DNA from: Acidimicrobiaceae bacterium | GTDB lineage: Bacteria > Actinomycetota > Acidimicrobiia > Acidimicrobiales > Aldehydirespiratoraceae | Assembly: GCA_026706815.1 (NCBI GenBank) | Contig: JAPOYA010000005.1 | Span: forward strand, 2,720 to 66,719 | DNA length: 64,000 bases | Direction: 5' to 3' | Part shown: one piece after another, positions 1-64,000 of the stretch | Position numbering within the stretch: position 1 is the stretch's first letter | How the letters are laid out: each line of letters opens with the position of its first letter | Made by a program: the position numbers and the translations under genes | Notes under the pieces: model-generated | Databases searched by the model: none | The model's input: the letters and a program-made list of their open reading frames with translations, nothing else | Told to the model about the DNA's origin: nothing

Positions 1-303
1 CCGCAGGGCCGAGTCTCCCCGGCCGATGCCGCAGACCGTGCGGTTGCCGAACATGTCGTTGAGCGTGGCGAACAGCGAAGCGGTGACGGTCCAGTCGCGG
101 GTGCCGGGGTTGGTCACCATCGGCCCCACCATCATCTTGTTGGTCGCCGACAGCATCTGGCTGTAGACGACGAAGGGCTCCTGCCACAGCACATGGCTGT
201 CGAACGTCCAGCCATGGCTGAAGCCCAAGGTCTCAGCCCGCTGTGCGAGATCCACCACCCGCCAGGCGGGGGGATCAGTTTGGAGGACAACGCCGAAGTC
301 CAT
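1..303 (-). CDS. LLM-class (luciferase-like) F420-dependent oxidoreductase, N-terminal 101 codons; the gene runs off the window edge
   Basis: Own minus-strand translation from the ATG (complement of 301-303): MDFGVVLQTDPPAWRVVDLAQRAETLGFSHGWTFDSHVLWQEPFVVYSQMLSATNKMMVGPMVTNPGTRDWTVTASLFATLNDMFGNRTVCGIGRGDSALR. This is a typical luciferase-like/F420 oxidoreductase N-terminus. It is absent from the ORF track because the window truncates it. Confidence 0.6.
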   Translation of the reverse strand, partial: MDFGVVLQTDPPAWRVVDLAQRAETLGFSHGWTFDSHVLWQEPFVVYSQMLSATNKMMVGPMVTNPGTRDWTVTASLFATLNDMFGNRTVCGIGRGDSALR

Positions 304-339
304 GAATGCTCCCGGGATATGCGTCTACTGGATATGCGC

Positions 340-1764
340 CTACTGGAGGTATTGGCAGAGGCTGCGAGGAAGGTAGCGACCGTCGCCTTTGCGCCCCAGA
401 TAATGTCCGTTGTCCACGATCACCTTGCCCCGTGACAGAACCGTGTCGACATGGCCGGTCACCTCGACTCCCTCATAGGCGGAGTGGTCCATGTTCATGT
501 GGTGGTTGTCGACGCTGATCGTCCAGACCTTGTCGGGGTCGTAGACCACGATGTCGGCGTCTGAGCCGGCGGCGATGATCCCCTTGCGCGGATAGAGGCC
601 CATCATGCGGGCCGGCGTGGTGGCGCACAGTTCCACCCAGCGGGCGAGTCCGATCTCGCCGGTGCGCACGCCCTGGTAGATCATGTCCATGCGGTGCTCG
701 ACTCCGCCGATGCCGTTGGGGATGGCGCGGAAGTCATCGAGCCCGAGCTCTTTCTGCTCCTTCATGCAGAACGGGCAGTGGTCGGTGGACACGACGGCCA
801 GATCGTTGCTGCGCAGCCCCCTCCACAGCTCCTGTTGGTGGTGCTCGCGGTGTGAGCGCAATGGGGTCGAGCAGACATAGGCAGCACCCTCGAAACCGGG
901 TCGGTCGAGGTGATCCTCCAGGCTGAAGTACAGGTATTGGGGGCACGTCTCGGCGAACACGTTCATGTCGCGGTCGCGGGCGATCGCCACCTGCTCGAGG
1001 GCCTCGCGCGCCGACAGATGCACGATGTAGAGCGGGGCAGCCCCCACCTTGGCCAGTTGGATTGCCCGATGGGTGGCCTCGGACTCCAGCTCCTTGCGCC
1101 GCACGTAGCCGTGGTTCACCGGGCTGGTGTCGCCGCGCTCGAAGGCCTGCTCGGCCAACACGTCGATGGCCAGCCCGTTCTCGGCGTGCATCATGATGAG
1201 CCCGCCGTTGCCCGCGGCTTGCTGCATGGCCCGCAGGATCTGGCCGTCGTCGGAATAGAACACCCCGGGGTAGGCCATGAACAGCTTGAAGCTGGTGATT
1301 CCCTCGTCGACGAGCAGATCCATCTCCTTGAGGGAGTCGTTGGTGACGTCGCCGATGATCATGTGAAAGCCGTAGTCCACGGCGCAGTTGCCCTCGGCTT
1401 TGGCCATCCACACATCGAGGCTGTCGCGGACGGCTTCGCCGTAGCGCTGGACCGCGAAGTCCACAATGGTGGTGGTGCCGCCCCAGGCCGCGGCCCGGGT
1501 GCCCGATTCGAAGTCGTCGGAGGCCTCCGTGCCTCCGAAGGGCAGCTCCATGTGGGTATGGACGTCCACACCGCCGGGCACCACCAGCTTGCCGCCGGCG
1601 TCGATGACCTGAGCGCTCGCTTCGGCTGCGGTGGCGATGGCGCTGCCGGGTTGCAGGACAGCGGCTATCTGTTCTCCGTCGATCAGCACTTCCGCGGGAG
1701 CGGCGCCGGTGGGGGCGACCACGGTGCCTCCTTTGATCAGTGTCGTCATGTCGGTCTTCTCCAA
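340..1764 (-). CDS. dihydropyrimidinase / D-hydantoinase (cyclic amidohydrolase)
   Basis: 474-aa ORF with LIKGGTVV and GGVDVHTHMELPFGG metal-binding motifs. It lies directly downstream of a CN-hydrolase carbamoylase. The start may be the internal MTTLIKGG. Confidence 0.85.
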   Translation of the reverse strand: MEKTDMTTLIKGGTVVAPTGAAPAEVLIDGEQIAAVLQPGSAIATAAEASAQVIDAGGKLVVPGGVDVHTHMELPFGGTEASDDFESGTRAAAWGGTTTIVDFAVQRYGEAVRDSLDVWMAKAEGNCAVDYGFHMIIGDVTNDSLKEMDLLVDEGITSFKLFMAYPGVFYSDDGQILRAMQQAAGNGGLIMMHAENGLAIDVLAEQAFERGDTSPVNHGYVRRKELESEATHRAIQLAKVGAAPLYIVHLSAREALEQVAIARDRDMNVFAETCPQYLYFSLEDHLDRPGFEGAAYVCSTPLRSHREHHQQELWRGLRSNDLAVVSTDHCPFCMKEQKELGLDDFRAIPNGIGGVEHRMDMIYQGVRTGEIGLARWVELCATTPARMMGLYPRKGIIAAGSDADIVVYDPDKVWTISVDNHHMNMDHSAYEGVEVTGHVDTVLSRGKVIVDNGHYLGRKGDGRYLPRSLCQYLQ

Positions 1765-1782
1765 TACTTGCGGTTCAGCGGC

Positions 1783-2625
1783 TCAGGGTGCTGTCAGCCC
1801 TCCGTACATGTCGGGCCGGCGGTCGCGGTAGAACGCCCACTGGTCGCGGACCTCTGCGATCTCGGCGAGGTCCAGCTCGCGTATCACCAACTCCTCGGCC
1901 CGGTCCGAGGCGGCGCCGTCGAGGATCTGGCCTCGCGGGGTGGCAAAGTAGGAAGTCCCGTAGAAGTCGTTGTCGCCCAGGGGCTCTACCCCTACCCGGT
2001 TGATGGCGCCCACGAAGTACATGTTGGCGGCTGCCGAGGAAGTCTGCTCGAGTTGCCAGAGATAGGCCGAAAGCCCGCGGCTGGTAGCCGAGGGGTTGAA
2101 GACGATCTGCGCGCCGCCGAGCCCCAGGGCTCGCCAACCCTCGGGAAAGTGCCGGTCGTAGCAGATGTAGACGGCCACTCTCCCGACTGCCGTGTCGAAT
2201 ACCGGATAACCCAGATTTCCGGGGCGAAAATAGAACTTCTCCCAGAATCCCTTCACCTGAGGGATGTGAGTCTTTCGGTATTTGCCCAGGTAGGAACCGT
2301 CCGCGTCGATGACTGCGGCCGTGTTGTACAGGATTCCTGGCTGTTCCTGCTCGTACATGGGCAGCACGATCACCATTTCATGGCGAGCGGCCAACTCTTG
2401 GAAGCGCTTCGTGGTTGGACCGTCGGGAACGGCCTCGGCGTACGAGTAGAACTCAGTGTCTTGGACCTGGCAGAAGTAGGGCCCGTAGAACAGCTCTTGA
2501 AAGCACATGACCTGAGTGCCTGCGGCAGCGGCTTCCGCAACGTATTTCTCGTGGACCTCGATCATCGATTCTTTGTCGCCCGTCCACGCAACTTGCACGA
2601 TCGCCGCGTTCACTGTGTCAGCCAT
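1783..2625 (-). CDS. beta-ureidopropionase / N-carbamoyl-amino-acid amidohydrolase (CN-hydrolase superfamily)
   Basis: 280-aa ORF with a nitrilase-superfamily pattern (MCFQELF, catalytic-Cys region VYICYDRHFPEGWR). It is 18 nt upstream of the dihydropyrimidinase on the same strand. Confidence 0.8.
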   Translation of the reverse strand: MADTVNAAIVQVAWTGDKESMIEVHEKYVAEAAAAGTQVMCFQELFYGPYFCQVQDTEFYSYAEAVPDGPTTKRFQELAARHEMVIVLPMYEQEQPGILYNTAAVIDADGSYLGKYRKTHIPQVKGFWEKFYFRPGNLGYPVFDTAVGRVAVYICYDRHFPEGWRALGLGGAQIVFNPSATSRGLSAYLWQLEQTSSAAANMYFVGAINRVGVEPLGDNDFYGTSYFATPRGQILDGAASDRAEELVIRELDLAEIAEVRDQWAFYRDRRPDMYGGLTAP

Positions 2626-2763
2626 TCGCCCTCTCCCTTCTCCCGCTGTTTCTCCAGCTTCTCCCTGACGTCGGCGCGCAGCCGACCCTGGTCTCCGTGG
2701 CTCTGCTGAATTGACTGTAGTTCAAGTTCTTCCCTCGTTCCCGAGCTTCTCTGTGCTGTTGTC

Positions 2764-3219
2764 TCAGTCGCCCATTGCCTCGGCGGCCCGGCGGGCCAGT
2801 TCGTCATGGTCCACGTCCTCCACACGGGTTGCGACACCCCAGCGGTGTCCCCAGGGATCGAGGAACTGTCCGGCGCGGTCGCCGTAGAATTGCTTTGAGA
2901 CCGGGCGCAGTTCGGTCGCCCCCGCCGCCAACGCGGCCGCGAAAGTCGCATCCACATCCTCCACGTAGACGTTCAGCGACACTGCCGTCCCGCCGAGAGT
3001 CTTGGGGCCGACCACTCCGATTTCGGCGTATTCGTCGGAGATCATCACCAGCGAGTCGTCAAACTCCAACTCGGCATGTCCGACCTTGCCCCCGTCTGGA
3101 ATGCGCATCCGCTCGGTGGCGCCGAGCACGCTTGTATAGAACTCGATGGCATCGTTCGCTCCGTCGACGCAGAGCGCGGGAGTCAGTTTCGGGTAGTCGT
3201 CCGGAATCGGATTCGCCAT
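2764..3219 (-). CDS. VOC (glyoxalase/bleomycin-resistance) family protein, PhnB-like
   Basis: 151-aa ORF. The segments LTPALCVDGANDAIEFYTSVLGA...GKVGHAELEFDDSLVMISDEY and DPWGHRWGV are typical of PhnB-like VOC proteins. Confidence 0.7.
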   Translation of the reverse strand: MANPIPDDYPKLTPALCVDGANDAIEFYTSVLGATERMRIPDGGKVGHAELEFDDSLVMISDEYAEIGVVGPKTLGGTAVSLNVYVEDVDATFAAALAAGATELRPVSKQFYGDRAGQFLDPWGHRWGVATRVEDVDHDELARRAAEAMGD

Positions 3220-3312
3220 TGGCTGTTCTCCTTTCGAGCAGGCATTGAGCAGGCGAGTGAAGACCGATAGTATCCGCGGCTGTTCGTCGATGGACAGCGA
3301 TGCGGGGGATCA

Positions 3313-4479
3313 GTGCCAGACGCCAAGAGTACGGGACTGGAGCTCCTGGGCGCTGCGGGCGTGACTGTCGGCGGTGACAGGCCCCAGGACATCCATGTCC
3401 ACGACGACCGGCTCTGGTCGCGGGTTCTCAGGGACCGGGAACTGGGTCTGGGCGAGTCGTACATGGATGGCTGGTGGGACGCCAACCGACTCGACGAGTT
3501 CTTGACCGTCGTCCAGACAGCCGATCTCCGGTCAATGGTGACGCCGAGCCCCCAGTTGCTGGTCATGGGGGTCAAGGCCGCGATCATGAACCAGCAGTCG
3601 AAGGCGAGGGCCCGCCGCAACGCACGGGCCCATTACAACATCGGCAACGACCTGTACGAGCGAATGCTCGACAAGCGGATGATCTACTCGTGCGCTTATT
3701 GGCGCGACGTCGCCGAAGACGGCGATCCCTGCTCTGCAGGCTCAGAAGACGGGGTGGAGCGCACTGCTCTGGATCGGGCACAAGAAGCCAAGCTGGATCT
3801 CATTTGCCGGAAATTGGGCCTTGAACCGGGGATGACGCTGCTTGACATCGGCTGTGGCTGGGGTGGTTTCGCACAGTTCGCGGCAGAGCGCTGCCGGGTT
3901 GAGGTGACGGGAATATCCCCAGCTGAAGAGCAGACAGTCCTCGCGAGGCAACGTTGCAGCGGCCTGCCGGTGAGGATTGTGCAGGCCGACTATCGCGATC
4001 TCGAAGGCGCCTATGACCGCATCACCTCGATTGGAATGATGGAGCATGTGGGCCCGAAGAACCTGCCCACCTTCTTCGACAAGTGCCGCGACCTCCTGAA
4101 TCCCGACGGGATGATGCTGCACCACACCATCGGCTCGAACGACTGGCGCACGTCGGGCGACCCCTGGTTCGATCGGTACATCTTTCCGGGTGGCGTCCTG
4201 CCCTCGCTCGGCCAGATCGCCAAAGCGGCGCAATCCCACTGGACGATCGAGGACGTCCACAACTTCGGTCCGTACTACACGCGCACGCTGTCGGCTTGGG
4301 ACGCCAACATTTCATCCCGCTGGCATGAGATCCCGCACTATGACGAGCGTTTCCGGCGGATGTGGCACTACTACTTGATGAGTTCGGCAGCGGGCTTCCA
4401 AGCACGCGCCATTCAGCTCTGGCAGATCGTGTTCACTCGGTCCAAACGCGGTCTGCCGATCTGGACTCCGGTCCGCTGA
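3313..4479 (+). CDS. cfa: cyclopropane-fatty-acyl-phospholipid synthase family methyltransferase
   Basis: 388-aa ORF with HYNIGNDLYERMLD and the SAM-binding LLDIGCGWGG motif. The C-terminal WHYYLMSSAAGFQAR segment is typical of the CFA/mycolic-acid cyclopropane synthase family. Confidence 0.85.
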   Translation: MPDAKSTGLELLGAAGVTVGGDRPQDIHVHDDRLWSRVLRDRELGLGESYMDGWWDANRLDEFLTVVQTADLRSMVTPSPQLLVMGVKAAIMNQQSKARARRNARAHYNIGNDLYERMLDKRMIYSCAYWRDVAEDGDPCSAGSEDGVERTALDRAQEAKLDLICRKLGLEPGMTLLDIGCGWGGFAQFAAERCRVEVTGISPAEEQTVLARQRCSGLPVRIVQADYRDLEGAYDRITSIGMMEHVGPKNLPTFFDKCRDLLNPDGMMLHHTIGSNDWRTSGDPWFDRYIFPGGVLPSLGQIAKAAQSHWTIEDVHNFGPYYTRTLSAWDANISSRWHEIPHYDERFRRMWHYYLMSSAAGFQARAIQLWQIVFTRSKRGLPIWTPVR

Positions 4480-4504
4480 CGCTCAGCGCGGATTCACAGA
4501 AGTC

Positions 4505-5815
4505 TCAGAACTGCTGCTCCTCGGTGCTGCCCTTGAGCGCCAGAGTCGATGCTGTGCCACCGGAGATCACCGTCGCCACATCGTCGAAGTAGCCCGCCCC
4601 GACCTCGCGTTGGTGGCGCGTGGCGGTGTAGCCCCCGCCTTCCATCGCGAATTCGCGTTGCTGCAATTCGACATAGGCCGACATGTCTGAAGAGTTGTAG
4701 CCCTGTGCCAGCTCGAAGGCGGAGGCGTTGAGGGCGTGCCATCCCGCGAGGGTGATGAACTGGAATGCATAGCCCATTGAGCCCAGCTCCTTTTGGAACT
4801 TGGCGATCGTCGTGTCATCCAGCGCTGCAGACCAGTTGAACGACGGAGAGCAGTTGTAGGCCAGCAACTTGCCGGGATGCTCGGCATGGATCGCCTCGGC
4901 GAAGCGTCGCGCTTCGTTGAGATCGGGTGTGGACGTCTCGCACCAGATCAGGTCGCAGTAGGGGGCGTACGCGAGGCTGCGCTTGATGGGCGTTGCCAGA
5001 CCCGGCTCGGTGTAGAAGAAACCCTCTGCCGAGCGGTCACCGGTGAGGAACTCGCGGTCCCGTTCGTCGATATCGCTGGTGATGAGGTTGGCGCCGAGCG
5101 CGTCCGTTCGGGCAACAATGATCGTGTCGACGCCGGCCACGTCTGCAGCCAGGCGAGCCGCGGTCAGAGTTGAAATGTGCTGCTGGGTCGGGATCAGCAC
5201 CTTTCCTCCCATGTGGCCGCACTTTTTGGCTGAACTCAGCTGGTCTTCCCAATGAACCCCGGCGGCGCCGGCCTCGATCATCGACTTCATCAGCTCAAAG
5301 GCGTTGAGAGGCCCGCCGAAGCCGGCTTCTGCGTCCGCCACGATCGGCAGCAGGTAGTCCACGTTGGGGGAGCCAGACGTCTCTGACCATTCGATCTGAT
5401 CGGCGCGTCGCAAAGCGTTGTTGATCCGAGCCACGACCGAGGGCACTGAATTCGACGGGTACAGCGACTGGTCGGGATACACATGGCCCGAGAGGTTCGC
5501 GTCGCCTGCGACCTGCCAGCCCGACAGGTAGACGGCCGGGAGGCCGGCTTTGGCGTACTGGATGGCCTGGCCGCCGGTCATGGCGCCCAGGGCGTGTACA
5601 TAGTCCATCGTCTGAAGCCGGCGCCAAAGCTTGGCCGCTCCCTGTCTGGCCAGTGTCAGCTCAGGGGTTACCGAGCCGCGTAGGCGCACGACGTCCGCGG
5701 CCGTGTAGTCGCGGGCGAGCCCGGCCCAACGCTCATTGGCAGCCCAGTCCGCAGAGAGCGCTGTCACCTGCTCGTCGAAGCTGGGATTCTTGGACTTTGG
5801 CGGATTGGCGGTCAT
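4505..5815 (-). CDS. aceA: isocitrate lyase
   Basis: The ORF track gives 4505..5953. I trimmed the start to MTANPPKS (ATG, complement of 5813-5815). The KKCGHMGGK catalytic motif is present and the length then fits ICL (about 436 aa). Confidence 0.9.
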
Positions 5816-5876
5816 CTGATGCCTCCTGGTCTCTGTGTATTCGTTCGGGGTATGCGTTCGGGCAGCGACTCGGTGT

Positions 5877-7433
5877 TCACAACAGCCGGCAGGCCTCGGT
5901 GGTGAGGAACTCGTGGTAGTCGCCGGTTGTGGTGAGCTTCTGAAGCAGTTCACGTGCCTCGACGAAGCGCCCAGTCGCCCACGCCGCTTCGCCGAGTTCG
6001 ATGCGCAGCATCTCGGTCTCTTCGTCTATGAGCTGATCCAGCAGCCTGTGGTCAAGAGTGAGTCCGTTCGAGAGCTGCACCTGGTGATGGCGCCACTGCC
6101 AGAGTTGTGCTCGGCACACCTCGGCCATGGCAGTGTCTTCGAGGTGGTCGTCGATCGGAACGGCCGCGTTGCCGACGAGCCACTCGCCGAGATAGCGGAC
6201 CACGATGCGGATGTTGGTGCGTACGCCGACCTCGGAGACCGAGCCGCGGGCACAGGACACGGCGAGCAGGTCTCCGGCTGTGACATAGACGTCGTCTCGT
6301 TGTCGTTCAACCTGGTTTGGCCTGTTGCCGAGCACCTTGTCGAACTCGGCGGCGGCGGTGGGAACGATCTGGGGCACCGCGATCCGGGTTCCGTCGAAGC
6401 CGTCTCCCGCTTCGCGTCGTTTGTCCGCCGCAACCCCGCGCAGCGCGCCCGCCGTGCGCGTCGGGTCGTCGGCGTCGGGAATGACCCCCGACATGCCGCC
6501 TATGGCGTGGGCGCCGCGGCGATGACAAGTCGATACCAACAACTCGGTGAAAGCTCGCATGAACGGAGTTCTGACCGTTATCTGGTCGCGGTCCGGAAGC
6601 AGGAAGTCAGGGTTGTTCCGGAAGGTCTTGGCGACGCTGAAGAGATAGTCCCAGTTGCCGGCGTGGAGGCCGGTGATGCGGTCGCGCAACTCGAACAGGA
6701 TTTCGTCCATCTCAAAGGCTGCCAAGATGGTCTCGACCAGCACCGTGACCCGGATGGCGCCGCGTTGCAGATCGAAGCGGTCCTCTGTGTAGTCGAACAC
6801 CTGGTTCCAGAGGCGGGCGTCCGCTCGGCCTTCCAGTTTCGGGAGGTAGAAGTACGGCCCGCTGCCGTGTTCGATCGCGGTGTCGAAATTATGGAAGAAG
6901 CAAAGCCCGAAGTCGGCCAGGGCTGCCGAGATCGGCCGACCGTCGACGGTTATGCGCGACTCGTCGAGATGCCATGCCCGGGTGCGCACCATCAGGGCGG
7001 CTGACTGATCGTCGAGGTCCGTCAACTCGCCTGCGTAGGCCGCTTTGACGTTGGCCTGGCCGGTCAGAATGTTGTGCCAGGTGGGCGACGTCGCGTCTTC
7101 GAAGTCAGCCATGAAGACCTTGGCGCCCGAATTCAGGGCTTCGATCATGAACTCGGCGGTGACCGGGCCGGTGACCTCGGTGCGGCGGTCCGCGAGGTCG
7201 GGCGGGGGAGGGGCGACGCCCCACTCGCCTGAGCGGATGTGCGCTGTCTCGGGCCGGAAGGCTGGAAGGCGGCCGGCGTCGATTTGTCTTTGGCGGATGA
7301 CTCGGTCTGCCAGCAGTCTCTGCCTCCCCGACTCGAAATTGTGGTGCAGGTCTGAGAGGAAGTCGGCTGCCTGCTCGGTCACGATCGCGTCGGCCAAGGG
7401 GTGGGGTGTTACGGCGCAGCGAGGCAGTGTCAT
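5877..7433 (-). CDS. aceB: malate synthase A
   Basis: 522-aa ORF 5877..7445 with an ATG at 7433 (MTLPRC). It has the malate synthase A pattern throughout (for example [10 protein letters not shown]) and sits upstream of aceA on the same strand. Confidence 0.9.
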
Positions 7434-7445
7434 CGGCACAATCAA

Positions 7446-7538
7446 GTATGAGTTGCTTGGGTATAAATATTGCTAGAAATGTGTTGAAACATTCGTGTAT
7501 GAGTTTGCGATAATCAAAAAATCTGCCATTCTTGTACA
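7446..7538. promoter_or_regulatory. AT-rich divergent control region between aceB and the RamB-like regulator
   Basis: A 93-bp AT-rich spacer in a GC-rich genome. It holds the direct repeat GTATGAGTTGC / GTATGAGTTTGC (about 7447 and about 7497) and the inverted repeat AATGTgttgaaACATT (about 7477-7492). The TTTGC core resembles the published corynebacterial RamB box. Confidence 0.35.
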
Positions 7539-9017
7539 ATGGCAGACCAATTCGACCTACTTGTGCTGGGCAGCAGAGTGCGCCATGCACGTCGACGCGC
7601 CGGGGTCACGCTCGCCGAAGCCGGCGAACTCGTGAACCGCCCGGCGCCGTATCTGTCGCAACTCGAAACCGGCAAAGTCGAACCGAAGCTCACGCTCCTG
7701 GGCGAACTCGCCGAGATACTCGGTACGACAACGGCGGATTTTCTTTCTCCGGATCCCCCGAATCGCCGCGCATTCCTGGAGATCTCTCTGGCCCGTGCCC
7801 AAAGCGAGCCTGCCTATCGAGCACTCGGCTTGCCGCGCCTGAAACCCTCGGCCAAAGTCGCCGACGACGTCTTGGAGCATCTTGTCGCGCTCTGGGACGA
7901 ACTGGGCCGTCAGAGCAGCGAGATGCGACAGGACCGTCCGACCGAGGCCCGTTTCGCAGACGTCGCCAGGTCGGCCAACATCGCGCTGCGCGCCGAAATG
8001 CGCGAACGGGCAAATCACTATCCTGAAATCGAGGCGATCGCCGCACAGGCGCTCGCTGATGCCAACTACCCCGGAACCGGCCCGATCAGCGAGAGAGTCC
8101 TGACCGAGCTTGTGGCCAACCAGGGATTCACGATAGAACGGGTCCGTGCGATGCCCCCGACGGCGCGCAGCATCACCGACACCCGCGACAAGATCATCTT
8201 CATACCCGACCGAGGGGGACTGAAGATCCGCGAGGCCCGATCCGTGGTGCTGCACACACTCGGACATTTCGCGCTTGCGCACCACGAGACCAGCGACTTC
8301 GCCGAATACCTTCGCCAACGCATCGAGTCCAACTATTTCGCGGCGGCGGTTCTCGCCCCCGAAGGGCCGGCGGTCGACTTCCTTCGTGAAGCCCAAGCCG
8401 CTGACGACATCTCGGTAGAGGACCTGAAGGAGATCTTCTACATCTCATACGAGATGGCCGCCCACCGCTTCACCAATCTCGCCACGCGTCACCTGGGCAT
8501 CCCCTGCCACTTCCTGCGCACGGACAGGGAAGGCGTTGTCAACAAGGCCTACGAGAACGACGGGATCCGTTTTCCGGCGGCGCCCGATGGCGGTCTCGAG
8601 GGCCAACGGGTCCCGCGTCAGTGGGGGAGCCGCCAAGCTTGGAACGCTTCGGGGAGTTTTCTGCTGCACAGCCAGTTCACCGTCACCAACGGCGGGGAGT
8701 ACTTCTGCACCACGTACATCGAGACTGAAACGGACCGCTGGCCCCACGCCATCACGCTGGGCACAGCGGCGGAGCACGCGCACTATTTCCGCGGATCAGA
8801 CACGCTTCGCAAGGAATATGCGCGAGACCGCGAGATCGAACCGGATCCAGCCCTGGTGAGCGAATGGAAGGACATAACTTGGCCGTCGGCCGCGGAGCGC
8901 AGCCATGTGCTTTCCGCCCTTCCGCCCTCAGATCTCGAATTCAGTCCGTTCCCGGGAATCGACCTGCTCGACGTGTACAGATTTCTGGAGCGCCAACGGC
9001 GCAGCCGACGACCTTGA
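7539..9017 (+). CDS. ramB: XRE-family regulator with ImmA/IrrE-like and DUF2083-like domains (RamB/PrpR-type short-chain fatty acyl-CoA regulator)
   Basis: 492-aa ORF with an N-terminal HTH (LGSRVRHARRRAGVTLAEAGELV) and a long C-terminal domain carrying a His-rich segment (HTLGHFALAHHE). It is divergent from aceB-aceA, as ramB is from icl in mycobacteria and corynebacteria. Confidence 0.75.
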   Translation: MADQFDLLVLGSRVRHARRRAGVTLAEAGELVNRPAPYLSQLETGKVEPKLTLLGELAEILGTTTADFLSPDPPNRRAFLEISLARAQSEPAYRALGLPRLKPSAKVADDVLEHLVALWDELGRQSSEMRQDRPTEARFADVARSANIALRAEMRERANHYPEIEAIAAQALADANYPGTGPISERVLTELVANQGFTIERVRAMPPTARSITDTRDKIIFIPDRGGLKIREARSVVLHTLGHFALAHHETSDFAEYLRQRIESNYFAAAVLAPEGPAVDFLREAQAADDISVEDLKEIFYISYEMAAHRFTNLATRHLGIPCHFLRTDREGVVNKAYENDGIRFPAAPDGGLEGQRVPRQWGSRQAWNASGSFLLHSQFTVTNGGEYFCTTYIETETDRWPHAITLGTAAEHAHYFRGSDTLRKEYARDREIEPDPALVSEWKDITWPSAAERSHVLSALPPSDLEFSPFPGIDLLDVYRFLERQRRSRRP

Positions 9018-9041
9018 CAGCCGACGATCCAGACGACGGTC

Positions 9042-9686
9042 TCATCGCGCCGCCAGCAGCACCTGGTCGATTGCCGCGGTCGCAATGTGGACCAGTTCTC
9101 TGCGTCCGGTGCCGACGGCCACCGCGATCACATCGGTTCCAACCGCTTGCAGTCGTCCGTCGACGCATTCATCTCCGACGGTCACCACAACACTCGCTTG
9201 GTCGGCGACCAGCTCGTCGAGCGTGTCTGCCAGAACCACCGGTGACAGTCGGCGCGCGCCGGTCACGGGGCGGTCTGTCGGCGAGGTTCTTATCGTGGCG
9301 ACCGCCCTGGTCGGGATGAGCAGGTCGCCTTCGCGGCCGCGCAGGAAGACAAAGTCAGAGCCGACAGCAATGACCTGGCCCTCGCAGACCTGTCCACCAG
9401 CGGTTTTGACCGTTGTCGGCAGGCATCGCTCGGCCAGATCGAGAAGCACTCCAGCGACACAGGACTCCTGCGTTGCCTGCTGTTCAAGTGATCGCTGACG
9501 GGCTCGGGAAGAGGCAGCTTCATCGACTCGGCAATCGGCCAGCCAGCCGGACAAGTCGGCAAGGGCGTCGTCGCAGTCGCTGTCGATCGGCTTCCTGTAG
9601 GTCGTACTCGACCACCATGCCGTCGACGCATTGGCGGCGTCGTCGCAGTCGCTGTCGATCGGCTTCCTGTAGAGCTTTCTGTTCAT
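9042..9686 (-). CDS. hypothetical protein; N-terminus carries a repeated YRKPIDSDCDDA peptide
   Basis: 214-aa ORF with no recognised family. The start is uncertain, because the 36-bp DNA repeats at 9565-9600 and 9637-9672 could instead lie in the promoter region shared with phoH. Confidence 0.4.
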   Translation of the reverse strand: MNRKLYRKPIDSDCDDAANASTAWWSSTTYRKPIDSDCDDALADLSGWLADCRVDEAASSRARQRSLEQQATQESCVAGVLLDLAERCLPTTVKTAGGQVCEGQVIAVGSDFVFLRGREGDLLIPTRAVATIRTSPTDRPVTGARRLSPVVLADTLDELVADQASVVVTVGDECVDGRLQAVGTDVIAVAVGTGRRELVHIATAAIDQVLLAAR

Positions 9687-9722
9687 GAAATCCCGAGGGT
9701 AGCGCTAATATCAAGGTGACCG

Positions 9723-10709
9723 ATGACCGAACACACCCTCACCCTCCACATTCCCGGCAATCATCTGATGGGGGCGCTGCTAGGTGAGTACGATCAGCAT
9801 CTGCGTCACATAGAAGACGCATTCCCCGATACCACGGTGACTGTGCGGGGCAATGAGGTGCATCTTTCGGGGCCGGGCGCCGGAGCCGCCAGAACGACCT
9901 TCGAGGAGCTCGTGCTGCTCGCTGAGAACGGCCAACGCCTGGATCTCAACACCCTCGACTCCACTATCGACATGGTGCGGGCTGACGAACGACCCTCAAG
10001 CGTCTTGACGCACGAGATTCTCCGCGCTGACCGAGGCAGGGTGGTCCGCCCCAAGTCGAGCGGACAGAAACGATACGTCGAAGCGATAGAGGACAACGTC
10101 GTCACCTTCGGGATCGGTCCAGCGGGCACAGGGAAATCCTGGTTGGCGGTGGCTACCGCGGTTGCGGCGCTTCAAGCCGGCGCGGTTGAGCGCATCATCC
10201 TCACCCGTCCGGCGGTTGAGGCAGGTGAGCGGCTCGGGTTTCTGCCTGGTGACCTGATGGCCAAGGTGGACCCGTATCTTCGCCCGCTGTATGACGCGCT
10301 TCACGATATGGCCGGCGCCGACGGTGTTGAACGGCTGATGGAAAGAGGCGTTGTCGAGGTGGCGCCGCTTGCGTTCATGCGAGGACGCACGCTCAATTCG
10401 TCGTTCATAATCCTCGACGAGGCCCAGAACACCACGGCCGAGCAGATGAAGATGTTCTTGACCAGGATCGGTCATGGCTCCAAAGCCGTCGTCACCGGCG
10501 ACATCACCCAAGTCGACGTTGCCACCGGGCGCAGCGGGCTCTCTGGTTTGGAGCCGATTCTGGGAGGTATCGACGGTATCGGCTTTGTCCGGCTCTCCAA
10601 GCGCGATGTCGTCCGTCATCGCATCGTGCAGGAGATCGTCGACGCCTACGAGAAAGCGAACGGCGGGAAGGCGAACGATGCCGGTCGAGCCGACGGTGGG
10701 CCTAGGTGA
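9723..10709 (+). CDS. phoH: PhoH-family ATPase
   Basis: 328-aa ORF with Walker A GPAGTGKSWLAVA and ILDEAQN, in the conserved phoH-ybeY context. Confidence 0.9.
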   Translation: MTEHTLTLHIPGNHLMGALLGEYDQHLRHIEDAFPDTTVTVRGNEVHLSGPGAGAARTTFEELVLLAENGQRLDLNTLDSTIDMVRADERPSSVLTHEILRADRGRVVRPKSSGQKRYVEAIEDNVVTFGIGPAGTGKSWLAVATAVAALQAGAVERIILTRPAVEAGERLGFLPGDLMAKVDPYLRPLYDALHDMAGADGVERLMERGVVEVAPLAFMRGRTLNSSFIILDEAQNTTAEQMKMFLTRIGHGSKAVVTGDITQVDVATGRSGLSGLEPILGGIDGIGFVRLSKRDVVRHRIVQEIVDAYEKANGGKANDAGRADGGPR

Positions 10710-11194
10710 ACGAGGCAGCCGGCCCGGTGGTGGTGGTGCTCGACGAGCAGGGCGGCATCGAAATCGACAGTGGTCGCTGGCAGCGTCTTGCTTCGGGAGC
10801 GCTCGTGTCCTCAGGCGTCGTGAGCGGGGAGCTCAATCTGATTTTCGTCGACGAAGCGACGATGACCCGACTGAACCACGAGCACATGGGCAACGGCTAT
10901 GCGACCGATGTGCTGTCGTTCCCCATTGACGGACCAGCCACTGTTGAGTCGAGCGCAGCCGAGTCGGGCGAGTCTCTGATCGGTGATGTGGTCGTCTGTC
11001 CCGCTCAGGCAGCGGTGCAGGCACGCGACCACGAGGGGCAACGGGGGCACGACGGTTCTCTCGAAGACGAACTGGCGCTGCTGATCGTTCACGGTGTGCT
11101 GCATGTGCTTGGACACGACCACTACGACACGGCGACCGCGAACCGAATGCAGTCCTGCGAGCAGGCTCTCCTCCGCCGACACCACCGCGCATGA
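10706..11194 (+). CDS. ybeY: rRNA maturation endoribonuclease YbeY
   Basis: 162-aa ORF with the HGVLHVLGHDH zinc motif. It overlaps the phoH stop by 4 nt. Confidence 0.9.
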   Translation: MNEAAGPVVVVLDEQGGIEIDSGRWQRLASGALVSSGVVSGELNLIFVDEATMTRLNHEHMGNGYATDVLSFPIDGPATVESSAAESGESLIGDVVVCPAQAAVQARDHEGQRGHDGSLEDELALLIVHGVLHVLGHDHYDTATANRMQSCEQALLRRHHRA

Positions 11195-12114
11195 TCTGGG
11201 TGCTGACAGCCGTAGCGGCAGCGCTGATCGCAGGGCTCGTCGCCGGGGTCGCACTGACGCTGGCGGATCGTATTCCGAAGCGCTTCTTGACGAGGCGCGC
11301 TGAAGCGCCGGTCGCTTCTGAAGACGAGTTGATCGCCCTCACCGAAGCGGCGGCTGCTGACGACGTGATCGATGATGAGGAACGGGAGCTGATCGAGTCG
11401 GTGTTCGCGCTGGACGACACGATCGTGCGCGAAGTGATGGTGCCGCGCACCGACATGGTCGCAGTCGCATCCGACATCAGCATCACCGCGGTTGTGGATC
11501 TCGCCATCGAGAAGGGATTGAGTCGCCTCCCGGTGTTCGCGGACGACATCGACGACATAGTCGGCGTCTGCTTGATGAAGGACCTGACTCGTGCCGAACG
11601 GGCCGGACGCGGCGACCGGCATGTGCGGACCGTGATGCGGCGGGCGCGCTTCGTGCCGGAGACCAAGCATGCGGGCGATCTTCTGCGAGAGATGCAGGCG
11701 GGTCGCTGTCACCTTGCTGTTGCCGTCGACGAATACGGCGGCACCGCGGGCCTGGTCACCCTCGAGGACGTCGTGGAAGAGCTGGTTGGCGAGATCGTCG
11801 ACGAGTTCGACGTTGAAGAGCCGCTGGTCGAGCCTCTCGCCGGCGGGGAAGCTCTGGTACACGGGCGGATGCCGATCGATCAGCTCAATTCCCTGGTGCG
11901 GTCCAAGCTCGGGCGGGGAGACTGGGACACTGTCGGCGGCCTGATATTCAGCACTCTGGGCCATGTCCCGACGGTCGGCGAGTCGATTGAAGAAGGCGGT
12001 GTGCTTCTCAAGGTCGAGCGTATGGAGGGTCGCCGGATCACCAAAGTGCGTCTCACTCCAGTCGCGTCCAACTCCAACCAAGCCCCTGCACAGAGGAACG
12101 CAGCCGATGGATGA
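11191..12114 (+). CDS. CBS-domain / CorC_HlyC hemolysin-family protein
   Basis: 307-aa ORF with one N-terminal TM helix, a CBS pair and a C-terminal CorC-type domain, in the conserved ybeY-CBS-era order. Confidence 0.8.
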   Translation: MIWVLTAVAAALIAGLVAGVALTLADRIPKRFLTRRAEAPVASEDELIALTEAAAADDVIDDEERELIESVFALDDTIVREVMVPRTDMVAVASDISITAVVDLAIEKGLSRLPVFADDIDDIVGVCLMKDLTRAERAGRGDRHVRTVMRRARFVPETKHAGDLLREMQAGRCHLAVAVDEYGGTAGLVTLEDVVEELVGEIVDEFDVEEPLVEPLAGGEALVHGRMPIDQLNSLVRSKLGRGDWDTVGGLIFSTLGHVPTVGESIEEGGVLLKVERMEGRRITKVRLTPVASNSNQAPAQRNAADG

Positions 12115-12985
12115 GCGCCCGGCCACGGGGTCGGGGGCCAGTCACGATGAGCGCTCGGGTTTCGTCACACTCATCGGGCGTCCCAACGCCGGAAAATCGA
12201 CGTTGTTGAACAAGATTCTCGGATTCAAGGCGTCGATCGTCTCCGACAAGCCCCAAACAACCCGCACTCAGACACGAGGGGTTCTGAATCGTGATGGCGC
12301 CCAGTTGGTGTTTGTCGACACGCCCGGCATCCACAAGCCCCGGACCGCCCTCGGCGCCAGCCTCAACGCCACCGCCAACCAGGCGAGCTCGCAGGTCGAC
12401 GTTGTGTGCTTCGTGCTCGATGCAACCGCGCCCTACGGCCGCGGCGACGCCTCCATCGCTGAGCGCTTGCCACAGGGCTCTGTGATTGTCGTGACCAAAG
12501 CTGACATTGCCTCGCGCCGACAGATCGCCCGGCAACTTGCGGCCACAAGTCACCTCGACGCCGCGCAGTGGTTCCCGGTGAGCGGAAGAACCGGGGAAGG
12601 CATAGACGACTTGGTTGCCTGTCTGATCGAGAGAATGCCCTCGGGGCCGCGTCTGTATCCCGCCGAGATGCTCACCGACGTCGGAGACGAGTTCTGGGTG
12701 GCAGAACTCGTGCGCGAGAAATTACTGGCCTTGACTCGCGACGAACTGCCCCACAGTGTGGCGACCAGGGTCACCGAATGGGAGTGGCCGCGGATTCGGT
12801 GCGAGATCCTTGTTGAACGCGAGTCTCAGAAACCGATGGTGATAGGGAAGGGTGGAGCGGTGCTCAAGAAAGTCGGCACTGCGGTTCGCGCCGAAATCGG
12901 CGAAGAGGCCTATATCGAGCTCTTCGTGAAGGTGGAGAAGAACTGGCAACGCCGCTCCGAGCTGGTCCAACGCCTCGGCTACTAG
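12107..12985 (+). CDS. era: GTPase Era
   Basis: The track ORF is 11963..12985. I trimmed the start to MDERP (ATG 12107, overlapping the upstream stop). G1 motif GRPNAGKSTLLN, DTPG, and a KH-type C-terminus are present. Confidence 0.9.
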   Translation: MDERPATGSGASHDERSGFVTLIGRPNAGKSTLLNKILGFKASIVSDKPQTTRTQTRGVLNRDGAQLVFVDTPGIHKPRTALGASLNATANQASSQVDVVCFVLDATAPYGRGDASIAERLPQGSVIVVTKADIASRRQIARQLAATSHLDAAQWFPVSGRTGEGIDDLVACLIERMPSGPRLYPAEMLTDVGDEFWVAELVREKLLALTRDELPHSVATRVTEWEWPRIRCEILVERESQKPMVIGKGGAVLKKVGTAVRAEIGEEAYIELFVKVEKNWQRRSELVQRLGY

Positions 12986-13020
12986 TAGCGACGGCTGCCG
13001 GTCCAGTCCCGAGCATTCGG

Positions 13021-14910
13021 CTAATCCCCTCGCAACCCTCTGAGCAGGTTCTCGGCTTCGCTGCGGTCTCTGGTTCTGCGCATCGGGGGAAGAGCCCCGA
13101 GCAGGGCCCAGCGGTAGCTGCGCGAGGTCGCCAGCCGAGGGTCCAGCACGGCCACCACTCCGCAGTCCGTCGCGGAGCGAATGAGCCGACCCGCGCCCTG
13201 GGCCAGCAGTATTGCGGCCCTCGGCAGATCAACGACTCGGAAAGCGTCGGCGCCTGCCCGCTCGCGGCGCGCCTGCAGCAGCGGCTCGTCCGGCCGGGGA
13301 AAGGGAAGCCGGTCGATTATCACCAGGCTGCAGGTGGAGCCGACCGCGTCGATGCCCTGCCAAAAGGACATAGTGGCGAAGAGGCAGGCTTCCTCGTTCT
13401 CGATGAAGCTCTTCAGGAGTTGCGCCTTTGATCCCTCGCCTTGTTGCAACACGGTCCAGGGGACTCGCGGCTCGATGTGGGCGGCGGCTTGTTGCATCGC
13501 ACCCCAACTCGTGAACAATGCCAGAGTCCTTCCACCGGCCGCTGAGACCAACGACTCGATCTCTTGCAGTTGTGATTCCCTGTGCCCTTGACTCCGCGGG
13601 TCGGGAAGATCTGCCGCGCAGTACAGCAGGGCGTTCGCTTCGTAGTCGAAGGGACTCCCGACGTCTACTTCTACGGTGCTGGAAGGAAGCCCGAACTGAG
13701 TGGTGGCATGTAGCGGCATCGTGGCGGAGGTGAGCACGGCGCCGCGTTGCGACCACAGGTTCTCAGCCAGGATCTTGTCGATGGCCAGTGGTGTAGAACG
13801 CAGGCTGGGGTTGTGGGTCGGGCCGTCCACCCACATGACCTCGTCGTCGGTGGCCCAGCGAAGGCAGCCGATGTCGTCGAGCACCGAGCTGATGGACTGG
13901 CGTGCCCGGATGGCTCGGCTCGACACGTCGGAGGGCGCGTCGGCGGGCACCGCCCTGAGGTCGTTGAGCAAGTCGGCGACACGGCCCGAGACGAGATCGA
14001 GCGTGCTGCCGAGTTCGTCTGGCGGCCCTTCCGGCAGCCGGTTCCCGACCAGGGGCTCGAGGCGGTCCCTGAGCGCTGTGGCTGCGTCGTCGACTGCTTT
14101 GGGTGCGTCTGAGTCCGCTAGCACTGCTCTTGTGGCAGCCGCGGCGGCAGCTAGACGGGATGGACTCAGGTAACGGCCCGCGGCGTTGGCGACGATGTCT
14201 TCAAGCTGGTGGGCCTCGTCGATGATCACCATGTCGTGCTCGGGGAGAATGCCTTGAACCGCGACGTCGATGGCGTAGAGATAGAGGTTGACGATCAGCA
14301 CGTCGGCGGCAGCGGCGCGGCGCCAGGCTCTTTCGGCGAAACAGCTTTCGCCCTCGGGGCAACGGTTGGCGCCGGGGCATTCTTGGCGGCTCACGCTGAC
14401 CTGCTGCCAGGCCCGGTCGCTGACGTCGGCCAGTTCGGATCGCTCGCCGCTCTCGCTCGTCTCGGCGAACAGCCGGAGTTTCTTGAGCGTCTTGTCATCC
14501 AGAGCGGCGTCGTCGAGGTCAAGACTGAGGCCCGGTTCGGATTCTGCCTCTTCTGCTTCTTTCAGACGTTGCAGGCACAGATAGTTGGAGCGGCCTTTCA
14601 GAACGGAGAAATCGATCGGCTCCTCAAGTCGGCTCGACAGGAACGGCAGGTCTTTGTCGGCCAACTGGTCCTGCAGTGCTTTGGTCGCCGTTGCGACCAC
14701 GACCTTCTGGCCCGACACGGCGATGGGCACCAGATAGGCGAGCGACTTGCCCGTGCCCGTTCCGGCCTGCACCACCGCATGGCCGTTGCCCTCCAACGCG
14801 TCTGCGACTGTGGCCGTCATCTCATCCTGTCCGCTGCGGCGCTCTCCGCCGCCTGGGAGGCAGGCGGTGACCCGGGCGAGGAGTTCAAGGGATTGTTCAG
14901 CGGTGTTCAT
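13021..14910 (-). CDS. dinG: ATP-dependent DNA helicase, DinG/Rad3 (XPD-like) family
   Basis: 629-aa ORF with Walker A AGTGTGKSLAYLVP, a DEAH box (IIDEAHQL) and Cys residues in the FeS region. Confidence 0.8.
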   Translation of the reverse strand: MNTAEQSLELLARVTACLPGGGERRSGQDEMTATVADALEGNGHAVVQAGTGTGKSLAYLVPIAVSGQKVVVATATKALQDQLADKDLPFLSSRLEEPIDFSVLKGRSNYLCLQRLKEAEEAESEPGLSLDLDDAALDDKTLKKLRLFAETSESGERSELADVSDRAWQQVSVSRQECPGANRCPEGESCFAERAWRRAAAADVLIVNLYLYAIDVAVQGILPEHDMVIIDEAHQLEDIVANAAGRYLSPSRLAAAAAATRAVLADSDAPKAVDDAATALRDRLEPLVGNRLPEGPPDELGSTLDLVSGRVADLLNDLRAVPADAPSDVSSRAIRARQSISSVLDDIGCLRWATDDEVMWVDGPTHNPSLRSTPLAIDKILAENLWSQRGAVLTSATMPLHATTQFGLPSSTVEVDVGSPFDYEANALLYCAADLPDPRSQGHRESQLQEIESLVSAAGGRTLALFTSWGAMQQAAAHIEPRVPWTVLQQGEGSKAQLLKSFIENEEACLFATMSFWQGIDAVGSTCSLVIIDRLPFPRPDEPLLQARRERAGADAFRVVDLPRAAILLAQGAGRLIRSATDCGVVAVLDPRLATSRSYRWALLGALPPMRRTRDRSEAENLLRGLRGD

Positions 14911-15002
14911 GCGGCGAAAGTCCCCGGATCTTCAGACACCCAACCTATGCGCCGGCGCGGCGCCGGCGGCTTGAAGGTTAGACCGATGATTCGAATAGCG
15001 CG

Positions 15003-15764
15003 GTGCTCGGAGCGGATAGGTTCTACGATGTGACCGTCGATTTGCTCGACCTGAATCGGATCCCCCGTCACATCGCCTGCGTGATGGACGGCAACGGCAG
15101 GTGGGCCCAGGCACGGGGCTTGCCCCGAACTGAGGGGCACAGGGCGGGTGAGCACTCGTTGTTCGAGGTGGTGGGCGCCTGTTTGGAAATCGGCGTCGAG
15201 TGGTTGACCGTGTATGCCTTCAGCACCGAGAACTGGCGCCGGCCCCGCGACGAGGTTCGGTTTCTGATCGACTTCAACGAGGAGATCCTGCTGCGGCGCC
15301 GTGATGATCTGAACGAACGCGGGGTGCGGATCCGCTTTGTCGGCCGACGCGACTGGCGGGTCCCGAAAAGGCTGATACGGCGGATGGACGAGGCGTCGGA
15401 GCTGACGAAGAAGAACCGCGCGCTCACCTTCACCATCGCGTTCAACTACGGAGGTCGAGCCGAGATAGTCGACGCGGTGCGCCGGATCGCAGCGTCCGGC
15501 GCGGCTCCTGAGAAAATCACCGAAACGACCATCGCCCGGAATCTCTACGATCCCGAGATGCCCGATCCCGATCTGGTGATCCGCACCTCGGGTGAATACC
15601 GGATCTCGAACTTCCTGTTGTGGGAGTTGGCCTACAGCGAGCTGGTGTTCACCGATACCCCCTGGCCCGAGTTCCAACGGCGAGAGTTCTTTTCTGCTGT
15701 CAGAGAGTTCCAGGACCGCGACCGCCGTTTCGGCGGCGTCGATGGCGTCGATGGCGGCGATTGA
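15003..15764 (+). CDS. uppS: isoprenyl transferase (undecaprenyl-diphosphate synthase family)
   Basis: 253-aa ORF with the HIACVMDGNGRWA motif and RTSGEYRISNFLLWE. The start could be a downstream GTG. Confidence 0.9.
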   Translation: MLGADRFYDVTVDLLDLNRIPRHIACVMDGNGRWAQARGLPRTEGHRAGEHSLFEVVGACLEIGVEWLTVYAFSTENWRRPRDEVRFLIDFNEEILLRRRDDLNERGVRIRFVGRRDWRVPKRLIRRMDEASELTKKNRALTFTIAFNYGGRAEIVDAVRRIAASGAAPEKITETTIARNLYDPEMPDPDLVIRTSGEYRISNFLLWELAYSELVFTDTPWPEFQRREFFSAVREFQDRDRRFGGVDGVDGGD

Positions 15765-15812
15765 AATGAGCGGAATCGCCGTGGGCGGCAACTGTCATGG
15801 GAGGCCGTCGCT

Positions 15813-16547
15813 ATGAGCCTCTACCGGGATCAAGCCGTGGTCCTGCGGACATGGAAGCTCGGCGAGGCCGACCGGATCGTCAGTCTCCACACTCACGACA
15901 ACGGCAAGGTCCGTGCTGTTGCCAAAGGGATTCGTCGAACAAAATCAAAATTCGGGTCGAGGCTTGAACCTCTGAGCCATGTGTCGGTCCAGTTGTACAG
16001 AGGACGCGGCGCCCTCGACACGATCACCCAGGTGGAAACGATTTCCCGTTTCGGGTCCCTGCGAGACCATCCGGAGCGGTTTGCCCGTGCCGAAGCTCTG
16101 CTCGAGGCAGTCGAGGGGGTGGCGCAAGACCGCGGACCGGACCGTGCTCTTCACGTCATGCTGGTCAAGGCGCTGGCCACGCTCGAACTGCACACCTCAG
16201 AAGAGGGCGAGAGCGGTCTGGTCGTCGCCGCCTTCTTTCTGAAGCTGCTTGCCCATGAGGGGTTGCAGCCCCAACTCGACGCTTGCTGTCGGTGTGGCAG
16301 CCCTGAAGCACTTGTGGCGTTCGACCTTGATGAGGGGGGAGTGCTCTGTCGCCAGTGTCGTCGCGGGCGCCCGATCCCCGAGGGGGCCCTTGAACTGATG
16401 AGGCGGATTCTGAGCGGCGGGCTCGGCGGCGTGCTGGCTGAAGGCTCGACTCCTGTTGCAGCTGAGCTGTTGGCATTGTCCACCGCGTTGTTGGAACACC
16501 ACTTGGAGCGACGCCTGCGTTCTATCGCTGTGCTGGGCCAGACCTGA
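15813..16547 (+). CDS. recO: DNA repair protein RecO
   Basis: 244-aa ORF with the N-terminal OB pattern (AVVLRTWKLGEADRIVSLHT) and a CxxC...CxxC zinc motif (CCRCG...CRQC). Confidence 0.85.
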   Translation: MSLYRDQAVVLRTWKLGEADRIVSLHTHDNGKVRAVAKGIRRTKSKFGSRLEPLSHVSVQLYRGRGALDTITQVETISRFGSLRDHPERFARAEALLEAVEGVAQDRGPDRALHVMLVKALATLELHTSEEGESGLVVAAFFLKLLAHEGLQPQLDACCRCGSPEALVAFDLDEGGVLCRQCRRGRPIPEGALELMRRILSGGLGGVLAEGSTPVAAELLALSTALLEHHLERRLRSIAVLGQT

Positions 16548-16586
16548 TGTCGCCGCAAGCTCTGTCTCGTCTATCTCGCAAGCGTC

Positions 16587-17540
16587 TTACTGGCTGATGG
16601 GGATCCAGCGACCGCCGGACTCGCTCCATTCCATCCAGGCTTGAAGTTCGGGATCCCACTGGATGTAGGCGTCGCGCGCCTCATCCCACATCGGCGCGTC
16701 GACGCCGGGCTGCGACGCTTCGTCTTGGCGGGCGGCTGCCGGCGCGGGTTCCGCTGTGCCGCCGGCGTGCGGCTCGACGACCGCCGAGGGATCTGTCGCC
16801 GGGTCGACGCCGGGCTGTTCTGCGAGCGGCGCAGAGATGACCGGCTCCGTGACCGGCGCAGAGACGACCGGCTCCGTGACCGGTGGTTGGGCGGGCGGCG
16901 CTTGAATGGGCGGATCCCACAGGCCGGGCACCGATATCGTCGCTCCGGCGACTTCGTTGACTCCGGGGACCTGCGCGGGCGTGCCGACATGTTTCTTGTC
17001 GACGACCAGGGTTTTGGCGGCGAAGTCACCGACACGCCGATGCCCCTTGGACGCCAATCCCAGGATCAACCCGGTCAGCGGGACGATCACGATCCACGGG
17101 AACGTGTCGACAATCAGCAGTATCCAGCGCAGAGCGTGTCTGCCGACCCCGGCCTTCTGAAACGTGTTCTTGTCCACCACGCGGAGGCCGGCAGCGAGCT
17201 TGCCCAAGGATCCACCGGTGATCGAGGAAACGACAACCGAGTTCAACACCGCGATGACGAGTATCAAGAGGAGGAAGACGCCGAATTTGTCGGCCTCGAA
17301 CACGAACACAGTTGAATCCAGGTCGATGCACACGTCGCCATTGTCCAGGGCTTCGTAATGTTCGCATATCTGTGTGGCCAGGGCCGGATCATCGACCTCG
17401 TCGAGAGTGGCCATCGAGAAGAACGCGATCGCCCCGACTGCGAACAGGATGAGAAAATCAATGATGTAGGCGAGGCAACGGCGGCCGAAGACGGCCGTCG
17501 GGTCGGCGGGAACGGGATCGTTGGGCTGGACGGACTCCAT
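16587..17540 (-). CDS. RDD-family membrane protein with a Pro-rich repetitive C-terminus
   Basis: 317-aa ORF with an N-terminal RDD-type membrane domain (RRCLAYIIDFLILFAVG) and a C-terminal PVTEPV(V/I)SA repeat encoded by a 27-bp tandem duplication (16829-16882). Confidence 0.7.
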   Translation of the reverse strand: MESVQPNDPVPADPTAVFGRRCLAYIIDFLILFAVGAIAFFSMATLDEVDDPALATQICEHYEALDNGDVCIDLDSTVFVFEADKFGVFLLLILVIAVLNSVVVSSITGGSLGKLAAGLRVVDKNTFQKAGVGRHALRWILLIVDTFPWIVIVPLTGLILGLASKGHRRVGDFAAKTLVVDKKHVGTPAQVPGVNEVAGATISVPGLWDPPIQAPPAQPPVTEPVVSAPVTEPVISAPLAEQPGVDPATDPSAVVEPHAGGTAEPAPAAARQDEASQPGVDAPMWDEARDAYIQWDPELQAWMEWSESGGRWIPISQ

Positions 17541-17569
17541 AGGTGCGCACCTCCGGTAGCCTCGCGGCC

Positions 17570-18892
17570 ATGGGCGACTCGGAACTGGTTGACGGACTTT
17601 TCGACAAGATAGTGAACCTATCCAAGCGCCGCGGTTTTGTATTCCAGTCTGCGGAGATATACGGCGGTTTTCGCTCGACTTATGACTACGGGCCGCTCGG
17701 GGTCCTGCTGCTGCGAAACGTGAAGGAGGCTTGGTGGCGTTCGATGGTGCAGCACCGTCGCGATGTGGTCGGTCTCGACGCGGCCGTCCTCTCGCCGCCT
17801 CAGGTGTGGGAGGCGAGCGGTCACCTCGCCAACTTCTCAGACCCGCTTGTCGACTGCACCCAGTGCAACGCCCGACACCGCCAGGACAAGCTCGAGGATC
17901 CCGAGACCTGTCCGGCGTGCGGGACTTCCGGCTGCCTCACTGAGGCGCGCCAGTTCAATTTGATGTTCAAGACTCACGCGGGGCCTATGGCCGATTCGGC
18001 CGCCGAGGTCTACCTGCGCCCGGAGACGGCCCAAGGGATTTTCACCAACTTCGCCAATGTGCTCCGGACCAGCCGCAAGAAACCACCTTTCGGCATCGCC
18101 CAGATCGGCAAGTCGTTCCGCAACGAGATCACCCCGGGGAACTTCGTTTTCCGAACTCGGGAGTTCGAGCAGATGGAGATGGAGTTCTTCGTTCCGCCAG
18201 GCGACGCCGACCACTGGTTCAGGTACTGGTGCGATCAGAGATTGAGTTGGTACCTGGATCTGGGCCTTCCCGAAGCAGACGTCCGCCTGCGGCCCCACGA
18301 CCGCGATGAATTGAGCCACTATTCGTCGGGAACTTCAGACTTGGAATATCGCTTCCCGTGGGGTTGGGACGAATTGGAGGGCATCGCCAATCGCGGAGAC
18401 TTCGATCTCGCTGTCCATGCCGCGCATTCCGGCGAGCGCCTCGAGTACTTCGATCAGGCGGACAACAGACACTGCGTGCCGCATGTGATCGAGCCGGCCG
18501 CAGGCGCCGCCCGCGCGGCAATGGCGTTTCTGATGGCCGCTTACGACGAAGAAACTGTCAACGACAGCGTTCGCGCCGTGCTGCGCCTCGACCCCAGGCT
18601 TGCCCCTTACAAGGTCGCGGTCCTGCCGCTGTCCAACAAGGACACGCTCACCCCGACCGCGCAGGAGGTGTTCGAGGTCGTCAAATTGCGTTGGATGGCG
18701 GACTACGACCAGACACAGTCCATCGGCAAGCGCTACGCCCGGCAGGATGAGATAGGCACGCCCTACTGTGTGACCGTCGACTTCGACACGCTCGATGATC
18801 GCGCCGTCACCGTGCGTGAACGAGACACGCGCGAACAGGAGCGGGTCTCGATCGGCCGACTCGAGGGATTTCTCGCTTCTCGACTCGGCTGA
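17570..18892 (+). CDS. glyQS: glycine--tRNA ligase (dimeric class II)
   Basis: The track ORF is 17543..18892. I trimmed the start to the ATG at 17570 ([33 protein letters not shown]). Class II motifs run throughout. Confidence 0.9.
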
Positions 18893-18944
18893 CCGACTCC
18901 AGCGGCCTCCATCGCGAGCGTGGTATTCGGCTAGTTTGCCGCTG

Positions 18945-20819
18945 ATGGGCATCCACCATGACGACATCGCAAAGGTTCGAGCCTCTGCGGACATCGTCGC
19001 GCTGATCGGCGAGCACACCGACATCAAGCGCTCAGGCCGCAATTGGATGGCCCGCTGCCCGCTTCACGGTGAGCGCACTCCGTCTCTGTCGGTCAACGCC
19101 GAGAGGGGGGTCTACTACTGCTTCGGCTGCCAGCGCAGCGGCGATGCGATCACTTTTGTCCAGGAGATCGAGAAACTCGACTTCATCGGCGCCGTCGAGT
19201 CGCTCGCCTCCCGTTACGGCGTGCAGTTGCGCTACACGACCCATAGCGAGGGCGCCACCCGGGTCCGCAAACGGCTTCTGCTCGACGCGGTGGCTGAAGC
19301 AGTCGATTTCTACCACAAGAGGTTGCTCGACGGCGCCGACGCCGGCGCAGCCCGCGGCTATCTGCGCTCCCGCGGCTACGACCGCTCGGTGGTGGGCAGG
19401 TACCGGCTCGGCTGGGCGCCTGACAGTTGGGATGAGTTGGCCAAACACCTGAGACTGAACGCCGCCGACCTGAAAGACAGCGGCCTCGGGTTCGTCAACA
19501 AGTCCGGCCGGATGCAGGACTCCTTCAGGGCGCGCGTCATGTTCCCGATCGCTGATGAGCGGGGAGATTTCAGCGGCTTCGGCGGGAGGATTCTCCCAGG
19601 CCAGGAAGGCCCCAAATACAAGAACACCATCGGCGAGGCAGCGGTCTACGACAAGAGCAGACTGCTGTACGGGCTGCACGCCCATCGCGAGGGCATTGTC
19701 AAAGAAGGCGAAGCGATTGTCTGCGAGGGCTACACCGACGTGATCGGCTTCGCCAACGCCGGCATCCTGCGGGCCGTCGCAACCTGTGGCACTGCCCTGA
19801 CCGAGGAGCACATCAAGTTGCTCAAGAGGTTCTCAGCGAATCGCCTGGTGCTCGCCTTCGACACCGACTCGGCCGGCCTCGCGGCCGCCGAACGCGTGTA
19901 TGAGTGGGAGCAGAAGTTCGAACTGGACGTGCGCGTGGCAGACCTGCCGCCCGGGGTCGACCCAGACGACGTAGCCCGTGAAGACCCGGCTGAGCTGGCC
20001 AGGGCCGTGAGAGAAGCCATCCCGTACATGCGTTTTCGCATGGAGCGGGCTCTGTCTGCGGGTGATCTGTCTAGCCCGGAGGGCCGAGCCCGTGCCGCGG
20101 CGCGAGCAGTTGATGTTGTCAGCGAGCATCCCAACGAGCTTGTTCGCGATCCCTACCTAGAGGAGATCGCCCAGGTTTGCCGGGTCGACGTCGCCAGATT
20201 GCGGGAGCTTGCCTCCAAGCCTCGGCCGAAGCCGCCGACGACAGGGCGCCGCGTGCAATCAGACCGCACCCGACAAGACCGCACCCGACCAGAATGGGAA
20301 GATCGCGAGGTCCCCGACGCGCCCGGGGAATACACGAATGGCACCGCTCCCGAAGCGACTCTCACCGACTCGCTCGCAACTGCGGCAGAGGACGAAGCGA
20401 TCCGGCTCGTCATCGACCAACCCGACCAGGCTGTGCTGCTTCACGCCAATCTGTTCGGTCACAGTGTCCGCCAAGAAGCGTTCCAAGCACTTCGAGATCA
20501 TGGCTTTGCGGGAGCCCCAGACCGCTGCGGGCCCCAGGCCGCGGGCCTGTTGCGGCGGCTGGCTGTTGAAGGGTTCGACGCTGACCGCGACGATGTGCTC
20601 GCGGGTGTGGCGCGCCTGGCGGGCCGACGAACCCTCGACGGCATAGGCCATGGTCTGCGCTCCTATGGAGCAGCCGACGAGACAAGAATCGAAGTGAGCC
20701 GCTCGTTCACCTGGCTCAAGCGCGAATTGGAGAAACTCGATGAGCCGTCGACTCGCCGCCGAGCCGTGGAGGAATTGCTGCCATGGTTGATCGGTCACGC
20801 AGAATGGAGGGCAAGGTAA
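18945..20819 (+). CDS. dnaG: DNA primase
   Basis: The track ORF is 18795..20819. I trimmed the start to the ATG at 18945 (MGIHHDDI). It has a zinc ribbon (CPLHGERTPSLSVN...YYCFGC) and a TOPRIM region (VCEGYTDV). Confidence 0.9.
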   Translation: MGIHHDDIAKVRASADIVALIGEHTDIKRSGRNWMARCPLHGERTPSLSVNAERGVYYCFGCQRSGDAITFVQEIEKLDFIGAVESLASRYGVQLRYTTHSEGATRVRKRLLLDAVAEAVDFYHKRLLDGADAGAARGYLRSRGYDRSVVGRYRLGWAPDSWDELAKHLRLNAADLKDSGLGFVNKSGRMQDSFRARVMFPIADERGDFSGFGGRILPGQEGPKYKNTIGEAAVYDKSRLLYGLHAHREGIVKEGEAIVCEGYTDVIGFANAGILRAVATCGTALTEEHIKLLKRFSANRLVLAFDTDSAGLAAAERVYEWEQKFELDVRVADLPPGVDPDDVAREDPAELARAVREAIPYMRFRMERALSAGDLSSPEGRARAAARAVDVVSEHPNELVRDPYLEEIAQVCRVDVARLRELASKPRPKPPTTGRRVQSDRTRQDRTRPEWEDREVPDAPGEYTNGTAPEATLTDSLATAAEDEAIRLVIDQPDQAVLLHANLFGHSVRQEAFQALRDHGFAGAPDRCGPQAAGLLRRLAVEGFDADRDDVLAGVARLAGRRTLDGIGHGLRSYGAADETRIEVSRSFTWLKRELEKLDEPSTRRRAVEELLPWLIGHAEWRAR

Positions 20820-20858
20820 GGGTGCGCGGTCTGGTGGCGGTATCATCTTCAATGCCGG

Positions 20859-20931
20859 TCCGGGGTAGCTCAGCTGGCAGAGCGCTCGGCTGTTAACCGA
20901 ATTGTCGTGGGTTCGATCCCCACCCCCGGAG
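20859..20931 (+). tRNA. tRNA-Asn (anticodon GTT); CCA is encoded at 20932-20934
   Basis: Hand-folded cloverleaf: acceptor TCCGGGG/CCCCGGA, anticodon loop CTGTTAA, T-arm GTGGG-TTCGATC-CCCAC. Confidence 0.9.
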
Positions 20932-20980
20932 CCAACGAAGCGGACTGCACTTCGGTGCGGTCGGCTTCGCGAGCGCGTCA

Positions 20981-22196
20981 TCATAGGAGTGATGTCGCGG
21001 TGTCGTCGGCCAAGTTGATGAGCCGCTTTCGGATAGCCGTGCTCTCAGCGGCAAGGTCCACGGTGGCAAAGTGGATTCTGTGTCCTTGAATCACCGCGGA
21101 CTCGTCAACATCCTCGCCGACAGCTGGATGCAGCAACAGCCCCGATGAGTTGAGAGACGAGGGATCACCGTCGCGCTCCTGAGACATCAGGTAAGCGTAG
21201 ATCTGGTAGATGTAGCCGCTCTTGAGGGTCGCCGTCCTGTGATAGCCCGGCTTCAGGATTTCGGTGAACTTGGTGTCGATGACTGTGCGATGCCGACGCC
21301 CTGCTTCGTCGGGTGGGCCCTCCAAGACGATGTCGGTTTGCATCTTCGGAAAGATCTCGTCGATGTGCGGCGTCTTGGTCTCGGACTCCATAAGCCACTC
21401 GATGCGCTCACCGGTTTCGACTCTCCAACCCCTAGGTGTGAGAACTGTGCTGTAGAAGCCCCCTACGGCCTTCTCGAACAATCTCCTAGCCCACGCCTCG
21501 TCCCTGTCGGGCGCGGGCAGGTGGGAGCGACCGGGATACTCGGTGGGCATACCCAGACTGAAAGCCAACTCGGCTGCGGACCCGTTCCTCGGGCAGCCCG
21601 TATATCGCCTCAAGCAGGGCCGGTCGATCATCGCGGAAGGCGAGCAGTCTGTCCGCGAACGCCGAATAGAACGAAGTCCACGAGAACCGGCCCTCCAGTT
21701 CAGCGTCGTCGCCGAACTTGTCACGCCAAGGGGGAAGGTTGCGGAACTTGTCGATCTCTTGGACCCGTCCACTGAACGTGAAGTCGATCAGACTCCTGAA
21801 CTCAAACGTGTTTTGTGAAACCTTCCAGACGGTGCGGCGGTTTGTGAAGAAGTACCACTCCCGTTGCGGTTCGATTGGTTGCCAATCCACTTTGAGTCGT
21901 CGCCCGTCGCCAAGATTCTCGGTTACCGAGCCGACCGCCTTGATTGCCATCACAGCGACATGGTGTCCGCGATTGTCGAAGGGCAGGTCGTTCTTCCGTG
22001 TGTAGGCGGACTTGATGGCAATGCGGTCGCCCACTTCGACGGACTTGACCAGATCCAAGAAGCGGTCCTCGTAACCGTTCACCCATACGCCCTCGCGGAC
22101 GAAGCGGTTGGTTTGGTCGTCGGTATGGCCTTCCCCCCAAGAGGCGCCCACGAACCAGGCCGGGCGGGCTTCAGCCGGTTCAGGTACTTCGGTCAT
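20981..22196 (-). pseudogene. mcrBC (type IV restriction) deletion remnant: McrB N-terminal region fused out of frame to the McrC C-terminal nuclease region
   Basis: ORF 21486..22196 has a McrB-like N-terminal DNA-binding and linker pattern (RFSWTSFYSAFADRLLAFRDDRPALLEAI) but no GTPase/AAA+ motifs. Overlapping ORF 20981..21772, in another frame, has the McrC C-terminus (LFEKAVGGFY...QTDIVLE...VIDTKFT...YIYQIYAY...LLLHP). The frames switch near 21580. The locus is about 1.2 kb, against more than 3 kb expected for an intact pair. Confidence 0.6.
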
Positions 22197-22269
22197 GGGC
22201 GGCCTCCGGAGTTCTTGGCGGATACGGCGTCGCCGTCGTTCGAGACACTGACGACAAAAAGAGGGTAAC

Positions 22270-22369
22270 CAGCTCGTGTGACACAGTCGTCACCGAAAGC
22301 AGCCCGCTGCACAGCCAGACGACGGGAGGAGCGGGCTGACCGGCTCGTGTGACACAGTCGTCACCGAAA
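22270..22369. repeat. 27-bp exact direct repeat (GCTCGTGTGACACAGTCGTCACCGAAA) x2 flanking a 9-bp-stem hairpin
   Basis: The copies lie at about 22272-22298 and about 22343-22369. Between them is CAGCCCGCT...AGCGGGCTG. The structure sits just upstream of tRNA-Met. Confidence 0.6.
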
Positions 22370-22411
22370 AGGGCTGGGCAGGTTCGCAGGTGTTGGCGGT
22401 AGTGTCTCGTT

Positions 22412-22484
22412 GGGCTCGTAGCTCAGTGGTCAGAGCAGAGGACTCATAATCCTTCGGTCGTGGGTTCGATCCCCACCGAGCCCA
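22412..22484 (+). tRNA. tRNA-Met (anticodon CAT; elongator type, tRNA-Ile2 not excluded)
   Basis: Hand-folded cloverleaf: acceptor GGGCTCG/CGAGCCC, anticodon loop CTCATAA, T-arm GTGGG-TTCGATC-CCCAC. No CCA is encoded. Confidence 0.9.
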
Positions 22485-22580
22485 CTATAGGCTCCATTGG
22501 TCGCTGGCCGGATGGCTAACGGCGACTGACAGCGATGTTCAAGGGCCTCACAGAGGTTTCGGATCAAACCACGAAAGGCA

Positions 22581-23900
22581 ATGACCATGAGTAACGACTG
22601 GGGTTTTGAGACCCGCCAAATTCATGCGGGCCAAGAAGCCGACCCGGCCACTGGTTCCCGCGCCGTGCCGATCTATCAGACCACCGCCTACCAGTTCCGT
22701 GACTCCGATCACGCCAGGGACCTGTTCGCGCTGGCTGAGATCGGCAACATCTACACCCGGATAATGAACCCGACACAGGCCGTGGTGGAAGCCCGCCTCG
22801 CAAGCCTTGAAGGCGGCACTGACACCGCAGTCGGCATTCCCGGGGCACTCGCGCTGTCGTCGGGCCAAGCGGCTGAGACCTTGGCGATCCTGAACCTGGC
22901 CGAGTCCGGTGACCACATCGTGTCGGCGGCGGCCCTCTACGGCGGGACCTACAACCTCTTCCACCACACCCTGCCGAAGATGGGGATCGACTGCACCTTC
23001 ATCGACGACGCCGACGACCCCGACGCCTGGCAGTCGGCCACGCAACCCAATACCAAGGCGTATTACTGCGAGTCGATCGGCAACCCGAAGAACAACGTGG
23101 TCGACATCGCCAAGGTCGCAGACGTCGCCCATGCCAACAATGTGCCGCTCATCGTCGACAACACTGTGGCCACCCCGTATCTGATCCGCCCCCTCGAGCA
23201 CGGCGCAGACATCGTCGTCCATTCGGCGACGAAGTTCATCGGCGGCCACGGCACCGCAATCGCCGGCGTGATCGTCGACGGAGGCAGTTTCGATTTCGCA
23301 GCGTCCGGCAAGCATCCGATGTTCACCGAGCCGGACCCCAGCTACCACGGTCTGGCCTACTGGCCGGCACTCGGCCCGGGGTCCTACATCATCAAGGCCC
23401 GAGTGCAGCTCTTGCGCGACATAGGAGCGGCTATTTCACCGTTCAACGCCTTCCTGCTGCTGCAGGGCCTGGAGACGCTGAGCCTGCGGATGGAACGCCA
23501 CTTCTCCAACTCGAACGCAGTCGTCGACTACCTCGCATCCCACGAGCAGGTCGAGTCGGTCGCCTATGCGGGCCTGCCCGACTCGCCCTGGCATGCCATC
23601 GCCAACGAGCTCGGAGAGGGGAGGGGATACGGCTCGGTGCCCGCCTTTGTGATCAAGGGCGGACTCGAAGCGGGCAAGAAATTCGTCGAGGCCCTCGAGC
23701 TTCACAGCCACCTGGCCAACATAGGCGACACGCGCAGCCTGGTGATCCAGCCTGCGGCCACCACCCACTCCCAGCTCACTCCCGAAGAACAGGAGTCGAC
23801 CGGCGTCACTGCGGGGTTGGTGAGGCTGTCTGTGGGCCTCGAGTCGATCGACGACATCATCGCGGACCTCGACAAGGGATTTGCCGCAGCTGCTTCGTGA
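22581..23900 (+). CDS. metY: O-acetylhomoserine aminocarboxypropyltransferase / sulfhydrylase (PLP-dependent)
   Basis: 439-aa ORF with the FETRQIHAGQEADPATGSRAVPIYQTTAYQF N-terminus and a PLP-lysine region (HSATKFIGGHG). Confidence 0.9.
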   Translation: MTMSNDWGFETRQIHAGQEADPATGSRAVPIYQTTAYQFRDSDHARDLFALAEIGNIYTRIMNPTQAVVEARLASLEGGTDTAVGIPGALALSSGQAAETLAILNLAESGDHIVSAAALYGGTYNLFHHTLPKMGIDCTFIDDADDPDAWQSATQPNTKAYYCESIGNPKNNVVDIAKVADVAHANNVPLIVDNTVATPYLIRPLEHGADIVVHSATKFIGGHGTAIAGVIVDGGSFDFAASGKHPMFTEPDPSYHGLAYWPALGPGSYIIKARVQLLRDIGAAISPFNAFLLLQGLETLSLRMERHFSNSNAVVDYLASHEQVESVAYAGLPDSPWHAIANELGEGRGYGSVPAFVIKGGLEAGKKFVEALELHSHLANIGDTRSLVIQPAATTHSQLTPEEQESTGVTAGLVRLSVGLESIDDIIADLDKGFAAAAS

Positions 23901-23961
23901 ACGGTAACGTCCGCTTGTGGACAACAGAGGTGCAACAGGGGTGAAAGAAGGTGAATGAGCG

Positions 23962-24408
23962 ATGTTGAGCAAAGGTGATCTGGTCGGCGATTTCAGTTTG
24001 CAGGACCAGCACGGCAACACCGTGACGTTGGACGACTTGGTTGCGTCGGGACCGTTGGTCCTGTTCTTCTACTACAAGGCGATGACCTACAGTTGAACTA
24101 GGCAAAGCTGCAGTTTCCGCGACTTGAAGTCGGAGTTCACTGAACTCAACGCCAAGGTTGTGGGGATCAGCCCCGATTCGGTGAATCGGCAAAGACAATT
24201 CGATGAGGAGCACACGCTGGATTTTCCCCTGCTCTCGGACGCGGGGGGGGGGGGCTCGGTCGCGAGCCTGTTCGGCGTCAAGCGTCTCCGCCGGTGCAGC
24301 TTCGTCATCGGTCAGGACCGACGGGTGATTCACGCGTTCCGCAGCGAGATCAATATGACTGCCCACGCAGACAAGGCTCTGGCGGCCCTGCGAGAGTCGC
24401 CCGCTTAG
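23962..24408 (+). CDS. bcp: Bcp-type peroxiredoxin read in a single frame, with an in-frame TGA (24094-24096) at the peroxidatic-Cys position; selenoprotein candidate or pseudogene
   Basis: Own translation: MLSKGDLVGDFSLQDQHGNTVTLDDLVASGPLVLFFYYKAMTYS-TGA-TRQSCSFRDLKSEFTELNAKVVGIS...FPLLSD...HADKALAAL. It is collinear with mycobacterial BcpB as I recall it ([20 protein letters not shown]). The track shows only the downstream part (24124..24408). Confidence 0.6.
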
Positions 24409-24464
24409 GCTGGGCTGGCCGGGCCAAGGATCAGGGCCAAGGATCAGGCCGGGGGCAGGACTTC

Positions 24465-25121
24465 TCAGAGTTCGTCAATCCAGGCCGGCGCGTGGTCCAA
24501 CAGGAATTCGGCCACGTTGGAACAACGGTCGAGCACATCGCACAGCACGTCTCGTCCGAAGAAGATCCTCGTCAGTTCCACCTCGACCCGGGCAACGATG
24601 CTGATTGCCCTGACCGGTCCGTCAGAAACCGCGGCGAAACTGTCGAGCGCGCTCACTTCGAGCGGCAACTCGGTGGAACCGACGCCTGCGAGGTCGGTCG
24701 CCAAGATGAGCAGGTCGGGAGCATGGGGCAGCGGCGGCAGGGCGAAGCTGACCGTCAGGGGCAGGCGGATATCCCCAGAAGGCTCACCGCCCTCGCCGAC
24801 GCGGATCAACTCGTCTTCGAACATGATCAGCGAACGCGGGTCGACTTCTAGGGCGATGTGCATGTCCAACGGACCGTCACAGGCCCGGTCGGGGTGCAGG
24901 TCGACCTCCCAGGTCTGCCTGTTGGTGTAAGTCTCGATGAAGTGCCGCTCATCGTGGACGTGGAATCCGTGTTCAACCACATGGTCCTTGAGATCGGCGA
25001 CGAATCCCTGTAGGTCGATGACTGCCATTGCCATTAGCTTGCCATGCCCTGGCGCATATCGTGCGGGGCGGCGGCTGTATTGTCTGATCAGTCTCATTGT
25101 CTGATTCAGTGTCCGTGGCAA
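24465..25121 (-). CDS. hypothetical protein
   Basis: 218-aa ORF convergent with bcp. No family was recognised. The likely start is the internal MAMAVIDL. Confidence 0.4.
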   Translation of the reverse strand: MPRTLNQTMRLIRQYSRRPARYAPGHGKLMAMAVIDLQGFVADLKDHVVEHGFHVHDERHFIETYTNRQTWEVDLHPDRACDGPLDMHIALEVDPRSLIMFEDELIRVGEGGEPSGDIRLPLTVSFALPPLPHAPDLLILATDLAGVGSTELPLEVSALDSFAAVSDGPVRAISIVARVEVELTRIFFGRDVLCDVLDRCSNVAEFLLDHAPAWIDEL

Positions 25122-25171
25122 ATCAGAAGCGGGGAAGGAGCGAGGTGGGAGCGGTGCGAGAGACGGGAGAG

Positions 25172-26065
25172 ATGCTTGGCTTGAACGCGGATGAGGTGCT
25201 CGCGGATGAGGTGCTCGCGGTCCTTCATGACGCCGCCGATGCAGTGGTAGCAGCCTTCTCGGACCACCGCGACTGGGGGAAGTCGGGATTGCGCCATGAT
25301 CAGTACGTGCCGGATCTTGTCGCTGACGAAGCGGTGCTCGGCGTGCTGGGAGCCGCGGGCATCAGGGTTCTCAGCGAAGAGAGCGGCCTCGGGCCCGAGC
25401 GGCCCGGTGAGCGCAGCGAGCCTGAGCGGGGTGGCCTCGGGCCCGAGCGGCCCGGTGAGCGCAGCGAGCCTGAGCGGGGTGACCCGGGGCCCGAGCGGCC
25501 CGGGCTGCCGGGCGGGGGACTGGTGGCGGTGGTCGATCCTCTCGACGGCTCGACCAATGCCTCGTTGCCGCTCCCATGGTTCGCGACGAGCCTGTGTGTG
25601 GTCGACGACGACGGCCCATGGGTTGCTGTCGTCCACGACCACCCGGGCAAGCGGCGCTACACGGCAATCCGCGGTCGGGGGGCCGATCTTGACGGCGTCG
25701 CGCTCCAGATCCCCCCGGCGGTCGAGTTCTCCGAAGCAGTCGTGGCGGTCAACGGTCTGCCGCCCGCGTCGCCCGGCTGGTGGCAGTTCCGCACCATGGG
25801 ATCCTGCGCTCTCGAATTATGTGCCGTGGCCGATGGCCGTTTCGCCGGATTCGTCGACTTCGCCGACACTCTCCATGTTTGGGACTACCTGGGCGCCGTG
25901 CTGATCTGCCGCGAAGTCGGCGTGGAGGTGCTGGACGCCGAGGGCCGGGACTTGGCGTGTATCGACCACAGGGCTCAGCGGTCGCCGGTTGCCGCTCCGT
26001 CGGCGCTGTTGCAGAACCTTTTGGAGCTCCGGCGAGCTGCCGGTCAGGAACGTTCAGGCCAGTAG
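25172..26065 (+). CDS. inositol monophosphatase family protein with an in-frame tandem-repeat insertion
   Basis: The track ORF is 25097..26065. The start was set to the ATG at 25172. IMPase motifs LSEESG and VVDPLDGSTNA are separated by GLGPERPGERSEPERG repeats. Confidence 0.8.
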   Translation: MLGLNADEVLADEVLAVLHDAADAVVAAFSDHRDWGKSGLRHDQYVPDLVADEAVLGVLGAAGIRVLSEESGLGPERPGERSEPERGGLGPERPGERSEPERGDPGPERPGLPGGGLVAVVDPLDGSTNASLPLPWFATSLCVVDDDGPWVAVVHDHPGKRRYTAIRGRGADLDGVALQIPPAVEFSEAVVAVNGLPPASPGWWQFRTMGSCALELCAVADGRFAGFVDFADTLHVWDYLGAVLICREVGVEVLDAEGRDLACIDHRAQRSPVAAPSALLQNLLELRRAAGQERSGQ

Positions 26066-26188
26066 CGAATCTGCGGTTGTGCCCGGTCTCATTTGCGCTA
26101 GATTTGTGCGCGAACCACTGACCCAGGCCGCAATCCGACGTTGCGCGCCACCGATACGGGTCTGGTCACACTGGAAGGGAACAAATCA

Positions 26189-27298
26189 ATGAACAAGAAC
26201 AGTAAGTTGCTGCGTCTTCTCGCGGTGTTGTTCGCCATCGTCCTCATAGGCGCTGCCTGCGGCGACGATGACGACGGCGACGACGCAGAACCCACCGAGA
26301 CCACCCCGACGGAGACTGCCGCCCCTGTCGAGGACGACATGGACGAAGACGAAGGCGGACGCTTGGCCGCGGTGATCGAGCGCGGCGCCGTCAACTGCGG
26401 CGTCAACGACACGCTTCCCGGGTTCGGCATCGTCAGCGCAGACGGCGCCAATGAGGGCTTCGACATCGACTTCTGCCGTGTGGTGGCCGCAGCCGTGCTC
26501 GGCGACGCCGCCGCTGTGAACTACACGCCCCTCGACGCCTCCCAGCGTTTCCCGACGCTGCAGTCCGGCGAGATCGACCTGCTGATCCGCAACACCACTT
26601 GGACAGCGAGCCGCGACGGCAACGAGCAGGCGAACTTCCTGGCCACCACATTCTTCGACGGCCAGGGATTCATGGTTCGCGACGACAGCCCGATCCAGTC
26701 AGTGGCCGACATGTCCAACACCAACATCTGTGTGCTCCAGGGCACCACGACGCTGCTGAACCTCAACTCGGTGCTCGCTGACATGGGCGTGCCCTTCAGC
26801 CCAGTCGAGTTCCAGTCCAACAATGAGCTCCAACCGGCCTTCGTCGCCGGGCAGTGCGAGGTGTGGACTTCCGACGCCTCCCAGTTGGCGGCCTTCTCGG
26901 CCACGCTCGACGTCGGCACCCGCGTCCTGAGCGACATCATCTCCAAGGAGCCACTCGGGCCAGTGGTGGCCGATGGCGACACTGAGTGGGCACAGGTTGT
27001 GAACTGGGCCACTATGGCCACGATCCAGGCCGAGGAGTTCGGCATCACCTCGAGCAACATCGACGACTTCGCTGACAGCGAGAACTCCAACATCCGCAGG
27101 TTCCTCGGTCTTCCGATAGAGGGAGAGATCGCGGAAGTCGGTCTCGGCCTGCCCACCGACTTCGCTACTCAGATCGTCAGCCAGGTGGGCAACTACGGCG
27201 AGATCTACGAGCGCAACCTCGGGCCGCTGGGCCTCGAGCGCGGCGTCAACGCCCTGTGGACCGACGGCGGCCTGATGTACGTCCCGCCCTTCCGGTAA
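26189..27298 (+). CDS. amino-acid ABC transporter substrate-binding lipoprotein (AapJ/BztA-like)
   Basis: The track ORF is 26141..27298. The start was set to the ATG at 26189 after a GGAAGGGA RBS. The signal peptide has lipobox LIGAAC. Family-3 SBP pattern; it leads a four-gene ABC operon. Confidence 0.85.
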   Translation: MNKNSKLLRLLAVLFAIVLIGAACGDDDDGDDAEPTETTPTETAAPVEDDMDEDEGGRLAAVIERGAVNCGVNDTLPGFGIVSADGANEGFDIDFCRVVAAAVLGDAAAVNYTPLDASQRFPTLQSGEIDLLIRNTTWTASRDGNEQANFLATTFFDGQGFMVRDDSPIQSVADMSNTNICVLQGTTTLLNLNSVLADMGVPFSPVEFQSNNELQPAFVAGQCEVWTSDASQLAAFSATLDVGTRVLSDIISKEPLGPVVADGDTEWAQVVNWATMATIQAEEFGITSSNIDDFADSENSNIRRFLGLPIEGEIAEVGLGLPTDFATQIVSQVGNYGEIYERNLGPLGLERGVNALWTDGGLMYVPPFR

Positions 27299-27321
27299 GC
27301 CACTAGCGCTCAGCCGACTCT

Positions 27322-27378
27322 GCAAGACGATTCCGGCCGACCCTCGAAGAGTTTCGGGGGTCGCCGGGATCGTCTTGC
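27322..27378 (+). promoter_or_regulatory. long imperfect intercistronic hairpin after the SBP gene
   Basis: GCAAGACGATTCCGGCCGACCC-tcgaagagtttc-GGGGGTCGCCGGGATCGTCTTGC forms a stem of about 20 bp with two irregularities. No T-tract follows it. Confidence 0.5.
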
Positions 27379-27386
27379 GCGTCCGC

Positions 27387-27456
27387 ATTGTCGAAACAGA
27401 CCGTCGAGCAAATTGTCGAAACGGGAAACAGATTGTTGAAACAGATTTTCTGAAAT
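27387..27456 (+). promoter_or_regulatory. three direct repeats ATTGT(C/T)GAAAC in an AT-richer spacer before the permease genes
   Basis: Copies lie at 27387-27399, 27412-24 and 27432-44, followed by ATTTTCTGAAAT. Confidence 0.4.
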
Positions 27457-27566
27457 ACTCCGCGGGGTGAACAACCTGCGTTACTGTTCGGTTGCCGGTC
27501 ACCCGCCGATAGACCGGTGCATCAACCGGTACATCAAGACGTGCAGAGAGGGGGCGAGAAGCACAG

Positions 27567-28838
27567 ATGCTCGGCAGGCTGCTGTTGTTGGTGATCGCCT
27601 TAGTGCTGGCGGCAGCAGTTTTCCTTGTCGGTCGCTATGCCATCGACAAGGCCACCCGCCGCGACACCTCTGATCGGCCTCCTCCGTGGCGCGACCTGAA
27701 TGTGCTGTCGTTGGCTGCCCAGGTTGTCGCTCTCGGGCTCATCGTCACCGTCGGCGCTTGGCTGTGGAGCAATTTCAGGGACCGCACCGACGCCATCGGC
27801 CTCGAGCTCACTTTTGATTTTCTGGATCAGCCCTCGGGAATCTCCATCGCCGACAACCCGCTCAGCTCGGATGCGGGCATCCGCGATGCGCTGCAGCAAG
27901 GGGTCAAGAACACGTTCTTGATCATCCTTTTGGGGATTCCTCTCTCTGTGCTGTTCGGAACCCTCATCGGCATCGCCCGGCTGTCGACCAACTGGCTGTT
28001 GCGCAAGCTGGCAACCGCATACGTCGAGTTCTTCAGGAACATCCCGCCCCTGTTGGTGATTGTGTTCCTGTGGGGCGCGGTATTCCTCAACTTTCCGATC
28101 GGGGCCAGTCCGACAGCAGAGGCTGCGTGGCGTCCCTTAGGCGGCTGGTTCATCTTCAGCAACAGCAGATTCGCGTTTCCCTCCATCATCGGATTGGACA
28201 ACTTCGGGCTCTACCAACTGCTGATTGCGGCCAGCGTCGTCGCGTCCGTCGGAGTCTGGGTGTGGCGGACCCGGGTGTTCAACAACACGGGTGTGCCCCA
28301 CCGCAGGGCGCTGTGGTCCTTGGCGACCTTGGTCGTGCTCGGAGCAGCGTTCTTCTTTGCCTTGGGAGGGCCTTTCGAGTTCTCCAAGACCACTGTCGAG
28401 GATCGGGTCTGGTCGGGGGGATTCCGGATGCAGATGCCCTATGCGGCGGTGATGTCGGCGCTTGTCATCTACACGGCTTCCCATATCTCCGAGATTGTTC
28501 GGGGCAGCATCTTGGCGGTACACAGGGGACAGGTGGAGGCCTCCCATGCTCTGGCCCTCAACGGTTTGCAGCGGTACCGGTTCGTGGTGCTGCCCCAAGC
28601 CTTCAGGATCGCTTTCCCGCCGTTGATCAACCAGTTCCTCAACTACACGAAGAACTCCTCATTGGCGGTCGCCATCGGTTTCGCCGAGCTCACTTCGATC
28701 ACCAACAACCTGTTCGGGAACTCTCAGCCGGCGCCGCAACTGACGTTGATCCTCATGGCCGTCTACCTGTTCTTCTCGTTGGTCCTGTCGGCGATGGGCA
28801 ACCTGGTCAACCGTCGCCTCCAGTTGAAGGGGGCATGA
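27567..28838 (+). CDS. amino-acid ABC transporter permease (AapQ/BztB-like)
   Basis: 423-aa multi-TM ORF with a His/Glu/Gln-type permease signature region (ASHISEIVRGSILAVHRGQVEASHALAL). Confidence 0.85.
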   Translation: MLGRLLLLVIALVLAAAVFLVGRYAIDKATRRDTSDRPPPWRDLNVLSLAAQVVALGLIVTVGAWLWSNFRDRTDAIGLELTFDFLDQPSGISIADNPLSSDAGIRDALQQGVKNTFLIILLGIPLSVLFGTLIGIARLSTNWLLRKLATAYVEFFRNIPPLLVIVFLWGAVFLNFPIGASPTAEAAWRPLGGWFIFSNSRFAFPSIIGLDNFGLYQLLIAASVVASVGVWVWRTRVFNNTGVPHRRALWSLATLVVLGAAFFFALGGPFEFSKTTVEDRVWSGGFRMQMPYAAVMSALVIYTASHISEIVRGSILAVHRGQVEASHALALNGLQRYRFVVLPQAFRIAFPPLINQFLNYTKNSSLAVAIGFAELTSITNNLFGNSQPAPQLTLILMAVYLFFSLVLSAMGNLVNRRLQLKGA

Positions 28839-28851
28839 TGGAAGGGGGGAC

Positions 28852-30378
28852 ATGACCTCGGTCGCTGACTCTGATCCGTTTGTCCGCAACAAGGCGCGGG
28901 ACGCCGAGGGCCTGCCTCCGAGCAATCGCTTGTCTGCGGGCGAGTGGGCCAAGAAGAACCTGCTCAACAATTGGTACAACTCGCTCATCACGGTCGTCGT
29001 GGCTTGCGGCATGGCGTTCGCGGTCGTTCGAACCCTGGGCTGGCTGTTCTCTTCGGATTTTCTGATCATCCGGCGCAACCTCGCCGTGTTCATGGTCGGG
29101 CAGTTCCCCCGAGACGAGCTTTGGCGAACCTGGGCGTCGGGGTACCTGTTGATGGGGGCGTTCGGAGTCGGATCCGGGGTCCTGTGGCGGTCCGCCCAGG
29201 CAGACGCGGAGGAAAAAGGCCTGCCCACGGAACCCCATTCATGGCCCGACCTGCTGCGCCGGTTCTGGGCGATCATCGCGGTGTTGGTCTTCTTCGTCTC
29301 CTTCGCCCGGACTGCGCCGCCGTTCGTCGGCCTCGCGAGTGCTTTCGCGGTGTTCTGGATCAGTCGTGAGTCGGGCCGCAGGTTCAGTGCAGCGGCGCGA
29401 GCCCGAGGACTGTTCTTTGCGGGTTTGCTGGGGTTGCTCTCGCTGCTGGTGCTCGCGGGGTCCGGAGGCCTGGTTGCGCTGACCGTGGGCGGGTTGGTTG
29501 GTGCGTGGACGTTGTCAGAAGTCCGACGTTATGTCGACGATTATGTTGTCGGACGCGGCGCCGCTTCGCCAGAAGTGCTTGGGCAGCCACAACGAGATCA
29601 GCGTTGGCGCCTCCCGGATCTCTTCAAACGACCGGCTTGGGCGACATGGGCTTCGCGGGCTGCGGCAGTGGTCGTCGGCGCAGGCGTTTGGTTCGGATTG
29701 CGGGCCATCGACTGGGGCGGTTATGGCTGGGAGGACTGGGGAGGTCTTCATCTCACCTTGTTCGTGACCGTCATCGGCATCAGCGCCGGACTTCCGGTGG
29801 GCATCTTGTTGGCCCTCGGACGCCAGTCGGACTTGCCTGTCATCAAGGGCGCATCGGTGATCTTCATCGAGTTCGTGCGCGGCGTGCCGTTGATCTCGTT
29901 GCTGTTGTTCTCATGGTTCATGCTTCCCCTGCTGTTCCCGATCGATCTCGACATTCCCGGCAAGTTGACTCGGGCCATGATCGTCATAACCGCGTTCTCG
30001 GCGGCGTACATCGCCGAGATCGTCCGCGGTGGACTCCAGTCGGTTCCCCGGGGCCAGGTTGAAGCCGCGCAGGCCAGTGGGATGTCGGCGGGCAGGATCC
30101 AGCGCTTGATCGTCCTGCCCCAGGCGCTGCGAGCGGTCATTCCCGCCATGGTCGGCCAGTTCATATCGCTGTTCAAGGACACTTCGTTGTTGGCCATTAT
30201 CGGCCTGCTGGATTTTCTGCGGGCTTCTGCGGTTGCCAACGCACAGACAGAGTTCCTGGGGCAGGGGCTGGTGACCGTGACCTATCCTTTCGTTGCCCTC
30301 GGGTATTGGGCCTTTGCCTACACCATGTCCAAAGAGAGTCGTAGAGTCGAAGAGAGATTAGGAGTCGGAGTGAGATGA
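28852..30378 (+). CDS. amino-acid ABC transporter permease (AapM/BztC-like) with a long N-terminal membrane extension
   Basis: 508-aa multi-TM ORF with signature [28 protein letters not shown]. Confidence 0.8.
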
Positions 30379-31154
30379 GCGACACAGCCGTCAACGCAGA
30401 CGCAACCGAGGTCCTCGGGCGGGGGGACACGATCATCAGCTTGCGGGGGGTCGACAAGTTCTTCGGCGACTTTCAAGCTCTGAGCAATATCAACATGTCG
30501 GTCGGGGAGCAGGAGGTGGTGGTGGTGATCGGGCCTTCGGGCTCGGGCAAGTCCACGCTGATCCGCTGCATCAACCGTCTCGAGCGACACGACCGCGGCT
30601 CGATCGTCGTGGACGGGGTCGAGCTCTCCGACGACATCCGGGCGATTCAGGGGATCCGCCGCGAGACCGGCATGGTGTTCCAGAGCTTCAACCTGTTTCC
30701 GCACCTGTCGGTGATGGACAACATCACTCTGGCGCCTCGCAATGTTCGCAATATTTCCAAAGCCGAGGCCGAAGCGACTGCCATGGAGTTGCTTGAACGC
30801 GTGAAGATCCCCGATCAGGCAAGGAAGTACCCCGGCCAGTTGTCCGGAGGCCAGCAACAGCGGGTCGCCATCGCCCGCTCCCTGGCGATGAAGCCGAAGG
30901 TTATGCTCTTCGACGAACCCACCTCCGCGCTCGATCCCGAGATGATCAAAGAAGTGCTCGACACGATGAAGGACCTCGCGACCGAGGGAATGACCATGAT
31001 CTGCGTGACGCACGAGATGGGCTTCGCCCGAGAGGTCGCTGATCGTGTGGTGTTCATGGCGGACGGCGAGATTGTCGAGGTGGGCCCACCGGAGCACTTC
31101 TTCACGAACCCAACCGAAGAGCGCACCAAGCTGTTCCTCAGCCAGATTCTCTGA
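30375..31154 (+). CDS. amino-acid ABC transporter ATP-binding protein
   Basis: 259-aa ORF with Walker [10 protein letters not shown], signature LSGGQQQR and Walker [12 protein letters not shown]. Confidence 0.9.
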
Positions 31155-31178
31155 AACTCCCGTAGCCTTTTGTCTCTC

Positions 31179-31252
31179 GGGCGCGTAGCTCAGCCGGCTA
31201 GAGCGCTTCCCTTACAAGGAAGAAGTCGGGGGTTCGAGTCCCTCCGCGCCCA
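31179..31252 (+). tRNA. tRNA-Val (anticodon TAC)
   Basis: Hand-folded cloverleaf: acceptor GGGCGCG/CGCGCCC, anticodon stem CTTCC/GGAAG, loop CTTACAA. Confidence 0.9.
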
Positions 31253-31256
31253 CATC

Positions 31257-31319
31257 ATTATTGTGTACTTGTCATTATTGTGTACTTGTCATTATTGTGT
31301 ACTTGTCTGTGTATTTGTC
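31257..31319. repeat. AT-rich 17-bp tandem repeat ATTATTGTGTACTTGTC x3 plus a degenerate fourth unit
   Basis: Exact copies lie at 31257-73, 31274-90 and 31291-307, followed by TGTGTATTTGTC. The array starts 5 nt after tRNA-Val. Confidence 0.85.
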
Positions 31320-31388
31320 CGTGCATTGCCCACGGTTCAGGACGGAGGCGTGGCTTTTGTGGGAGAGGGACGGTTGAGACTCCGATTC

Positions 31389-32213
31389 ATGGCAACGGCA
31401 GCGCTCGCCATCGTGTTGCTGGCTGCGTCCTGCGGCGGCGATCAAGGCGACTCGGGCAGGGGAAGCGGGGGAGTGGCCACATTGATTGGCGTGGAGCCTC
31501 CGCAAGCAGGCACACCCACAACAGCCGCGCCGACGCCTGGCGCCACAACCTCGGATTCCTCGGATTCTGAGGCGGGGACCGTCCCGGCGGCGTCCGCTGG
31601 ACAGAGCAGCGAACCCGGAATCCGCACGGTCGGGGAAGATTTTTCGCAAGGGTCCGCTGCTGACGGGGCCGCGGCGCCTGAGGCTGACTCCGATCCTGCA
31701 GAATCCGAGCCTGACTCCGAGTCAGAGGCTGAGCCTGAGGACGCGGAGACAGATCCCGAGCAGGCGTTGTTGAGATTCGCCCAGTGCATGAGGGTGAACG
31801 GACTGCCGGACTTCGTAGATCCGACTGTGGACGCCACCGGCACCGTGCAGTGGCAGCGAATGTTCGCCGAATCCGGTATCGACCCGGCTTCAGAGGACTT
31901 TCAGCAGGGACTGGACGTCTGCCGCCACCACTTCGAGGGTCTCGCCTTCGGGGGCGACGGAGGCGGTTTCAACGTCACCGAGGCGCAGGACACTCTGCTC
32001 GGGTTTGCGCAGTGCCTGCGTGCGGAGGGCGTCGAGGTGGACGACCCGGTGCTGGCCAGGCTCGTCACCGGCACCGGCGACAATCAGGGCACGCGGCTGT
32101 TCGGCCCAGCCTTCGACCCGACTGATCCGGATGTGCAAGCCGCCGTCGAAGCCTGCCGGGGCGAGCTCGGCGGTCTCGGAGGCGGCGGTGTGCAAGCAGG
32201 AGGAAACCAATAA
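31389..32213 (+). CDS. secreted lipoprotein with an acidic low-complexity linker and two FAQC(M/L)R-type Cys-containing repeats
   Basis: The track ORF 31170..32213 overlaps the tRNA. The start was trimmed to the ATG at 31389 (MATAALAIVLLAASCGG, lipobox LAASC). It leads the adaptor/ABC cluster. Confidence 0.6.
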   Translation: MATAALAIVLLAASCGGDQGDSGRGSGGVATLIGVEPPQAGTPTTAAPTPGATTSDSSDSEAGTVPAASAGQSSEPGIRTVGEDFSQGSAADGAAAPEADSDPAESEPDSESEAEPEDAETDPEQALLRFAQCMRVNGLPDFVDPTVDATGTVQWQRMFAESGIDPASEDFQQGLDVCRHHFEGLAFGGDGGGFNVTEAQDTLLGFAQCLRAEGVEVDDPVLARLVTGTGDNQGTRLFGPAFDPTDPDVQAAVEACRGELGGLGGGGVQAGGNQ

Positions 32214-34525
32214 TGCCCGCAATGAACGAGACGCCCGCAATGAACGACACGTCTGCAATGAACGAGATGTCTGCAATGAACGAGACGTCTGCACCAGCAT
32301 CCGCCCCGGCTACCCCGTCACACAGCCGAAAACGCCGACGGTTGGGCTTGGTCGTAATCCTGATTGTGCTGCTAGCGGCTGGAGGTGCAGTGGTCTGGTT
32401 TGTCGGCGACCAGACCGAGGGTGCAGACGATCCAGCCGCTTCGGCTCTGAGAACCGACGCCATCGAGGTGCGCGACCTTTCTGAGACGACCACGATTTCG
32501 GGCACTTTGGCTTACGACGACGCCCGCATCGTGGTCGCGCCCAGCAGTGGCGTCGTGGTGGAGATCCCCGAGGAGGGGACCCGGCTTGAACGGGGCGCCC
32601 GGTTGTTCGCGATCGACTCGATGGTCGCGGATTCGCAGGTGACGCAGGCCGAACAGAGGATTGCATCCGCCGAGGCTTCGGTGGCCGGCGCCGAGATCGC
32701 GCTCGATGATCTCGAGTCTGGGGCTGGGCCCGCCGATCTGGCGTCTGCGGAAGCATCTGTCGCCCAAGCCCGCTTGCTGCTCGACAACCTGACCGCTGCG
32801 CCGACCGAGGCTGAGTTGGGGGCGGCTCAAGCTGCGGTTGCCCGTGCCCAGGAGACCTACGACAACCTGACCGCTGCGCCGACCGAGGCTGAGTTGGGGG
32901 CGGCTCAAGCTGCGGTTGCCCGTGCCCAGGAGACCTACGACAACCTGCTTGCCGATCTGGACCCTACCGCTATCGCTGAGGCCGCCTCGGCAGTCCAGTC
33001 AGCAGAACAGCGAGTCGGCTCGACGCGAGCAGCGCGGGACCTCTCCTTTGTGTCTCTGGAGATCACCTGGGACGAATACTGTGGCTGGACCGACAGGGCG
33101 ATCACATCGATCTGCGGTGGTGGGGATCTGAGCCGTTTGCCGCTGAACGAGAGCCGAATGGTCGCCCTGACTGACGACATCGCCGATGCTCGGGCAGAAG
33201 CCGAACAGTATGGATCACAATCAACCGAGAGCGATTGGGCGGATCTGTCCGAGCGTCTTCTCAATGCCAACTTGGCCTACATCGCCGATGTGGCAGCCCA
33301 TGAATCGGCACTGGTCAGCTTGGACACCGCCGAAGAGGCCCGCTCCGAGTTGTTGGCCGGTCCGTCGTCTGTGGACGTTGAGAGCGCGCTCGCGAGCTTG
33401 GACACGGCCAAAGACTCGCTGGCTGAGTTGTTGGCCGGTCCTTCGTCTGCGGATGTCGAGAGTGGGCTGAACAGCCTGCAATCGGCGCAGGAACGGTTGC
33501 AGGATCTGCAAGACGGCCCGGACGCCTTGGAGGTTGAACAGGCTCGCTCCAGCCTGCAGTCCGCAGAGACCAGGCTCAGCGACCTCCTTGCAGATCCCGA
33601 CACCGTCGAGTTGCTGCGGGCCCGTTCGAACCTTTTGTCGGCGGAACTCGCCTTGGAGTCCGCAAAGGACGACTACGACGCTCTGCTTGCCGGCGCCGAC
33701 ACGGCGTTTCTGTTCTATGGCGGCGGAGCGGCGTGGCGCCCCATGTCGATCGACGCCCCGCCCGGACCGGACATCGCGTGGCTGGAGGCCAACCTGGTCG
33801 CCCTCGGCTACGGGGATCCAGGAGACATCGAGGTGGATGAGGTGTTTGACGCGGCGACCGCCGATGCTGTGTCAGCATGGCAGAGCGATGTTGGCGTGAC
33901 GGCAACCGGCGAGGTGCCGCTGGGACAGGTCGTGTTCATTGCGGGGCCGGCTCCGGTGAGCGCTTTGGCAGTCTCGCGGGGCGATTCGGTGAATGAGGGC
34001 GCGGCCCTCTACGAGTTGACAGCGGTGGAACTGGTGTCGAGCACCGTCGGGCCCGACGGAGTCCAAGACCAGTCGGTCACAGCTCAGCGAGTCACCGCCC
34101 GGCTCGATCTCGTCGATCAGGATCTGTTGGCACTGGGCACTCCTGTGCTGATCGAGCTTCCCGACGACACCGAGGTTGACGGCGAGGTGATCGAGCTGGG
34201 TGCTGTTCCGGTGATCATCTCGGCGACTGAGCAGAGCAGCGAAACGTCATATCTGGATGTGGTGATTGCTCCGCTGGAGTCGGTGGACCCTAATTGGACG
34301 GGGGCCACCGTTCAGGTTCGATTCGCCACTGAGGTCGCCCAGGGAGTGCTGAGTGTTCCAGTGAGCGCCTTGCTCGCTCTGCAGGAGGGTGGCTACGCGG
34401 TTGAGATTGTGCTGCCCGACGGGAGCGTACGCTTGGTCGGCGTCAGCACTGGTCTCTTCGCCGATGGATTCGTGGAGGTCGCCGGCAACGGACTGGCCCC
34501 GGATCTGGAGGTCGTTATCCCGTGA
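32213..34525 (+). CDS. HlyD/MacA-like periplasmic adaptor with an extended repetitive coiled coil and a peptidoglycan-binding domain
   Basis: 770-aa ORF with an N-terminal TM helix, long coiled-coil repeats (LLAGPSS.DVES...), a PG_binding_1-like segment (LEANLVALGY...DAVSAWQSDVGVTATGEV) and a C-terminal beta-barrel-like region. It precedes a MacB-type ATPase and permease. Confidence 0.7.
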   Translation: MPAMNETPAMNDTSAMNEMSAMNETSAPASAPATPSHSRKRRRLGLVVILIVLLAAGGAVVWFVGDQTEGADDPAASALRTDAIEVRDLSETTTISGTLAYDDARIVVAPSSGVVVEIPEEGTRLERGARLFAIDSMVADSQVTQAEQRIASAEASVAGAEIALDDLESGAGPADLASAEASVAQARLLLDNLTAAPTEAELGAAQAAVARAQETYDNLTAAPTEAELGAAQAAVARAQETYDNLLADLDPTAIAEAASAVQSAEQRVGSTRAARDLSFVSLEITWDEYCGWTDRAITSICGGGDLSRLPLNESRMVALTDDIADARAEAEQYGSQSTESDWADLSERLLNANLAYIADVAAHESALVSLDTAEEARSELLAGPSSVDVESALASLDTAKDSLAELLAGPSSADVESGLNSLQSAQERLQDLQDGPDALEVEQARSSLQSAETRLSDLLADPDTVELLRARSNLLSAELALESAKDDYDALLAGADTAFLFYGGGAAWRPMSIDAPPGPDIAWLEANLVALGYGDPGDIEVDEVFDAATADAVSAWQSDVGVTATGEVPLGQVVFIAGPAPVSALAVSRGDSVNEGAALYELTAVELVSSTVGPDGVQDQSVTAQRVTARLDLVDQDLLALGTPVLIELPDDTEVDGEVIELGAVPVIISATEQSSETSYLDVVIAPLESVDPNWTGATVQVRFATEVAQGVLSVPVSALLALQEGGYAVEIVLPDGSVRLVGVSTGLFADGFVEVAGNGLAPDLEVVIP

Positions 34526-35226
34526 TCGCCGTTGAGGCGGCCGCCCCGGCGTTGGAACTCCGGTCGGCTGCCAAGTCCTATCCGGGGACCCCTCCGGTGC
34601 TTGCGCTCGACGGGGTCAACCTCGTCATTGAGCCCGGCGAGATGCTGGGAGTCGTCGGTCCGTCGGGATGCGGCAAGTCGACCATGCTCCACATGATGGG
34701 CACGCTCGACCGGCCGAGCGGCGGCAAAGTACTGGTCGACGGGTTGGATACTTCGGAGCTCTCGGAGCGGCATTTGTCCGCAATACGGGGGCGCAAGCTG
34801 GGCTTCGTTTTCCAGCGCTTCTTTCTGTTGTCGGGCACCTCGGCTCTGGAGAATGTTGCTGGAGGGCTGCTCTATTCGGGGGTGGCGCCGCGGGAGAGAC
34901 GAGAACGGGCAGCGGCGGCTTTGGACCGGGTGGGTCTCGCCAACCGCAAGTCCCACATTCCATCGAAAATGTCCGGGGGCGAGCGGCAACGGGTCGCTAT
35001 AGCTAGAGCCCTGGTGCACGACCCGTCGTTGATACTGGCCGATGAGCCGACCGGCAACCTGGATTCGAGGGCCAGCGCCTCGATCATTGAACTGTTCGAG
35101 CGGCTGCATGCCGAGGGCAGCACGATTGTCGTGGTCACCCACAACGATGAGATCGCCGCGCAGCTTCCCCGAATCGTGCGCCTGCTCGACGGGCGGGTGC
35201 AGTCCGATGAGAGGCAGGACTCGTGA
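34522..35226 (+). CDS. ABC transporter ATP-binding protein (MacB/LolD type)
   Basis: 234-aa ORF with Walker A GPSGCGKST, signature MSGGERQR and Walker B LLADEPTGNLD. Confidence 0.9.
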   Translation: MIAVEAAAPALELRSAAKSYPGTPPVLALDGVNLVIEPGEMLGVVGPSGCGKSTMLHMMGTLDRPSGGKVLVDGLDTSELSERHLSAIRGRKLGFVFQRFFLLSGTSALENVAGGLLYSGVAPRERRERAAAALDRVGLANRKSHIPSKMSGGERQRVAIARALVHDPSLILADEPTGNLDSRASASIIELFERLHAEGSTIVVVTHNDEIAAQLPRIVRLLDGRVQSDERQDS

Positions 35227-36476
35227 ACACGGCTCGCTCGGCGGACTCGGCGGACTCGGCGCGCCAGGTGGCTTCAGTGGCATCGGGGGTCCAGCCGAGC
35301 CGACTCCGGCCACTTGATGTGCTGCGGGTCGGGTTTGCCGGGCTTCAATCCCGAAAGCTCCGCGCCGCCCTCTCAGCGCTTGGAATCGCCATCGGTATCG
35401 CTTCGCTCGTGGGTGTGCTCGGACTCTCCGAATCGTCCAAGTCCGATCTGCTCGACAAAATCAACGCTCTGGGCACCAACCTGCTGCAAGTGACCCCCTC
35501 GGCGGGTTTCGGCGCCGGCGACGCCACCCTTCCCGATGAGGCTGTGGCAATGATCGGAAGGGTGGGGAGTGTGGGGGACATATCCTTCGTGTCCTCAGTC
35601 GACGCCGGCGTCTACCGCAGCGACTTCATCCCGTCGGGCCAGACGGGCGGCATCTCGGTGGTGGGAAGCGACATGGCCCTGCTCGACACCCTCAACGGGG
35701 AGATAGCCCATGGTACTTTCTTGACTGAGGCGGCCCTCGAGTATCCCGCCGTGGTTCTGGGATCGGTCACTGCACAGCGGCTGGGGATCAGGGACCTCGC
35801 CCACAGGCCGCGGGTGCTAATCGGCGAGCGTTGGGTGGAGGTGATGGGCATCTTGGAGCCGTTTGCGCTGGCGCCCGACCTGGACCGGGCGGCCATTATC
35901 GGGCATCAGGCTTCGATTGACTATTTCGATGCTGACGGCGCCGCGACGACGGTGTATCTGCGGGTCGACGAAGGCTGGATCGACATTACCCGCGATGTGA
36001 TGCCCGCAACGGCCGATCCGGCGAACCCCGAAGAGGTGGAGGTCAGCCGGCCCTCTGACTTGTTGGAGGCACAAGAGGCAGCGGAGAACCAGTTTGCCAA
36101 CCTGTTCTTGGGCTTGGGCGCGGTTGCTTTGTTCGTCGGTGGGATCGGTATAGCCAATGTGATGGTTATCGGTGTGCTCGAGCGGCGCGGCGAGATCGGT
36201 TTGCGACGAGCGATCGGGGCTACTCGATCTCACATCCTCAGTCAGTTCCTAGCCGAGTCGCTGCTTTTGTCTGCGGCGGGGGGTGCAGCCGGGGTGCTGC
36301 TCGGCGTTGCGGTCACCGCGGCCTATTCGACAACTCAGGGATGGCGGGTGATCATTCCCGACATAGCGGTCTGGGGAGGCCTCGGCGCGGCTTTCGCCAT
36401 TGGCGCTTTGGCTGGCATCTACCCGGCAGTCCGCGCTTCTCGCCTGTCGCCCACCGAAGCCCTTCGTTCCGAGTAA
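35223..36476 (+). CDS. ABC transporter permease, FtsX/MacB family
   Basis: 417-aa ORF with an N-terminal TM helix, a large extracytoplasmic MacB_PCD-like domain and a C-terminal FtsX domain (RRGEIGLRRAIGATRSHI). Confidence 0.85.
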   Translation: MNTARSADSADSARQVASVASGVQPSRLRPLDVLRVGFAGLQSRKLRAALSALGIAIGIASLVGVLGLSESSKSDLLDKINALGTNLLQVTPSAGFGAGDATLPDEAVAMIGRVGSVGDISFVSSVDAGVYRSDFIPSGQTGGISVVGSDMALLDTLNGEIAHGTFLTEAALEYPAVVLGSVTAQRLGIRDLAHRPRVLIGERWVEVMGILEPFALAPDLDRAAIIGHQASIDYFDADGAATTVYLRVDEGWIDITRDVMPATADPANPEEVEVSRPSDLLEAQEAAENQFANLFLGLGAVALFVGGIGIANVMVIGVLERRGEIGLRRAIGATRSHILSQFLAESLLLSAAGGAAGVLLGVAVTAAYSTTQGWRVIIPDIAVWGGLGAAFAIGALAGIYPAVRASRLSPTEALRSE

Positions 36477-37741
36477 CCGCGGTGGTCGGGTCTCGTGGCG
36501 GGTCGTTGCGTGCTGGATTGCGGCGCTGGTCGGTCGTTCCGAGTAACCGCGGTGGTTGACGGGCTGACTCTGTGGTCGGGTTCGGGTGGTGGTTTGAGGT
36601 AGAACTTCTTGGTGGCCGGGTGTTGATGCACTTCCCAGCCGTGCACGTGGATCTTCTGATGGCATCCGTCGCACACCAGCAGCAGGTTGTCGAAGTCGGT
36701 GCCGCCGTTGTTGGACCACCAGACAATGTGGTGAGCTCGACACCACAGCGGGTTGGCTTCACAACCAACGCAGTGCTCGTCGCGGGCGATCAGAGCCATT
36801 CGTTGGGCCTCTGAGGCGGTGCGCCGTGTGCGCCCGAGCCACATTTTCTGGGTCTTGGCGTCGAAGATCGACGGCAGAATGTCGGCTTCGAGCGCCAGGT
36901 CCTTGAGTGTTGTGACCGGTATGGGTGAGCCGTCGGCGAGACGGGCGTTCACAAGCTGCTGTCTGATCACGTCGAAATCGGCGAGCACCAGCAGATTCGT
37001 GCCTTGTTTGGTGCTGTTGCCAGCCTCGTCGCAGATCAACTCTGCAACGGCGTCGGCCATACGTTGTTGGGGCGTGCGACGCTGCTTGGCGTCTTCCTTG
37101 TGCCACAGTTCGCGTTCTTTGGCTGTCAACGCGGTAGCGATCCGAGCACCGGTAATCTGATCGAACTGGGCGGTCAACATGAACATGCCCGACTCCGGGC
37201 TCTCGAAGATCCTTGCGGTGCGGCGCCGGCGTTGACGATCCAACAGCGTCTGGCCGCCGTCTGCTGACCGGTCTTGTTGGTGGCGCTTCACCGTCTTGGC
37301 GAACTGGTCGAAGTTCTCGTCACGGGCAGCTGTCACCAACACTCCCTCATCAACTGGACCCTCACCCGCGGCCCGGGCTATCAATCGGGCATGGCCTTGG
37401 GGGATCTCGCCTGAGGCAAGCGCACCGCTCGTGTCGGGCAACTGTTCGAGCTGGACCGCGGCTTCGACATCGCGTTTGGCTTCGCGGCCCGACGATTGCA
37501 GTTCGTCGCTGGCAATGCGCTGAGCTTCGGCTTTGTTCATGCGGCGCCCCAACTCGGCAAGAACCTGCGACTTCATCGCCGCGAGCCGTGACTCGCCGCG
37601 GCCGATCAACCCCAAGCGCGACCGCAGGCCTTCCTCAGACAGCCCCGCCACCTCGACCGCTCCTACACACACGGAACTCGGGCAAACACGCTCGGCGCGG
37701 CCACTGGCCTCCAAGAGATCGGGCGCAGGAGCTGATTCCAT
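36419..37741 (-). CDS. DUF222-type HNH endonuclease (REP13E12-like family)
   Basis: The track ORF is 36419..37981. The start was trimmed to the ATG at 37741 (MESAPAP). It has the DUF222 N-terminal pattern and an HNH motif (CRAHHIVWWSNNGGTDFDNLLLVCDGCHQKIH). The 3' end is probably earlier than 36419, because the ORF runs into the permease gene for lack of stop codons. Confidence 0.75.
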   Translation of the reverse strand: MESAPAPDLLEASGRAERVCPSSVCVGAVEVAGLSEEGLRSRLGLIGRGESRLAAMKSQVLAELGRRMNKAEAQRIASDELQSSGREAKRDVEAAVQLEQLPDTSGALASGEIPQGHARLIARAAGEGPVDEGVLVTAARDENFDQFAKTVKRHQQDRSADGGQTLLDRQRRRRTARIFESPESGMFMLTAQFDQITGARIATALTAKERELWHKEDAKQRRTPQQRMADAVAELICDEAGNSTKQGTNLLVLADFDVIRQQLVNARLADGSPIPVTTLKDLALEADILPSIFDAKTQKMWLGRTRRTASEAQRMALIARDEHCVGCEANPLWCRAHHIVWWSNNGGTDFDNLLLVCDGCHQKIHVHGWEVHQHPATKKFYLKPPPEPDHRVSPSTTAVTRNDRPAPQSSTQRPATRPDHRGYSERRASVGDRREARTAG

Positions 37742-38162
37742 GTATGCAACTCTATCCGACCGGTGTGACAATGACATCAAAAACCACTGGATATTTATGA
37801 ATAATAATAAAAAATATTGATATCTTCGTTCAACTGAGGCCCACGCCAGATCCAACGATGTCGCCTCGCGCTCCGGTGCAGGGCTGCGAGTGATCAGGCT
37901 TCTTCGGGCGTCTGAGTTGTCGCAGAGTCGCGCCGAGGCTTTCGAACAGTGGGATGACGACGAGAGCGGGCTGTGGGACAAAGCGGTTGTCGATGGACTC
38001 GCTGGTAGCTGATGCGTCGAGGCGAGGTCCGCGTCGGTCGCGTCTGACCCGTCGGATCTGGTCGGGCCGGTTGCTCCGGACCCGTCGTCGCCCTCTTGGC
38101 CGGAACCTGAACTCGTTTGCGACGGCCAAGCCGGGCGGGGCTGCTGATCCGCCAGCGGGTGT

Positions 38163-38921
38163 TCACACGGGGATCAGTTCGAAAGCGACCCCGTACTGCA
38201 CGCCCAGCCTCTCGCCCGCCTGCCGGCAGCTGTTGTGAAGAAACGAATCGGGGTTGAAGGTCGGGTCGCCGAGGTTCTCGATGTAGACGCGGTGGCAGAG
38301 CAAGGAGGCCACTCCGGCGGCGAGGTGATCGGTCACGTCGACTCCATGGGTGGGTGCGGGGGAGGACGCGTAGGCGATCCAGCGCACACCGCTCCAGGGC
38401 TCTCCGGCGTCGGTGAACAGCCAGCGGTTGGCCGCGTCGCGCACGGCGTCGGGCAGAGCCCTGCCGAGCTCCCGGTGATCGACATGGTTCCAGGGCCCGG
38501 AGTCCCCCCAGCGGTCGCGGTAATTCGATCCGATGATCACCTCTGGCTGGTGGTGGCGGATGGCCGCGGCCAGGTCTCGCCGCAGTTCGATCCCGTTGGT
38601 TACCAGGCCGTCGGGGTGATCCAGGAACTCGACGACTGAAACCCCCACTGCCGCGCCGGCGGCTACCTGCTCCGCCGAGCGCAGAGGAGCGGCCTCGCGC
38701 GGCTGTATGGAGTCGATGCCGGCCTCGCCGCGGGTGGCCAGCACGTATCGGACGTCTTTGCCCATGGCGGTCCAGCGGGCAACGGCCGTCGACGCTCCGT
38801 ATTCGAGGTCGTCGGGATGGGCGACGACCGCCAATGCCCGTTCCCAATCCTCGGGCAGCGGCGCAAGATCAGGAGCCGCCTGATCGCGCTGCTGTTCGTT
38901 GGCCGTGTCGGTCCCGCTCAC
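38163..38921 (-). CDS. PIG-L (LmbE-like) family deacetylase
   Basis: 252-aa ORF with the AVVAHPDDLEYGAS motif and a downstream HxDH motif (NHVDHRE). Confidence 0.8.
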   Translation of the reverse strand: MSGTDTANEQQRDQAAPDLAPLPEDWERALAVVAHPDDLEYGASTAVARWTAMGKDVRYVLATRGEAGIDSIQPREAAPLRSAEQVAAGAAVGVSVVEFLDHPDGLVTNGIELRRDLAAAIRHHQPEVIIGSNYRDRWGDSGPWNHVDHRELGRALPDAVRDAANRWLFTDAGEPWSGVRWIAYASSPAPTHGVDVTDHLAAGVASLLCHRVYIENLGDPTFNPDSFLHNSCRQAGERLGVQYGVAFELIPV

Positions 38922-38964
38922 CGGACCGAGGCTAACGGCTCCGTCACTGTGTCGGCTGTGCTGG

Positions 38965-39000
38965 CCCTATGCCGTCTTTAAGCCCTATGCCGTCTTTAAG
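38965..39000. repeat. 18-bp exact tandem duplication CCCTATGCCGTCTTTAAG x2 (intergenic)
   Basis: Read directly: copies at 38965-38982 and 38983-39000. Confidence 0.85.
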
Positions 39001-39027
39001 CAGGGAAACCTTCGGGCTGCTTGAGGA

Positions 39028-39885
39028 TCAGTCGGTCTGCGGGGCTCTGTCGGCGAGCCACGCGCGCCAGCGAGCGTCGTCGTGCTCGGCTGCGGCGGCG
39101 CCCTCGGGTCCGTAGAGGTACAGCCAGACCGAGACCATCGTGACCCCGCCTCCGTCCTCGGAGGTCAGGAATGCCGTGCCGGGGGCGGGGGAGTCCACCA
39201 GCAGGGTGATGCGGCGGGGGCCGGTCTCGATGACCGTTCCGCCCAGCTTCGTTTCGTCGTCGGCGGCCACATCGAGGCGGTCGCCCACTGCGGGCATGCC
39301 GCTGATGCCGAGCCCGCCGGTGAGGATCTCCCACCCCTCGCCGGGCGTGACCGGCCACATGGCCATCGGCAGCGCCGAGGTTGCGGTCTGGCCGGCGAAG
39401 TGCTCGAGGTGCAGTTGCAGGTTCGCCATGAACAGCTTCCAGCCGTTGACCATGGCGTCGTACTGTGGATCGCCGTCGCCGAAACCGGCGTTGTGCAGGC
39501 GCACGGTGCAGGTGTTGTCGCCGTGCGGTTCGACGGTCCACTCGAAGGTGAGGCCGTCGACGCCCTCGCCGCCGTCGAACACCACCCGCTGCGGCGGCTC
39601 CCACACGGCGACCCGGCCGGCGATCTGCATCTCGGGCTCGGGCCCGAACGAGGCCGTAGCCGTTCCCCCAGAGCGCTCCTCGACGGTGTGCGGCACGTAC
39701 CACGACGAGATCCCCGGCCCCGTCGCCACCGCTCGCCACACCGTCTCGATGTCGCCGATCACCTCGACCGACAGATCAATGGCCCGTCCTGTGCCCGTCA
39801 TTCCCACAGCCTGCCGCGTCCCAGCCACGTTTGCGACCCGGGCATCGCTCTTCGGCTGATGGCGGTCGGTCTCAAAGACCGTCAA
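39028..39885 (-). CDS. SRPBCC / AHSA1-like family protein
   Basis: 285-aa ORF with the segment IETVWRAVATGPGISSWYVP...VAVWEPPQRVVFDG...TFEWTVEPHGDNTCTVRLHNAGF. The likely start is the internal MTGTGRAIDL. Confidence 0.7.
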   Translation of the reverse strand: MTVFETDRHQPKSDARVANVAGTRQAVGMTGTGRAIDLSVEVIGDIETVWRAVATGPGISSWYVPHTVEERSGGTATASFGPEPEMQIAGRVAVWEPPQRVVFDGGEGVDGLTFEWTVEPHGDNTCTVRLHNAGFGDGDPQYDAMVNGWKLFMANLQLHLEHFAGQTATSALPMAMWPVTPGEGWEILTGGLGISGMPAVGDRLDVAADDETKLGGTVIETGPRRITLLVDSPAPGTAFLTSEDGGGVTMVSVWLYLYGPEGAAAAEHDDARWRAWLADRAPQTD

Positions 39886-39929
39886 GGTCCATGTATCTTG
39901 TCGACCCGTGAGCGGAGAGACCGAACAGC
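39883..39929. repeat. 47-bp direct repeat, copy 1 (partner at 42128-42174)
   Basis: CAAGGTCCATGTATCTTGTCGACCCGTGAGCGGAGAGACCGAACAGC versus CAAGGTCCATGTATCTTGTCGCCCCGTGAACGGGGAGAGCGAACAGC; 43 of 47 positions are identical. Confidence 0.8.
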
Positions 39930-39947
39930 CGCCTTGAGCCGGAAGCT

Positions 39948-41177
39948 TCAGGTCCAGAGCGCGCAGATGGGAATGGCGTCGATCTGTTCTGAGAGACGGT
40001 ACTTTCGGCGACCGATATGGAGGACGGCGCCCGCTGTGAAGTGGCTCCCCAACTGGTCTCGGAGCCAGATGAGGTGGCGGGCGTCGGCGGTGCTGGGGGC
40101 GGTGGCCGCTTTGACCTCGACGGCGACAATGCCTCGCGCTCCGTAGTCGGCGATCAAAGCGACCTCATGGCGGCCGTCGGCCACCCGCAGGTGGCACAGT
40201 TGCGGACCGCGGGACATCAGCGCTGTCTCGGCCCGTAGTTGGTTGATTGCAAAACTCTCGATGAGCCTGCCGAGCAGGTCTCCGCTGGACATCACAGTCG
40301 CGGCATCGACTCCAACCGCGGCCCCCCACAAGCCGGTGTCGGCCACGAGCCGTTTTCGTCCTTTGACGAGCCGTGCCAGGCGATTGTTGTGCCACGGCGG
40401 GAGTTCGGCGATGACTCCGAGGTCGCTGAGCAACTGCGTGTAGGCGGCGCCAGTCCGGTGGTTGACCGACGCGGCGCTGTTGAGGGTGGAATCCGTAGCG
40501 AGACCTGCTGTGTTGAGCGCATAGGCAGAAAAGAACCTCGCCAAGCGGGCGCTGTCGGGCGAGGCGCCCAAGGTGGCCGGGTCACGGTTCAACATGTGGC
40601 TTAGGTAGCCGTCGAGCCAGGCTTCACGGCGCGCTGGTTCCTGCTCCAAGACTGCCTCGGGAAAGCCTCCCGTGAGCGCTCGCTCCACATAACCGTGCAG
40701 GTCGGGCGGATCCGCCGGCAGTTGAATCCCTGTTCCGGTGCGCAGCCGTTCAAGGAACTCGACACCGATGTTGCCAAGCTGCTCGCGTGCCGTCATCGGA
40801 TGCATGGTCACCGGTAGCAGGCGACCCGTGCCGGGCCACAGGTGGGGATCGCGAACGGAGCGGACCGACCCGCTGAGGATGAACCTTCCCCGAGCACGGT
40901 CGGTGTCGACAGCTCGTTTGACTGCGCCGAGCACTTCGGGGACGAACTGCCATTCGTCGAGCAGCACCGGAGGTTCGAGACCTCTCAGCGCGGCGTCGGG
41001 ATCGGCTCGCACAGCAGCAGCCTCTTCGGGATTGTCGAGTCGAATCACCGTCGCTGCGTGCTGACGGGCAGTGGTCGTCTTGCCGGTCGCCCGCGCGCCG
41101 GTGACGAACAACGCCGCGGGGGATTCGGCCAAGAACTCGATCCGAGCATCGGCCATACGGGGAACATAACCCTTCAC
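39948..41177 (-). CDS. AAA+ ATP-binding protein of the DUF4143 type (COG1373-like)
   Basis: 409-aa ORF with Walker A GARATGKTT, Walker B LLDEWQ, and a C-terminal DUF4143-like region. Confidence 0.75.
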   Translation of the reverse strand: MKGYVPRMADARIEFLAESPAALFVTGARATGKTTTARQHAATVIRLDNPEEAAAVRADPDAALRGLEPPVLLDEWQFVPEVLGAVKRAVDTDRARGRFILSGSVRSVRDPHLWPGTGRLLPVTMHPMTAREQLGNIGVEFLERLRTGTGIQLPADPPDLHGYVERALTGGFPEAVLEQEPARREAWLDGYLSHMLNRDPATLGASPDSARLARFFSAYALNTAGLATDSTLNSAASVNHRTGAAYTQLLSDLGVIAELPPWHNNRLARLVKGRKRLVADTGLWGAAVGVDAATVMSSGDLLGRLIESFAINQLRAETALMSRGPQLCHLRVADGRHEVALIADYGARGIVAVEVKAATAPSTADARHLIWLRDQLGSHFTAGAVLHIGRRKYRLSEQIDAIPICALWT

Positions 41178-41339
41178 GTCACCACACTACCAGTTCTGCA
41201 CAGTCACCAGTACAACTTTCACACACTCTTCGTTGCAACTACTGCATGACCGACTGGTCGGGGCAGAGATCGCTTTGTAGTCTGTTCCACGGGCCGGGAG
41301 TGCTACGACAACGACTTGGACGCTATGAACGCCGGGCAG

Positions 41340-41943
41340 GCGCAGTTGGGGAGTCGTGTTCCTCGACAGCTTCGATCAGGCGATAGACACCGAGGAAGGG
41401 TTGTCTTTGGGGGGGAGGTATATCCGGCGCTGTTGTGGCGCTCCGCGAGTTGCCGCGCCCGGTCTACCGCGCCCTTTCGTGACTGCATGTACGACCTGCT
41501 GTCGAGGCCTTTCGCCGGTGAGGCATCGTGCTTGCGGAGGATGCTGCGAGCTTGTCGGTTGTCGATCGGGCGTGTGTGATCCTGGTGCTGCAGGATGAGC
41601 CACAGTTCGAAGCACGGGTTGGAGATCGCAACGCTGATGTGTTGTCCCGTGCCATCTGAATTTGCGTCGTGGAGGCGTGGGTGCTGGGTCGGCGCCTCGA
41701 CATCGAACACGCGCCAATACTCAGTGACGGCTTCTTCGTCCGCATGCTCGTCGCGCCGAGCCTGTTTGGCTTCGGCAACGAGTCGGTGTGGGTCGTAGCC
41801 CTTGCCGCGTACCTCCAATACTGCGTGCTGGCGAACTTGCTCGACCGTGCGAGAGCCTTCAGGTATTTGGGTTCTGTTTGCTCTCCCTCGCAGAAAATAA
41901 CGAATAGCTTGCGCTTGTCGGTTCGGGGTCGCCCGCGGCGCAA
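41340..41943 (-). pseudogene. RloB-like gene, frameshifted paralogue of 45957..46583
   Basis: ORF 41464..41943 starts with the RloB motif (KLFVIFCEGEQTEPKYLKAL) and then loses frame. The rest of the homology (LEVRGKGYDPHRLVAEAKQARRDEHADEE...ISVAISNPCFELWLILQHQDHTRPIDN...) continues in the frame of ORF 41303..42100. The frame is lost again near the 3' end. Confidence 0.75.
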
Positions 41944-41990
41944 GGACCCTGGTTTTCCGGTGTCGCGAAGGCATGGCAGTCTTTAGGCGA

Positions 41991-42127
41991 TCAGCCCAGA
42001 GCCTTGTGCACGATGTCCTGGTCGACCATCGGTACGCCACCGAAGCGGCCTTGGAGGTATCCGCGTTCGAGGTTTGTCGATTTCCGCACGCGGTCTCCAC
42101 GGAAATCCGACAGTGGCGTCAAGGCAG
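41991..42127 (-). pseudogene. 3' remnant (about 45 codons) of an AAA_21 ATPase gene, paralogue of 46593..47894
   Basis: Own translation: LTPLSDFRGDRVRKSTNLERGYLQGRFGGVPMVDQDIVHKALG-stop. The intact copy reads ALTPLSDFRGDRVRKSTNLERGYLQGRFGGVPIVDQYLVREALGIDA. Homology stops at the 47-bp repeat. Confidence 0.75.
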
Positions 42128-42174
42128 CAAGGTCCATGTATCTTGTCGCCCCGTGAACGGGGAGAGCGAACAGC
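42128..42174. repeat. 47-bp direct repeat, copy 2 (partner at 39883-39929)
   Basis: See copy 1. This copy contains the hairpin CCCCG-ttca-CGGGG. Confidence 0.8.
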
Positions 42175-42203
42175 GGGTTGGCGCTGCAGGGTCGCGCTGC
42201 CGT

Positions 42204-42635
42204 CTAGACGGTGAGAATTTCGAACGGCAGTTGTGCGATGAGAGCCTTGGGCCATCCGCGGTCAGTCGTTAGCAGTGCTGTGGCATCGTTGACGATCGCG
42301 GTCGCGACCACAAAAGCGTCGGGCAGCTTGAGGGAACTGTATTCGGCTCGAATGCGTGCTGCTCGGCGTGCCGTGTCTGAATCGGCGTTGAGGACCCCGA
42401 TTGGGATCGTCGCGAGCGCTGCTTCGAGTTCTTTGTCAGCACCGCCTCCTGCAGCCATGGGGTGCACGAGGCACTCGGCGAAGGCCGTCACGGGCAGCAT
42501 CAGACGCTCAGCCGTAGCCGCTAGTTGTGAAAGCGCTCGCGTAGCGGCGTGGTGGTGGCGGTCGGATCGGTCAAGGTGTCCGACGATTACCCCGGCATCT
42601 ACGACGGCCAAGCCAGTTGTGTCAGTCCCACTCAT
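42204..42635 (-). CDS. vapC: PIN-domain toxin VapC
   Basis: The track ORF is 42204..42698. The start was trimmed to the ATG at 42635 (MSGTDTTGLAVVDAGVIVGHL). Conserved acidic PIN residues are present (VVDAG, AFAE, LPDAFVVATA, TTD). It overlaps the antitoxin stop. Confidence 0.8.
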   Translation of the reverse strand: MSGTDTTGLAVVDAGVIVGHLDRSDRHHHAATRALSQLAATAERLMLPVTAFAECLVHPMAAGGGADKELEAALATIPIGVLNADSDTARRAARIRAEYSSLKLPDAFVVATAIVNDATALLTTDRGWPKALIAQLPFEILTV

Positions 42636-42870
42636 CGCGGAGTTCTTCGACTGCGCCGTCGGGGTAGATCCCGTCGAAGACACCAGCGGTTTCGGCAATC
42701 CGGTCAGCGACGCGTTCGAACAGGACGCGACCGGGACCCAGTGCTCGGCCTTGCAAAGAGTCGCCTTCGGCCAACCCTGCTGCTGCGAAAGCGCCGGCTG
42801 GGATGGTCACTTGGTGTTTGGAGGTGATCCTCGTCCAACCGGGCCGACGTTTCCTTACTAATTTGGACAT
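42622..42870 (-). CDS. vapB: AbrB/SpoVT-fold antitoxin VapB
   Basis: 82 aa from the ATG at 42870 (MSKLVRKRRPGWTRITSKHQVTIPAGAFAAAGLAEGD), the classic SpoVT/AbrB swapped-hairpin motif. Confidence 0.75.
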   Translation of the reverse strand: MSKLVRKRRPGWTRITSKHQVTIPAGAFAAAGLAEGDSLQGRALGPGRVLFERVADRIAETAGVFDGIYPDGAVEELRDEWD

Positions 42871-42943
42871 GAGTAATACTCTATCAGAGGCAATTGCGCG
42901 GCGATCAAAGGGTTTGACCTCCGATGTTGCTGGACTGTGACTA

Positions 42944-43236
42944 TCAGGTGCTTCGGTGGGCAGTGGGGAGAGCACCCACTGCTTCGCCGACCTTCCTAGC
43001 GGCGACAGCCAAGTCGTGTTGGGCTTGCAGGTTCATCCAATATTGAGGTTCGACGCCGAACCAGTGCAGCACTGGTGCAGCGCTGTGTCACCGGTTACGG
43101 ATCGCTTGCCGACGATGATCTGAGACATCCGATTAGCCGGCACAGCAATCTGGCGCGCCGATTCGGTCGGTGTGATGCCCAACTCGTCCAACTCGCCCTT
43201 CAGCACTTCCCCTGGATGCACCACCCGTCGCAGCAT
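42944..43236 (-). pseudogene. higA: HigA-type XRE antitoxin, frameshifted by an 11-bp insertion
   Basis: ORF 43033..43236 reads MLRRVVHPGEVLKGELDELGITPTESARQIAVPANRMSQIIVGKRSVTGDTAL and then loses frame. Removing ACCAGTGCTGC restores ALHWFGVEPQYWMNLQAQHDLAVAARKVGEA... with a stop at 42944. Confidence 0.65.
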
Positions 43237-43254
43237 GGCTGATTCCCCCTTCTG

Positions 43255-43317
43255 TCAGTGATAGTCCACAATCTCGACATCGGTCAGCCCCTGCCCCTCC
43301 AACCAGCTAAACGGCCG
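43255..43317 (-). pseudogene. higB: HigB/RelE-type toxin, C-terminal 20-codon remnant
   Basis: Own translation: RPFSWLEGQGLTDVEIVDYH-stop, the typical HigB C-terminus. Upstream homology is replaced by an AT-rich patch (43318-43395). Confidence 0.5.
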
Positions 43318-43414
43318 TTAAATCATTTTCAGATAGTAAAAATATATAATAAGAGCTAAAAAGTCATCATGTACAAGGAAGCATTTGCAAGCTGGGTGCT
43401 GAGTGCCGCCGTTA

Positions 43415-43475
43415 CGCTAGACGGCCCCGGCCGAAGCCGGGGCCGAGGGCCAGGGCTGCTCACCCCGGCGGGGTT
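43415..43475 (-). repeat. ~60-nt double-hairpin element, copy 1 of 3 (reverse orientation)
   Basis: The reverse complement AACCCCGCCGGGGTGAGCAGCCCTGGCCCTCGGCCCCGGCTTCGGCCGGGGCCGTCTAGCG aligns with the copies at 48376 and 61789. Confidence 0.8.
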
Positions 43476-43525
43476 GGTGAGAGCGTACCTGCATCGTCCG
43501 GCGATTGAAACAGAGACCGAGAAAG

Positions 43526-44153
43526 ATGGCTGCTGAACGTGTGACCGCGTACGTGGACGGGTTCAACCTCTACTACGGCCTACTGGAAGCTCGACTTCGG
43601 AGTTCGCGCTGGCTTGACCTGCGCTTTTTGTGTGAGTCGCTGCTGCGTCCCTCTCAGCGACTCACCCTGGTTCGGTATTTCACCAGCATTGTCCGGAACC
43701 AGCCGGATGCAGCCGAACGCCAAGGCATGTACATAGATGCACTTAGAGCGACCGGCCTGATCGAAATCGACTTCGGTCACTTTCTTCCCAAGACAACCTA
43801 CTGCCGGAGGTGTGGTTTCATCCACCGGAGCGCTGAAGAGAAAAAAGACGGATGTGAATATCGCAGTGCGACTCCTTGAGGACGCATATAGCGACCGGTT
43901 CGATCTGGCGATGCTGATTTCGGCGGACAGCGATCTGGTTCCTCCGGTGGAGTCCATTCGTCGGGACTTCCCTGCGAAGACGGTCCTGGTTGCGAGTCCG
44001 CCGAAGCGATGGTCCAGCGAACTTGCCTGCGTCGCACATGCCACAACCAGAATTTCAGGAAAGCGCATCCGATTGAGCCGTCTCTCGGACCCTGTGCGCT
44101 TGGCGGACGGAACGCTGTTACGGGCCCCGCAGGGATGGCTGCCCTCGTCCTGA
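43526..44153 (+). pseudogene. NYN (LabA/DUF88-like) domain protein, +1 frameshift in an A6 run at 43841-43846
   Basis: ORF 43505..43879 (AYVDGFNLYYGLLEARLRSSRWLDL...) and ORF 43812..44153 (TDVNIAVRLLEDAYSDRFDLAMLISADSDLVPPVESIR...) are collinear with the single-frame paralogue at 61100..61723. Confidence 0.7.
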
Positions 44154-44329
44154 GTCTTGGTTCGGTCCGTGGCGGTCGAACCGGTCGGGCCTGCCGTTGG
44201 GCGTGTTGCCGGATGGACTCCGCTGTGTCAGTCTTTCTGCGAACACGGCACGCGGCAACCACCTCGCGCGAACTCACAACTAGCTGTCTCTGTCCCTTGA
44301 CAGGTCGCAGCGTCGGATGCCGTCCTGAA

Positions 44330-45217
44330 TTAGGTCCGAGCGGCTGTCTTCGAATGGCTGTCTCGTCGTCGGTACGGGCGCGTGCTGAGCATGCGTTGGG
44401 ACAGAGCGTCTAGGTGCCCGGTGATCATCGAGTCGACGACACGTCGGCGTGCTTCGTCGAAGTCCGCCCGGTCTTGTCCTTGGACGATGTAGGCGTTGAT
44501 CGTTGCGTGGCCCAGTCCTTGGTGCTTGAGCACTTCGGCAGACACGCGATGATCCTCGGCGCGTCGGCTAGCCATCTGCGAGCCGCGGAAGGCGATGAGT
44601 GAGGCGGCGAAAACGCCTCCCCGCGAGAGCCAGGCCGCGAAGGTGCTGTCCGGGGGGTTGTACCAGACCGCCACGATGCCGACTGCCACGCCGATCAACG
44701 TTGCGATCAACCACCAGCGTGCCTCTTTGACGGCCTTCAGGTATGCCTGGTGCTCGTGGTCTGCGCGTTCGATCTGCTGCCCGGCGATCACCTGATCCTT
44801 GATGACGTTTAGGGACTCCCTTCCGGTCGCGATCATCGCTTCTACCTCGTTGCGCTTCTCGTTGATGAGTTCATCAACCTCGCGGCTCTTCGTGTCCGCA
44901 ATGCTCTTGGCCTCCTCCGAAACCGTCGCAGATCTCTGCAACGCGGACTCCGCGTCGTCAAGCACGGTTTGCGCTCTGGCCATCTGCGTTTCGTGTTCCT
45001 GTTGCTGCGCGTCGAGTTGAGCCTTCGCACGTTCGTTGAACTGCTTGCGATCCTCGCTCCAGCCTTGTCGGCTCTCGAACACCTTCGGGGTTGTGTTCAC
45101 TTGACCTACCCTGTCTGATCCTCGATCGTTCCCCACCCCTTGTGTTGTGGGATCGTTCAGCCGGTTGGCTGACTGGTGTCGAAAATAGTGAGGGGCTGTG
45201 ACAGTGATCCCGGGCAC
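44330..45217 (-). CDS. hypothetical coiled-coil membrane protein (two predicted TM helices)
   Basis: 295-aa ORF with an alternative GTG start at 45100 after AGGGTAGG. It has a long charged coiled-coil segment, then WWLIATLIGVAVGIVAVWY and GGVFAASLIAF. It is the last gene of the ATPase/RloB cluster. Confidence 0.5.
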   Translation of the reverse strand: MPGITVTAPHYFRHQSANRLNDPTTQGVGNDRGSDRVGQVNTTPKVFESRQGWSEDRKQFNERAKAQLDAQQQEHETQMARAQTVLDDAESALQRSATVSEEAKSIADTKSREVDELINEKRNEVEAMIATGRESLNVIKDQVIAGQQIERADHEHQAYLKAVKEARWWLIATLIGVAVGIVAVWYNPPDSTFAAWLSRGGVFAASLIAFRGSQMASRRAEDHRVSAEVLKHQGLGHATINAYIVQGQDRADFDEARRRVVDSMITGHLDALSQRMLSTRPYRRRDSHSKTAART

Positions 45218-45316
45218 GTCCGAGCAGAGGTGTTGCGTCCTGGCTGGACTGGGTTGAACCGAGTGATCTGGTTTAGGCTGATACTGCGGCGACGCCGCCA
45301 GGCCTCTCTGCGAGAG

Positions 45317-45934
45317 TCAGTAGATGAATCGGAAACCGAGCGTCTCGCAGAGGTAGCTGTGATTCTTGCGCAGGTGTTTGTCGGCGGCACTGATTCGGCT
45401 GTACCTGCCCAGCGCTTCAAGCAACACGATCTCAAAGGCAGCCCAGTTCAGGTCGCTGTCGACGTCTCTTCGATAACCGATTACGGCGCGAGCTCCGGTA
45501 TTTTCTTGGAATTTTCTGATTCGCGATTCACCGACTCGCATGACCGAACAGGAACCGAAGTGGACTATGCGATTTTCTGCCTGCCCGTCGATCATGGCTT
45601 CGAGATCGTCTAGGGAAACACTGCGTTTGCCGTCGAGCCAGAGTTTTCCTGGACTGCCGTGGAATCCGAAGTAGCCGACTTGATAGTCGGAGTAGCGTTT
45701 CAGCAGCCATTTGTTGAGGTAGTGCTCAAGTTCGGGGATCGTGGCGACTCTGCGGTGAATGAACTTGAGTTCTCCGATTTCTTGGATCGTGTGGAGCATC
45801 GGTTCAATGCTCCAACGGACGCGCAGGTCAAGCTCCCAGTCACCCTCGAACGCGAACACACCGGCGGCTATCGCAGAGCGAGTCGATGCCTCGCGCCCAG
45901 TCGTTGTGGTAGCCGGATGCGCTTGCTTGGCCAT
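45317..45934 (-). CDS. hypothetical protein with a CHAT/caspase-like His...Cys motif order
   Basis: 205-aa ORF containing VGYFGFHGSPGKLWL, IVHFGSCSVM and GARAVIGYRRDVDSDLNWAAFEIVLLEAL. It starts 22 nt after the RloB stop. Confidence 0.55.
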   Translation of the reverse strand: MAKQAHPATTTTGREASTRSAIAAGVFAFEGDWELDLRVRWSIEPMLHTIQEIGELKFIHRRVATIPELEHYLNKWLLKRYSDYQVGYFGFHGSPGKLWLDGKRSVSLDDLEAMIDGQAENRIVHFGSCSVMRVGESRIRKFQENTGARAVIGYRRDVDSDLNWAAFEIVLLEALGRYSRISAADKHLRKNHSYLCETLGFRFIY

Positions 45935-45956
45935 ACGGTCGAACTACCGTATTCGG

Positions 45957-46583
45957 TTAACGTGACTGTTCCTCGACAACTTCGATCAGGCGATAGACAC
46001 CCGACGAGGGGTTGTCGTCGGGGAAGGTCTGTCCGGCGTTTTTGTGTCGTTCCGTGAGCCGCCGCGCCCGGTCGACGGCATCCTTTCGTGACTCCATGTA
46101 CAACTTGCTGTCGAGCCCTTTCTCCGGTGATGGGTCGTGTTTGCGGAGGATGCTGCGAGCTTGCTGGTTGTCGATCGGGCGTGTGTGATCCTGGTGGTGC
46201 AGGATGAGCCACAGTTCGAAGCACGGGTTGGATATCGCAACTTTGATGTCGTTGTCTCGAGCCATCTGGATTGCGTCGTGGAGGCGGGAGTGCTGGGTCG
46301 GCACCTCAACATCGAATACACACCAATACTCAGTGCCGGCTTCTTCGTCCGCATGCTCGTCTAGCCGAGCCTGTTTGGCTTCGGCAACGAGTCGGTGTGG
46401 GTCGTAGCCCTTGCCGCGCACATCCAATATTGAGTGCGGGCGGACGTCCGCAAGAGCGTTGAGCGCTGTGAGGTACACAGGTTCCGTGACCTTGCCTTCG
46501 CAATAGATGACGTATCGCTTCCGTTCGTCGATTCGTGGTCGCCGACGGCGCAGGGGTTTCCCTTTCCGATGCCTTGGATTCAC
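45957..46583 (-). CDS. RloB-like (TOPRIM-like) protein
   Basis: 208-aa ORF with RYVIYCEGKVTEPVYL, YWCVFDVE and VAISNPCFELWLILHHQDH motifs. It starts 9 nt after the ATPase stop. Confidence 0.75.
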   Translation of the reverse strand: MNPRHRKGKPLRRRRPRIDERKRYVIYCEGKVTEPVYLTALNALADVRPHSILDVRGKGYDPHRLVAEAKQARLDEHADEEAGTEYWCVFDVEVPTQHSRLHDAIQMARDNDIKVAISNPCFELWLILHHQDHTRPIDNQQARSILRKHDPSPEKGLDSKLYMESRKDAVDRARRLTERHKNAGQTFPDDNPSSGVYRLIEVVEEQSR

Positions 46584-46592
46584 CGCGGGACC

Positions 46593-47894
46593 TCAGGCGT
46601 CGATGCCCAGCGCTTCGCGGACGAGGTACTGGTCAACGATCGGTACGCCACCAAAGCGCCCTTGGAGGTATCCGCGTTCGAGGTTTGTCGATTTCCGTAC
46701 GCGGTCTCCACGGAAATCTGACAGCGGCGTCAAGGCAGTGCTGCCGTCCGCTCCTTTGTCGGTGAGCCACACTTCGTCGCGATTCAGATGGCCGAGCAGG
46801 CTCGTGTCGTGCGTTGTGAAGATCAACTGCGCATTGTGGCGGTTGGTGTCGGGGTCCTGGAACATCTCGACGAGCTTTCCCGAAATCGCCGGGTGCAGGC
46901 TCGAGTCGAGCTCGTCCATCATCAGTGTGCCGCCGTGTTGAAAAACGGTCAGCAGGTCCGGCATCAACGCCAACCAAGCGAGCGTACCGTTTGATTCTTC
47001 GCCCAGTTCCAAAGGGTACGGCGCGCCGATTACGTCGTGCAGCAGCCGCAAACGTCGTCCTCGGTAACGTCCTCGGTAACCCATCTCATCGTCAGAATTG
47101 TCAGCGACCTCCACGTCCAAAACACCGAGGTCGGCAAAGCGAAGCATGGCCAGTGCTTGCACGCGATCGATGTCTCGGTTCGACCTAGTGCTTGCTTCCG
47201 CAGCGGGCGACTCGGGAGTTGTGTCGCCAAAGACTTCGAGCAGTGATTCGTGCCAGTCGTGCCTCCCTCGACCGAATCCGAAACGATGGATTCGGATATC
47301 TGGCGGCATGGACGACTGAGGCCACACACCGATGAACTCGATCCCGAGCACGGCGGTCGCGACCGCGTCGATTTCTTCGGTCAGACGACTGGCAACAGAC
47401 AGGACCAGTGTCGTCGAGGTGATGAGCTCGCGGCCGCCTCCGGTGACTCGGGTACCGCGGCGAAATGCAACCTCGTTGCCCTCGCGGACGAAGAGCGCAC
47501 GACGACGGCCCTGCGGGTAGCTGTACAGAGCTTCGAACTGAACGGACGCGTCGACTTCGAGTTCGTAGCGGTGGCGGACTCCGTTGACCACGATGTCTAG
47601 ACCGAATCCCGTTGGGAGAGTGTCATCGCCACCGAAGGCGAAGGGGTCGCGGGGGATCTCGCGTTCCCATCCTTTCAGCGATGCCCGAATCGCATACTGC
47701 AACCAAGCGAAGCCGTCGAGGACGTTCGTCTTGCCTGAACCGTTGGCCCCGTAGATTCCAGCTACCGTCAGGGCTTTCTCGTCGCCCCAACCCAGCGGTC
47801 GTGCGGCTTCCCGATCGCGGTTCACCGCGATCATCGACAGCTCGACCGGTTCCATGATCGACCGGTGATTCGAGACCTCAAACCGCAGCAGCAC
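46593..47894 (-). CDS. AAA_21/ABC-type ATPase (RloA/AriA-like)
   Basis: 433-aa ORF with Walker A GANGSGKTN, Walker B/D-loop LMMDELDSSLHP and H-loop IFTTHDTSLL. Confidence 0.8.
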   Translation of the reverse strand: MLLRFEVSNHRSIMEPVELSMIAVNRDREAARPLGWGDEKALTVAGIYGANGSGKTNVLDGFAWLQYAIRASLKGWEREIPRDPFAFGGDDTLPTGFGLDIVVNGVRHRYELEVDASVQFEALYSYPQGRRRALFVREGNEVAFRRGTRVTGGGRELITSTTLVLSVASRLTEEIDAVATAVLGIEFIGVWPQSSMPPDIRIHRFGFGRGRHDWHESLLEVFGDTTPESPAAEASTRSNRDIDRVQALAMLRFADLGVLDVEVADNSDDEMGYRGRYRGRRLRLLHDVIGAPYPLELGEESNGTLAWLALMPDLLTVFQHGGTLMMDELDSSLHPAISGKLVEMFQDPDTNRHNAQLIFTTHDTSLLGHLNRDEVWLTDKGADGSTALTPLSDFRGDRVRKSTNLERGYLQGRFGGVPIVDQYLVREALGIDA

Positions 47895-48375
47895 CGACCC
47901 ACCCCTTTCATTCTGAAGCGCAATTAATAGTATGTTTTTGTACTATATCTGCGAAGTTTAGTCTTTACATGCACAATGGGTGCGAATCAAACCGGTGGTT
48001 GGCATCAGCTGAATCACCTTTACCTCGACAGCGACCTCCGACGGGAGTTGGCTCGACCACGCGCAGTAGGGGATTCAGTCTGGTCTGTTTCGATCTGAAG
48101 ATCCACGCGAGTTCGGGCGCCGAATCGCTCGCGAGACTTTTGAGCGCTACGTGCAGTCTCGAGAGAGCACAGAGGTCGAAGACAAGCGCTGAAGTTGGCC
48201 CGTTTTGTCGGCGTCGCCCTGTGGTCACAGGTTCAATGCATCGCTGCTCAGTCGCAGAACAGCTCTGAATTGCATCGTTTCGGCATGTCCGGTCCAGAGC
48301 GAGAGCTACGGCTGAGCCATGCATGTTCTGGACACCTCGTGCACTGACAGACGGTCCAAGGCGATATCATCAGCG

Positions 48376-48436
48376 CACCCCGCCAAGGTGAGTAGCCTTG
48401 GCCCGACGGCCCCGGCTTCGGCTGGGGCTGTTTAGC
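48376..48436 (+). repeat. ~60-nt double-hairpin element, copy 2 of 3
   Basis: CACCCCGCCAAGGTGAGTAGCCTTGGCCCGACGGCCCCGGCTTCGGCTGGGGCTGTTTAGCG. Confidence 0.8.
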
Positions 48437-48625
48437 GTCTGAGCGGAGGCGCGGCGGCAGTATACACTACCGATCGGCGTGCACCGACACGTGAAACTAA
48501 TGGCATGGCTTGCAGATCATGTGACCCGGTGTCCAATGGCACGACTCAGCTCTGTAACTCCGTTAGTGTTTCGTCAGCCAGCCCCGATGTGCCACTTTCG
48601 AGCTGGACCAACGAGATGAAGGATC

Positions 48626-49015
48626 ATGAGCACAGATGCGCCCGACATCACCACGAACGAGGCAATGACCCTCGCGCAACGACTGAGGGAGGCGCGTGAG
48701 CACATCGGCCTACGGCAAGAGGACATCGCGATGGCGCTGGATATATCGAGAGCAAGCGTGACAGCGGTTGAGTCTGGGAAGAGAGACGTAACGCCAGCCG
48801 AGCTCAGGCGTCTCAGCCGCATCTATCGACGGCCCGTGTCGTGGCTGCTCGGTGACGAGAGCGCCGAAGCCGATATGGATCCGCCGCTGCATCGCGCGAC
48901 AACAGCATTGTCGGCAACGGAAAGGGAACGGATATTGCGCCGGGCGGAGTTCCGCGCCGGAGCGGGGAGTGTTGCTACTGTCGAGCGAGGCGCGAATCAC
49001 TACCCGGGAAGCTAA
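48626..49015 (+). CDS. XRE-family helix-turn-helix protein
   Basis: 129-aa ORF with HTH LAQRLREAREHIGLRQEDIAMALDISRASVTAVESGKRDVTPAELRRLSRIY. It lies upstream of the type I R-M operon. Confidence 0.75.
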   Translation: MSTDAPDITTNEAMTLAQRLREAREHIGLRQEDIAMALDISRASVTAVESGKRDVTPAELRRLSRIYRRPVSWLLGDESAEADMDPPLHRATTALSATERERILRRAEFRAGAGSVATVERGANHYPGS

Positions 49016-49019
49016 CGCG

Positions 49020-49151
49020 GTGGCCGATACAGAAGTCACTACGAACCAGCGGATTTACGACGAACAACACAGAGAGCGGTTTGAACGCGACCACAAGGGA
49101 CGTGTCGCGTTGATGTGCTCAGACAAGATCATCGACTTCCGCATCGTTTGA
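49020..49151 (+). CDS. possible 43-aa small ORF (GTG start)
   Basis: Own translation: VADTEVTTNQRIYDEQHRERFERDHKGRVALMCSDKIIDFRIV. It is the only open frame between the XRE gene and hsdM. No family is assigned. Confidence 0.25.
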   Translation: MADTEVTTNQRIYDEQHRERFERDHKGRVALMCSDKIIDFRIV

Positions 49152-49192
49152 CAGAAATCGTGGAACTCCGCCGTGTCGGCTAAAACAGAGCG

Positions 49193-50749
49193 ATGGTCAC
49201 GGGGGAGTTGAAACGGCAGATCGATTCTGTTTGGAACGACTTCTGGTCGGGGGGCATCTCGAATCCGCTGGAGGTGATGGAGCAGCTGACTTACCTGCTG
49301 TTCATCAAGGCGCTGGACGAGCAGTAGACGCTCGCGGAGAACAAAGCGAACCGCACCGGCGAGCCGATCCCGGCTGGGGACGACATCTTTCCTGAGAGGC
49401 AGGAGTTCCGGCCTGAGGGGCGCGCTGAGGGTCGGCTGTTTGGCGACCTGCGCTGGTCCCAGTTCAAGAACCGCCCGGCTGGCGAGATGTTTGACATTGT
49501 CGAGAACTATGTATTCCCGTTTCTGCAGGTGCGGGCAGGCGAGAGCAGCCACGCCAAGCATATGCGTGACGCCCGGCTCACGATCCCCACGCCGGCTCTG
49601 TTGCAGAAGGCGGTGGACGGGCTCGATTCGGTCGAGATGCAGGATCGAGACACCAAGGGCGATGTCTACGAGTACATGCTTTCGAAGATCGCGACGGCAG
49701 GCCAGAACGGCCAGTTCCGCACGCCGCGGCACATCATCGAGTTGATGGTCGAGATGACGGCGCCCCAGCCTGATGACCTGATCTGCGACCCCGCCAGCGG
49801 AACGTGCGGCTTCCTGGTCGGCGCCGGGGAGTACATCCGGCGAGAGCATCCGAGTGCGCTCACCAGCCCCGACCAGTCAAAACACTTCCACAACGGGATG
49901 TTCTCGGGCTACGACTTCGACAACACGATGCTGCGGATCGGGTCGATGAACATGCAGCTCCACGGTGTCCAAAACCCGAACATCAGCTACCGGGACTCAC
50001 TGGCCGAGGAACACGCCGGTGATGCTGAGGCCTACAGCCTGATCCTCGCAAACCCGCCGTTCGCTGGCTCGTTGGACTACGAGGGCACAGCCAAGGATCT
50101 CTTGCAGGTCGCCAGGACGAAGAAGACCGAGCTGTTGTTCATCTCGCTCTTCCTGCGCTTGCTCAAGCCAGGCGGCCGAGCGGCGGTCATCGTCCCCGAC
50201 GGTGTGCTGTTCGGCTCAACGAAGGCGCACAAGGAGCTTCGCCGGATCTTGGTTGAGGACCAGAAGCTCGACGGCATCATGTCGCTGCCGGCTGGTGTGT
50301 TTAAGCCGTATGCCGGGGTTTCCACGGCGATCTTGCTGTTCACCAAGACGAACTCCGGGGGGACTGATTTCGTCTGGTTCTACGACCTTCAGGCCGACGG
50401 TCTCAGCCTTGACGACAAGCGCAACCCACTACTCAACGAGGACAAGCTCGGTGCGCTTGCTGGCGCCTTGACCGGCGACGAGCCCGAGAGGAACAACCTT
50501 CCCGATGCGCTCGCACGTTGGCGGCAGCGCGACGGCTCCGAAATCGAGCGGGCGGCGACTGAGCAATCGTTCTGCGTGGCGAAGGCCGACATTGCGGCAA
50601 GCGACTACGACCTCAGCATCAACCGGTACAAGCAGGTCGTCTACGACGAAGCCGACTATGAGCCGCCGACTGTGATTCTCGACGAGCTTGTCGCTCTTGA
50701 GCGGGAGATTCAGGAGGGCATCGATGACCTCAAGGCCGCGCTGGGATGA
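49193..50749 (+). CDS. hsdM: type I R-M N6-adenine methyltransferase HsdM, interrupted by an in-frame TAG at 49325-49327 (longest intact ORF 49487..50749)
   Basis: Own translation from the ATG at 49193: MVTGELKRQIDSVWNDFWSGGISNPLEVMEQLTYLLFIKALDEQ-TAG-TLAENKANRTG..., in the same frame as the track ORF. Motifs DPASGTCGF and LANPPFAG are present. Confidence 0.85.
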
Positions 50750-51702
50750 GGGGACAATTGAGGCTCGTCGTCGATCGAGCGTTTGATGAACTCTGGCAGC
50801 CACTCATGAATTATGATAACTGCCCCCCGAATGTCTTTGGTGAGGTGTTTGCCAGTTTGCGCCCGTTTCTGCGTGAGCCCGAACCGGAGTACGTGAAGGA
50901 AGACGACGGCACAATTCACAACAAAGCGGTCAACCTTGATGATCAGGCCGCACTCGCAATGAGTGACTCAGAAACAGCTGAGATTCTGCTGACCGGTTTG
51001 TCAGAGGAAGACTTTGAGTCAGAGACTGATGCCCGACGAGCCGTCAGTAGCACCTACGGTGTCCTTGTTGACGTAGCGACCGATGAATTCGCGAATAGAT
51101 ACCTCAGTCTTCTTGAGATGTTCATTGACCGATACAGCTTGCGGTACTACGTCGATGAGAGGGCGCGGCTCCGGACCTCGTTTTCGGGACTTGCTACAGC
51201 GTTGTTCGGGCAACTCCGCTTGGCGGCGGAAGGCCACCCTCATCTCTTTCAGGAACTCAGCGCGTTCGAACACGCTTTAGCTGAATGTCTTGAGGAGCCC
51301 TTGGAGGCTCGAATCAAGACAGCTATCCAGAAACAGGTAAACGTTCTCGAAGCCTTTGGTTCACAACATCGTCTCGTTTCTGGCGACACACTAGGACGCA
51401 TGCTCGAGCAGGTCGGCAGCTGGCCACACGCCAGTCTTCGCGACGCTGCGAAACAGGTTTACAAGTTTGCGTGTGACTACCCAGGTATTCGTCACGGAGG
51501 CGACTTCGAATCATCTATGCGCGCACTGGATCTGCGTGATCTAACCAGCGTCACGCTTTCACTCGTCGGGCTGGTCGCGTACATGGCTGACGGCTTCGAG
51601 GAGCAAGTTGTCTCCGCGATGCAGGGCGATCTCGTTCCGGCTGTCACTCTCAGCAACTCTTTGGCATCTCGGACTTCTGAACATGCGGGCGGAGCGAGTT
51701 AG
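50746..51702 (+). CDS. uncharacterised protein embedded between hsdM and hsdS
   Basis: 318-aa ORF. Its ATG overlaps the hsdM TGA (ATGA), and its stop is 3 nt before the hsdS ATG. GC content is visibly lower than in the core genes. No family was recognised with confidence. Confidence 0.6.
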   Translation: MRGQLRLVVDRAFDELWQPLMNYDNCPPNVFGEVFASLRPFLREPEPEYVKEDDGTIHNKAVNLDDQAALAMSDSETAEILLTGLSEEDFESETDARRAVSSTYGVLVDVATDEFANRYLSLLEMFIDRYSLRYYVDERARLRTSFSGLATALFGQLRLAAEGHPHLFQELSAFEHALAECLEEPLEARIKTAIQKQVNVLEAFGSQHRLVSGDTLGRMLEQVGSWPHASLRDAAKQVYKFACDYPGIRHGGDFESSMRALDLRDLTSVTLSLVGLVAYMADGFEEQVVSAMQGDLVPAVTLSNSLASRTSEHAGGAS

Positions 51703-51705
51703 CCC

Positions 51706-52830
51706 ATGACGTGGTCTTCTAGATCCGACGTTGCGTTGGGTGACGTGAAGTGGCCTATTGCTCGCCTTCACGATGTAGCGACCATAGAAAGGAACGCAGT
51801 ATCGGTGGATCAGATCCAGGGAGGCGAGTTTTATGTTGGCTTGGAGAATGTGACCAGTGACGGAGTGTTCGAGAACGTGGTGACGGCGGGCAAGGCGGGC
51901 TTGAAGAGCAACAAATTCGCCTTTACCGAGGATCACGTGCTCTACGGCAAGCTACGTCCGTACCTCGCCAAGATCTCCGCACCTGACTTCGCTGGTATCT
52001 GCAGCACCGACATACTCCCCATTAGACCAGGTGCCAGACTTGACCGTCGCTACTTGCTGCACTATCTGCGAACGCCGACAATGGTTACCCATGCGGCGAG
52101 CAACGCCGTGGGAATAAATCTTCCCCGACTAAATCCGAAGGCATTAGAGTCATTCCAGATTCCACTGCCACCGATTGAGGAGCAGCGGCGGATTGCAGCT
52201 GTGCTGGATGCGGCTGAGACGCTCCGGGCGAAGCGCCGTCAGGCGCTCGCCACGTTCGACACGCTGACTCGGGCGATCTTCATCAGCATGTTTGGCGACC
52301 CGATTTTGAGGTCGATGCAGTTGGATTTGGTTCCACTTGGCGACCTTCTCAAACTGAAGAGTGGGCAAGGGCTGTCGGCGAAGGCGATGCGGCCCGGTCC
52401 TCATCTGGTGTACGGCGGGAACGGCGTAGTGGGGACGCACGACGAGTACATGTTTGAAGGATCCAAAATCGTGATCGGTCGGGTGGGTGTTTATTGCGGT
52501 TGCGTCCATATATCTGAGCCACGGAGTTGGATAACGGACAACGCGCTCTACGTCAGCTGGATGAGCTCACGCCTCCGCACGACGTACCTCGCTGCGGCTC
52601 TCGATCTGGCAAATCTGAATCGACGGGCGAGCCAAGCCGCCCAGCCTCTGATCTCTGGTGGACGTATCTATCCGGTCGAGATTCCCGTACCGCCTCTCAA
52701 TTCCCAGCACGTCTTCGAGGAGAGAACCCGAGCGATCACAGAGCATCGAATTCGGATCGAAGAGGGTGCCGAGAAGTTGAACGAGCTGTTCGCGTCGCTG
52801 CAGCAGCGGGCGTTTCGGGGGGAGTTGTGA
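51706..52830 (+). CDS. hsdS: type I R-M specificity subunit HsdS
   Basis: 374-aa ORF with two target-recognition halves, each followed by a conserved helix (LPPIEEQRRIAAVLDAAETLRAKRR and PVPPLNSQHVFEERTRAI...LFASLQQRAFRGEL). Confidence 0.85.
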   Translation: MTWSSRSDVALGDVKWPIARLHDVATIERNAVSVDQIQGGEFYVGLENVTSDGVFENVVTAGKAGLKSNKFAFTEDHVLYGKLRPYLAKISAPDFAGICSTDILPIRPGARLDRRYLLHYLRTPTMVTHAASNAVGINLPRLNPKALESFQIPLPPIEEQRRIAAVLDAAETLRAKRRQALATFDTLTRAIFISMFGDPILRSMQLDLVPLGDLLKLKSGQGLSAKAMRPGPHLVYGGNGVVGTHDEYMFEGSKIVIGRVGVYCGCVHISEPRSWITDNALYVSWMSSRLRTTYLAAALDLANLNRRASQAAQPLISGGRIYPVEIPVPPLNSQHVFEERTRAITEHRIRIEEGAEKLNELFASLQQRAFRGEL

Positions 52831-55800
52831 GCGAGTCGCAGTTCTCGTTCCTCGAGGCTGAGTTTCAGCCGGAGCTCGATTCGGCGTCGCGGGCCGAGGG
52901 GTACGCGCTGTCGGACCCGGGAGCTGCAGTCATCTACGCGCGCAAGTGCCTCGAGTCGGCTGTCAAGTGGATGTACCGGCACGACCGTGCGCTGGCCGAG
53001 CCGTACGACGCGACGCTCGGTGCACGGTTGAACGATGCCGCCTTCAAGGCGCTGGAGGGTGGCCGGATCTTCGATGTGGCAAGAAAGATCCAGCGGGCGG
53101 GGAACCGTGCGGTGCACGAGTCGAAGGCGCCGTCGAAGCTGGAGACGGTCGAGATCATCTCGGCGCTGTTCCAGTTCTGCCTCTGGTTCGCGTTTACCTA
53201 CGGCCGCACCTCGAAACCCGACCTGTCGCTGCGGTTCAACCCTCACCGACTGCTGGACGCGGGCGAAGCCGAGCGGGCTTCGCTGCGCGAGCGCCAGGAG
53301 CTCGAGAAGCAGCTTGAGCATGAGACCGAAGAGCGCGTTGCAGCGCAGATGCGGCTGGCGGAATCGAGCCGTACCGCCGAGGAGCTGAACGCCGAGCTGG
53401 CGGAGCTGCGCGCAGAGGTCGCTGCGGCGAAGAAGAAGGCGGCCGAGACGGTCCCGCCGGAGGCCTTCGACTGGTCTGAGGCCGAGACGCGCGAGTTCAA
53501 GATCGACGCTCTGCTGGCTGAGGCCGGCTGGACCGGTCTCGTGGAGGGCCGTGACACCGAGTACGAGGTGCGCGGGATGCCCTCCGAGTCGGGCATCGGC
53601 TACGTGGACTATGTGCTGTGGGGCGCCGATGGCAAACCGCTCGCCGTCGTGGAGGCCAAGAAGGCGCTGACGGATCCGAAGGTCGGCGAGCAGCAGGCCA
53701 AGCTCTATGCCGACTGCTTGGAGGCCGAATCCGGCCAGCGGCCGCTCATCTACTGCAGCAACGGCTATGAGCACTGGCTGTGGGACGACACTCAGTATCC
53801 GTCCCGTCGGGTGCAAGGGTTCTGCACCCGCGACGAGCTGGCCTGGCTCATCCAGCGTCGCACGGGTTTCAAGTCGCTGGCATCACTGGACGCCGGCGAG
53901 CAGATCGTCGACCGCCATTACCAGCGGCGGGCGATCAGCGCCATCACCGAGCACTTCGAGCACAGCAACCAGCGCAAGGCATTGCTGGTGATGGCGACGG
54001 GTGCGGGCAAGACCCGCACGGTGATCGCTTTGGTGGATCTGCTGATGCGAGCCGGGTGGGTGAAGCGGGTGCTGTTCCTGGCCGATCGCACGGCGCTCGT
54101 GAATCAGGCCGTGAACGCCTTCAAGACGAACCTGCCCGACTCGGCGCCGGTGAACCTGGTGACCGAGGGCAACGTGGACGGCCGGGTGTACGTGTCGACC
54201 TATCAGACGATGGTCGGCAAGATCGACGAGTACCGGGCCGACGGGACCCGCCGGTTCGGGGTGGGGCACTTCGACCTGGTGGTGATCGACGAAGCGCACC
54301 GGTCGGTGTACCGGAAGTACCGGGGCATCTTCGAGTACTTCGACTCGCTGCTGGTGGGCCTGACCGCGACTCCCAAGGATGAGGTCGACAAGAACACCTA
54401 CGACCTGTTCGACCTGGAGACGGGCGTGCCCACTGACGCCTATTCGCTGGACGATGCCATCAAGGACGGGTATTTGGTGCCGCCCCAGGGTGTGTCGGTC
54501 GAGCTCAAGTTCGTGCGCGAGGGCATCAAGTACGACGAGCTGAGCGACGACGAGAAGGACGATTGGGACGAGCTGGACTGGGGCACCGACGATGAGGGCG
54601 ATCCGCTGGATCCGCCCGACGCAGTCGACCCCGCCGAGCTCAACAAGTGGCTCTTCAACAAGGACACCGTCGACCGTGTGCTCGAGCATCTGATGACCGA
54701 GGGCGTCAAGGTGGCCGGCGGCGACCGGCTGGGCAAGACGATCATCTTCGCCAAGAACCAGAAGCACGCCGAGTTCATCAAGGAGCGCTTCGACGCCAAC
54801 TACCCATCGCTGGATGCAGGCAACTTCGCCCGGGTCATCACGCACCAGGTGAAGTACGGCCAGAGCCTGATCGACGACTTCTCCAACAAGACGAAGGCGC
54901 CCCACATCGCGATCAGCGTGGACATGCTGGACACCGGCATCGACGTGCCCGAAGTCGTCAACTTGGTGTTCTTCAAGATGGTGCGGTCGAAGACCAAGTT
55001 CTGGCAGATGCTGGGCCGGGGGACTCGGCTGTGTCCGGACCTGTTCGGGCCCGGCGAGCACAAGACGCACTTCAACGTGTTCGACTTCTGTCAGAACCTC
55101 GAGTACTTCAGCCAGGCGCTCGTGCCAGCAGAGAAATCGACCGGCAAGTCGCTCAGCGAGATCCTGTTCTCGGCGAGGTTGGAGCTTCTGCAGACGCTCG
55201 ACTCGGTGGCGGCGTTCGGCGACGAACGGGCCGAGATCGCAGCCACGCTGCACCGGACTGTGGAGTCGATGAACCCCGACAACTTCCTGGTGCGCCCTCA
55301 CTTGGAATTGGTGGAGCGGTTCAGCACGTTGGCTGCGTGGGAGACAGTGTCATTGGCGGACTTGGCTGAACTCAATGAGCGAGTTGCCAAGCTGCCCGAC
55401 CAACTCGATGCCGACAGCGAGGACGCCAAACGCTTCGACGTGGTGATGCTGAACGCGCAGCTTGCTCTGCTGCGGCAATACCCGTTCGAGCGGCAACGGC
55501 GGCGGATCATCCGCGTTGCCTCCGCGCTGGCGGACCTTGGCACGGCCATTCCCGTCGTGGCCCGGCAGCAGGAGTTGATTGCGGACGTCCAGACCGACGA
55601 ATGGTGGGCCGACGTCACCTACCCGATGCTCGAAGACGCCCGCAAGCGGTTGCGCAACCTCGTGCAACTCATCGAGTACACCAACAAGAACATCCTCTAC
55701 AGCGACTTCGCCGATGAGTTCGGTGGGGCCAGGATGGTTGACTTGCCTGGCACCGGTGGAGCGGGTGGGGCTGGCGATGCTGGGGGCGGCGACGGCGGTG

Positions 55801-56294
55801 GCGTTGGTGGCGATGGCCGCGACGAGTTCGCCCAGTTCCGCAAGAAGGCGCAGAACTTCCTGAAGGAGAACCTTGCCGATGACATCGTGGCCAAGGTCCG
55901 CAGCGGCGAGCCGTTGACTGCGGCTGACATGGACGACCTGCAGCGAGTGCTGGTTGCCGCCGGCATCGGTGACGACGAGACCTTTGCCGAGGCATCACAG
56001 TGGGCCGGCAGCTTCGGGTTGTTCATCCGCTCGTTGGTGGGACTCAACCGGGCCGCCGCTAAGCGCGCTTTCGCCAAGTTCCTCGACGACAAGCAATACA
56101 ACGTCAACCAGATCCGCTTCGTCGAAATGGTGATCGACTACCTGACCGAGCACGGCACCATCGAGAGCGGGCGCGTCTACGAGTCACCCTTCACGTCCGT
56201 TGCGCCCCAAGGTCCCGAAGCTCTGTTCGCCGAGCCCGACCAAGCCGACTTCTTCCAAATCATCCAACACCTCCAAAGCACCGCCACGGCCTGA
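52827..56294 (+). CDS. hsdR: type I R-M restriction subunit HsdR (DUF4145-type N-terminus, SF2 helicase)
   Basis: The track ORF is 52527..56294. The start was trimmed to the GTG at 52827, overlapping the hsdS stop (GTGA). It has an HSDR_N-like nuclease region ([22 protein letters not shown]), Walker A [9 protein letters not shown] and the DEAH box VIDEAHRS. A Gly-rich insert ([23 protein letters not shown]) lies near the C-terminus. Confidence 0.85.
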   Translation: [1155 protein letters not shown]

Positions 56295-56392
56295 CAGGTA
56301 CGTGCTTGCATCGCGACAGCAAATTGCGGCATGGCTCTTGTAGGGGCAGAATTGCCAGGAAAGTATCGGTATGCCCTTGGCGGAAAAGGATC

Positions 56393-57094
56393 ATGAGCGG
56401 AGTGTCAGCACGAAGCACAGAGTCGGTTCCGAACTGTCCGAGATGCGAGCGTCCAATGGTTCTGCGCACCGCGCGGAAGGGAGCGAACGCGGGCAACCAG
56501 TTCTGGGGATGCACTGAATTCCCTCGGTGCCGCGGCACGTTGCAGATCAAGTCACCGGTGGACGCAGCAGGCGACATGGAGCGACCCGCGCCGCCCGAAG
56601 AATTCCAAACCAGCGTCGAAGAAGAATCAATCTTAGAAGCTGACGACAAGCCTCAGGGGTTCTTTGCGAAGGTCGCAAAGACTGTCGATAAGGTCCAGCG
56701 CCGGTACCTGGAATCTGACGAACCTGACGCTGCTGGCCGCTGGAACGATGACCATCGGCTCAGCATGCTCAAGTACGTTTACAGGCGCGACGGCGGACGA
56801 TGCGGTTTGTGCGGTGCGGAAATGAAGCTCAAGGGCGCTCAGATTGACCACATCGTTCCGAAGGTGTTCGCCTTCTTTGACGTCAACGATCGCGGCAAGG
56901 CCGAACCGGGGGCGTACTACAAAAGCCGTCTGCACAAGATCGACAACCTCCAAGCAGCGCACACCTATTGCAACAAGCGCAAGGCCAACAAGCCCGAAAT
57001 CACCAAGTGGCGACATGAGACGATGCCACCGCTGACCGTTGCTGACACCGAAGACAGTAGAGGCTTAGTGCTTCCTAGGAATCCAGCAGCGTGA
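56393..57094 (+). CDS. HNH endonuclease with an N-terminal topoisomerase-type C4 zinc ribbon
   Basis: The track ORF is 56306..57094. The ATG at 56393 follows AAAGGA. Zinc ribbon CPRCERPMVLRTARKGANAGNQFWGCTEFPRCRG; HNH motif CGLCG...IDHIVPK...NLQAAHTYCNKRK. Confidence 0.75.
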   Translation: MSGVSARSTESVPNCPRCERPMVLRTARKGANAGNQFWGCTEFPRCRGTLQIKSPVDAAGDMERPAPPEEFQTSVEEESILEADDKPQGFFAKVAKTVDKVQRRYLESDEPDAAGRWNDDHRLSMLKYVYRRDGGRCGLCGAEMKLKGAQIDHIVPKVFAFFDVNDRGKAEPGAYYKSRLHKIDNLQAAHTYCNKRKANKPEITKWRHETMPPLTVADTEDSRGLVLPRNPAA

Positions 57095-57552
57095 GCAATC
57101 CCGGCGCAACTCACGCGGCGCTTGACCAGAACCGGATGATCGTTCTTTCTCTCAAGCCGAAGTTCGCGGACGCGATTCTCGCTGGTGCCAAGACGGTTGA
57201 GCTGAGGCGATCGGAGCCGAAGATCGTTGTGCCGACGCGGGCGCTGGTCTATGCGACGTCGCCGGTCCGGGCGCTCGTCGGAACGTGCATTGTGACGAGT
57301 GTCGAATCCGAACAGCTGGCAACCCTGTGGCGGGAATACGGCCCGCGAACTGGGGTCAACCATCAGGAGTTCTTGGATTACTTCGAAGGAGTCGAGAAGG
57401 GCACTGCCTTGACGCTCGAAGATCCAGCTTCGCTCCTCCAACCGATTCCGCTCACGCGCCTGCGTGAGACATCGCAGGGGTTCAGACCCCCGCAGAGCTT
57501 CGCCTACGTCGACACCCAGACCGGCGCCGAACTCCTGCGACTAGCGGCGTAG
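57091..57552 (+). CDS. ASCH (PUA-like) domain protein
   Basis: 153-aa ORF whose GTG overlaps the HNH stop (GTGA), with an alternative ATG at 57136. MIVLSLKPKFADAILAGAKTVELRR is the typical ASCH N-terminal strand pattern. Confidence 0.65.
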   Translation: MSNPGATHAALDQNRMIVLSLKPKFADAILAGAKTVELRRSEPKIVVPTRALVYATSPVRALVGTCIVTSVESEQLATLWREYGPRTGVNHQEFLDYFEGVEKGTALTLEDPASLLQPIPLTRLRETSQGFRPPQSFAYVDTQTGAELLRLAA

Positions 57553-57696
57553 CGTCGAACCGAGGAAAAGACAGACATCGGAACTGCGTTTCGCTCGGTA
57601 GCTTCGAGATGCATGAGCGGACTTGAGGACGCGCGATCGCTGCCTACGCCTAGCGTTTGGTATCGCAGCCGGTAGCTTGGCGACAGGAGGCGCGAG

Positions 57697-57895
57697 GTGA
57701 ACAGACACTTGACAGCAATTGTCGAATGCGAGGGCGAGGGCTATGTCGCATCGTGCCCAGAGTTCGACATCGCCAGCCCGAGAGAACCTTGCAGAAGCTC
57801 TAACGCTTTTCTTCGAGAGCGCGTCTGCTGACGAGGTCGAACGGCGGCTGCGTGGTGAGGTCTATGTGACTCAGATCGAGGTTGCGGTTGGCTAG
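57697..57895 (+). pseudogene. hicB: HicB-type antitoxin, frameshifted; followed by the first ~10 codons of a HicA toxin
   Basis: Own translation: VNRHLTAIVECEGEGYVASCPEFDIAS, then frame loss. A second frame gives ENLAEALTLFFESASADEVERRLRGEVYVTQIEVAVG-stop. Downstream, LRVLSGREV (a HicA-like N-terminus) is cut off at the doc 3' end. Confidence 0.55.
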
Positions 57896-57921
57896 TTTGC
57901 GAGTCCTCTCTGGGCGAGAGG

Positions 57922-58317
57922 TCACGAGACTCTTCCCTCTACCCATGCGGCAAAGACATCCTCATTGACCGCGCCGGCGGCCGCGGCGAGCATCATCTCG
58001 ACCGTCTCATCGCCCTCGGGGTCGTTGGCTGGCTCGTTCCAATCCGCCCCGTTTCGCTCTGCCATCTCAACCATCGCTAGGAAAGCGACACGCTTGTTCC
58101 CGTCGGGGAATGGGTGATTGCGGACGAGCCGATACCCGAGCACAGCGATCTTGCGCTGGAGCCCCGGATAGAACTCAATACCGCCGAACGTTGCGCTGGG
58201 GGCGTGTACCGCAGAGTCTGCTGAATTGATGCGGCTGGCGCGCATGAGCACCTCGGGTTCGACGCGTAGGACTGCCGAGGCGATCACCAACACGTCGTCG
58301 AGTCCGAGGTAGTTCAT
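57922..58317 (-). CDS. doc: Fic/Doc-family toxin (death-on-curing type)
   Basis: 131-aa ORF with the HPFPDGNKR motif. It follows an RHH antitoxin gene after 5 nt. Confidence 0.85.
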   Translation of the reverse strand: MNYLGLDDVLVIASAVLRVEPEVLMRASRINSADSAVHAPSATFGGIEFYPGLQRKIAVLGYRLVRNHPFPDGNKRVAFLAMVEMAERNGADWNEPANDPEGDETVEMMLAAAAGAVNEDVFAAWVEGRVS

Positions 58318-58322
58318 GGGTC

Positions 58323-58541
58323 TCAGGTGGCTAGCCGGTCCAAGATGCGTCTGTGGCGCTCCATCGAGGCGGCGAGCCGCTGTTGGAAGGCTTCGTCGGC
58401 CCGGCGGTTCTCGATGTGGCTCTCAATGGCATCACGAACCGCCTCCGACATGCTGACGCCGTCAACGTCAGCGACGAGTTCTAGGGCATCGGCCTGTTCG
58501 GTCGGCAGTCTCAGGGTCATGGCCTTCTGGGTGTCGGGCAT
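58323..58541 (-). CDS. ribbon-helix-helix (CopG/Phd-like) antitoxin
   Basis: 72-aa ORF with the RHH N-terminus MTLRLPTEQADALELVADVDGVSMSEAVRDAI. Confidence 0.75.
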   Translation of the reverse strand: MPDTQKAMTLRLPTEQADALELVADVDGVSMSEAVRDAIESHIENRRADEAFQQRLAASMERHRRILDRLAT

Positions 58542-58743
58542 GGTGGTCTCCTGTATTCGGTTGGGAACCTTACCTTACAACCTTGGTAGTAAATTATCTC
58601 GCTACCGTGGTATCTTTCATACAGGTCGAGACTGATCACGCAAAGACGCGCAGTGGCGCAACGTGATGGGGGAGTTGAAGGCGGGTAGGTCGCGCTCACG
58701 ACATTGGCATTGGAGGTGGTCTCGAACTTCTGACTCGCGACGG

Positions 58744-59157
58744 TTAGGAATCCTGGTTTGTTGAAGAGTTCGACCCAAGGAGTGCGTCTATCTCATCCGT
58801 CTCGCTCACTGCCAGCACGGCCCTCGCGAATTCGTGGTCGATCAAGTCCAGCACCAGCAAGGGCAGTTCTGGTCCGCTGCGAGCCGTGGCCCAGAACTGT
58901 GGGCCGACCACGCCTCGGCCGAGTTGGGTCCCGACTCGACGCCTCCCCGGATATCGCTCACCGGCGTGGGTTCCGAATCCGAGTTGGCGGTGGTCGATGC
59001 GGGACTCAAGTTCATGTCGCTGGACAACCGCGGCCCTTGCGACGTCGGCTCGGTCAATCTCGACTATGCGCCGTCCGTTGAATACACAGTCCATTCCAGA
59101 GAGCACAACTCGAAGAGTGCTCCCCGTCCACTCAAACCTGAACGCCACAGAAGCCAT
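58744..59157 (-). CDS. hypothetical protein
   Basis: The track ORF is 58744..59235. The likely start is the ATG at 59157 (MASVAFRFEWTGSTLRVVLSG). No family was recognised. Confidence 0.35.
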   Translation of the reverse strand: MASVAFRFEWTGSTLRVVLSGMDCVFNGRRIVEIDRADVARAAVVQRHELESRIDHRQLGFGTHAGERYPGRRRVGTQLGRGVVGPQFWATARSGPELPLLVLDLIDHEFARAVLAVSETDEIDALLGSNSSTNQDS

Positions 59158-59258
59158 GGTAGGCCACAGCCGACGTATCGAAGGACAACTTCTCAGCCTA
59201 TTGTGCCGGTTCCACACCAAGGAGTTGAGATCCAAACCATGGACCCGATTGCGTTGGT

Positions 59259-59723
59259 CTAGTCGACACGGGCAATCTTTGGCCGGCTCTCAGTTCGTGG
59301 TCGTAGAGCGCCGTGGATTGTCGGATCGCCCTCGTTCTTGAGGAGATGCTGAGTGATCGAGCAGATCTTCCATCCAACAGGACGCCGTACCAAGCCGAAC
59401 TCGTAGGTACCCCACGAGTGAAAATGGCGATCTCCGTTGCGCTCGAATCTGTCGATCCGATAGTCGCACGTGGCCCTCGCGTGATCGTCGGACTCGAACG
59501 AGACAGCGAGGTTGCTATGGGTGTGCTGCATCACCAGATCGCCCAGCGCCTGCTTCCGCGCGGTCACGTATTCGCCAGCTAGGACACGAGATGGATCCGT
59601 GCCGCGAAACGACGAGTAGTCGATGAAGACTTCGTCATCCAGGCACTCACGCAGCGCCATCCAATCGTGTTGGTCGAACGCCTGCTCAAAGCGACAGATC
59701 AACTCCGAAATGTGCTGATCCAC
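59259..59723 (-). CDS. SnoaL-like / NTF2-fold protein
   Basis: 154-aa ORF. The segment ELICRFEQAFDQHDWMALRECLDDEVFIDYSS...W is the typical SnoaL_4-like pattern. Confidence 0.65.
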   Translation of the reverse strand: MDQHISELICRFEQAFDQHDWMALRECLDDEVFIDYSSFRGTDPSRVLAGEYVTARKQALGDLVMQHTHSNLAVSFESDDHARATCDYRIDRFERNGDRHFHSWGTYEFGLVRRPVGWKICSITQHLLKNEGDPTIHGALRPRTESRPKIARVD

Positions 59724-59840
59724 GAGGAACTCCTCACAAGAACCGATGCGTCACGTAGGCCTGATCCACCTCATATGTGTATCGCCAGTCGCGGTTATCC
59801 GCATTTGCGTGGACTGGAACCTTGCTGTAGCCAAGCCCCT

Positions 59841-60779
59841 ATGAATGTGGGGCCGTTGCGGTTTTTTCATGTCAATGTGAACTGCTCCGACTTGGAACGG
59901 TCGCTGGAGTTCTATCGCGACCGCATAGGGCTGAGGCCGACCGTCCGCACCCGTCCAGAACACCCCAGCCGGGATCGGTCTTCGGGCTCAAGGAGGTGCA
60001 GTGGGACGCATGGATGTTGGCCGGCGATGACGCTGCCGGGGGAACATTGCTTTGATCTGTTGGAATGGAAGTTCCCGGTTGGGGAGGGGTCGCCGCCCGA
60101 GACTGTGTTCGAGTTGGGCTTCAGCCGGCTGTGCATCACGAGCGACGACCTGGCTGGTTTGCATCAACAACTGACCGAGACCGGGCACGACGTCTGGTCG
60201 CCACCGGTACGGCCGGGCAACGAAGCCGAAGACCTGACCGGCCGCGAGTACTTCCTGTGCTCCGACCCCGACGGCACATCGCTGCAGTTCGTCCGTGGCG
60301 ACAGCACCCGCCTGGCGGGCGTCAACGTGAACTGCTCCGACTTGGAACGTTCACGCCACTTCTACTGCGACGTGCTCGGACTGGAAGCCCAGCATCGCTT
60401 TACCTCTGCTGACCCTCAACCGGTTGAAGGATTCGGCGCAGAAGACATGCTGAGCTGGGACGCTTGGCGCATCGGTGGTTCCGACGGCGACTCCGGCCAG
60501 TTCACCCTCGATCTGGTGGAGTGGAAATCACCGAAAGCCGGCCGCTCGGCTCAACGGCGAGCCAACGAACTGGGGATCTTCCGCATGGCCCTGCTCACCG
60601 ATGACATCGACCGGGACTACGCCGCGCTCCTCAACGCAGAGATCACATGCTTCCCCCCGCCTGTGGCGCTGGAGATGGGACCCGGACTTCCCTCAGATCT
60701 GCGGGCCCTGTTCTTTCTCGATCCCGACGGCACCTGTGTCGAACTGATCGAGAGTCCACGGACGGACCAATCGACCTAG
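59841..60779 (+). CDS. two-domain VOC (glyoxalase/dioxygenase) family protein; domain 1 carries a frame-scrambled ~30-codon stretch
   Basis: The track ORF is 59667..60779, with an ATG at 59841. The duplicated module is VNVNCSDLERS..FY.D..GL...DL(L/V)EWK.P. See the finding on compensating frameshifts. Confidence 0.7.
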   Translation: MNVGPLRFFHVNVNCSDLERSLEFYRDRIGLRPTVRTRPEHPSRDRSSGSRRCSGTHGCWPAMTLPGEHCFDLLEWKFPVGEGSPPETVFELGFSRLCITSDDLAGLHQQLTETGHDVWSPPVRPGNEAEDLTGREYFLCSDPDGTSLQFVRGDSTRLAGVNVNCSDLERSRHFYCDVLGLEAQHRFTSADPQPVEGFGAEDMLSWDAWRIGGSDGDSGQFTLDLVEWKSPKAGRSAQRRANELGIFRMALLTDDIDRDYAALLNAEITCFPPPVALEMGPGLPSDLRALFFLDPDGTCVELIESPRTDQST

Positions 60780-60845
60780 GCTGAGGGGACCGCACCCGGG
60801 GTTGCCAGCCGGATCGGTCGGCCAGCTGATCGGCCCGGGAGAGAG

Positions 60846-61000
60846 TCAACTCCGCGCAGTGATGACCACCAGATCGGTTGGGGGTTGGTATTCGGCGTCT
60901 GGGAGCACCGTGACCGATCGGCGGCGGCCCACGACTTGGGCGAGCAGGCGCGTCCCGTCGGGCTCAACCGCTATTCCTCTGGCTCGAAGGGGCGTCTGAT
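60846..61000 (-). pseudogene. displaced 3' fragment (~50 codons) of a cobW-like GTPase gene
   Basis: The C-terminus of track ORF 60846..61460 reads PLRARGIAVEPDGTRLLAQVVGRRRSVTVLPDAEYQPPTDLVVITARS-stop. The intact gene reads TLRAKGIAATPDGARLLAQVVGRRRSVTVLPDAESQPATDLVVIT. Confidence 0.65.
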
Positions 61001-61099
61001 CGTGGCCGGCGGTTTGGAGCAGGTGCTGCGGTTGGCCGTTCGAACGGTCGACATCGCGGGCCTGAAACCGGCCATGTCTGCTCGGGTCTACAACGACTG

Positions 61100-61723
61100 C
61101 TAAGCAGGATTTGGGGTTGGTAGCCATCCTTGTGGTGCCCGCAGCACAACACCCTCGGGTGTGATTACTGGATCTGGGAGACGGTTCGACCGGATAGCGG
61201 CACGCGAGACCTGGAACGCAGCGTGTGCCGACTGGGCGAGGTCCGCAGACCAGCGCTTTGGAGGAGAGGCCACGATTACGCGCTTGCGACGGAAGCGCTG
61301 CCGGACAGCCTCGACGCTTGGCACAAGGTCGCTGTCGCCGGAGATGACCATTGCCATGTCGAAGCGGTCCTCGTAGGCATCGGAGAGGAGCCGAACCGCG
61401 ATGTTCACGTCTGTCCGCTTCTCCTCGTTCTTGGTCCACTGCGTGTTGCACGTGCGGCAAGTCACCTGCTTGGACATGAACAGCCCGAAGTCAATCTCGA
61501 TACCTCCCCTGGTACGGAGAGCGTCAATGAAGATTGCCTGACGTTTTGCTGCGGCCGGGTCGTTGCGAACGCTGGTGGTGAAGTAGCGGACTAGGTCGAG
61601 GCGTTGGCCGGGCTTGAGGAGTGATGAGCAGACACCGTGAAGGTCAAGCCAGCGGGAGGTTCGAAGGCGCGCGTCAAGGAGGCCGTAGTAGAGGTTGTAC
61701 CCGTCGATGTAGGCGATGACTCG
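61100..61723 (-). CDS. NYN (LabA/DUF88-like) domain protein with an inserted CxxC zinc-ribbon-like segment; start codon unresolved
   Basis: Track ORF 61100..61477 plus my in-frame upstream translation (RVIAYIDGYNLYYGLLDARLRTSRWLDLHGVCSSLLKPGQRLDLVRYFTTSVRNDPAAAKRQAIFIDALRTRGGIEIDFGLF). There is no in-frame ATG, GTG or TTG upstream of 61477. Confidence 0.7.
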   Translation of the reverse strand, partial: RVIAYIDGYNLYYGLLDARLRTSRWLDLHGVCSSLLKPGQRLDLVRYFTTSVRNDPAAAKRQAIFIDALRTRGGIEIDFGLFMSKQVTCRTCNTQWTKNEEKRTDVNIAVRLLSDAYEDRFDMAMVISGDSDLVPSVEAVRQRFRRKRVIVASPPKRWSADLAQSAHAAFQVSRAAIRSNRLPDPVITPEGVVLRAPQGWLPTPNPA

Positions 61724-61788
61724 TTCCCTTGACCCGATCCGACGACGATACCTGTCCTTCTGTCGCAGGGTGCTGATATCTTTAAGTA

Positions 61789-61849
61789 CAACCCCCCCAG
61801 GGTGAGTAACCCTGGGCCGACGGCCCCGGCTTAGGTCGGGGCTGTCTCG
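61789..61849 (+). repeat. ~60-nt double-hairpin element, copy 3 of 3
   Basis: CAACCCCCCCAGGGTGAGTAACCCTGGGCCGACGGCCCCGGCTTAGGTCGGGGCTGTCTCG. Confidence 0.8.
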
Positions 61850-62037
61850 TTTTGTACGCGCGCCGCCGGATCATGACCGCAAGGATCTGTAATGCAATGG
61901 GTTGCATTGACCGCGAAAGCGAGAAAGTCCCTGATCCGGCCCCTTGGATTTGGCTTGATCGGGAGCGTACTTGCTGGTGAGTCGGCGGGGTCGCCGGGCG
62001 GTGGCTCAGCGATGGAATTCGTACTCAACAGGGCGAA

Positions 62038-62940
62038 TCAGGTACCGGCTACACCCCGGTCGTTCGCCGCTGCGTCTTGACGCCAAGGCGCAGACTCGTC
62101 GTCCAGAGTGTCGAACATGAGCGTGGCCACTAGGAGAGCTGCCCCGGCAGCCAACCGTCCATGTCGACTCGTTAGGTGTACCGGAGGCTCGGCTCTGCCG
62201 TGCCCCGTGCCTCGCTCACCCCGAAGCTCGTTCATCTCCAAGGCGATTTGGACAACGCCGCCGAGGATCTTGCGAACGGGATCCATCACATCTTCTCGTT
62301 GTTCACGTGCGCTCTTCGGGTGCAACATCAGCACCTGCAGCGCCCGTGTGACAAGCGCCGGATACTTGGCCGGGGGCGTTTCGCCGACACGATTCAGAAC
62401 GATCTTGGATGTTGACTCTAGGAGTTCCTTGCTTGAGCCCAGCAACAAGGCCGAGTCGCCATCGCCGAGTGCTAGGCGCAGCCTTCGGACGTGATCACGA
62501 ACTACTGCCTCGTCTGGAAGTGTCGAGGCATCGACGAGTGATCCAAGATCCGGCGCGGTCTTGCCGTCCTCGAGCAGCGTAAGTCCGTAGGGCTCAAGTG
62601 ATTCTGCAAGCTGTCCAACTACAGCTTCGTTCGCGGCATAGGGGGTCGATCTATCAAAGACTCGGTCACGTCGAAGCAGCCCAAGAAGTTCTTCCACAAG
62701 TGGTATCAAGTCTTGGCGTTCGACCAGCTTTATGGCTTTGCTAACTCGGTCGCGTTTGCTGCCGATTTCTACAACGACCCCGAAGGTGTTCAAAACGTCA
62801 CTGACTTCACCGTGGGTTGGCCCGGCGCCGCCCGCCCAGAAGTCGGCGACGGCGCGTGCGAGGCGTGCGCGCTGACGCTCTTCGGCAGAGGGGGGCATAG
62901 GTGAAGCGTAGAGCACGATCCCGACATTGAACGTAGACAC
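62038..62940 (-). CDS. abortive-infection family protein (Abi_C-type C-terminal domain)
   Basis: 300-aa ORF. The segment LLLGSSKELLESTSKIVLNRVG...IALEMNELRGERGTGHGR...RHGRLAAGAALLVATLMFDTL matches my recollection of the Abi_C (PF14355) pattern. Confidence 0.7.
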   Translation of the reverse strand: MSTFNVGIVLYASPMPPSAEERQRARLARAVADFWAGGAGPTHGEVSDVLNTFGVVVEIGSKRDRVSKAIKLVERQDLIPLVEELLGLLRRDRVFDRSTPYAANEAVVGQLAESLEPYGLTLLEDGKTAPDLGSLVDASTLPDEAVVRDHVRRLRLALGDGDSALLLGSSKELLESTSKIVLNRVGETPPAKYPALVTRALQVLMLHPKSAREQREDVMDPVRKILGGVVQIALEMNELRGERGTGHGRAEPPVHLTSRHGRLAAGAALLVATLMFDTLDDESAPWRQDAAANDRGVAGT

Positions 62941-62958
62941 CCTGGCTGGGATTGAGCG

Positions 62959-63978
62959 CTAACTGAGCACGTTGTTCGAGTTCCTCGTGGCGCGTCGCCT
63001 AGTCTGGGACAGCGTTGGGTTTGAGGATGGCGCAGCAGGAACAGACGCCGGGGCCGCAGGGTATAGACGTGGGGTGATTACCACCAGGTCGGTAGCTGGT
63101 TGGGATTCGGCGTCGGGAAGCACGGTGACCGAACGGCGGCGGCCAACGACTTGGGCGAGCAGGCGGGCGCCGTCGGGGGTCGCCGCAATCCCCTTGGCGC
63201 GCAGCGTCGCTGGTGGCAAAGCGTCGATCATCGCTTCAAACTCGGCCTGGGTGATGGGCCGGGGCACCGCGACAGTCGCGACTTCGTGTACATCGAACAG
63301 GTTCGCCGGTCCGGTGTCGGCCACTCCACCGGGGCGACGAGTCGCCAAGTCGACAAAAGAGGCAGTCGAAACTGCGTCGTCGCTGTTCAGAATCGGGATG
63401 CCGGGAGCACAATCCCGCAGGATCGAGCGGCTCTTGGCTGCATCACCTGACGATGCGAGGTCGAGTTTGGTGAGGACGAACAGGTCGGCCGCCCTGAGTT
63501 GGGCTGCCACATAATCAGCAGTCACCGGATCATTGCACCGCTCCGGAAACTGATCGGCGTCGACCAGCACCACGACACCGTCCAGCGAAAACCCCGGCGA
63601 GGAGGCCCAAGGCACCACCCGAGCCGGATCGGCAATACCGCTCAGCTCCACAATCACGTGATCAGGAGGAGCCTCCCGTTCCCGCAAGCCGTCGAACGCC
63701 TCCGCCAAACCCCCGGCGAGACTGCAACAGACGCATCCGTCGGTCAATTCAATGGTGTCGCCATGACGACGACGAACCAGCGATGCATCGACGTTCACCG
63801 CACCGACATCGTTCACCAGCACCGCGATCGGCTGATCGGTCCGAGCCAGCACCTCGTTGATGACCGTCGTCTTGCCCGCCCCGAGATACCCCCCAAGCAG
63901 GGTGACCGGCACCCGGCGACCGTCCCAAGGGGCGATTATCCCCAAATCAAGGTCTGCCAAAGGTTCCTCGCTGTCCAC
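62959..63978 (-). CDS. CobW/G3E-family GTPase (zinc metallochaperone-like) with a non-homologous 37-codon C-terminal tail
   Basis: 339-aa ORF with P-loop GGYLGAGKTTVINEVL and the CxCC motif DGCVCCSL. The tail PRLYPAAPASVPAAPSSNPTLSQTRRRATRNSNNVLS begins exactly where the displaced fragment at 60846 ends in ARS-stop. Confidence 0.85.
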   Translation of the reverse strand: MDSEEPLADLDLGIIAPWDGRRVPVTLLGGYLGAGKTTVINEVLARTDQPIAVLVNDVGAVNVDASLVRRRHGDTIELTDGCVCCSLAGGLAEAFDGLREREAPPDHVIVELSGIADPARVVPWASSPGFSLDGVVVLVDADQFPERCNDPVTADYVAAQLRAADLFVLTKLDLASSGDAAKSRSILRDCAPGIPILNSDDAVSTASFVDLATRRPGGVADTGPANLFDVHEVATVAVPRPITQAEFEAMIDALPPATLRAKGIAATPDGARLLAQVVGRRRSVTVLPDAESQPATDLVVITPRLYPAAPASVPAAPSSNPTLSQTRRRATRNSNNVLS

Positions 63979-64000
63979 TTGAATCCCGTTTCCCCGGTCT

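What the first reader, a model, noticed from the sequence alone, without database searches (positions are those of the whole stretch)
48376..48436. A ~60-nt double-hairpin element present three times (43415-43475 reverse, 48376-48436, 61789-61849) with compensatory substitutions
Seen: the three aligned copies are AACCCCGCCGGGGTGAGCAGCCCTGGCCCTCGGCCCCGGCTTCGGCCGGGGCCGTCTAGCG (reverse complement of the copy at 43415), CACCCCGCCAAGGTGAGTAGCCTTGGCCCGACGGCCCCGGCTTCGGCTGGGGCTGTTTAGCG, and AACCCCCCCAGGGTGAGTAACCCTGGGCCGACGGCCCCGGCTTAGGTCGGGGCTGTCTCGTT. Hairpin 1 is a 7-bp stem with a TGAG(T/C)A(G/A) loop. It keeps pairing through two double changes (G-C to C-G at the base, and A-T to G-C inside) plus one G-T wobble. 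Hairpin 2 is a 9-bp GGCCCCGGC stem with a TTCG or TTAG loop. It keeps pairing through G-U wobbles that work only in this orientation; the opposite strand would have A-C mismatches. Two copies lie immediately 5' of the two NYN paralogues, in antisense orientation to them. The third lies in a gene-poor spacer. Inference: this is a selected structure. It could be a structured RNA transcribed antisense to the NYN 5' ends, a terminator-like module (T-rich tails GTTTAGCG and TCTCGTTTTGT follow hairpin 2), or a recombination site that moves with the NYN cassettes.
Basis: partly seen in the sequence, partly recalled or inferred. Interest (0 to 1): 0.65.

Follow-up and report, generated by a model that had tools for sequence, protein, structure and literature searches.

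The report
Small RNA partner of NYN nucleases
The three repeats are copies of an undescribed ~60-nt small RNA gene that, across many bacteria, almost always sits next to a candidate anti-phage NYN nuclease gene (HEC-09), so that "single-gene" system is probably an RNA-protein pair.

Summary
The window has exactly three copies (covariance-model scores 79, 76 and 62 bits; nothing else above 18). The two-hairpin fold is supported by strong covariation in about 200 relatives (18 of 19 pairs with compensatory changes). G·U pairs fix the strand.

Each copy has the anatomy of a small RNA gene:
- a TANNNT -10 box ending 6-7 nt before the start;
- a 5' AAC..C tail;
- hairpin 1 with an xxAGYAx loop;
- a CC linker;
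- hairpin 2 on a GACG/CGUY base, followed by UCU and a U-run, which is its own terminator.

The family is absent from Rfam 15.

The NYN link is real and reciprocal. At least 77 of 79 NYN loci retrieved by protein similarity alone carry the RNA, usually divergent and about 58 nt away. The NYN protein is a full-length match to PADLOC HEC-09. About 43% of RNA copies, including window copy 2 and all 16 viral copies, have no NYN gene nearby.

My best reading is a trans-acting RNA partner of the nuclease, most likely a type III-like antitoxin. That mechanism is inferred, not shown. The alternatives (overlapping antisense RNA, recombination site, REP repeat) are not supported.

The parts
48376..48441 (+). 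sRNA gene copy 2, the flagged copy and an orphan with no NYN gene nearby. 5' tail (C)ACCCC 48376-48381; hairpin 1 48382-48402 (loop UGAGUAG); linker CC 48403-48404; hairpin 2/terminator 48405-48432; tail UAGCGUCUG.
   Evidence: Model hit of 76.3 bits, E 1e-17. RNAfold z -4.26. No NYN remnant in the 1 kb upstream, even with hmmsearch --max.
48365..48370 (+). Putative -10 box TATCAT of copy 2, 6 nt before the A at 48377.
   Evidence: Read from the sequence. A TANNNT box at this position occurs in 104 of 135 family members against 95 of 2000 control positions.
61790..61855 (+). sRNA gene copy 3. 5' AACCCC; hairpin 1 61796-61816 (closing pair C-G; loop UGAGUAA); linker CC; hairpin 2 61819-61846; tail UCGUUUUGU.
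   Evidence: Model hit of 79.2 bits. The terminator scan calls 61819-61846 plus a T-run. RNAfold z -5.07.
61777..61782 (+). Putative -10 box TATCTT of copy 3, 7 nt before the A at 61790.
   Evidence: Read from the sequence; family-wide enrichment as above.
43411..43475 (-). sRNA gene copy 1, on the minus strand and partly degenerate. 5' AACCCC 43475-43470; hairpin 1 43469-43449 (one G·U pair; loop UGAGCAG); hairpin 2 core 43445-43422. A 1-nt deletion destroys the conserved GA at the base of hairpin 2.
   Evidence: Model hit of 61.9 bits, with two mismatched base pairs flagged. Positions G71 and A72 are 97-99% conserved in the family.
43482..43487 (-). Putative -10 box TACGCT of copy 1, 6 nt before the A at 43475.
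   Evidence: Read from the sequence; family-wide enrichment as above.
43526..44153 (+). NYN (HEC-09-type) gene 1, divergent from copy 1. Its ATG lies 50 nt from the RNA start. The gene is frameshifted: the N-terminal part ends at 43879 and the C-terminal part is read from 43812 in another frame.
   Evidence: ORF list and Pfam NYN match on the C-terminal part; tblastn and HMM matches to both halves.
61100..61741 (-). NYN (HEC-09-type) gene 2, divergent from copy 3. The frame is open, but there is no canonical start codon where the family starts.
   Evidence: PADLOC HEC-09 E 1.5e-80 over 2-202 of 203 positions. Translation. AF2 pLDDT 91.5 with best PDB match 2QIP. 100% identical to NCBI MAG protein P0016, which is annotated from MDGYNLYY.

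Best explanation
Each copy is a self-contained gene for a small RNA of about 55-65 nt. It has a housekeeping-type promoter, with the -10 TANNNT box ending 6-7 nt before the start. The RNA carries an unpaired 5' AAC..C tail, hairpin 1 (7-8 bp, loop xxAGYAx), a CC linker, and hairpin 2 on a conserved GACG/CGUY base. Hairpin 2 together with UCU and a U-run is the RNA's own intrinsic terminator.

The RNA belongs to a large, unannotated family that is the near-obligate genomic partner of HEC-09-type NYN (MARF1-like) nuclease genes.

The mechanism I think most likely is this. The RNA acts in trans on the NYN protein as a type III-like antitoxin or restraint. It is made in excess from a strong promoter and binds and holds the RNase in check. 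When transcription collapses, for example during phage infection, the RNA is lost and the nuclease is freed. NYN-less copies, such as window copy 2 and all viral copies, would then be spare or 'anti-addiction' antitoxins, and in phages they would act as counter-defence.

Shown: the RNA-gene anatomy, the covariation, the strand, and the two-way RNA-NYN association. Inferred: that the RNA binds NYN, that NYN is toxic, and that the RNA inhibits rather than activates it.
For: Structure and strand:
- 95.7% of cells are paired. 11 of 19 pairs carry double changes in the RNA-first alignment, and 18 of 19 (333 cells) in the NYN-anchored alignment. No shuffle reaches these values, and slid controls reach 57% at most.
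- The closing pair of hairpin 1 is seen as G-C, A-U, C-G and U-A.
- G·U pairs at the base of hairpin 2 (54-64 sequences) would be A·C mismatches on the other strand.

Gene anatomy:
- A TANNNT box sits at -10 to -14 in 77% of copies against 4.8% of controls.
- The UCU + U-run tail is 81-92% conserved.

Association:
- Starting from NYN protein similarity alone, 74 of 79 loci have the RNA with default filters. Three more are recovered at 28-33 bits and two weakly, at the expected spot, with filters off.
- Starting from the RNA, 56 of 113 chromosomal copies lie beside an intact NYN gene and 8 more beside 5'-truncated remnants.
- The pair also occurs in Thermus oshimai (Deinococcota) and on viral contigs.

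Trans action:
- The layout varies: 67 divergent, 4 upstream on the same strand with the terminator before NYN (ToxIN-like), and 3 convergent.
- Distant NYN subfamilies carry a similar two-hairpin + U-tract RNA directly upstream in the same orientation.

Toxin/antitoxin-like asymmetry:
- NYN almost never occurs without the RNA, whereas about 43% of RNA copies lack NYN.
- Copies with no NYN gene nearby sit on at least 10 distinct viral contigs.

Conserved unpaired bases (A2, C3, C6; loop A, G, A; CC; GACG) point to recognition by a protein. NYN keeps its catalytic Asp/Glu residues. AvcID is a precedent for a single, non-repeated sRNA antitoxin that is lost on transcription shut-off (PMC10511110).
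Against: - No experiment shows that the RNA is expressed, that it binds NYN, or that NYN is toxic.
- Classical type III antitoxins are tandem repeats co-transcribed with the toxin and processed by it. Here the RNA is a single unit and is divergent in about 85% of loci.
- HEC-09 gave no phage protection in E. coli (10.1101/2024.01.29.577857), so even a defence role is unproven.
- The many orphan copies, with their heterogeneous neighbours, could mean the RNA has a function of its own.
Confidence: 0.5

Rival explanations
1. The RNA is a positive cofactor of the NYN nuclease (scaffold, sensor or specificity subunit of an RNP effector), not an inhibitor.
For: This rests on the same near-obligate co-occurrence and the same conserved unpaired bases. 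It could also explain why HEC-09 was inactive in a heterologous host if RNA expression or processing failed there.
Against: - About 43% of RNA copies, and all 16 viral copies found through the RNA, have no NYN gene nearby. That is hard to explain for a mere cofactor.
- The accessible single-stranded parts are only 6-7 nt long, too short for a guide.
- The variable parts are locked inside stems.
Confidence: 0.2
2. The RNA regulates NYN expression. It would do so either by base-pairing with the NYN mRNA (a type I-like, divergently encoded trans-antisense RNA such as istR-1/tisB) or by competition between the back-to-back promoters.
For: - The arrangement is divergent. The NYN -10 box (for example TATTGT) abuts the RNA's -35 element, and in Actinomycetes the NYN Shine-Dalgarno sequence lies inside the RNA promoter region.
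Against: - The transcripts do not overlap.
- Duplex energies between each sRNA and its own NYN mRNA (-40 to +63) are no better than with non-cognate NYN mRNAs (mean rank 0.48-0.53, z about 0).
- The same RNA occurs upstream on the same strand, convergent downstream, in tandem pairs and as orphans. That rules out a purely cis or promoter-occlusion role.
Confidence: 0.12
3. The element is an autonomous module: a general-purpose sRNA, a promoter-terminator insulator, or a structured recombination or attachment site. It would mark cassette boundaries in defence islands and phages, and NYN would be only its commonest passenger.
For: - Orphan copies lie precisely between unrelated genes, often sharing their terminator with a convergent gene.
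- Eight copies abut 5'-truncated NYN genes.
- Copies cluster: three within 18 kb here, and two per locus in several sponge-symbiont MAGs.
Against: - The RNA is present at 97% or more of NYN loci retrieved by the protein alone.
- No neighbour other than NYN recurs. No recombinase family appears in the neighbour summaries either, though the window and the loci were not searched for one directly.
- The 3' consensus CGUYUCUUUUU is not a GTTRRRY core.
- The strand-specific G·U pairs, the promoter and the U-tail all argue for an RNA product.
Confidence: 0.08
4. It is a REP/BIME-like palindromic repeat or a chance GC-rich terminator.
For: The stems are GC-rich and palindromic, as is common in high-GC genomes.
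Against: - There are only three copies in 64 kb, all within the 43-62 kb island.
- No shuffle matches the pattern.
- The loop, linker and tail bases are conserved across phyla, and the element is tied to NYN.
Confidence: 0.01

Closest known systems
Type III toxin-antitoxin systems (ToxIN, CptIN, TenpIN)
   Same: A small structured RNA gene lies beside an endoribonuclease-type gene. A terminator follows the RNA. In 4 of 79 loci, and in distant NYN subfamilies, the layout is promoter-RNA-terminator-nuclease. The module occurs in defence islands, plasmids and prophages. RNA copies with no NYN gene nearby occur on viral contigs, which recalls phage pseudo-ToxI (my own knowledge).
   Different: The protein has a NYN/PIN-like fold, not a ToxN/AbiQ fold. 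The RNA is a single unit (two abutting units in 5 loci), not a repeat array. It is usually divergent, with its own promoter. Processing, binding and toxicity are all untested.
AvcID (sRNA AvcI + deaminase AvcD)
   Same: A single, non-repeated sRNA is made in excess and binds and inhibits an adjacent defence enzyme. The system is activated when phage shut off host transcription (PMC10511110). This is the closest model for how the element may work.
   Different: The effector is a dCTP/dCMP deaminase, not an RNase. AvcI is unrelated in sequence and structure.
HEC-09 (PADLOC 'Hma-embedded candidate 09')
   Same: The window's NYN protein matches the HEC-09 model end to end (E 1.5e-80). The published representative (P. 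amygdali WP_005744958.1) is 62.6% identical to the Thermus oshimai NYN, which carries the RNA.
   Different: HEC-09 is described as a single protein gene with no RNA component, and it gave no protection in the phages tested. The RNA partner is new. I could not check the P. amygdali locus itself.
Divergently encoded type I antitoxin sRNAs (istR-1/tisB, orzO/zorO)
   Same: A small RNA gene is transcribed divergently from a putative toxin gene without overlapping it.
   Different: Those RNAs pair with the toxin mRNA, and their toxins are small membrane peptides. Here no cognate complementarity was found. The weak Rfam istR match (14.6 bits against a 45-bit threshold) covers only the terminator.
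Mycobacterium sRNA B55 (Rfam RF01783)
   Same: A ~61-nt actinobacterial sRNA with a hairpin carrying a UGAG-type loop, followed by a GC-rich terminator. It was the best sub-threshold Rfam match.
   Different: It scores 15.8 bits against a gathering score of 70 (E 2.1), so the element is not a member.

Membership tests
Type III toxin-antitoxin system | The protein partner is an endoribonuclease toxin. | tested here: inconclusive
   The NYN fold (Pfam PF01936; AF2 pLDDT 91.5; best PDB match 2QIP) and the conserved acidic residues D13, E106/E107, D111, D128, D136 and D138 are present. Neither RNase activity nor toxicity was tested.
Type III toxin-antitoxin system | The antitoxin RNA is encoded upstream of the toxin in the same operon, separated from it by a terminator. 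| tested here: not met
   67 of 74 RNA-bearing NYN loci have the RNA divergent with its own promoter, and only 4 have the ToxIN-like layout. Distant NYN subfamilies do show that layout.
Type III toxin-antitoxin system | The antitoxin is an array of tandem repeats processed by the toxin. | tested here: not met
   The RNA is a single unit in the great majority of loci. Two abutting units occur in L272, L293, L295, L296 and L306. Processing cannot be tested here.
Type III toxin-antitoxin system | The RNA binds the toxin protein and neutralises it. | not testable with these tools
   This needs co-expression, co-purification or EMSA experiments.
PADLOC HEC-09 (the NYN protein) | Full-length match to the HEC-09 profile. 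| tested here: met
   E 1.5e-80 over 2-202 of 203 positions for window NYN2, and E 3e-80 for L263.
PADLOC HEC-09 (the NYN protein) | Location inside or next to other defence systems. | tested here: met
   The window's 42-63 kb stretch holds a type I R-M operon, an AAA_21 + RloB pair, Abi_C, PDC-M11B and antitoxin-like genes.
Any Rfam 15 family | Score at or above a family's gathering threshold. | tested here: not met
   The window scan finds only three tRNAs. E-value mode on copy 2 and on five diverse relatives gives only noise at the element.
Type I TA, divergent trans-antisense sRNA | Complementarity between the sRNA and its own toxin mRNA. | tested here: not met
   Cognate against non-cognate duplex energies give a mean rank of 0.48-0.53 (n = 74). 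Only positions -40 to +63 of the mRNA were tested.
REP/BIME-like repeats | Many copies dispersed through the intergenic regions of a genome, with no specific gene partner. | tested here: not met
   Three copies in 64 kb, all within 18.5 kb, and NYN partnership in 97% or more of NYN loci. The whole genome was not available.
Integron attC site | Imperfect palindrome with R/L boxes ending in a GTTRRRY core. | tested here: not met
   The 3' ends read GTTTAGC, GTCTAGC and GTCTCGT, and the family consensus is CGUYUCUUUUU.
Integron attC site | Lies in a cassette array next to an intI integrase gene. | not tested
   I did not look for an intI gene in the window or in the related loci.

The most novel reading that the evidence does not exclude
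HEC-09 is not a single-gene system but an RNA-dependent immune module of a new type. The small RNA would be the sensor or switch of the NYN nuclease rather than a passive antitoxin. Phages, including jumbo phages, would carry their own copies as RNA decoys that disarm it, making this an RNA-versus-RNA layer of the phage-host arms race. A two-hairpin RNA partner would be ancestral to the wider bacterial NYN/LabA-like family.
Probability: 0.2. Interest if true: 0.85.

Novelty: new variant of a known kind. Interest (0 to 1): 0.72.

Why it matters
- It adds an unannotated, phylum-spanning small RNA family. The family is found in Actinomycetota and Deinococcota, in low-GC metagenomic lineages and on viral contigs. 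Its covariation support is unusually clean.
- It redefines a catalogued candidate defence system (HEC-09) as a two-component RNA-protein module. That gives a concrete, testable reason for the negative result in E. coli. It also shows what must be cloned together for a fair test.
- If the RNA is an antitoxin, this would be a new type III-like family with a NYN/PIN-like toxin and a single-unit, divergently transcribed RNA.
- The NYN-less copies on viral contigs would be candidate RNA anti-defence genes.
- Defence-finder pipelines that work on proteins alone would miss the RNA. They would also miss the orphan RNA copies that mark decayed modules.

Tried and rejected
- **Rfam.** Gathering mode on the window and E-value mode on copy 2 and on five diverse relatives gave no family. 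The best hit was b55 at 15.8 bits against a 70-bit threshold.
- **BLAST of the element.** Against PLSDB plasmids it gave only 24-31-nt chance matches to hairpin 2. Against GenBank phages it gave no match.
- **Outer third stem.** RNAfold proposed one enclosing both hairpins in copies 2 and 3. Family-wide, cognate flanks pair no better than non-cognate flanks (5.19 against 5.0 bp), and the 5' flank lies upstream of the inferred start. Rejected.
- **Phage late-operon leader or antitermination (put/nut/Q-like) module.** Viral locus L002 has the element just before terminase-like genes. Downstream gene orientation is random across the family, so I rejected this as a general explanation.
- **Antisense pairing with the NYN mRNA.** No cognate signal.
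- **A second conserved protein partner for the NYN-less copies.** The neighbours are heterogeneous: DUF5131 6, GP88 5, HTH_3 3, ribonucleotide reductase 3, DUF3800 2, AbiEii 2.
- **NYN remnant beside copy 2.** None found, even with all HMMER filters off.
- **Strict E. coli-type promoter scan.** It did not call the three window promoters, because their -35 elements are weak. The evidence for promoters is the family-wide -10 enrichment.
- **Locating the source contig through P0016.** Not on record.
- **The published P. amygdali HEC-09 locus.** It could not be fetched, so the presence of the RNA there is inferred from its 62.6% identity to the Thermus homologue.

Full report
**1. The observation**

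Degenerate patterns derived from them match nothing else in the window, and none of 100 dinucleotide shuffles matched. A covariance model (R1) built later from 98 relatives was run over all 64 kb with filters off. It finds exactly three full-length hits: 61790-61855 + (79.2 bits), 48376-48441 + (76.3 bits) and 43411-43475 - (61.9 bits). The next best scores, at 18 bits or less, are the complementary strands of the same hairpins.

The named strand folds into the two hairpins with z-scores of -4.3 and -5.1 for copies 2 and 3, against -2.7 and -2.8 for the opposite strand. Hairpin 2 is really 12 bp long, with GACGGCC pairing to GGCYGUY at its base. Copy 1 has lost one base at that conserved junction.

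**2. Relatives and structure**

Nearly all the genome-derived copies are from Actinomycetota. They include many Acidimicrobiia (among them sponge-symbiont MAGs), Streptosporangiales, Pseudonocardiaceae, Asanoa, Mycolicibacter, Arthrobacter, Bifidobacteriaceae and Propionibacteriales.

On the model-based alignment of 94 genome hits:
- 95.7% of cells are paired;
- 11 of 19 pairs show changes on both sides (186 cells);
- no shuffle of 500 reaches the observed values;
- sliding the partners drops pairing to 57% or less.

A second set, retrieved only through the NYN protein and therefore not shaped by my DNA pattern, does better. 18 of 19 pairs covary (333 cells), again with 95.7% pairing.

The pair closing hairpin 1 is found as G-C, A-U, C-G and U-A. 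G·U pairs at the base of hairpin 2 (54-64 sequences) would be A·C mismatches on the other strand, so the functional molecule is read from this strand.

**3. It is a small gene**

A TANNNT hexamer starts 10-14 nt upstream of model position 1 in 104 of 135 Actinomycetota copies and in 47 of 78 NYN-anchored copies. At random positions of the same loci the rate is 95 of 2000. Many copies also have TTGAC(A) 16-19 nt further upstream. In the window the boxes are:
- TACGCT at 43487-43482 on the minus strand (copy 1);
- TATCAT at 48365-48370 (copy 2);
- TATCTT at 61777-61782 (copy 3).

Each ends 6-7 nt before the A that precedes CCCC.

At the 3' end, UCU plus a U-run is 81-92% conserved. The inferred product is therefore about 55-65 nt:

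5'-AAC-NN-C | hairpin 1, loop xxAGYAx (AUAGCAU, AUAGUAU or UGAGUAG) | CC | hairpin 2 on a GACG/CGUY base | UCUUUUU

The unpaired A2, C3, C6, the loop A-G-A, the linker and the GACG base are 77-99% conserved across GC contents from 0.36 to 0.82.

No Rfam 15 family matches, either in the window or in five diverse relatives.

**4. The NYN link is real and runs both ways**

The protein next to copies 1 and 3 is a ~205-aa NYN protein. It matches the PADLOC HEC-09 profile end to end (E 1.5e-80), keeps the catalytic acidic residues and models confidently as a NYN fold (pLDDT 91.5; best PDB match 2QIP).

*Starting from the RNA.* Of 113 chromosomal copies, 56 lie beside an intact NYN gene. Of these, 53 are divergent with the NYN start 34-126 nt (median 62) from CCCC, one is on the same strand, and two are second copies in a tandem pair. 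Eight more abut 5'-truncated NYN remnants. The remaining 49 have no NYN gene within about 400 nt.

*Starting from the protein.* I took 80 metagenomic loci chosen only by NYN similarity (38-50% identity). Of the 79 with usable flank, 74 have the RNA with default filters. Three more score 28-33 bits with filters off, and the last two have weak hits (15.7 and 9.4 bits) at the expected place.

The layouts are 67 upstream divergent (median gap 58 nt), 4 upstream on the same strand with the terminator just before NYN, and 3 convergent downstream.

The pair also occurs on Thermus oshimai plasmid pTHEOS01. That NYN is 62.6% identical to the published HEC-09 representative from P. amygdali. The pair is present on viral or prophage contigs as well.

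The preprint that defined HEC-09 describes a single NYN/MARF1-like protein. It reports no protection against the phages tested and mentions no RNA (10.1101/2024.01.29.577857). Full-text searches linking NYN to an RNA partner found nothing.

**5. How the two genes relate**

In the Acidimicrobiia loci the NYN -10 box (for example TATTGT, about 10 nt before the ATG) lies back-to-back with the RNA's -35 element. In Actinomycetes the NYN Shine-Dalgarno sequence lies inside the RNA promoter region.

Duplex energies between each sRNA and its own NYN mRNA (-40 to +63) are no better than with other NYN mRNAs (mean rank 0.48-0.53). This argues against a type I-like antisense mechanism.

The same RNA occurs divergent, in tandem with NYN, convergent, duplicated and alone. 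Its effect must therefore come from the RNA product acting in trans.

Distant NYN subfamilies (27-37% identity) are found on viral contigs and on small enterobacterial plasmids. They carry a comparable element directly upstream of NYN in the same orientation: a C-rich 5' tail, hairpin, 2-nt linker, GC hairpin, then UUGCUUUUU. Weak R1 hits of 12-24 bits cluster at exactly that position. This is the classical type III layout. I have not tested homology for these elements rigorously.

**6. The copies without NYN**

Window copy 2 has no NYN remnant nearby. It lies about 190 nt upstream of an HTH gene followed by a type I R-M operon. Family-wide, the NYN-less copies have heterogeneous neighbours and no second recurrent partner. 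In the sponge-symbiont genomes they sit precisely between unrelated genes, and their terminator often serves a convergent gene as well.

All 16 viral copies found through the RNA lack NYN within the fetched flanks. They include five ~270-kb jumbo-phage contigs that share an identical low-GC copy, which keeps every conserved base.

**7. Interpretation**

*Shown:* a new structured small-RNA gene family that is tightly and reciprocally coupled to HEC-09-type NYN genes.

*Inferred:* the RNA acts on the NYN protein. I favour an inhibitory, type III/AvcID-like role for four reasons:
- The occurrence is asymmetric. The nuclease almost never occurs without the RNA, but the RNA often occurs without the nuclease, including on viral contigs.
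- The RNA has a strong, autonomous promoter.
- Some family members have the ToxIN-like layout.
- The conserved unpaired bases look like a protein-binding signature.

AvcID shows that a single, non-repeated sRNA can hold a defence enzyme in check until phage shut off transcription (PMC10511110).

The main rival is that the RNA is a positive cofactor. Regulation of NYN expression, a recombination or cassette-boundary site, and a REP-like repeat all fit the data progressively worse.

In this window the modules look worn. NYN1 is frameshifted and its RNA (copy 1) has lost the conserved GA. NYN2 lacks a canonical start codon, although its RNA (copy 3) is canonical. Assembly errors in a MAG cannot be excluded.

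**8. Limits**

- Nothing here shows expression, binding or toxicity.
- The model-fitted alignments lean towards the modelled structure, although the slid and shuffled controls are far below the observed values.
- The -35 elements are weak in the three window copies, and a strict E. coli-type scan does not call them.

Noticed in passing
window 43526-44153 (+) and 61100-61741 (-): Both NYN genes look compromised. NYN1 is frameshifted between 43812 and 43879. NYN2 has an open frame but no ATG, GTG or TTG at the family's start position. The identical NCBI MAG protein (P0016) is annotated from MDGYNLYY, which drops the first beta-strand. This could be decay or assembly error.
   Followed up: partly
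window 43300-43370: An AT-rich patch of about 70 nt (ttttagctcttattatatatttttactatctgaaaatgattta) lies just 3' of copy 1, between it and a truncated HigA-like ORF. It looks like an insertion or deletion scar.
   Followed up: no
window 48626-57552 (+): A long operon lies downstream of copy 2: an XRE-type HTH gene (C-protein-like), a type I methyltransferase, an unknown 318-aa ORF, the specificity subunit, the restriction subunit, a 262-aa ORF with no match, and a PDC-M11B candidate defence protein.
   Followed up: partly
window 42622-43236 (-), 45957-47894 (-), 62038-62940 (-): More defence or TA content surrounds the copies: an AbrB-like antitoxin ORF, a truncated HigA-like ORF, an AAA_21 ATPase + RloB pair, and an Abi_C-domain protein. 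The 42-63 kb stretch is a defence island. Three tRNA genes (Asn, Met, Val) lie at 20.8-31.3 kb.
   Followed up: partly
L361-L415 (viral contigs), L354 and L270 (Klebsiella and E. coli small plasmids): More distant NYN subfamilies have a two-hairpin + U-tract element immediately upstream of NYN in the same orientation (a ToxIN-like layout). The enterobacterial plasmid versions also have a divergent HTH gene. The element may be a diverged homologue of the sRNA, which would make an RNA partner ancestral to the wider NYN family.
   Followed up: partly
L293, L295, L296, L306 (about 2311-2434), L272 171-303: Two sRNA units abut head to tail with no spacer upstream of a single NYN gene. Where I compared the two units (L293, L295, L296), one has an AUAGCAU loop and the other a UGAGCAG loop. 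The second unit has no room for a promoter of its own, which implies read-through and possibly processing.
   Followed up: no
L017, L024, L025, L027, L030 (IMG/VR contigs of about 270 kb): Five jumbo-phage contigs from different samples share an identical low-GC copy of the sRNA (AACCCCUCC...GAUAGUAUC...CCGACGGCCUCC...UUUAUUUUUU), next to a GP88-family gene and with no NYN gene in the fetched flanks.
   Followed up: partly
L152, L166, L212, L220, L232, L253 (1190-1246), L256, L268: In eight genomes an intact sRNA gene abuts a NYN gene that has lost its 5' part. This suggests deletions that repeatedly end at the RNA promoter, or selection to keep the RNA while the nuclease decays.
   Followed up: no

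Follow-up and report, generated by a model that had tools for sequence, protein, structure and literature searches.

In a bacterium of the Acidimicrobiales, the end of a cobW-like GTPase gene occurs twice, and the 2.2 kb of foreign, recombinase-less DNA between the copies appears to have entered the tail of the gene, on balance probably through homology-guided recombination. The scar is unusually readable, as the displaced tail, an empty site and a second genomic background jointly pin the junction to 20 nt. Taken as a whole, the locus is a clear if rather unremarkable example of how a defence-gene hotspot turns over. Our analysis covers a 64,000-nt stretch of contig JAPOYA010000005.1 (assembly GCA_026706815.1), hereafter the window, together with cobW loci of relatives, designated L001 and upwards, and it follows up a preliminary description that had proposed a small defence cassette in the 3′ end of cobW, bounded by diverged direct repeats.

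The duplicated 3′ end of cobW

The cobW-like gene (62959..63978, −) has a present reading of 339 amino acids and matches PF02492 (E = 3.2e-39) and PF07683 (CobW_C, 4e-07). Its last ~150 nt are present as a proximal, attL-like copy (63061..63210, −) and as a distal, attR-like fragment of mosaic composition (60846..60995, −). A repeat search aligned 60859-60994 with 63074-63209 over 136 ungapped nt at 80% identity and a spacing of 2215, so that, as in integrative islands, the element lies between direct repeats that stem from the target gene's 3′ end. The local alignment score of 142 is far above chance, 500 shuffles giving 21.3 ± 2.6 with a maximum of 32, and a DNA profile of the final 200 nt from 19 cobW orthologs recovered the distal fragment at 60847-60995 (nhmmer, E = 4.5e-33). 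The doubling previously read by eye therefore holds on formal alignment, as does its described pattern of ~85% identity over ~105 nt followed by decay: mismatches number 11/70 on the 3′ side of a 20-nt identical block and 19/50 on its 5′ side (Fisher p = 0.0096). This block, CGCCTGCTCGCCCAAGTCGT, comprises the codons R-L-L-A-Q-V-V and is the longest exact in-register match between the repeats (the next is 11 nt); the divergence between the copies switches there. We place the putative crossover at its proximal occurrence (63146..63165, −), the distal one (60931..60950, −) being the right-hand junction of the exchanged segment.

As originally described, the distal copy ends in VVITARS and a TGA stop (60846-60848), and the full-length gene runs on for 37 codons after VVIT, reading VVITPRL, TAC and 34 further codons to a TAG at 62959-62961. 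All close cobW orthologs (19/19) terminate in ...DLVVI(T/N/S)xRx-stop at query residue ~304-307, their end corresponding to position 63064; by comparison with them, the TAC codon (63061..63063, −) is a lost stop and the final 34 codons are a read-through extension. The proximal tail is of a "TPRL" type alien to the window's clade, with synonymous differences from every sampled ortholog. Over the last ~156 alignment columns, the window's cobW is 84-86% identical to the L004-L013 clade and 79-83% to its own clade, L001-L003, whereas the rest of the gene shows the reverse and is closer to L001-L003 than to L004-L013. Judged by sequence comparison, the proximal tail arrived with the insert and now completes cobW.

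The two parts of the distal fragment appear to have separate histories. None of 159 cobW orthologs exceeds 68% identity to its 5′ part (60951-60995), whereas its 3′ part is 81-88% identical to orthologs; the other three quarters are 79-89% identical to the close orthologs L001-L014. The highly diverged 5′ part evidently travels with the cassette, and the 3′ part (60846-60930) is the displaced native cobW tail with its stop. Together with the downstream flank, this 3′ part is 90.4% identical to L002, and both also match L003; because both match L002 at the divergence expected of functional cobW (88-90%), the displacement is recent. The native flank (60780..60845), recognised by homology to L002, extends up to the stop of a glyoxalase-family gene (59667-60779, +) that is convergent with cobW, and sequence of this region matches that straight after the L002 cobW stop at 89% over 46 nt and then at 82% over 142 nt.

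Empty sites, which the preliminary description had proposed to look for in relatives, were found in L003, where the cobW stop adjoins the convergent glyoxalase gene, and in L002, where the stop is followed by the same flank as lies after the window's distal fragment. As in integrative islands, the site is thus empty in relatives, the new 3′ end is borne by the element and the native end lies on its far side.

The same cassette sits in a second genomic background, strain L174. The two sequences are identical at 1129/1154 positions (97.8%) left of the 20-nt block and at 113/154 (73.4%) right of it (Fisher p = 4.6e-24); ~98% identity runs from the end of the Abi_C gene through the 5′ part of the distal fragment, and the native tail differs. 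Contig L175 carries the same cobW read-through junction at 99.1% identity.

Cargo and the surrounding hotspot

The gene identities proposed earlier for the islet are borne out by profile matches. The Abi_C-domain gene (62038..62940, −) encodes 300 amino acids from a GTG at 62940 or 286 from an ATG at 62898 and matches PF14355 at residues 194-277 (E = 9.2e-13; 48.5 bits, cut-off 24). Each of its 78 homologs carries PF14355 or is itself a fragment; a match to AbiJ is weak (PADLOC, E = 0.006). Homologs with 79-84% nucleotide identity are located in unrelated islands, and homology to those islands stops within ~30 nt of the ORF (62934-62010). The gene is an independently mobile single-gene module.

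The second gene (61100..61735, −) encodes a predicted NYN-domain RNase of the HEC-09 candidate-defence family (PADLOC HEC-09, 1.8e-80, covering profile positions 2-202/203; PF01936, 7.5e-14). Its frame is intact, but GGG stands at 61733-61735 where homologs, with N-termini of the form M-x-x-ERVIAYIDG, have ATG or GTG; because the start codon is lost, the gene is probably silent. The NCBI annotation starts this gene at an ATC codon (P0079). Even the type representative of HEC-09 failed to protect against any phage tested (bioRxiv 10.1101/2024.01.29.577857). Both products are presumed, from family membership only, to be abortive-infection or RNase effectors, and both genes are candidate anti-phage genes.

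Upstream of the NYN gene lies a double-hairpin element (61770..61867, +). An equivalent was present 40-110 nt upstream of every NYN homolog examined and at none of the Abi_C homolog loci; it accompanies NYN genes only and is the upstream module conserved in NYN genes of the HEC-09 type. Folding is most favourable on the strand antisense to NYN: RNAalifold gave 20 pairs, 4 with compensatory changes, and the G-U pairs fall where the NYN-sense strand would show A.C mismatches. The second hairpin resembles an intrinsic terminator, with a terminator-like site at 61819-61846 (+), and no Rfam family matched the element.

These three features, given earlier as the only content between the repeats, are joined by 99 nt from an LLM-class (luciferase-like) oxidoreductase gene (60996..61094, +), a scrap of 33 internal codons. 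It is 63.6% identical to amino acids 118-150 of the L006 LLM protein (tblastn, E = 2e-5) and 74-76% identical to L006 and L013 by blastn; it is also found in L174, and it is best read as debris borne inside the cassette. The earlier reading of an acquired islet stands, but the islet is a composite and not a unit, as a search for the cassette at other loci found Abi_C and NYN each singly in unrelated contexts.

The islet is the cobW-proximal edge of a variable defence island of ~24 kb (38922..62958) between a PIG-L deacetylase core gene (38163-38921) and cobW, a distance of only ~700 bp in L009. The island holds a type I R-M system (49487-56294), AbiL (45957-47894), PDC-S01 (39948-41177), PIN and Fic/Doc toxin-antitoxin (TA) modules, HNH, ASCH and a second, frameshifted HEC-09 gene. 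It is a hotspot in that its core flanks are fixed, its cassettes differ between L001, L005, L006 and L013, and it is enriched in defence genes (type I R-M, AbiL, PDC-S01, two HEC-09, Abi_C, TA modules and HNH).

Recurrence of the scar and routes of entry

The same footprint occurs with unrelated cargo in at least four other lineages, or at least five including the window, among uncultured marine or environmental Acidimicrobiia. The cargo is a DUF6338 gene in L001, a PDC-M32A-like gene with PIN in L005, L011 and L004, genes unrelated to the window's in L006 and L013, and LLM, PhyH and MCP genes in L107, whose cobW is only 60% identical. The extent of the cobW fragment differs between loci (-56, -98, -137 and -150 nt). 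Independent fragments start at -90 in L001, -86 in L107 and -81 in L013, and the window's block spans -88 to -105; it is the junction in the window and L174, and the limits fall within ~10 nt of it in L001, L013 and L107 but not in L005, L006 and L011. Upstream of this junction zone, L001, L013 and L107 have no cobW homology, whereas the window and the L005 group have 45-60 nt more. A derived C-to-T change (GAATCTCAA) is common to the distal fragments of L001, L005 and L006, and some fragments are therefore old and inherited; L005 also holds a 70-nt remnant of an earlier cassette.

The search for a recombinase took in 64 kb of this genome and, in each relative, 17-21 kb surrounding cobW. The window cassette contains none, as had been stated, and the cognate enzyme that the preliminary description had proposed to look for elsewhere in the genome did not emerge: there was no integrase among the ORFs of at least 150 amino acids with Pfam matches in the ~24-kb island, among the ORFs of occupied loci inspected by eye, among 113 ORFs that follow cobW at the loci of 24 relatives (phmmer) or among the 25 families that a Pfam census showed for 62 of those 113. 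Phage and provirus contigs yielded no match to a cobW-tail-like attP.

Under homology-guided recombination, the incoming DNA would have carried its own cobW-like segment and recombined within the last ~100 nt of cobW. Strand exchange in the RLLAQVV-coding block, the only long identical stretch, would have fused the resident gene to the incoming tail, whose stop is now TAC, a change that lengthens the CobW protein by 34 residues; the resident tail, its stop and the native flank would have ended up 2.2 kb downstream. Host homologous recombination is, we infer, the most likely enzymatic route, either as a Campbell-type single crossover of a circularised cassette or as a right-hand crossover of a linear fragment from a donor hotspot that already held a cobW fragment; with the L174 junction recovered on the right-hand side, single and double crossovers would both fit. 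The proximal 5′ part cannot be clearly assigned to the native clade, a further point in favour of homology, and this suggests a left crossover further upstream.

Of the site-specific or homology-guided insertion first put forward, the insertion itself is supported, and the choice between the two routes, not fully separable, leans towards homology. We favour homology over a dedicated recombinase because no integrase was found in occupied loci or in the island ORFs scanned, because fragment extents vary (-56 to -150 nt), because the cassettes bear gene debris and non-defence cargo, because the block offers the longest identical stretch for strand exchange and because there is documented precedent for islets that lack mobile-element genes and move when the core genes on either side recombine (PMC13617665; PMC10250203). 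Against homology, three independent fragments start within ~10 nt of one another, one of them at 60% cobW identity, which is what one would expect of a site-specific core; homologous recombination is inefficient when it has to rely on a 20-nt block within ~85%-identical DNA; and the first duplication in each clade is unaccounted for by the model.

The same clustering gives some credence to a reading that we nevertheless consider unlikely, in which the islet would be a decayed or satellite integrative element, resembling cis-mobilizable elements (CIMEs), flanked within the 3′ end of cobW by attL and attR. Its movement would depend on a site-specific recombinase supplied in trans, encoded either in the chromosome or by a related element with the same integration site, and the conserved QVVGRRR-coding block would be the attB core. 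The architecture, with the element-borne tail proximal and the native tail distal, is that of integrative islands; the window, L174, L001, L013 and the distant L107 all have their junctions within one ~25-nt zone, and the lack of cobW homology upstream of that zone in the last three is what a short core predicts. Cassette genes are also co-oriented with cobW in the five closest occupied loci (window, L001, L004, L005 and L011), and CIMEs with accretion are an established mechanism (PMC5704250). The empty integrase and attP searches speak against this reading, however, as do the uneven 5′ limits of the fragments and the additional cobW homology upstream of the block in the window and the L005 group.

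The uneven 5′ limits would instead suit homology-facilitated illegitimate recombination of linear foreign DNA, with a left anchor in cobW, an illegitimate right-hand join in the resident tail and de novo duplication of the tail. Such a route needs no recombinase, and the LLM scrap and the L005 remnant are typical of illegitimate joins, but it leaves unexplained both the highly diverged, cobW-homologous distal 5′ part borne by the cassette and the coincidence of the divergence switch with the window/L174 junction in one 20-nt block, and we regard it as quite improbable. That the insertion is unlinked to the repeat, with Abi_C and NYN landing independently beside an old local duplication or cobW-paralogue remnant, would accord with the independence of these modules elsewhere and with the inherited C-to-T change, but it is very hard to credit given that orthologs of the distal 3′ part and flank form the functional tail and flank in L002 (88-90%), that the proximal and distal tails are of different types, that the two parts of the fragment differ in history and that a strain with a different native tail has the same whole segment, reaching from the end of Abi_C into the 5′ part of the fragment, at 98% identity.

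Relation to known elements

The locus is not a new kind of element and represents turnover of a known type. Genomic islands and prophages, as reportedly described by Williams in 2002 (cited in PMC10250203), insert at the 3′ terminus of a tRNA, tmRNA or protein gene and bring a substitute for it with them. They encode their own integrase, usually beside the att site. The cobW islet likewise has the native 3′ fragment displaced to its far side and a replacement end attached to the gene, and its site is used repeatedly, but it has no integrase.

CIMEs, as defined in PMC5704250, and the accretion of integrative elements occur in the 3′ ends of protein genes such as fda in Streptococcus thermophilus. 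The cobW islet is likewise small, free of integration and transfer genes, flanked by direct repeats from the 3′ end of its target gene and adjacent to other acquired DNA at the site, and its element-borne tail keeps the gene functional. In contrast to CIMEs, which have a short exact core, the cobW repeats are long (to 150 nt), diverged and variable in extent, and no cognate integrase-bearing element was found at the cobW site in ~25 related loci. Relative to CIMEs, cobW as a target and Acidimicrobiia as a host group are new.

The variable region between the fixed core genes cobW and PIG-L, which ranges in length from a few hundred bp to ~24 kb, resembles the core defence hotspots cDHS1 and cDHS2 of Pseudomonas aeruginosa in its dense defence systems, which differ between relatives, and in often having no mobile-element genes; of the P. 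aeruginosa sites 29-47% have none, and transfer by recombination at the conserved flanks has been proposed (PMC10250203). Here, by contrast, one flank gene has itself recombined, leaving a datable scar that pins the crossover to ~20 nt. Homologous recombination in adjacent core genes also spreads toxin-antitoxin and defence islets (PMC13617665), which similarly are compact, comprise one or two genes and no mobile-element genes, and undergo gain, erosion (here the lost NYN start and the frameshifted second NYN gene) and replacement. Their flank exchange normally leaves no duplication, whereas one crossover here would have used an internal cobW repeat and so created or maintained a direct repeat.

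How defence genes move without mobile-element genes nearby is an open practical question in defence-island biology, for which this locus is a test case of homology-guided versus site-specific turnover of hotspot cassettes. Because at least five lineages bear the scar around different cargo, the cobW tail can also serve as a marker for new candidate defence genes in this phylum.

Integron cassettes resemble the islet in their promoter-less genes, in arrays of one or two co-oriented with the upstream gene, and in the folded elements between them, but the islet has neither IntI nor attI, and its hairpin is tied to NYN genes and conserved in sequence and in position relative to the start codon. 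We rejected an integron identity, as no integrase was found and the hairpin is not a general cassette boundary; to our knowledge, integrons are not known in this phylum. It is improbable, in our view, that the RLLAQVVGRRR-coding block is a dedicated attachment site for an unrecognised trans-acting system that moves small recombinase-less cassettes in and out of cobW across Acidimicrobiia; were it so, cobW would be an integron-like acquisition platform. The cassettes at cobW carry mostly defence genes, one or two each.

Layout of the locus and the two cobW 3' ends

In the reading direction of the minus strand, the cobW-family GTPase gene (63978-62959, −; Pfam cobW, 3e-39, with CobW_C) is followed after an 18-nt gap by an Abi_C-domain gene (62940-62038, −; PF14355, 9e-13), a spacer of 170 nt, a double-hairpin element of about 98 nt (61867-61770, listed on the minus strand in gene direction), a NYN-domain gene (61735-61100, −; PF01936, 7.5e-14; PADLOC HEC-09, 1.8e-80), a remnant of 99 nt from an LLM-class oxidoreductase gene (the LLM scrap), antisense to the minus-strand genes (61094-60996), and a second cobW 3' end of 150 nt (60995-60846, −), closing with VVITARS-TGA. 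A flank of 66 nt follows this distal copy, up to the stop codon of a convergent gene for a two-domain protein of the glyoxalase family (59667-60779, +). The preliminary description listed the NYN gene, the hairpin and the Abi_C gene correctly between the repeats, but omitted the LLM scrap. The GC content of the cassette (0.55-0.63 vs 0.63-0.66) is slightly lower and not diagnostic, and an Rfam search of 38-64 kb of the window (E ≤ 1) returned no match. The source is an uncultured member of the Acidimicrobiales, whose MAG contig is in NCBI (proteins MCY3849450.1 and MCY3849451.1), and one Logan contig (L081) is identical to the window.

The earlier observation that the end of cobW is present twice withstands formal comparison. 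A repeat search of the window recovered 136 ungapped nucleotides at 80% identity with a spacing of 2215, local alignment gives a score of 142, where shuffled sequences reach 21.3±2.6, and a profile of 19 orthologous cobW genes, made from their last 200 nt, matched the distal fragment at E=4.5e-33, with no further cobW fragments elsewhere in the window. The contrasting ends of the two copies had also been described accurately. Close orthologs all terminate in ...DLVVI(T/N/S)xRx-stop; the full-length gene of the window reads ...VVITPRL, has TAC (63061-63063) at the expected stop position, and continues for 34 further codons to a TAG at 62959-62961. With this stop lost (62941-63063, −), translation runs to 18 nt before the Abi_C start, and a promoter scan of 60700-63300 found no sigma-70-like promoter. 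The Abi_C gene may thus depend on cobW transcription, and possibly also on translational coupling.

Empty sites, the displaced tail and the point of exchange

Scanning 185,579 species genomes gave 80 cobW loci; the top match is 86% identical in amino acids. Empty sites exist within the window's own cobW clade (L001-L003), since in L003 the convergent glyoxalase gene directly adjoins the cobW stop and in L002 the stop leads into the flank that the window has after its distal fragment. The region upstream of cobW is syntenic with L001 and L002 at 88-89% nucleotide identity. A lack of empty sites among relatives had been named as a possible refutation of an insertion; the comparison with L003 and L002 did not bear this out.

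The functional tail of L002 and its flank match the distal fragment's 3' part and flank at 90.4% identity, and this 3' part also shows the clade-specific signatures CCCAGAC and GGAGTTGACTCTCTCCCGG. These comparisons mark it as the native tail, now displaced. A different type of tail is present in the proximal copy, with TPRL encoded as ACC CCA CGT CTA, and the group of related loci L004, L009 and L011 has TPRL-stop encoded as ACC CCC CGG CTC TAA. Over the last approximately 156 alignment columns, the window gene is 84-86% identical to the L004/L009/L011-type clade vs 79-83% to its own, whereas the rest of the gene shows the opposite pattern, being nearer to its own clade.

Both copies share an identical 20-nt block, CGCCTGCTCGCCCAAGTCGT (63146-63165 and 60931-60950). 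Computational alignment places the crossover here, with 19/50 mismatches between the repeats 5' of the block vs 11/70 on its 3' side (p=0.0096). Furthermore, none of the 159 sampled orthologs exceeds 68% identity to the distal fragment in its 5' part, whereas for the remaining three quarters of both repeats identity to the close orthologs L001-L014 is 79-89%. Given this change in mismatches and the divergence of the 5' part, the distal fragment is a mosaic: at the block, the native tail is joined to an old cobW-like piece that has diverged. For the left crossover, clade-informative sites are few and noisy, and hint at a switch near −150 to −180 nt. Alignment columns 450-800 (window about 63530-63180) show a separate pattern: in this middle third the window gene is 80-83% identical to L001/L002, against 90-92% in its first half, while L001 and L002 are still 88% identical to each other, which suggests an additional, older recombination tract inside the window gene.

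The same cassette was found in a second setting. A search with the C-terminal peptide led to a 76-aa ORF on a Logan contig (L174; DRR466688) that carries the end of the Abi_C gene, the spacer, the hairpin element, the NYN gene, the LLM scrap and the 5' part of the distal fragment. Over the cassette part it is 97.8% identical to the window (1129/1154; NYN gene, 99.3%), vs 113/154 overall just past the block (tail 77/88, flank 36/66; Fisher p=4.6e-24), and its tail, ISPRS-stop, is L002-like. This tail and the drop in identity indicate one cassette in two different native backgrounds, with the block as the right edge of the segment common to both. On another contig, L175, identity to the window is 99.1% from within cobW across the lost stop and the Abi_C gene.

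The topology of the event is established: the incoming DNA brought a cobW-like segment with it, the exchange took place in the 20-nt block, and the incoming tail now finishes the cobW gene, with the native tail displaced downstream. The empty sites, the displaced native tail and the L174 contig support the earlier interpretation of a small cassette inserted in the 3' end of cobW.

Recurrence at cobW and mode of arrival

Several related loci have, downstream of cobW and on its strand, a second fragment of the cobW 3' end with other cargo: a DUF6338 membrane protein in L001 (fragment starting at −90); a PDC-M32A-like gene and a PIN gene in L005, L011 and L004 (−137 and −98); PIG-L, LLM and HAD genes in L006 and L013, with the fragment beyond them (−56 and −81); and LLM, PhyH and MCP genes in L107, with a fragment of 87 nt at 90% identity starting at −86. 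The cobW of L107 is just 60% identical to that of the window. In L001, the fragment is of the native clade type and the functional tail is not. The 5' limits −81, −86 and −90 lie within about 10 nt of one another, adjoining the block of the window. Apparent second copies of the cobW tail in L026 and L067 were discarded as artefact or chance.

The DUF6338 gene lies at the cobW edge in L001 (9130-9792), L006 (9137-9814) and L014 (9113-9772); a remnant of about 70 nt of its 5' region precedes a different cassette in L005 (9083-9154), and in L082 it lies about 5.6 kb from an Abi_C homolog. It may be an unrecognised defence-island gene.

The absence of a recombinase inside the cassette, as first described, is borne out, and none was identified in the surrounding island, the variable region of about 24 kb between a PIG-L gene (38163-38921) and cobW. 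A few of its ORFs of at least 150 aa lacked a Pfam or PADLOC match, and those identified included no integrase or transposase. The search for a cognate recombinase beyond the cassette covered part of each genome, namely the loci around cobW, and was negative there. ORFs inspected by eye in the occupied loci of relatives included no integrase, and a bona fide integrase from L084 gave no phmmer match among 113 ORFs (≥170 aa, within 8 kb downstream of cobW, 24 loci). For 62 of these, the 25 Pfam families listed of 63 included one DDE transposase and no recombinase. Tail-peptide searches of IMG/VR viral contigs for a phage attP gave 159 pattern matches, none of which was confirmed.

As to the enzymology, we lean towards host homologous recombination, because no recombinase is in view, the fragment extent differs between loci, the cassettes contain debris and non-defence cargo, the block is the sole identical stretch long enough for strand exchange, and a left crossover is hinted at upstream of it. 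This agrees with what has been proposed in the literature for hotspots and islets lacking mobile-element genes (PMC10250203, PMC13617665). A CIME-like element moved by a recombinase in trans, a model to which the clustering of junctions, one of them in a distant lineage (L107), lends some weight, seems to us unlikely. Homology-facilitated illegitimate recombination is improbable, as it fits the mosaic fragment and the L174 result poorly; the same two findings make a purely local origin of the repeat very improbable. We reject a tandem duplication or paralogue remnant, as the tail types differ, the fragment is mosaic, and its 3' part and flank are orthologous to the functional tail of L002.

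The element belongs to a known kind: it is a defence islet that lies at a core-gene hotspot, has no recombinase and leaves an att-like scar. New here are cobW as the target gene and the phylum. The islet is useful as a marker and test case, and is not a new type of system.

Cargo genes, hairpin element and the neighbouring island

Searches for the cassette at other loci recovered homologs of its two genes, separately and never as a joint unit. Abi_C homologs (79-84% nucleotide identity) lie in the unrelated islands L082, L084 and L085, with homology stopping within about 30 nt of the ORF; NYN homologs (82-84% nucleotide, 84-88% amino acid) stand single among unrelated housekeeping genes in L087, L088, L169 and L172, with homology spanning from the hairpin element to the stop codon. 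Among the homolog loci examined, the two co-occur in this strain group only. A conserved two-gene Abi_C and NYN system is rejected, as the homologs never co-occur and are never at cobW, and the cassette is a composite and no single unit.

The NYN gene is probably silent, because GGG (61733-61735, −) replaces the ATG or GTG start of the four homolog contexts; its frame is intact. In the NCBI annotation it begins at an ATC codon; an internal ATG was chosen by other gene callers (125 aa). HEC-09 gave no protection against any phage tried by its discoverers (bioRxiv 10.1101/2024.01.29.577857).

The hairpin element is rejected as a cassette boundary, attC-like site or MITE, because in all contexts examined its position relative to HEC-09-type NYN genes is conserved, 40-110 nt upstream of each. 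Copies lie in the window at 61770-61867, 43399-43494 (+) and 48358-48450 (−), and in relatives at L087 5805-5891, L088 5880-5962, L172 7883-7964, L169 741-820 and L003 12100-12193. It has no match in Rfam. It folds better antisense to NYN, with 20 pairs, 4 of them with compensatory changes, and with G-U pairs where the sense strand would have A.C mismatches; the second hairpin with UCUCGUUUU resembles an intrinsic terminator. By analogy with type I toxin-antitoxin systems, it may encode a small antisense RNA regulating the RNase gene. The copies at 48358-48450 (−) and L003 12100-12193 have no NYN gene after them and are presumably remnants of deleted NYN modules. In L087, the NYN start region contains a 73-nt tandem duplication (5907-5940 and 5980-6013; unit 34 nt, 91% identity).

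The LLM scrap (60996-61094, +) comprises 33 codons from an internal part of the oxidoreductase gene. In L006, L009 and L013, PIG-L is followed downstream by complete LLM and HAD genes, just past which a cobW fragment lies in L006 and L013, an order through which the scrap hints at the donor arrangement.

Genes identified in the island are those of a type I restriction-modification operon with one more gene inside it, AbiL, PDC-S01, PIN and Fic/Doc toxin-antitoxin modules, HNH, ASCH and another HEC-09 gene, which is frameshifted. Defence content at 39948-47894 includes PDC-S01 (AAA_14/DUF4143; 39948-41177, 4.7e-96), a solitary RloB/AbiLii-like gene (41303-42100), a PIN toxin (42204-42698), a DUF6642 gene (45317-45934) and AbiL (AbiLii, 45957-46583; AbiLi, 46593-47894; 8e-83). 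The second HEC-09-type NYN gene (43505-44153, +), with its own hairpin copy upstream, is split by the frameshift into ORFs 43505-43879 and 43812-44153 (PADLOC HEC-09, 5e-37 and 7e-35; profile positions 2-105 and 102-202). In the hsdM, hsdS, hsdR operon (49487-56294, +), an unannotated 318-aa gene (50746-51702) with no Pfam match and a weak PDC-S32 match lies between M and S, and hsdR has an N-terminal DUF4145 domain.
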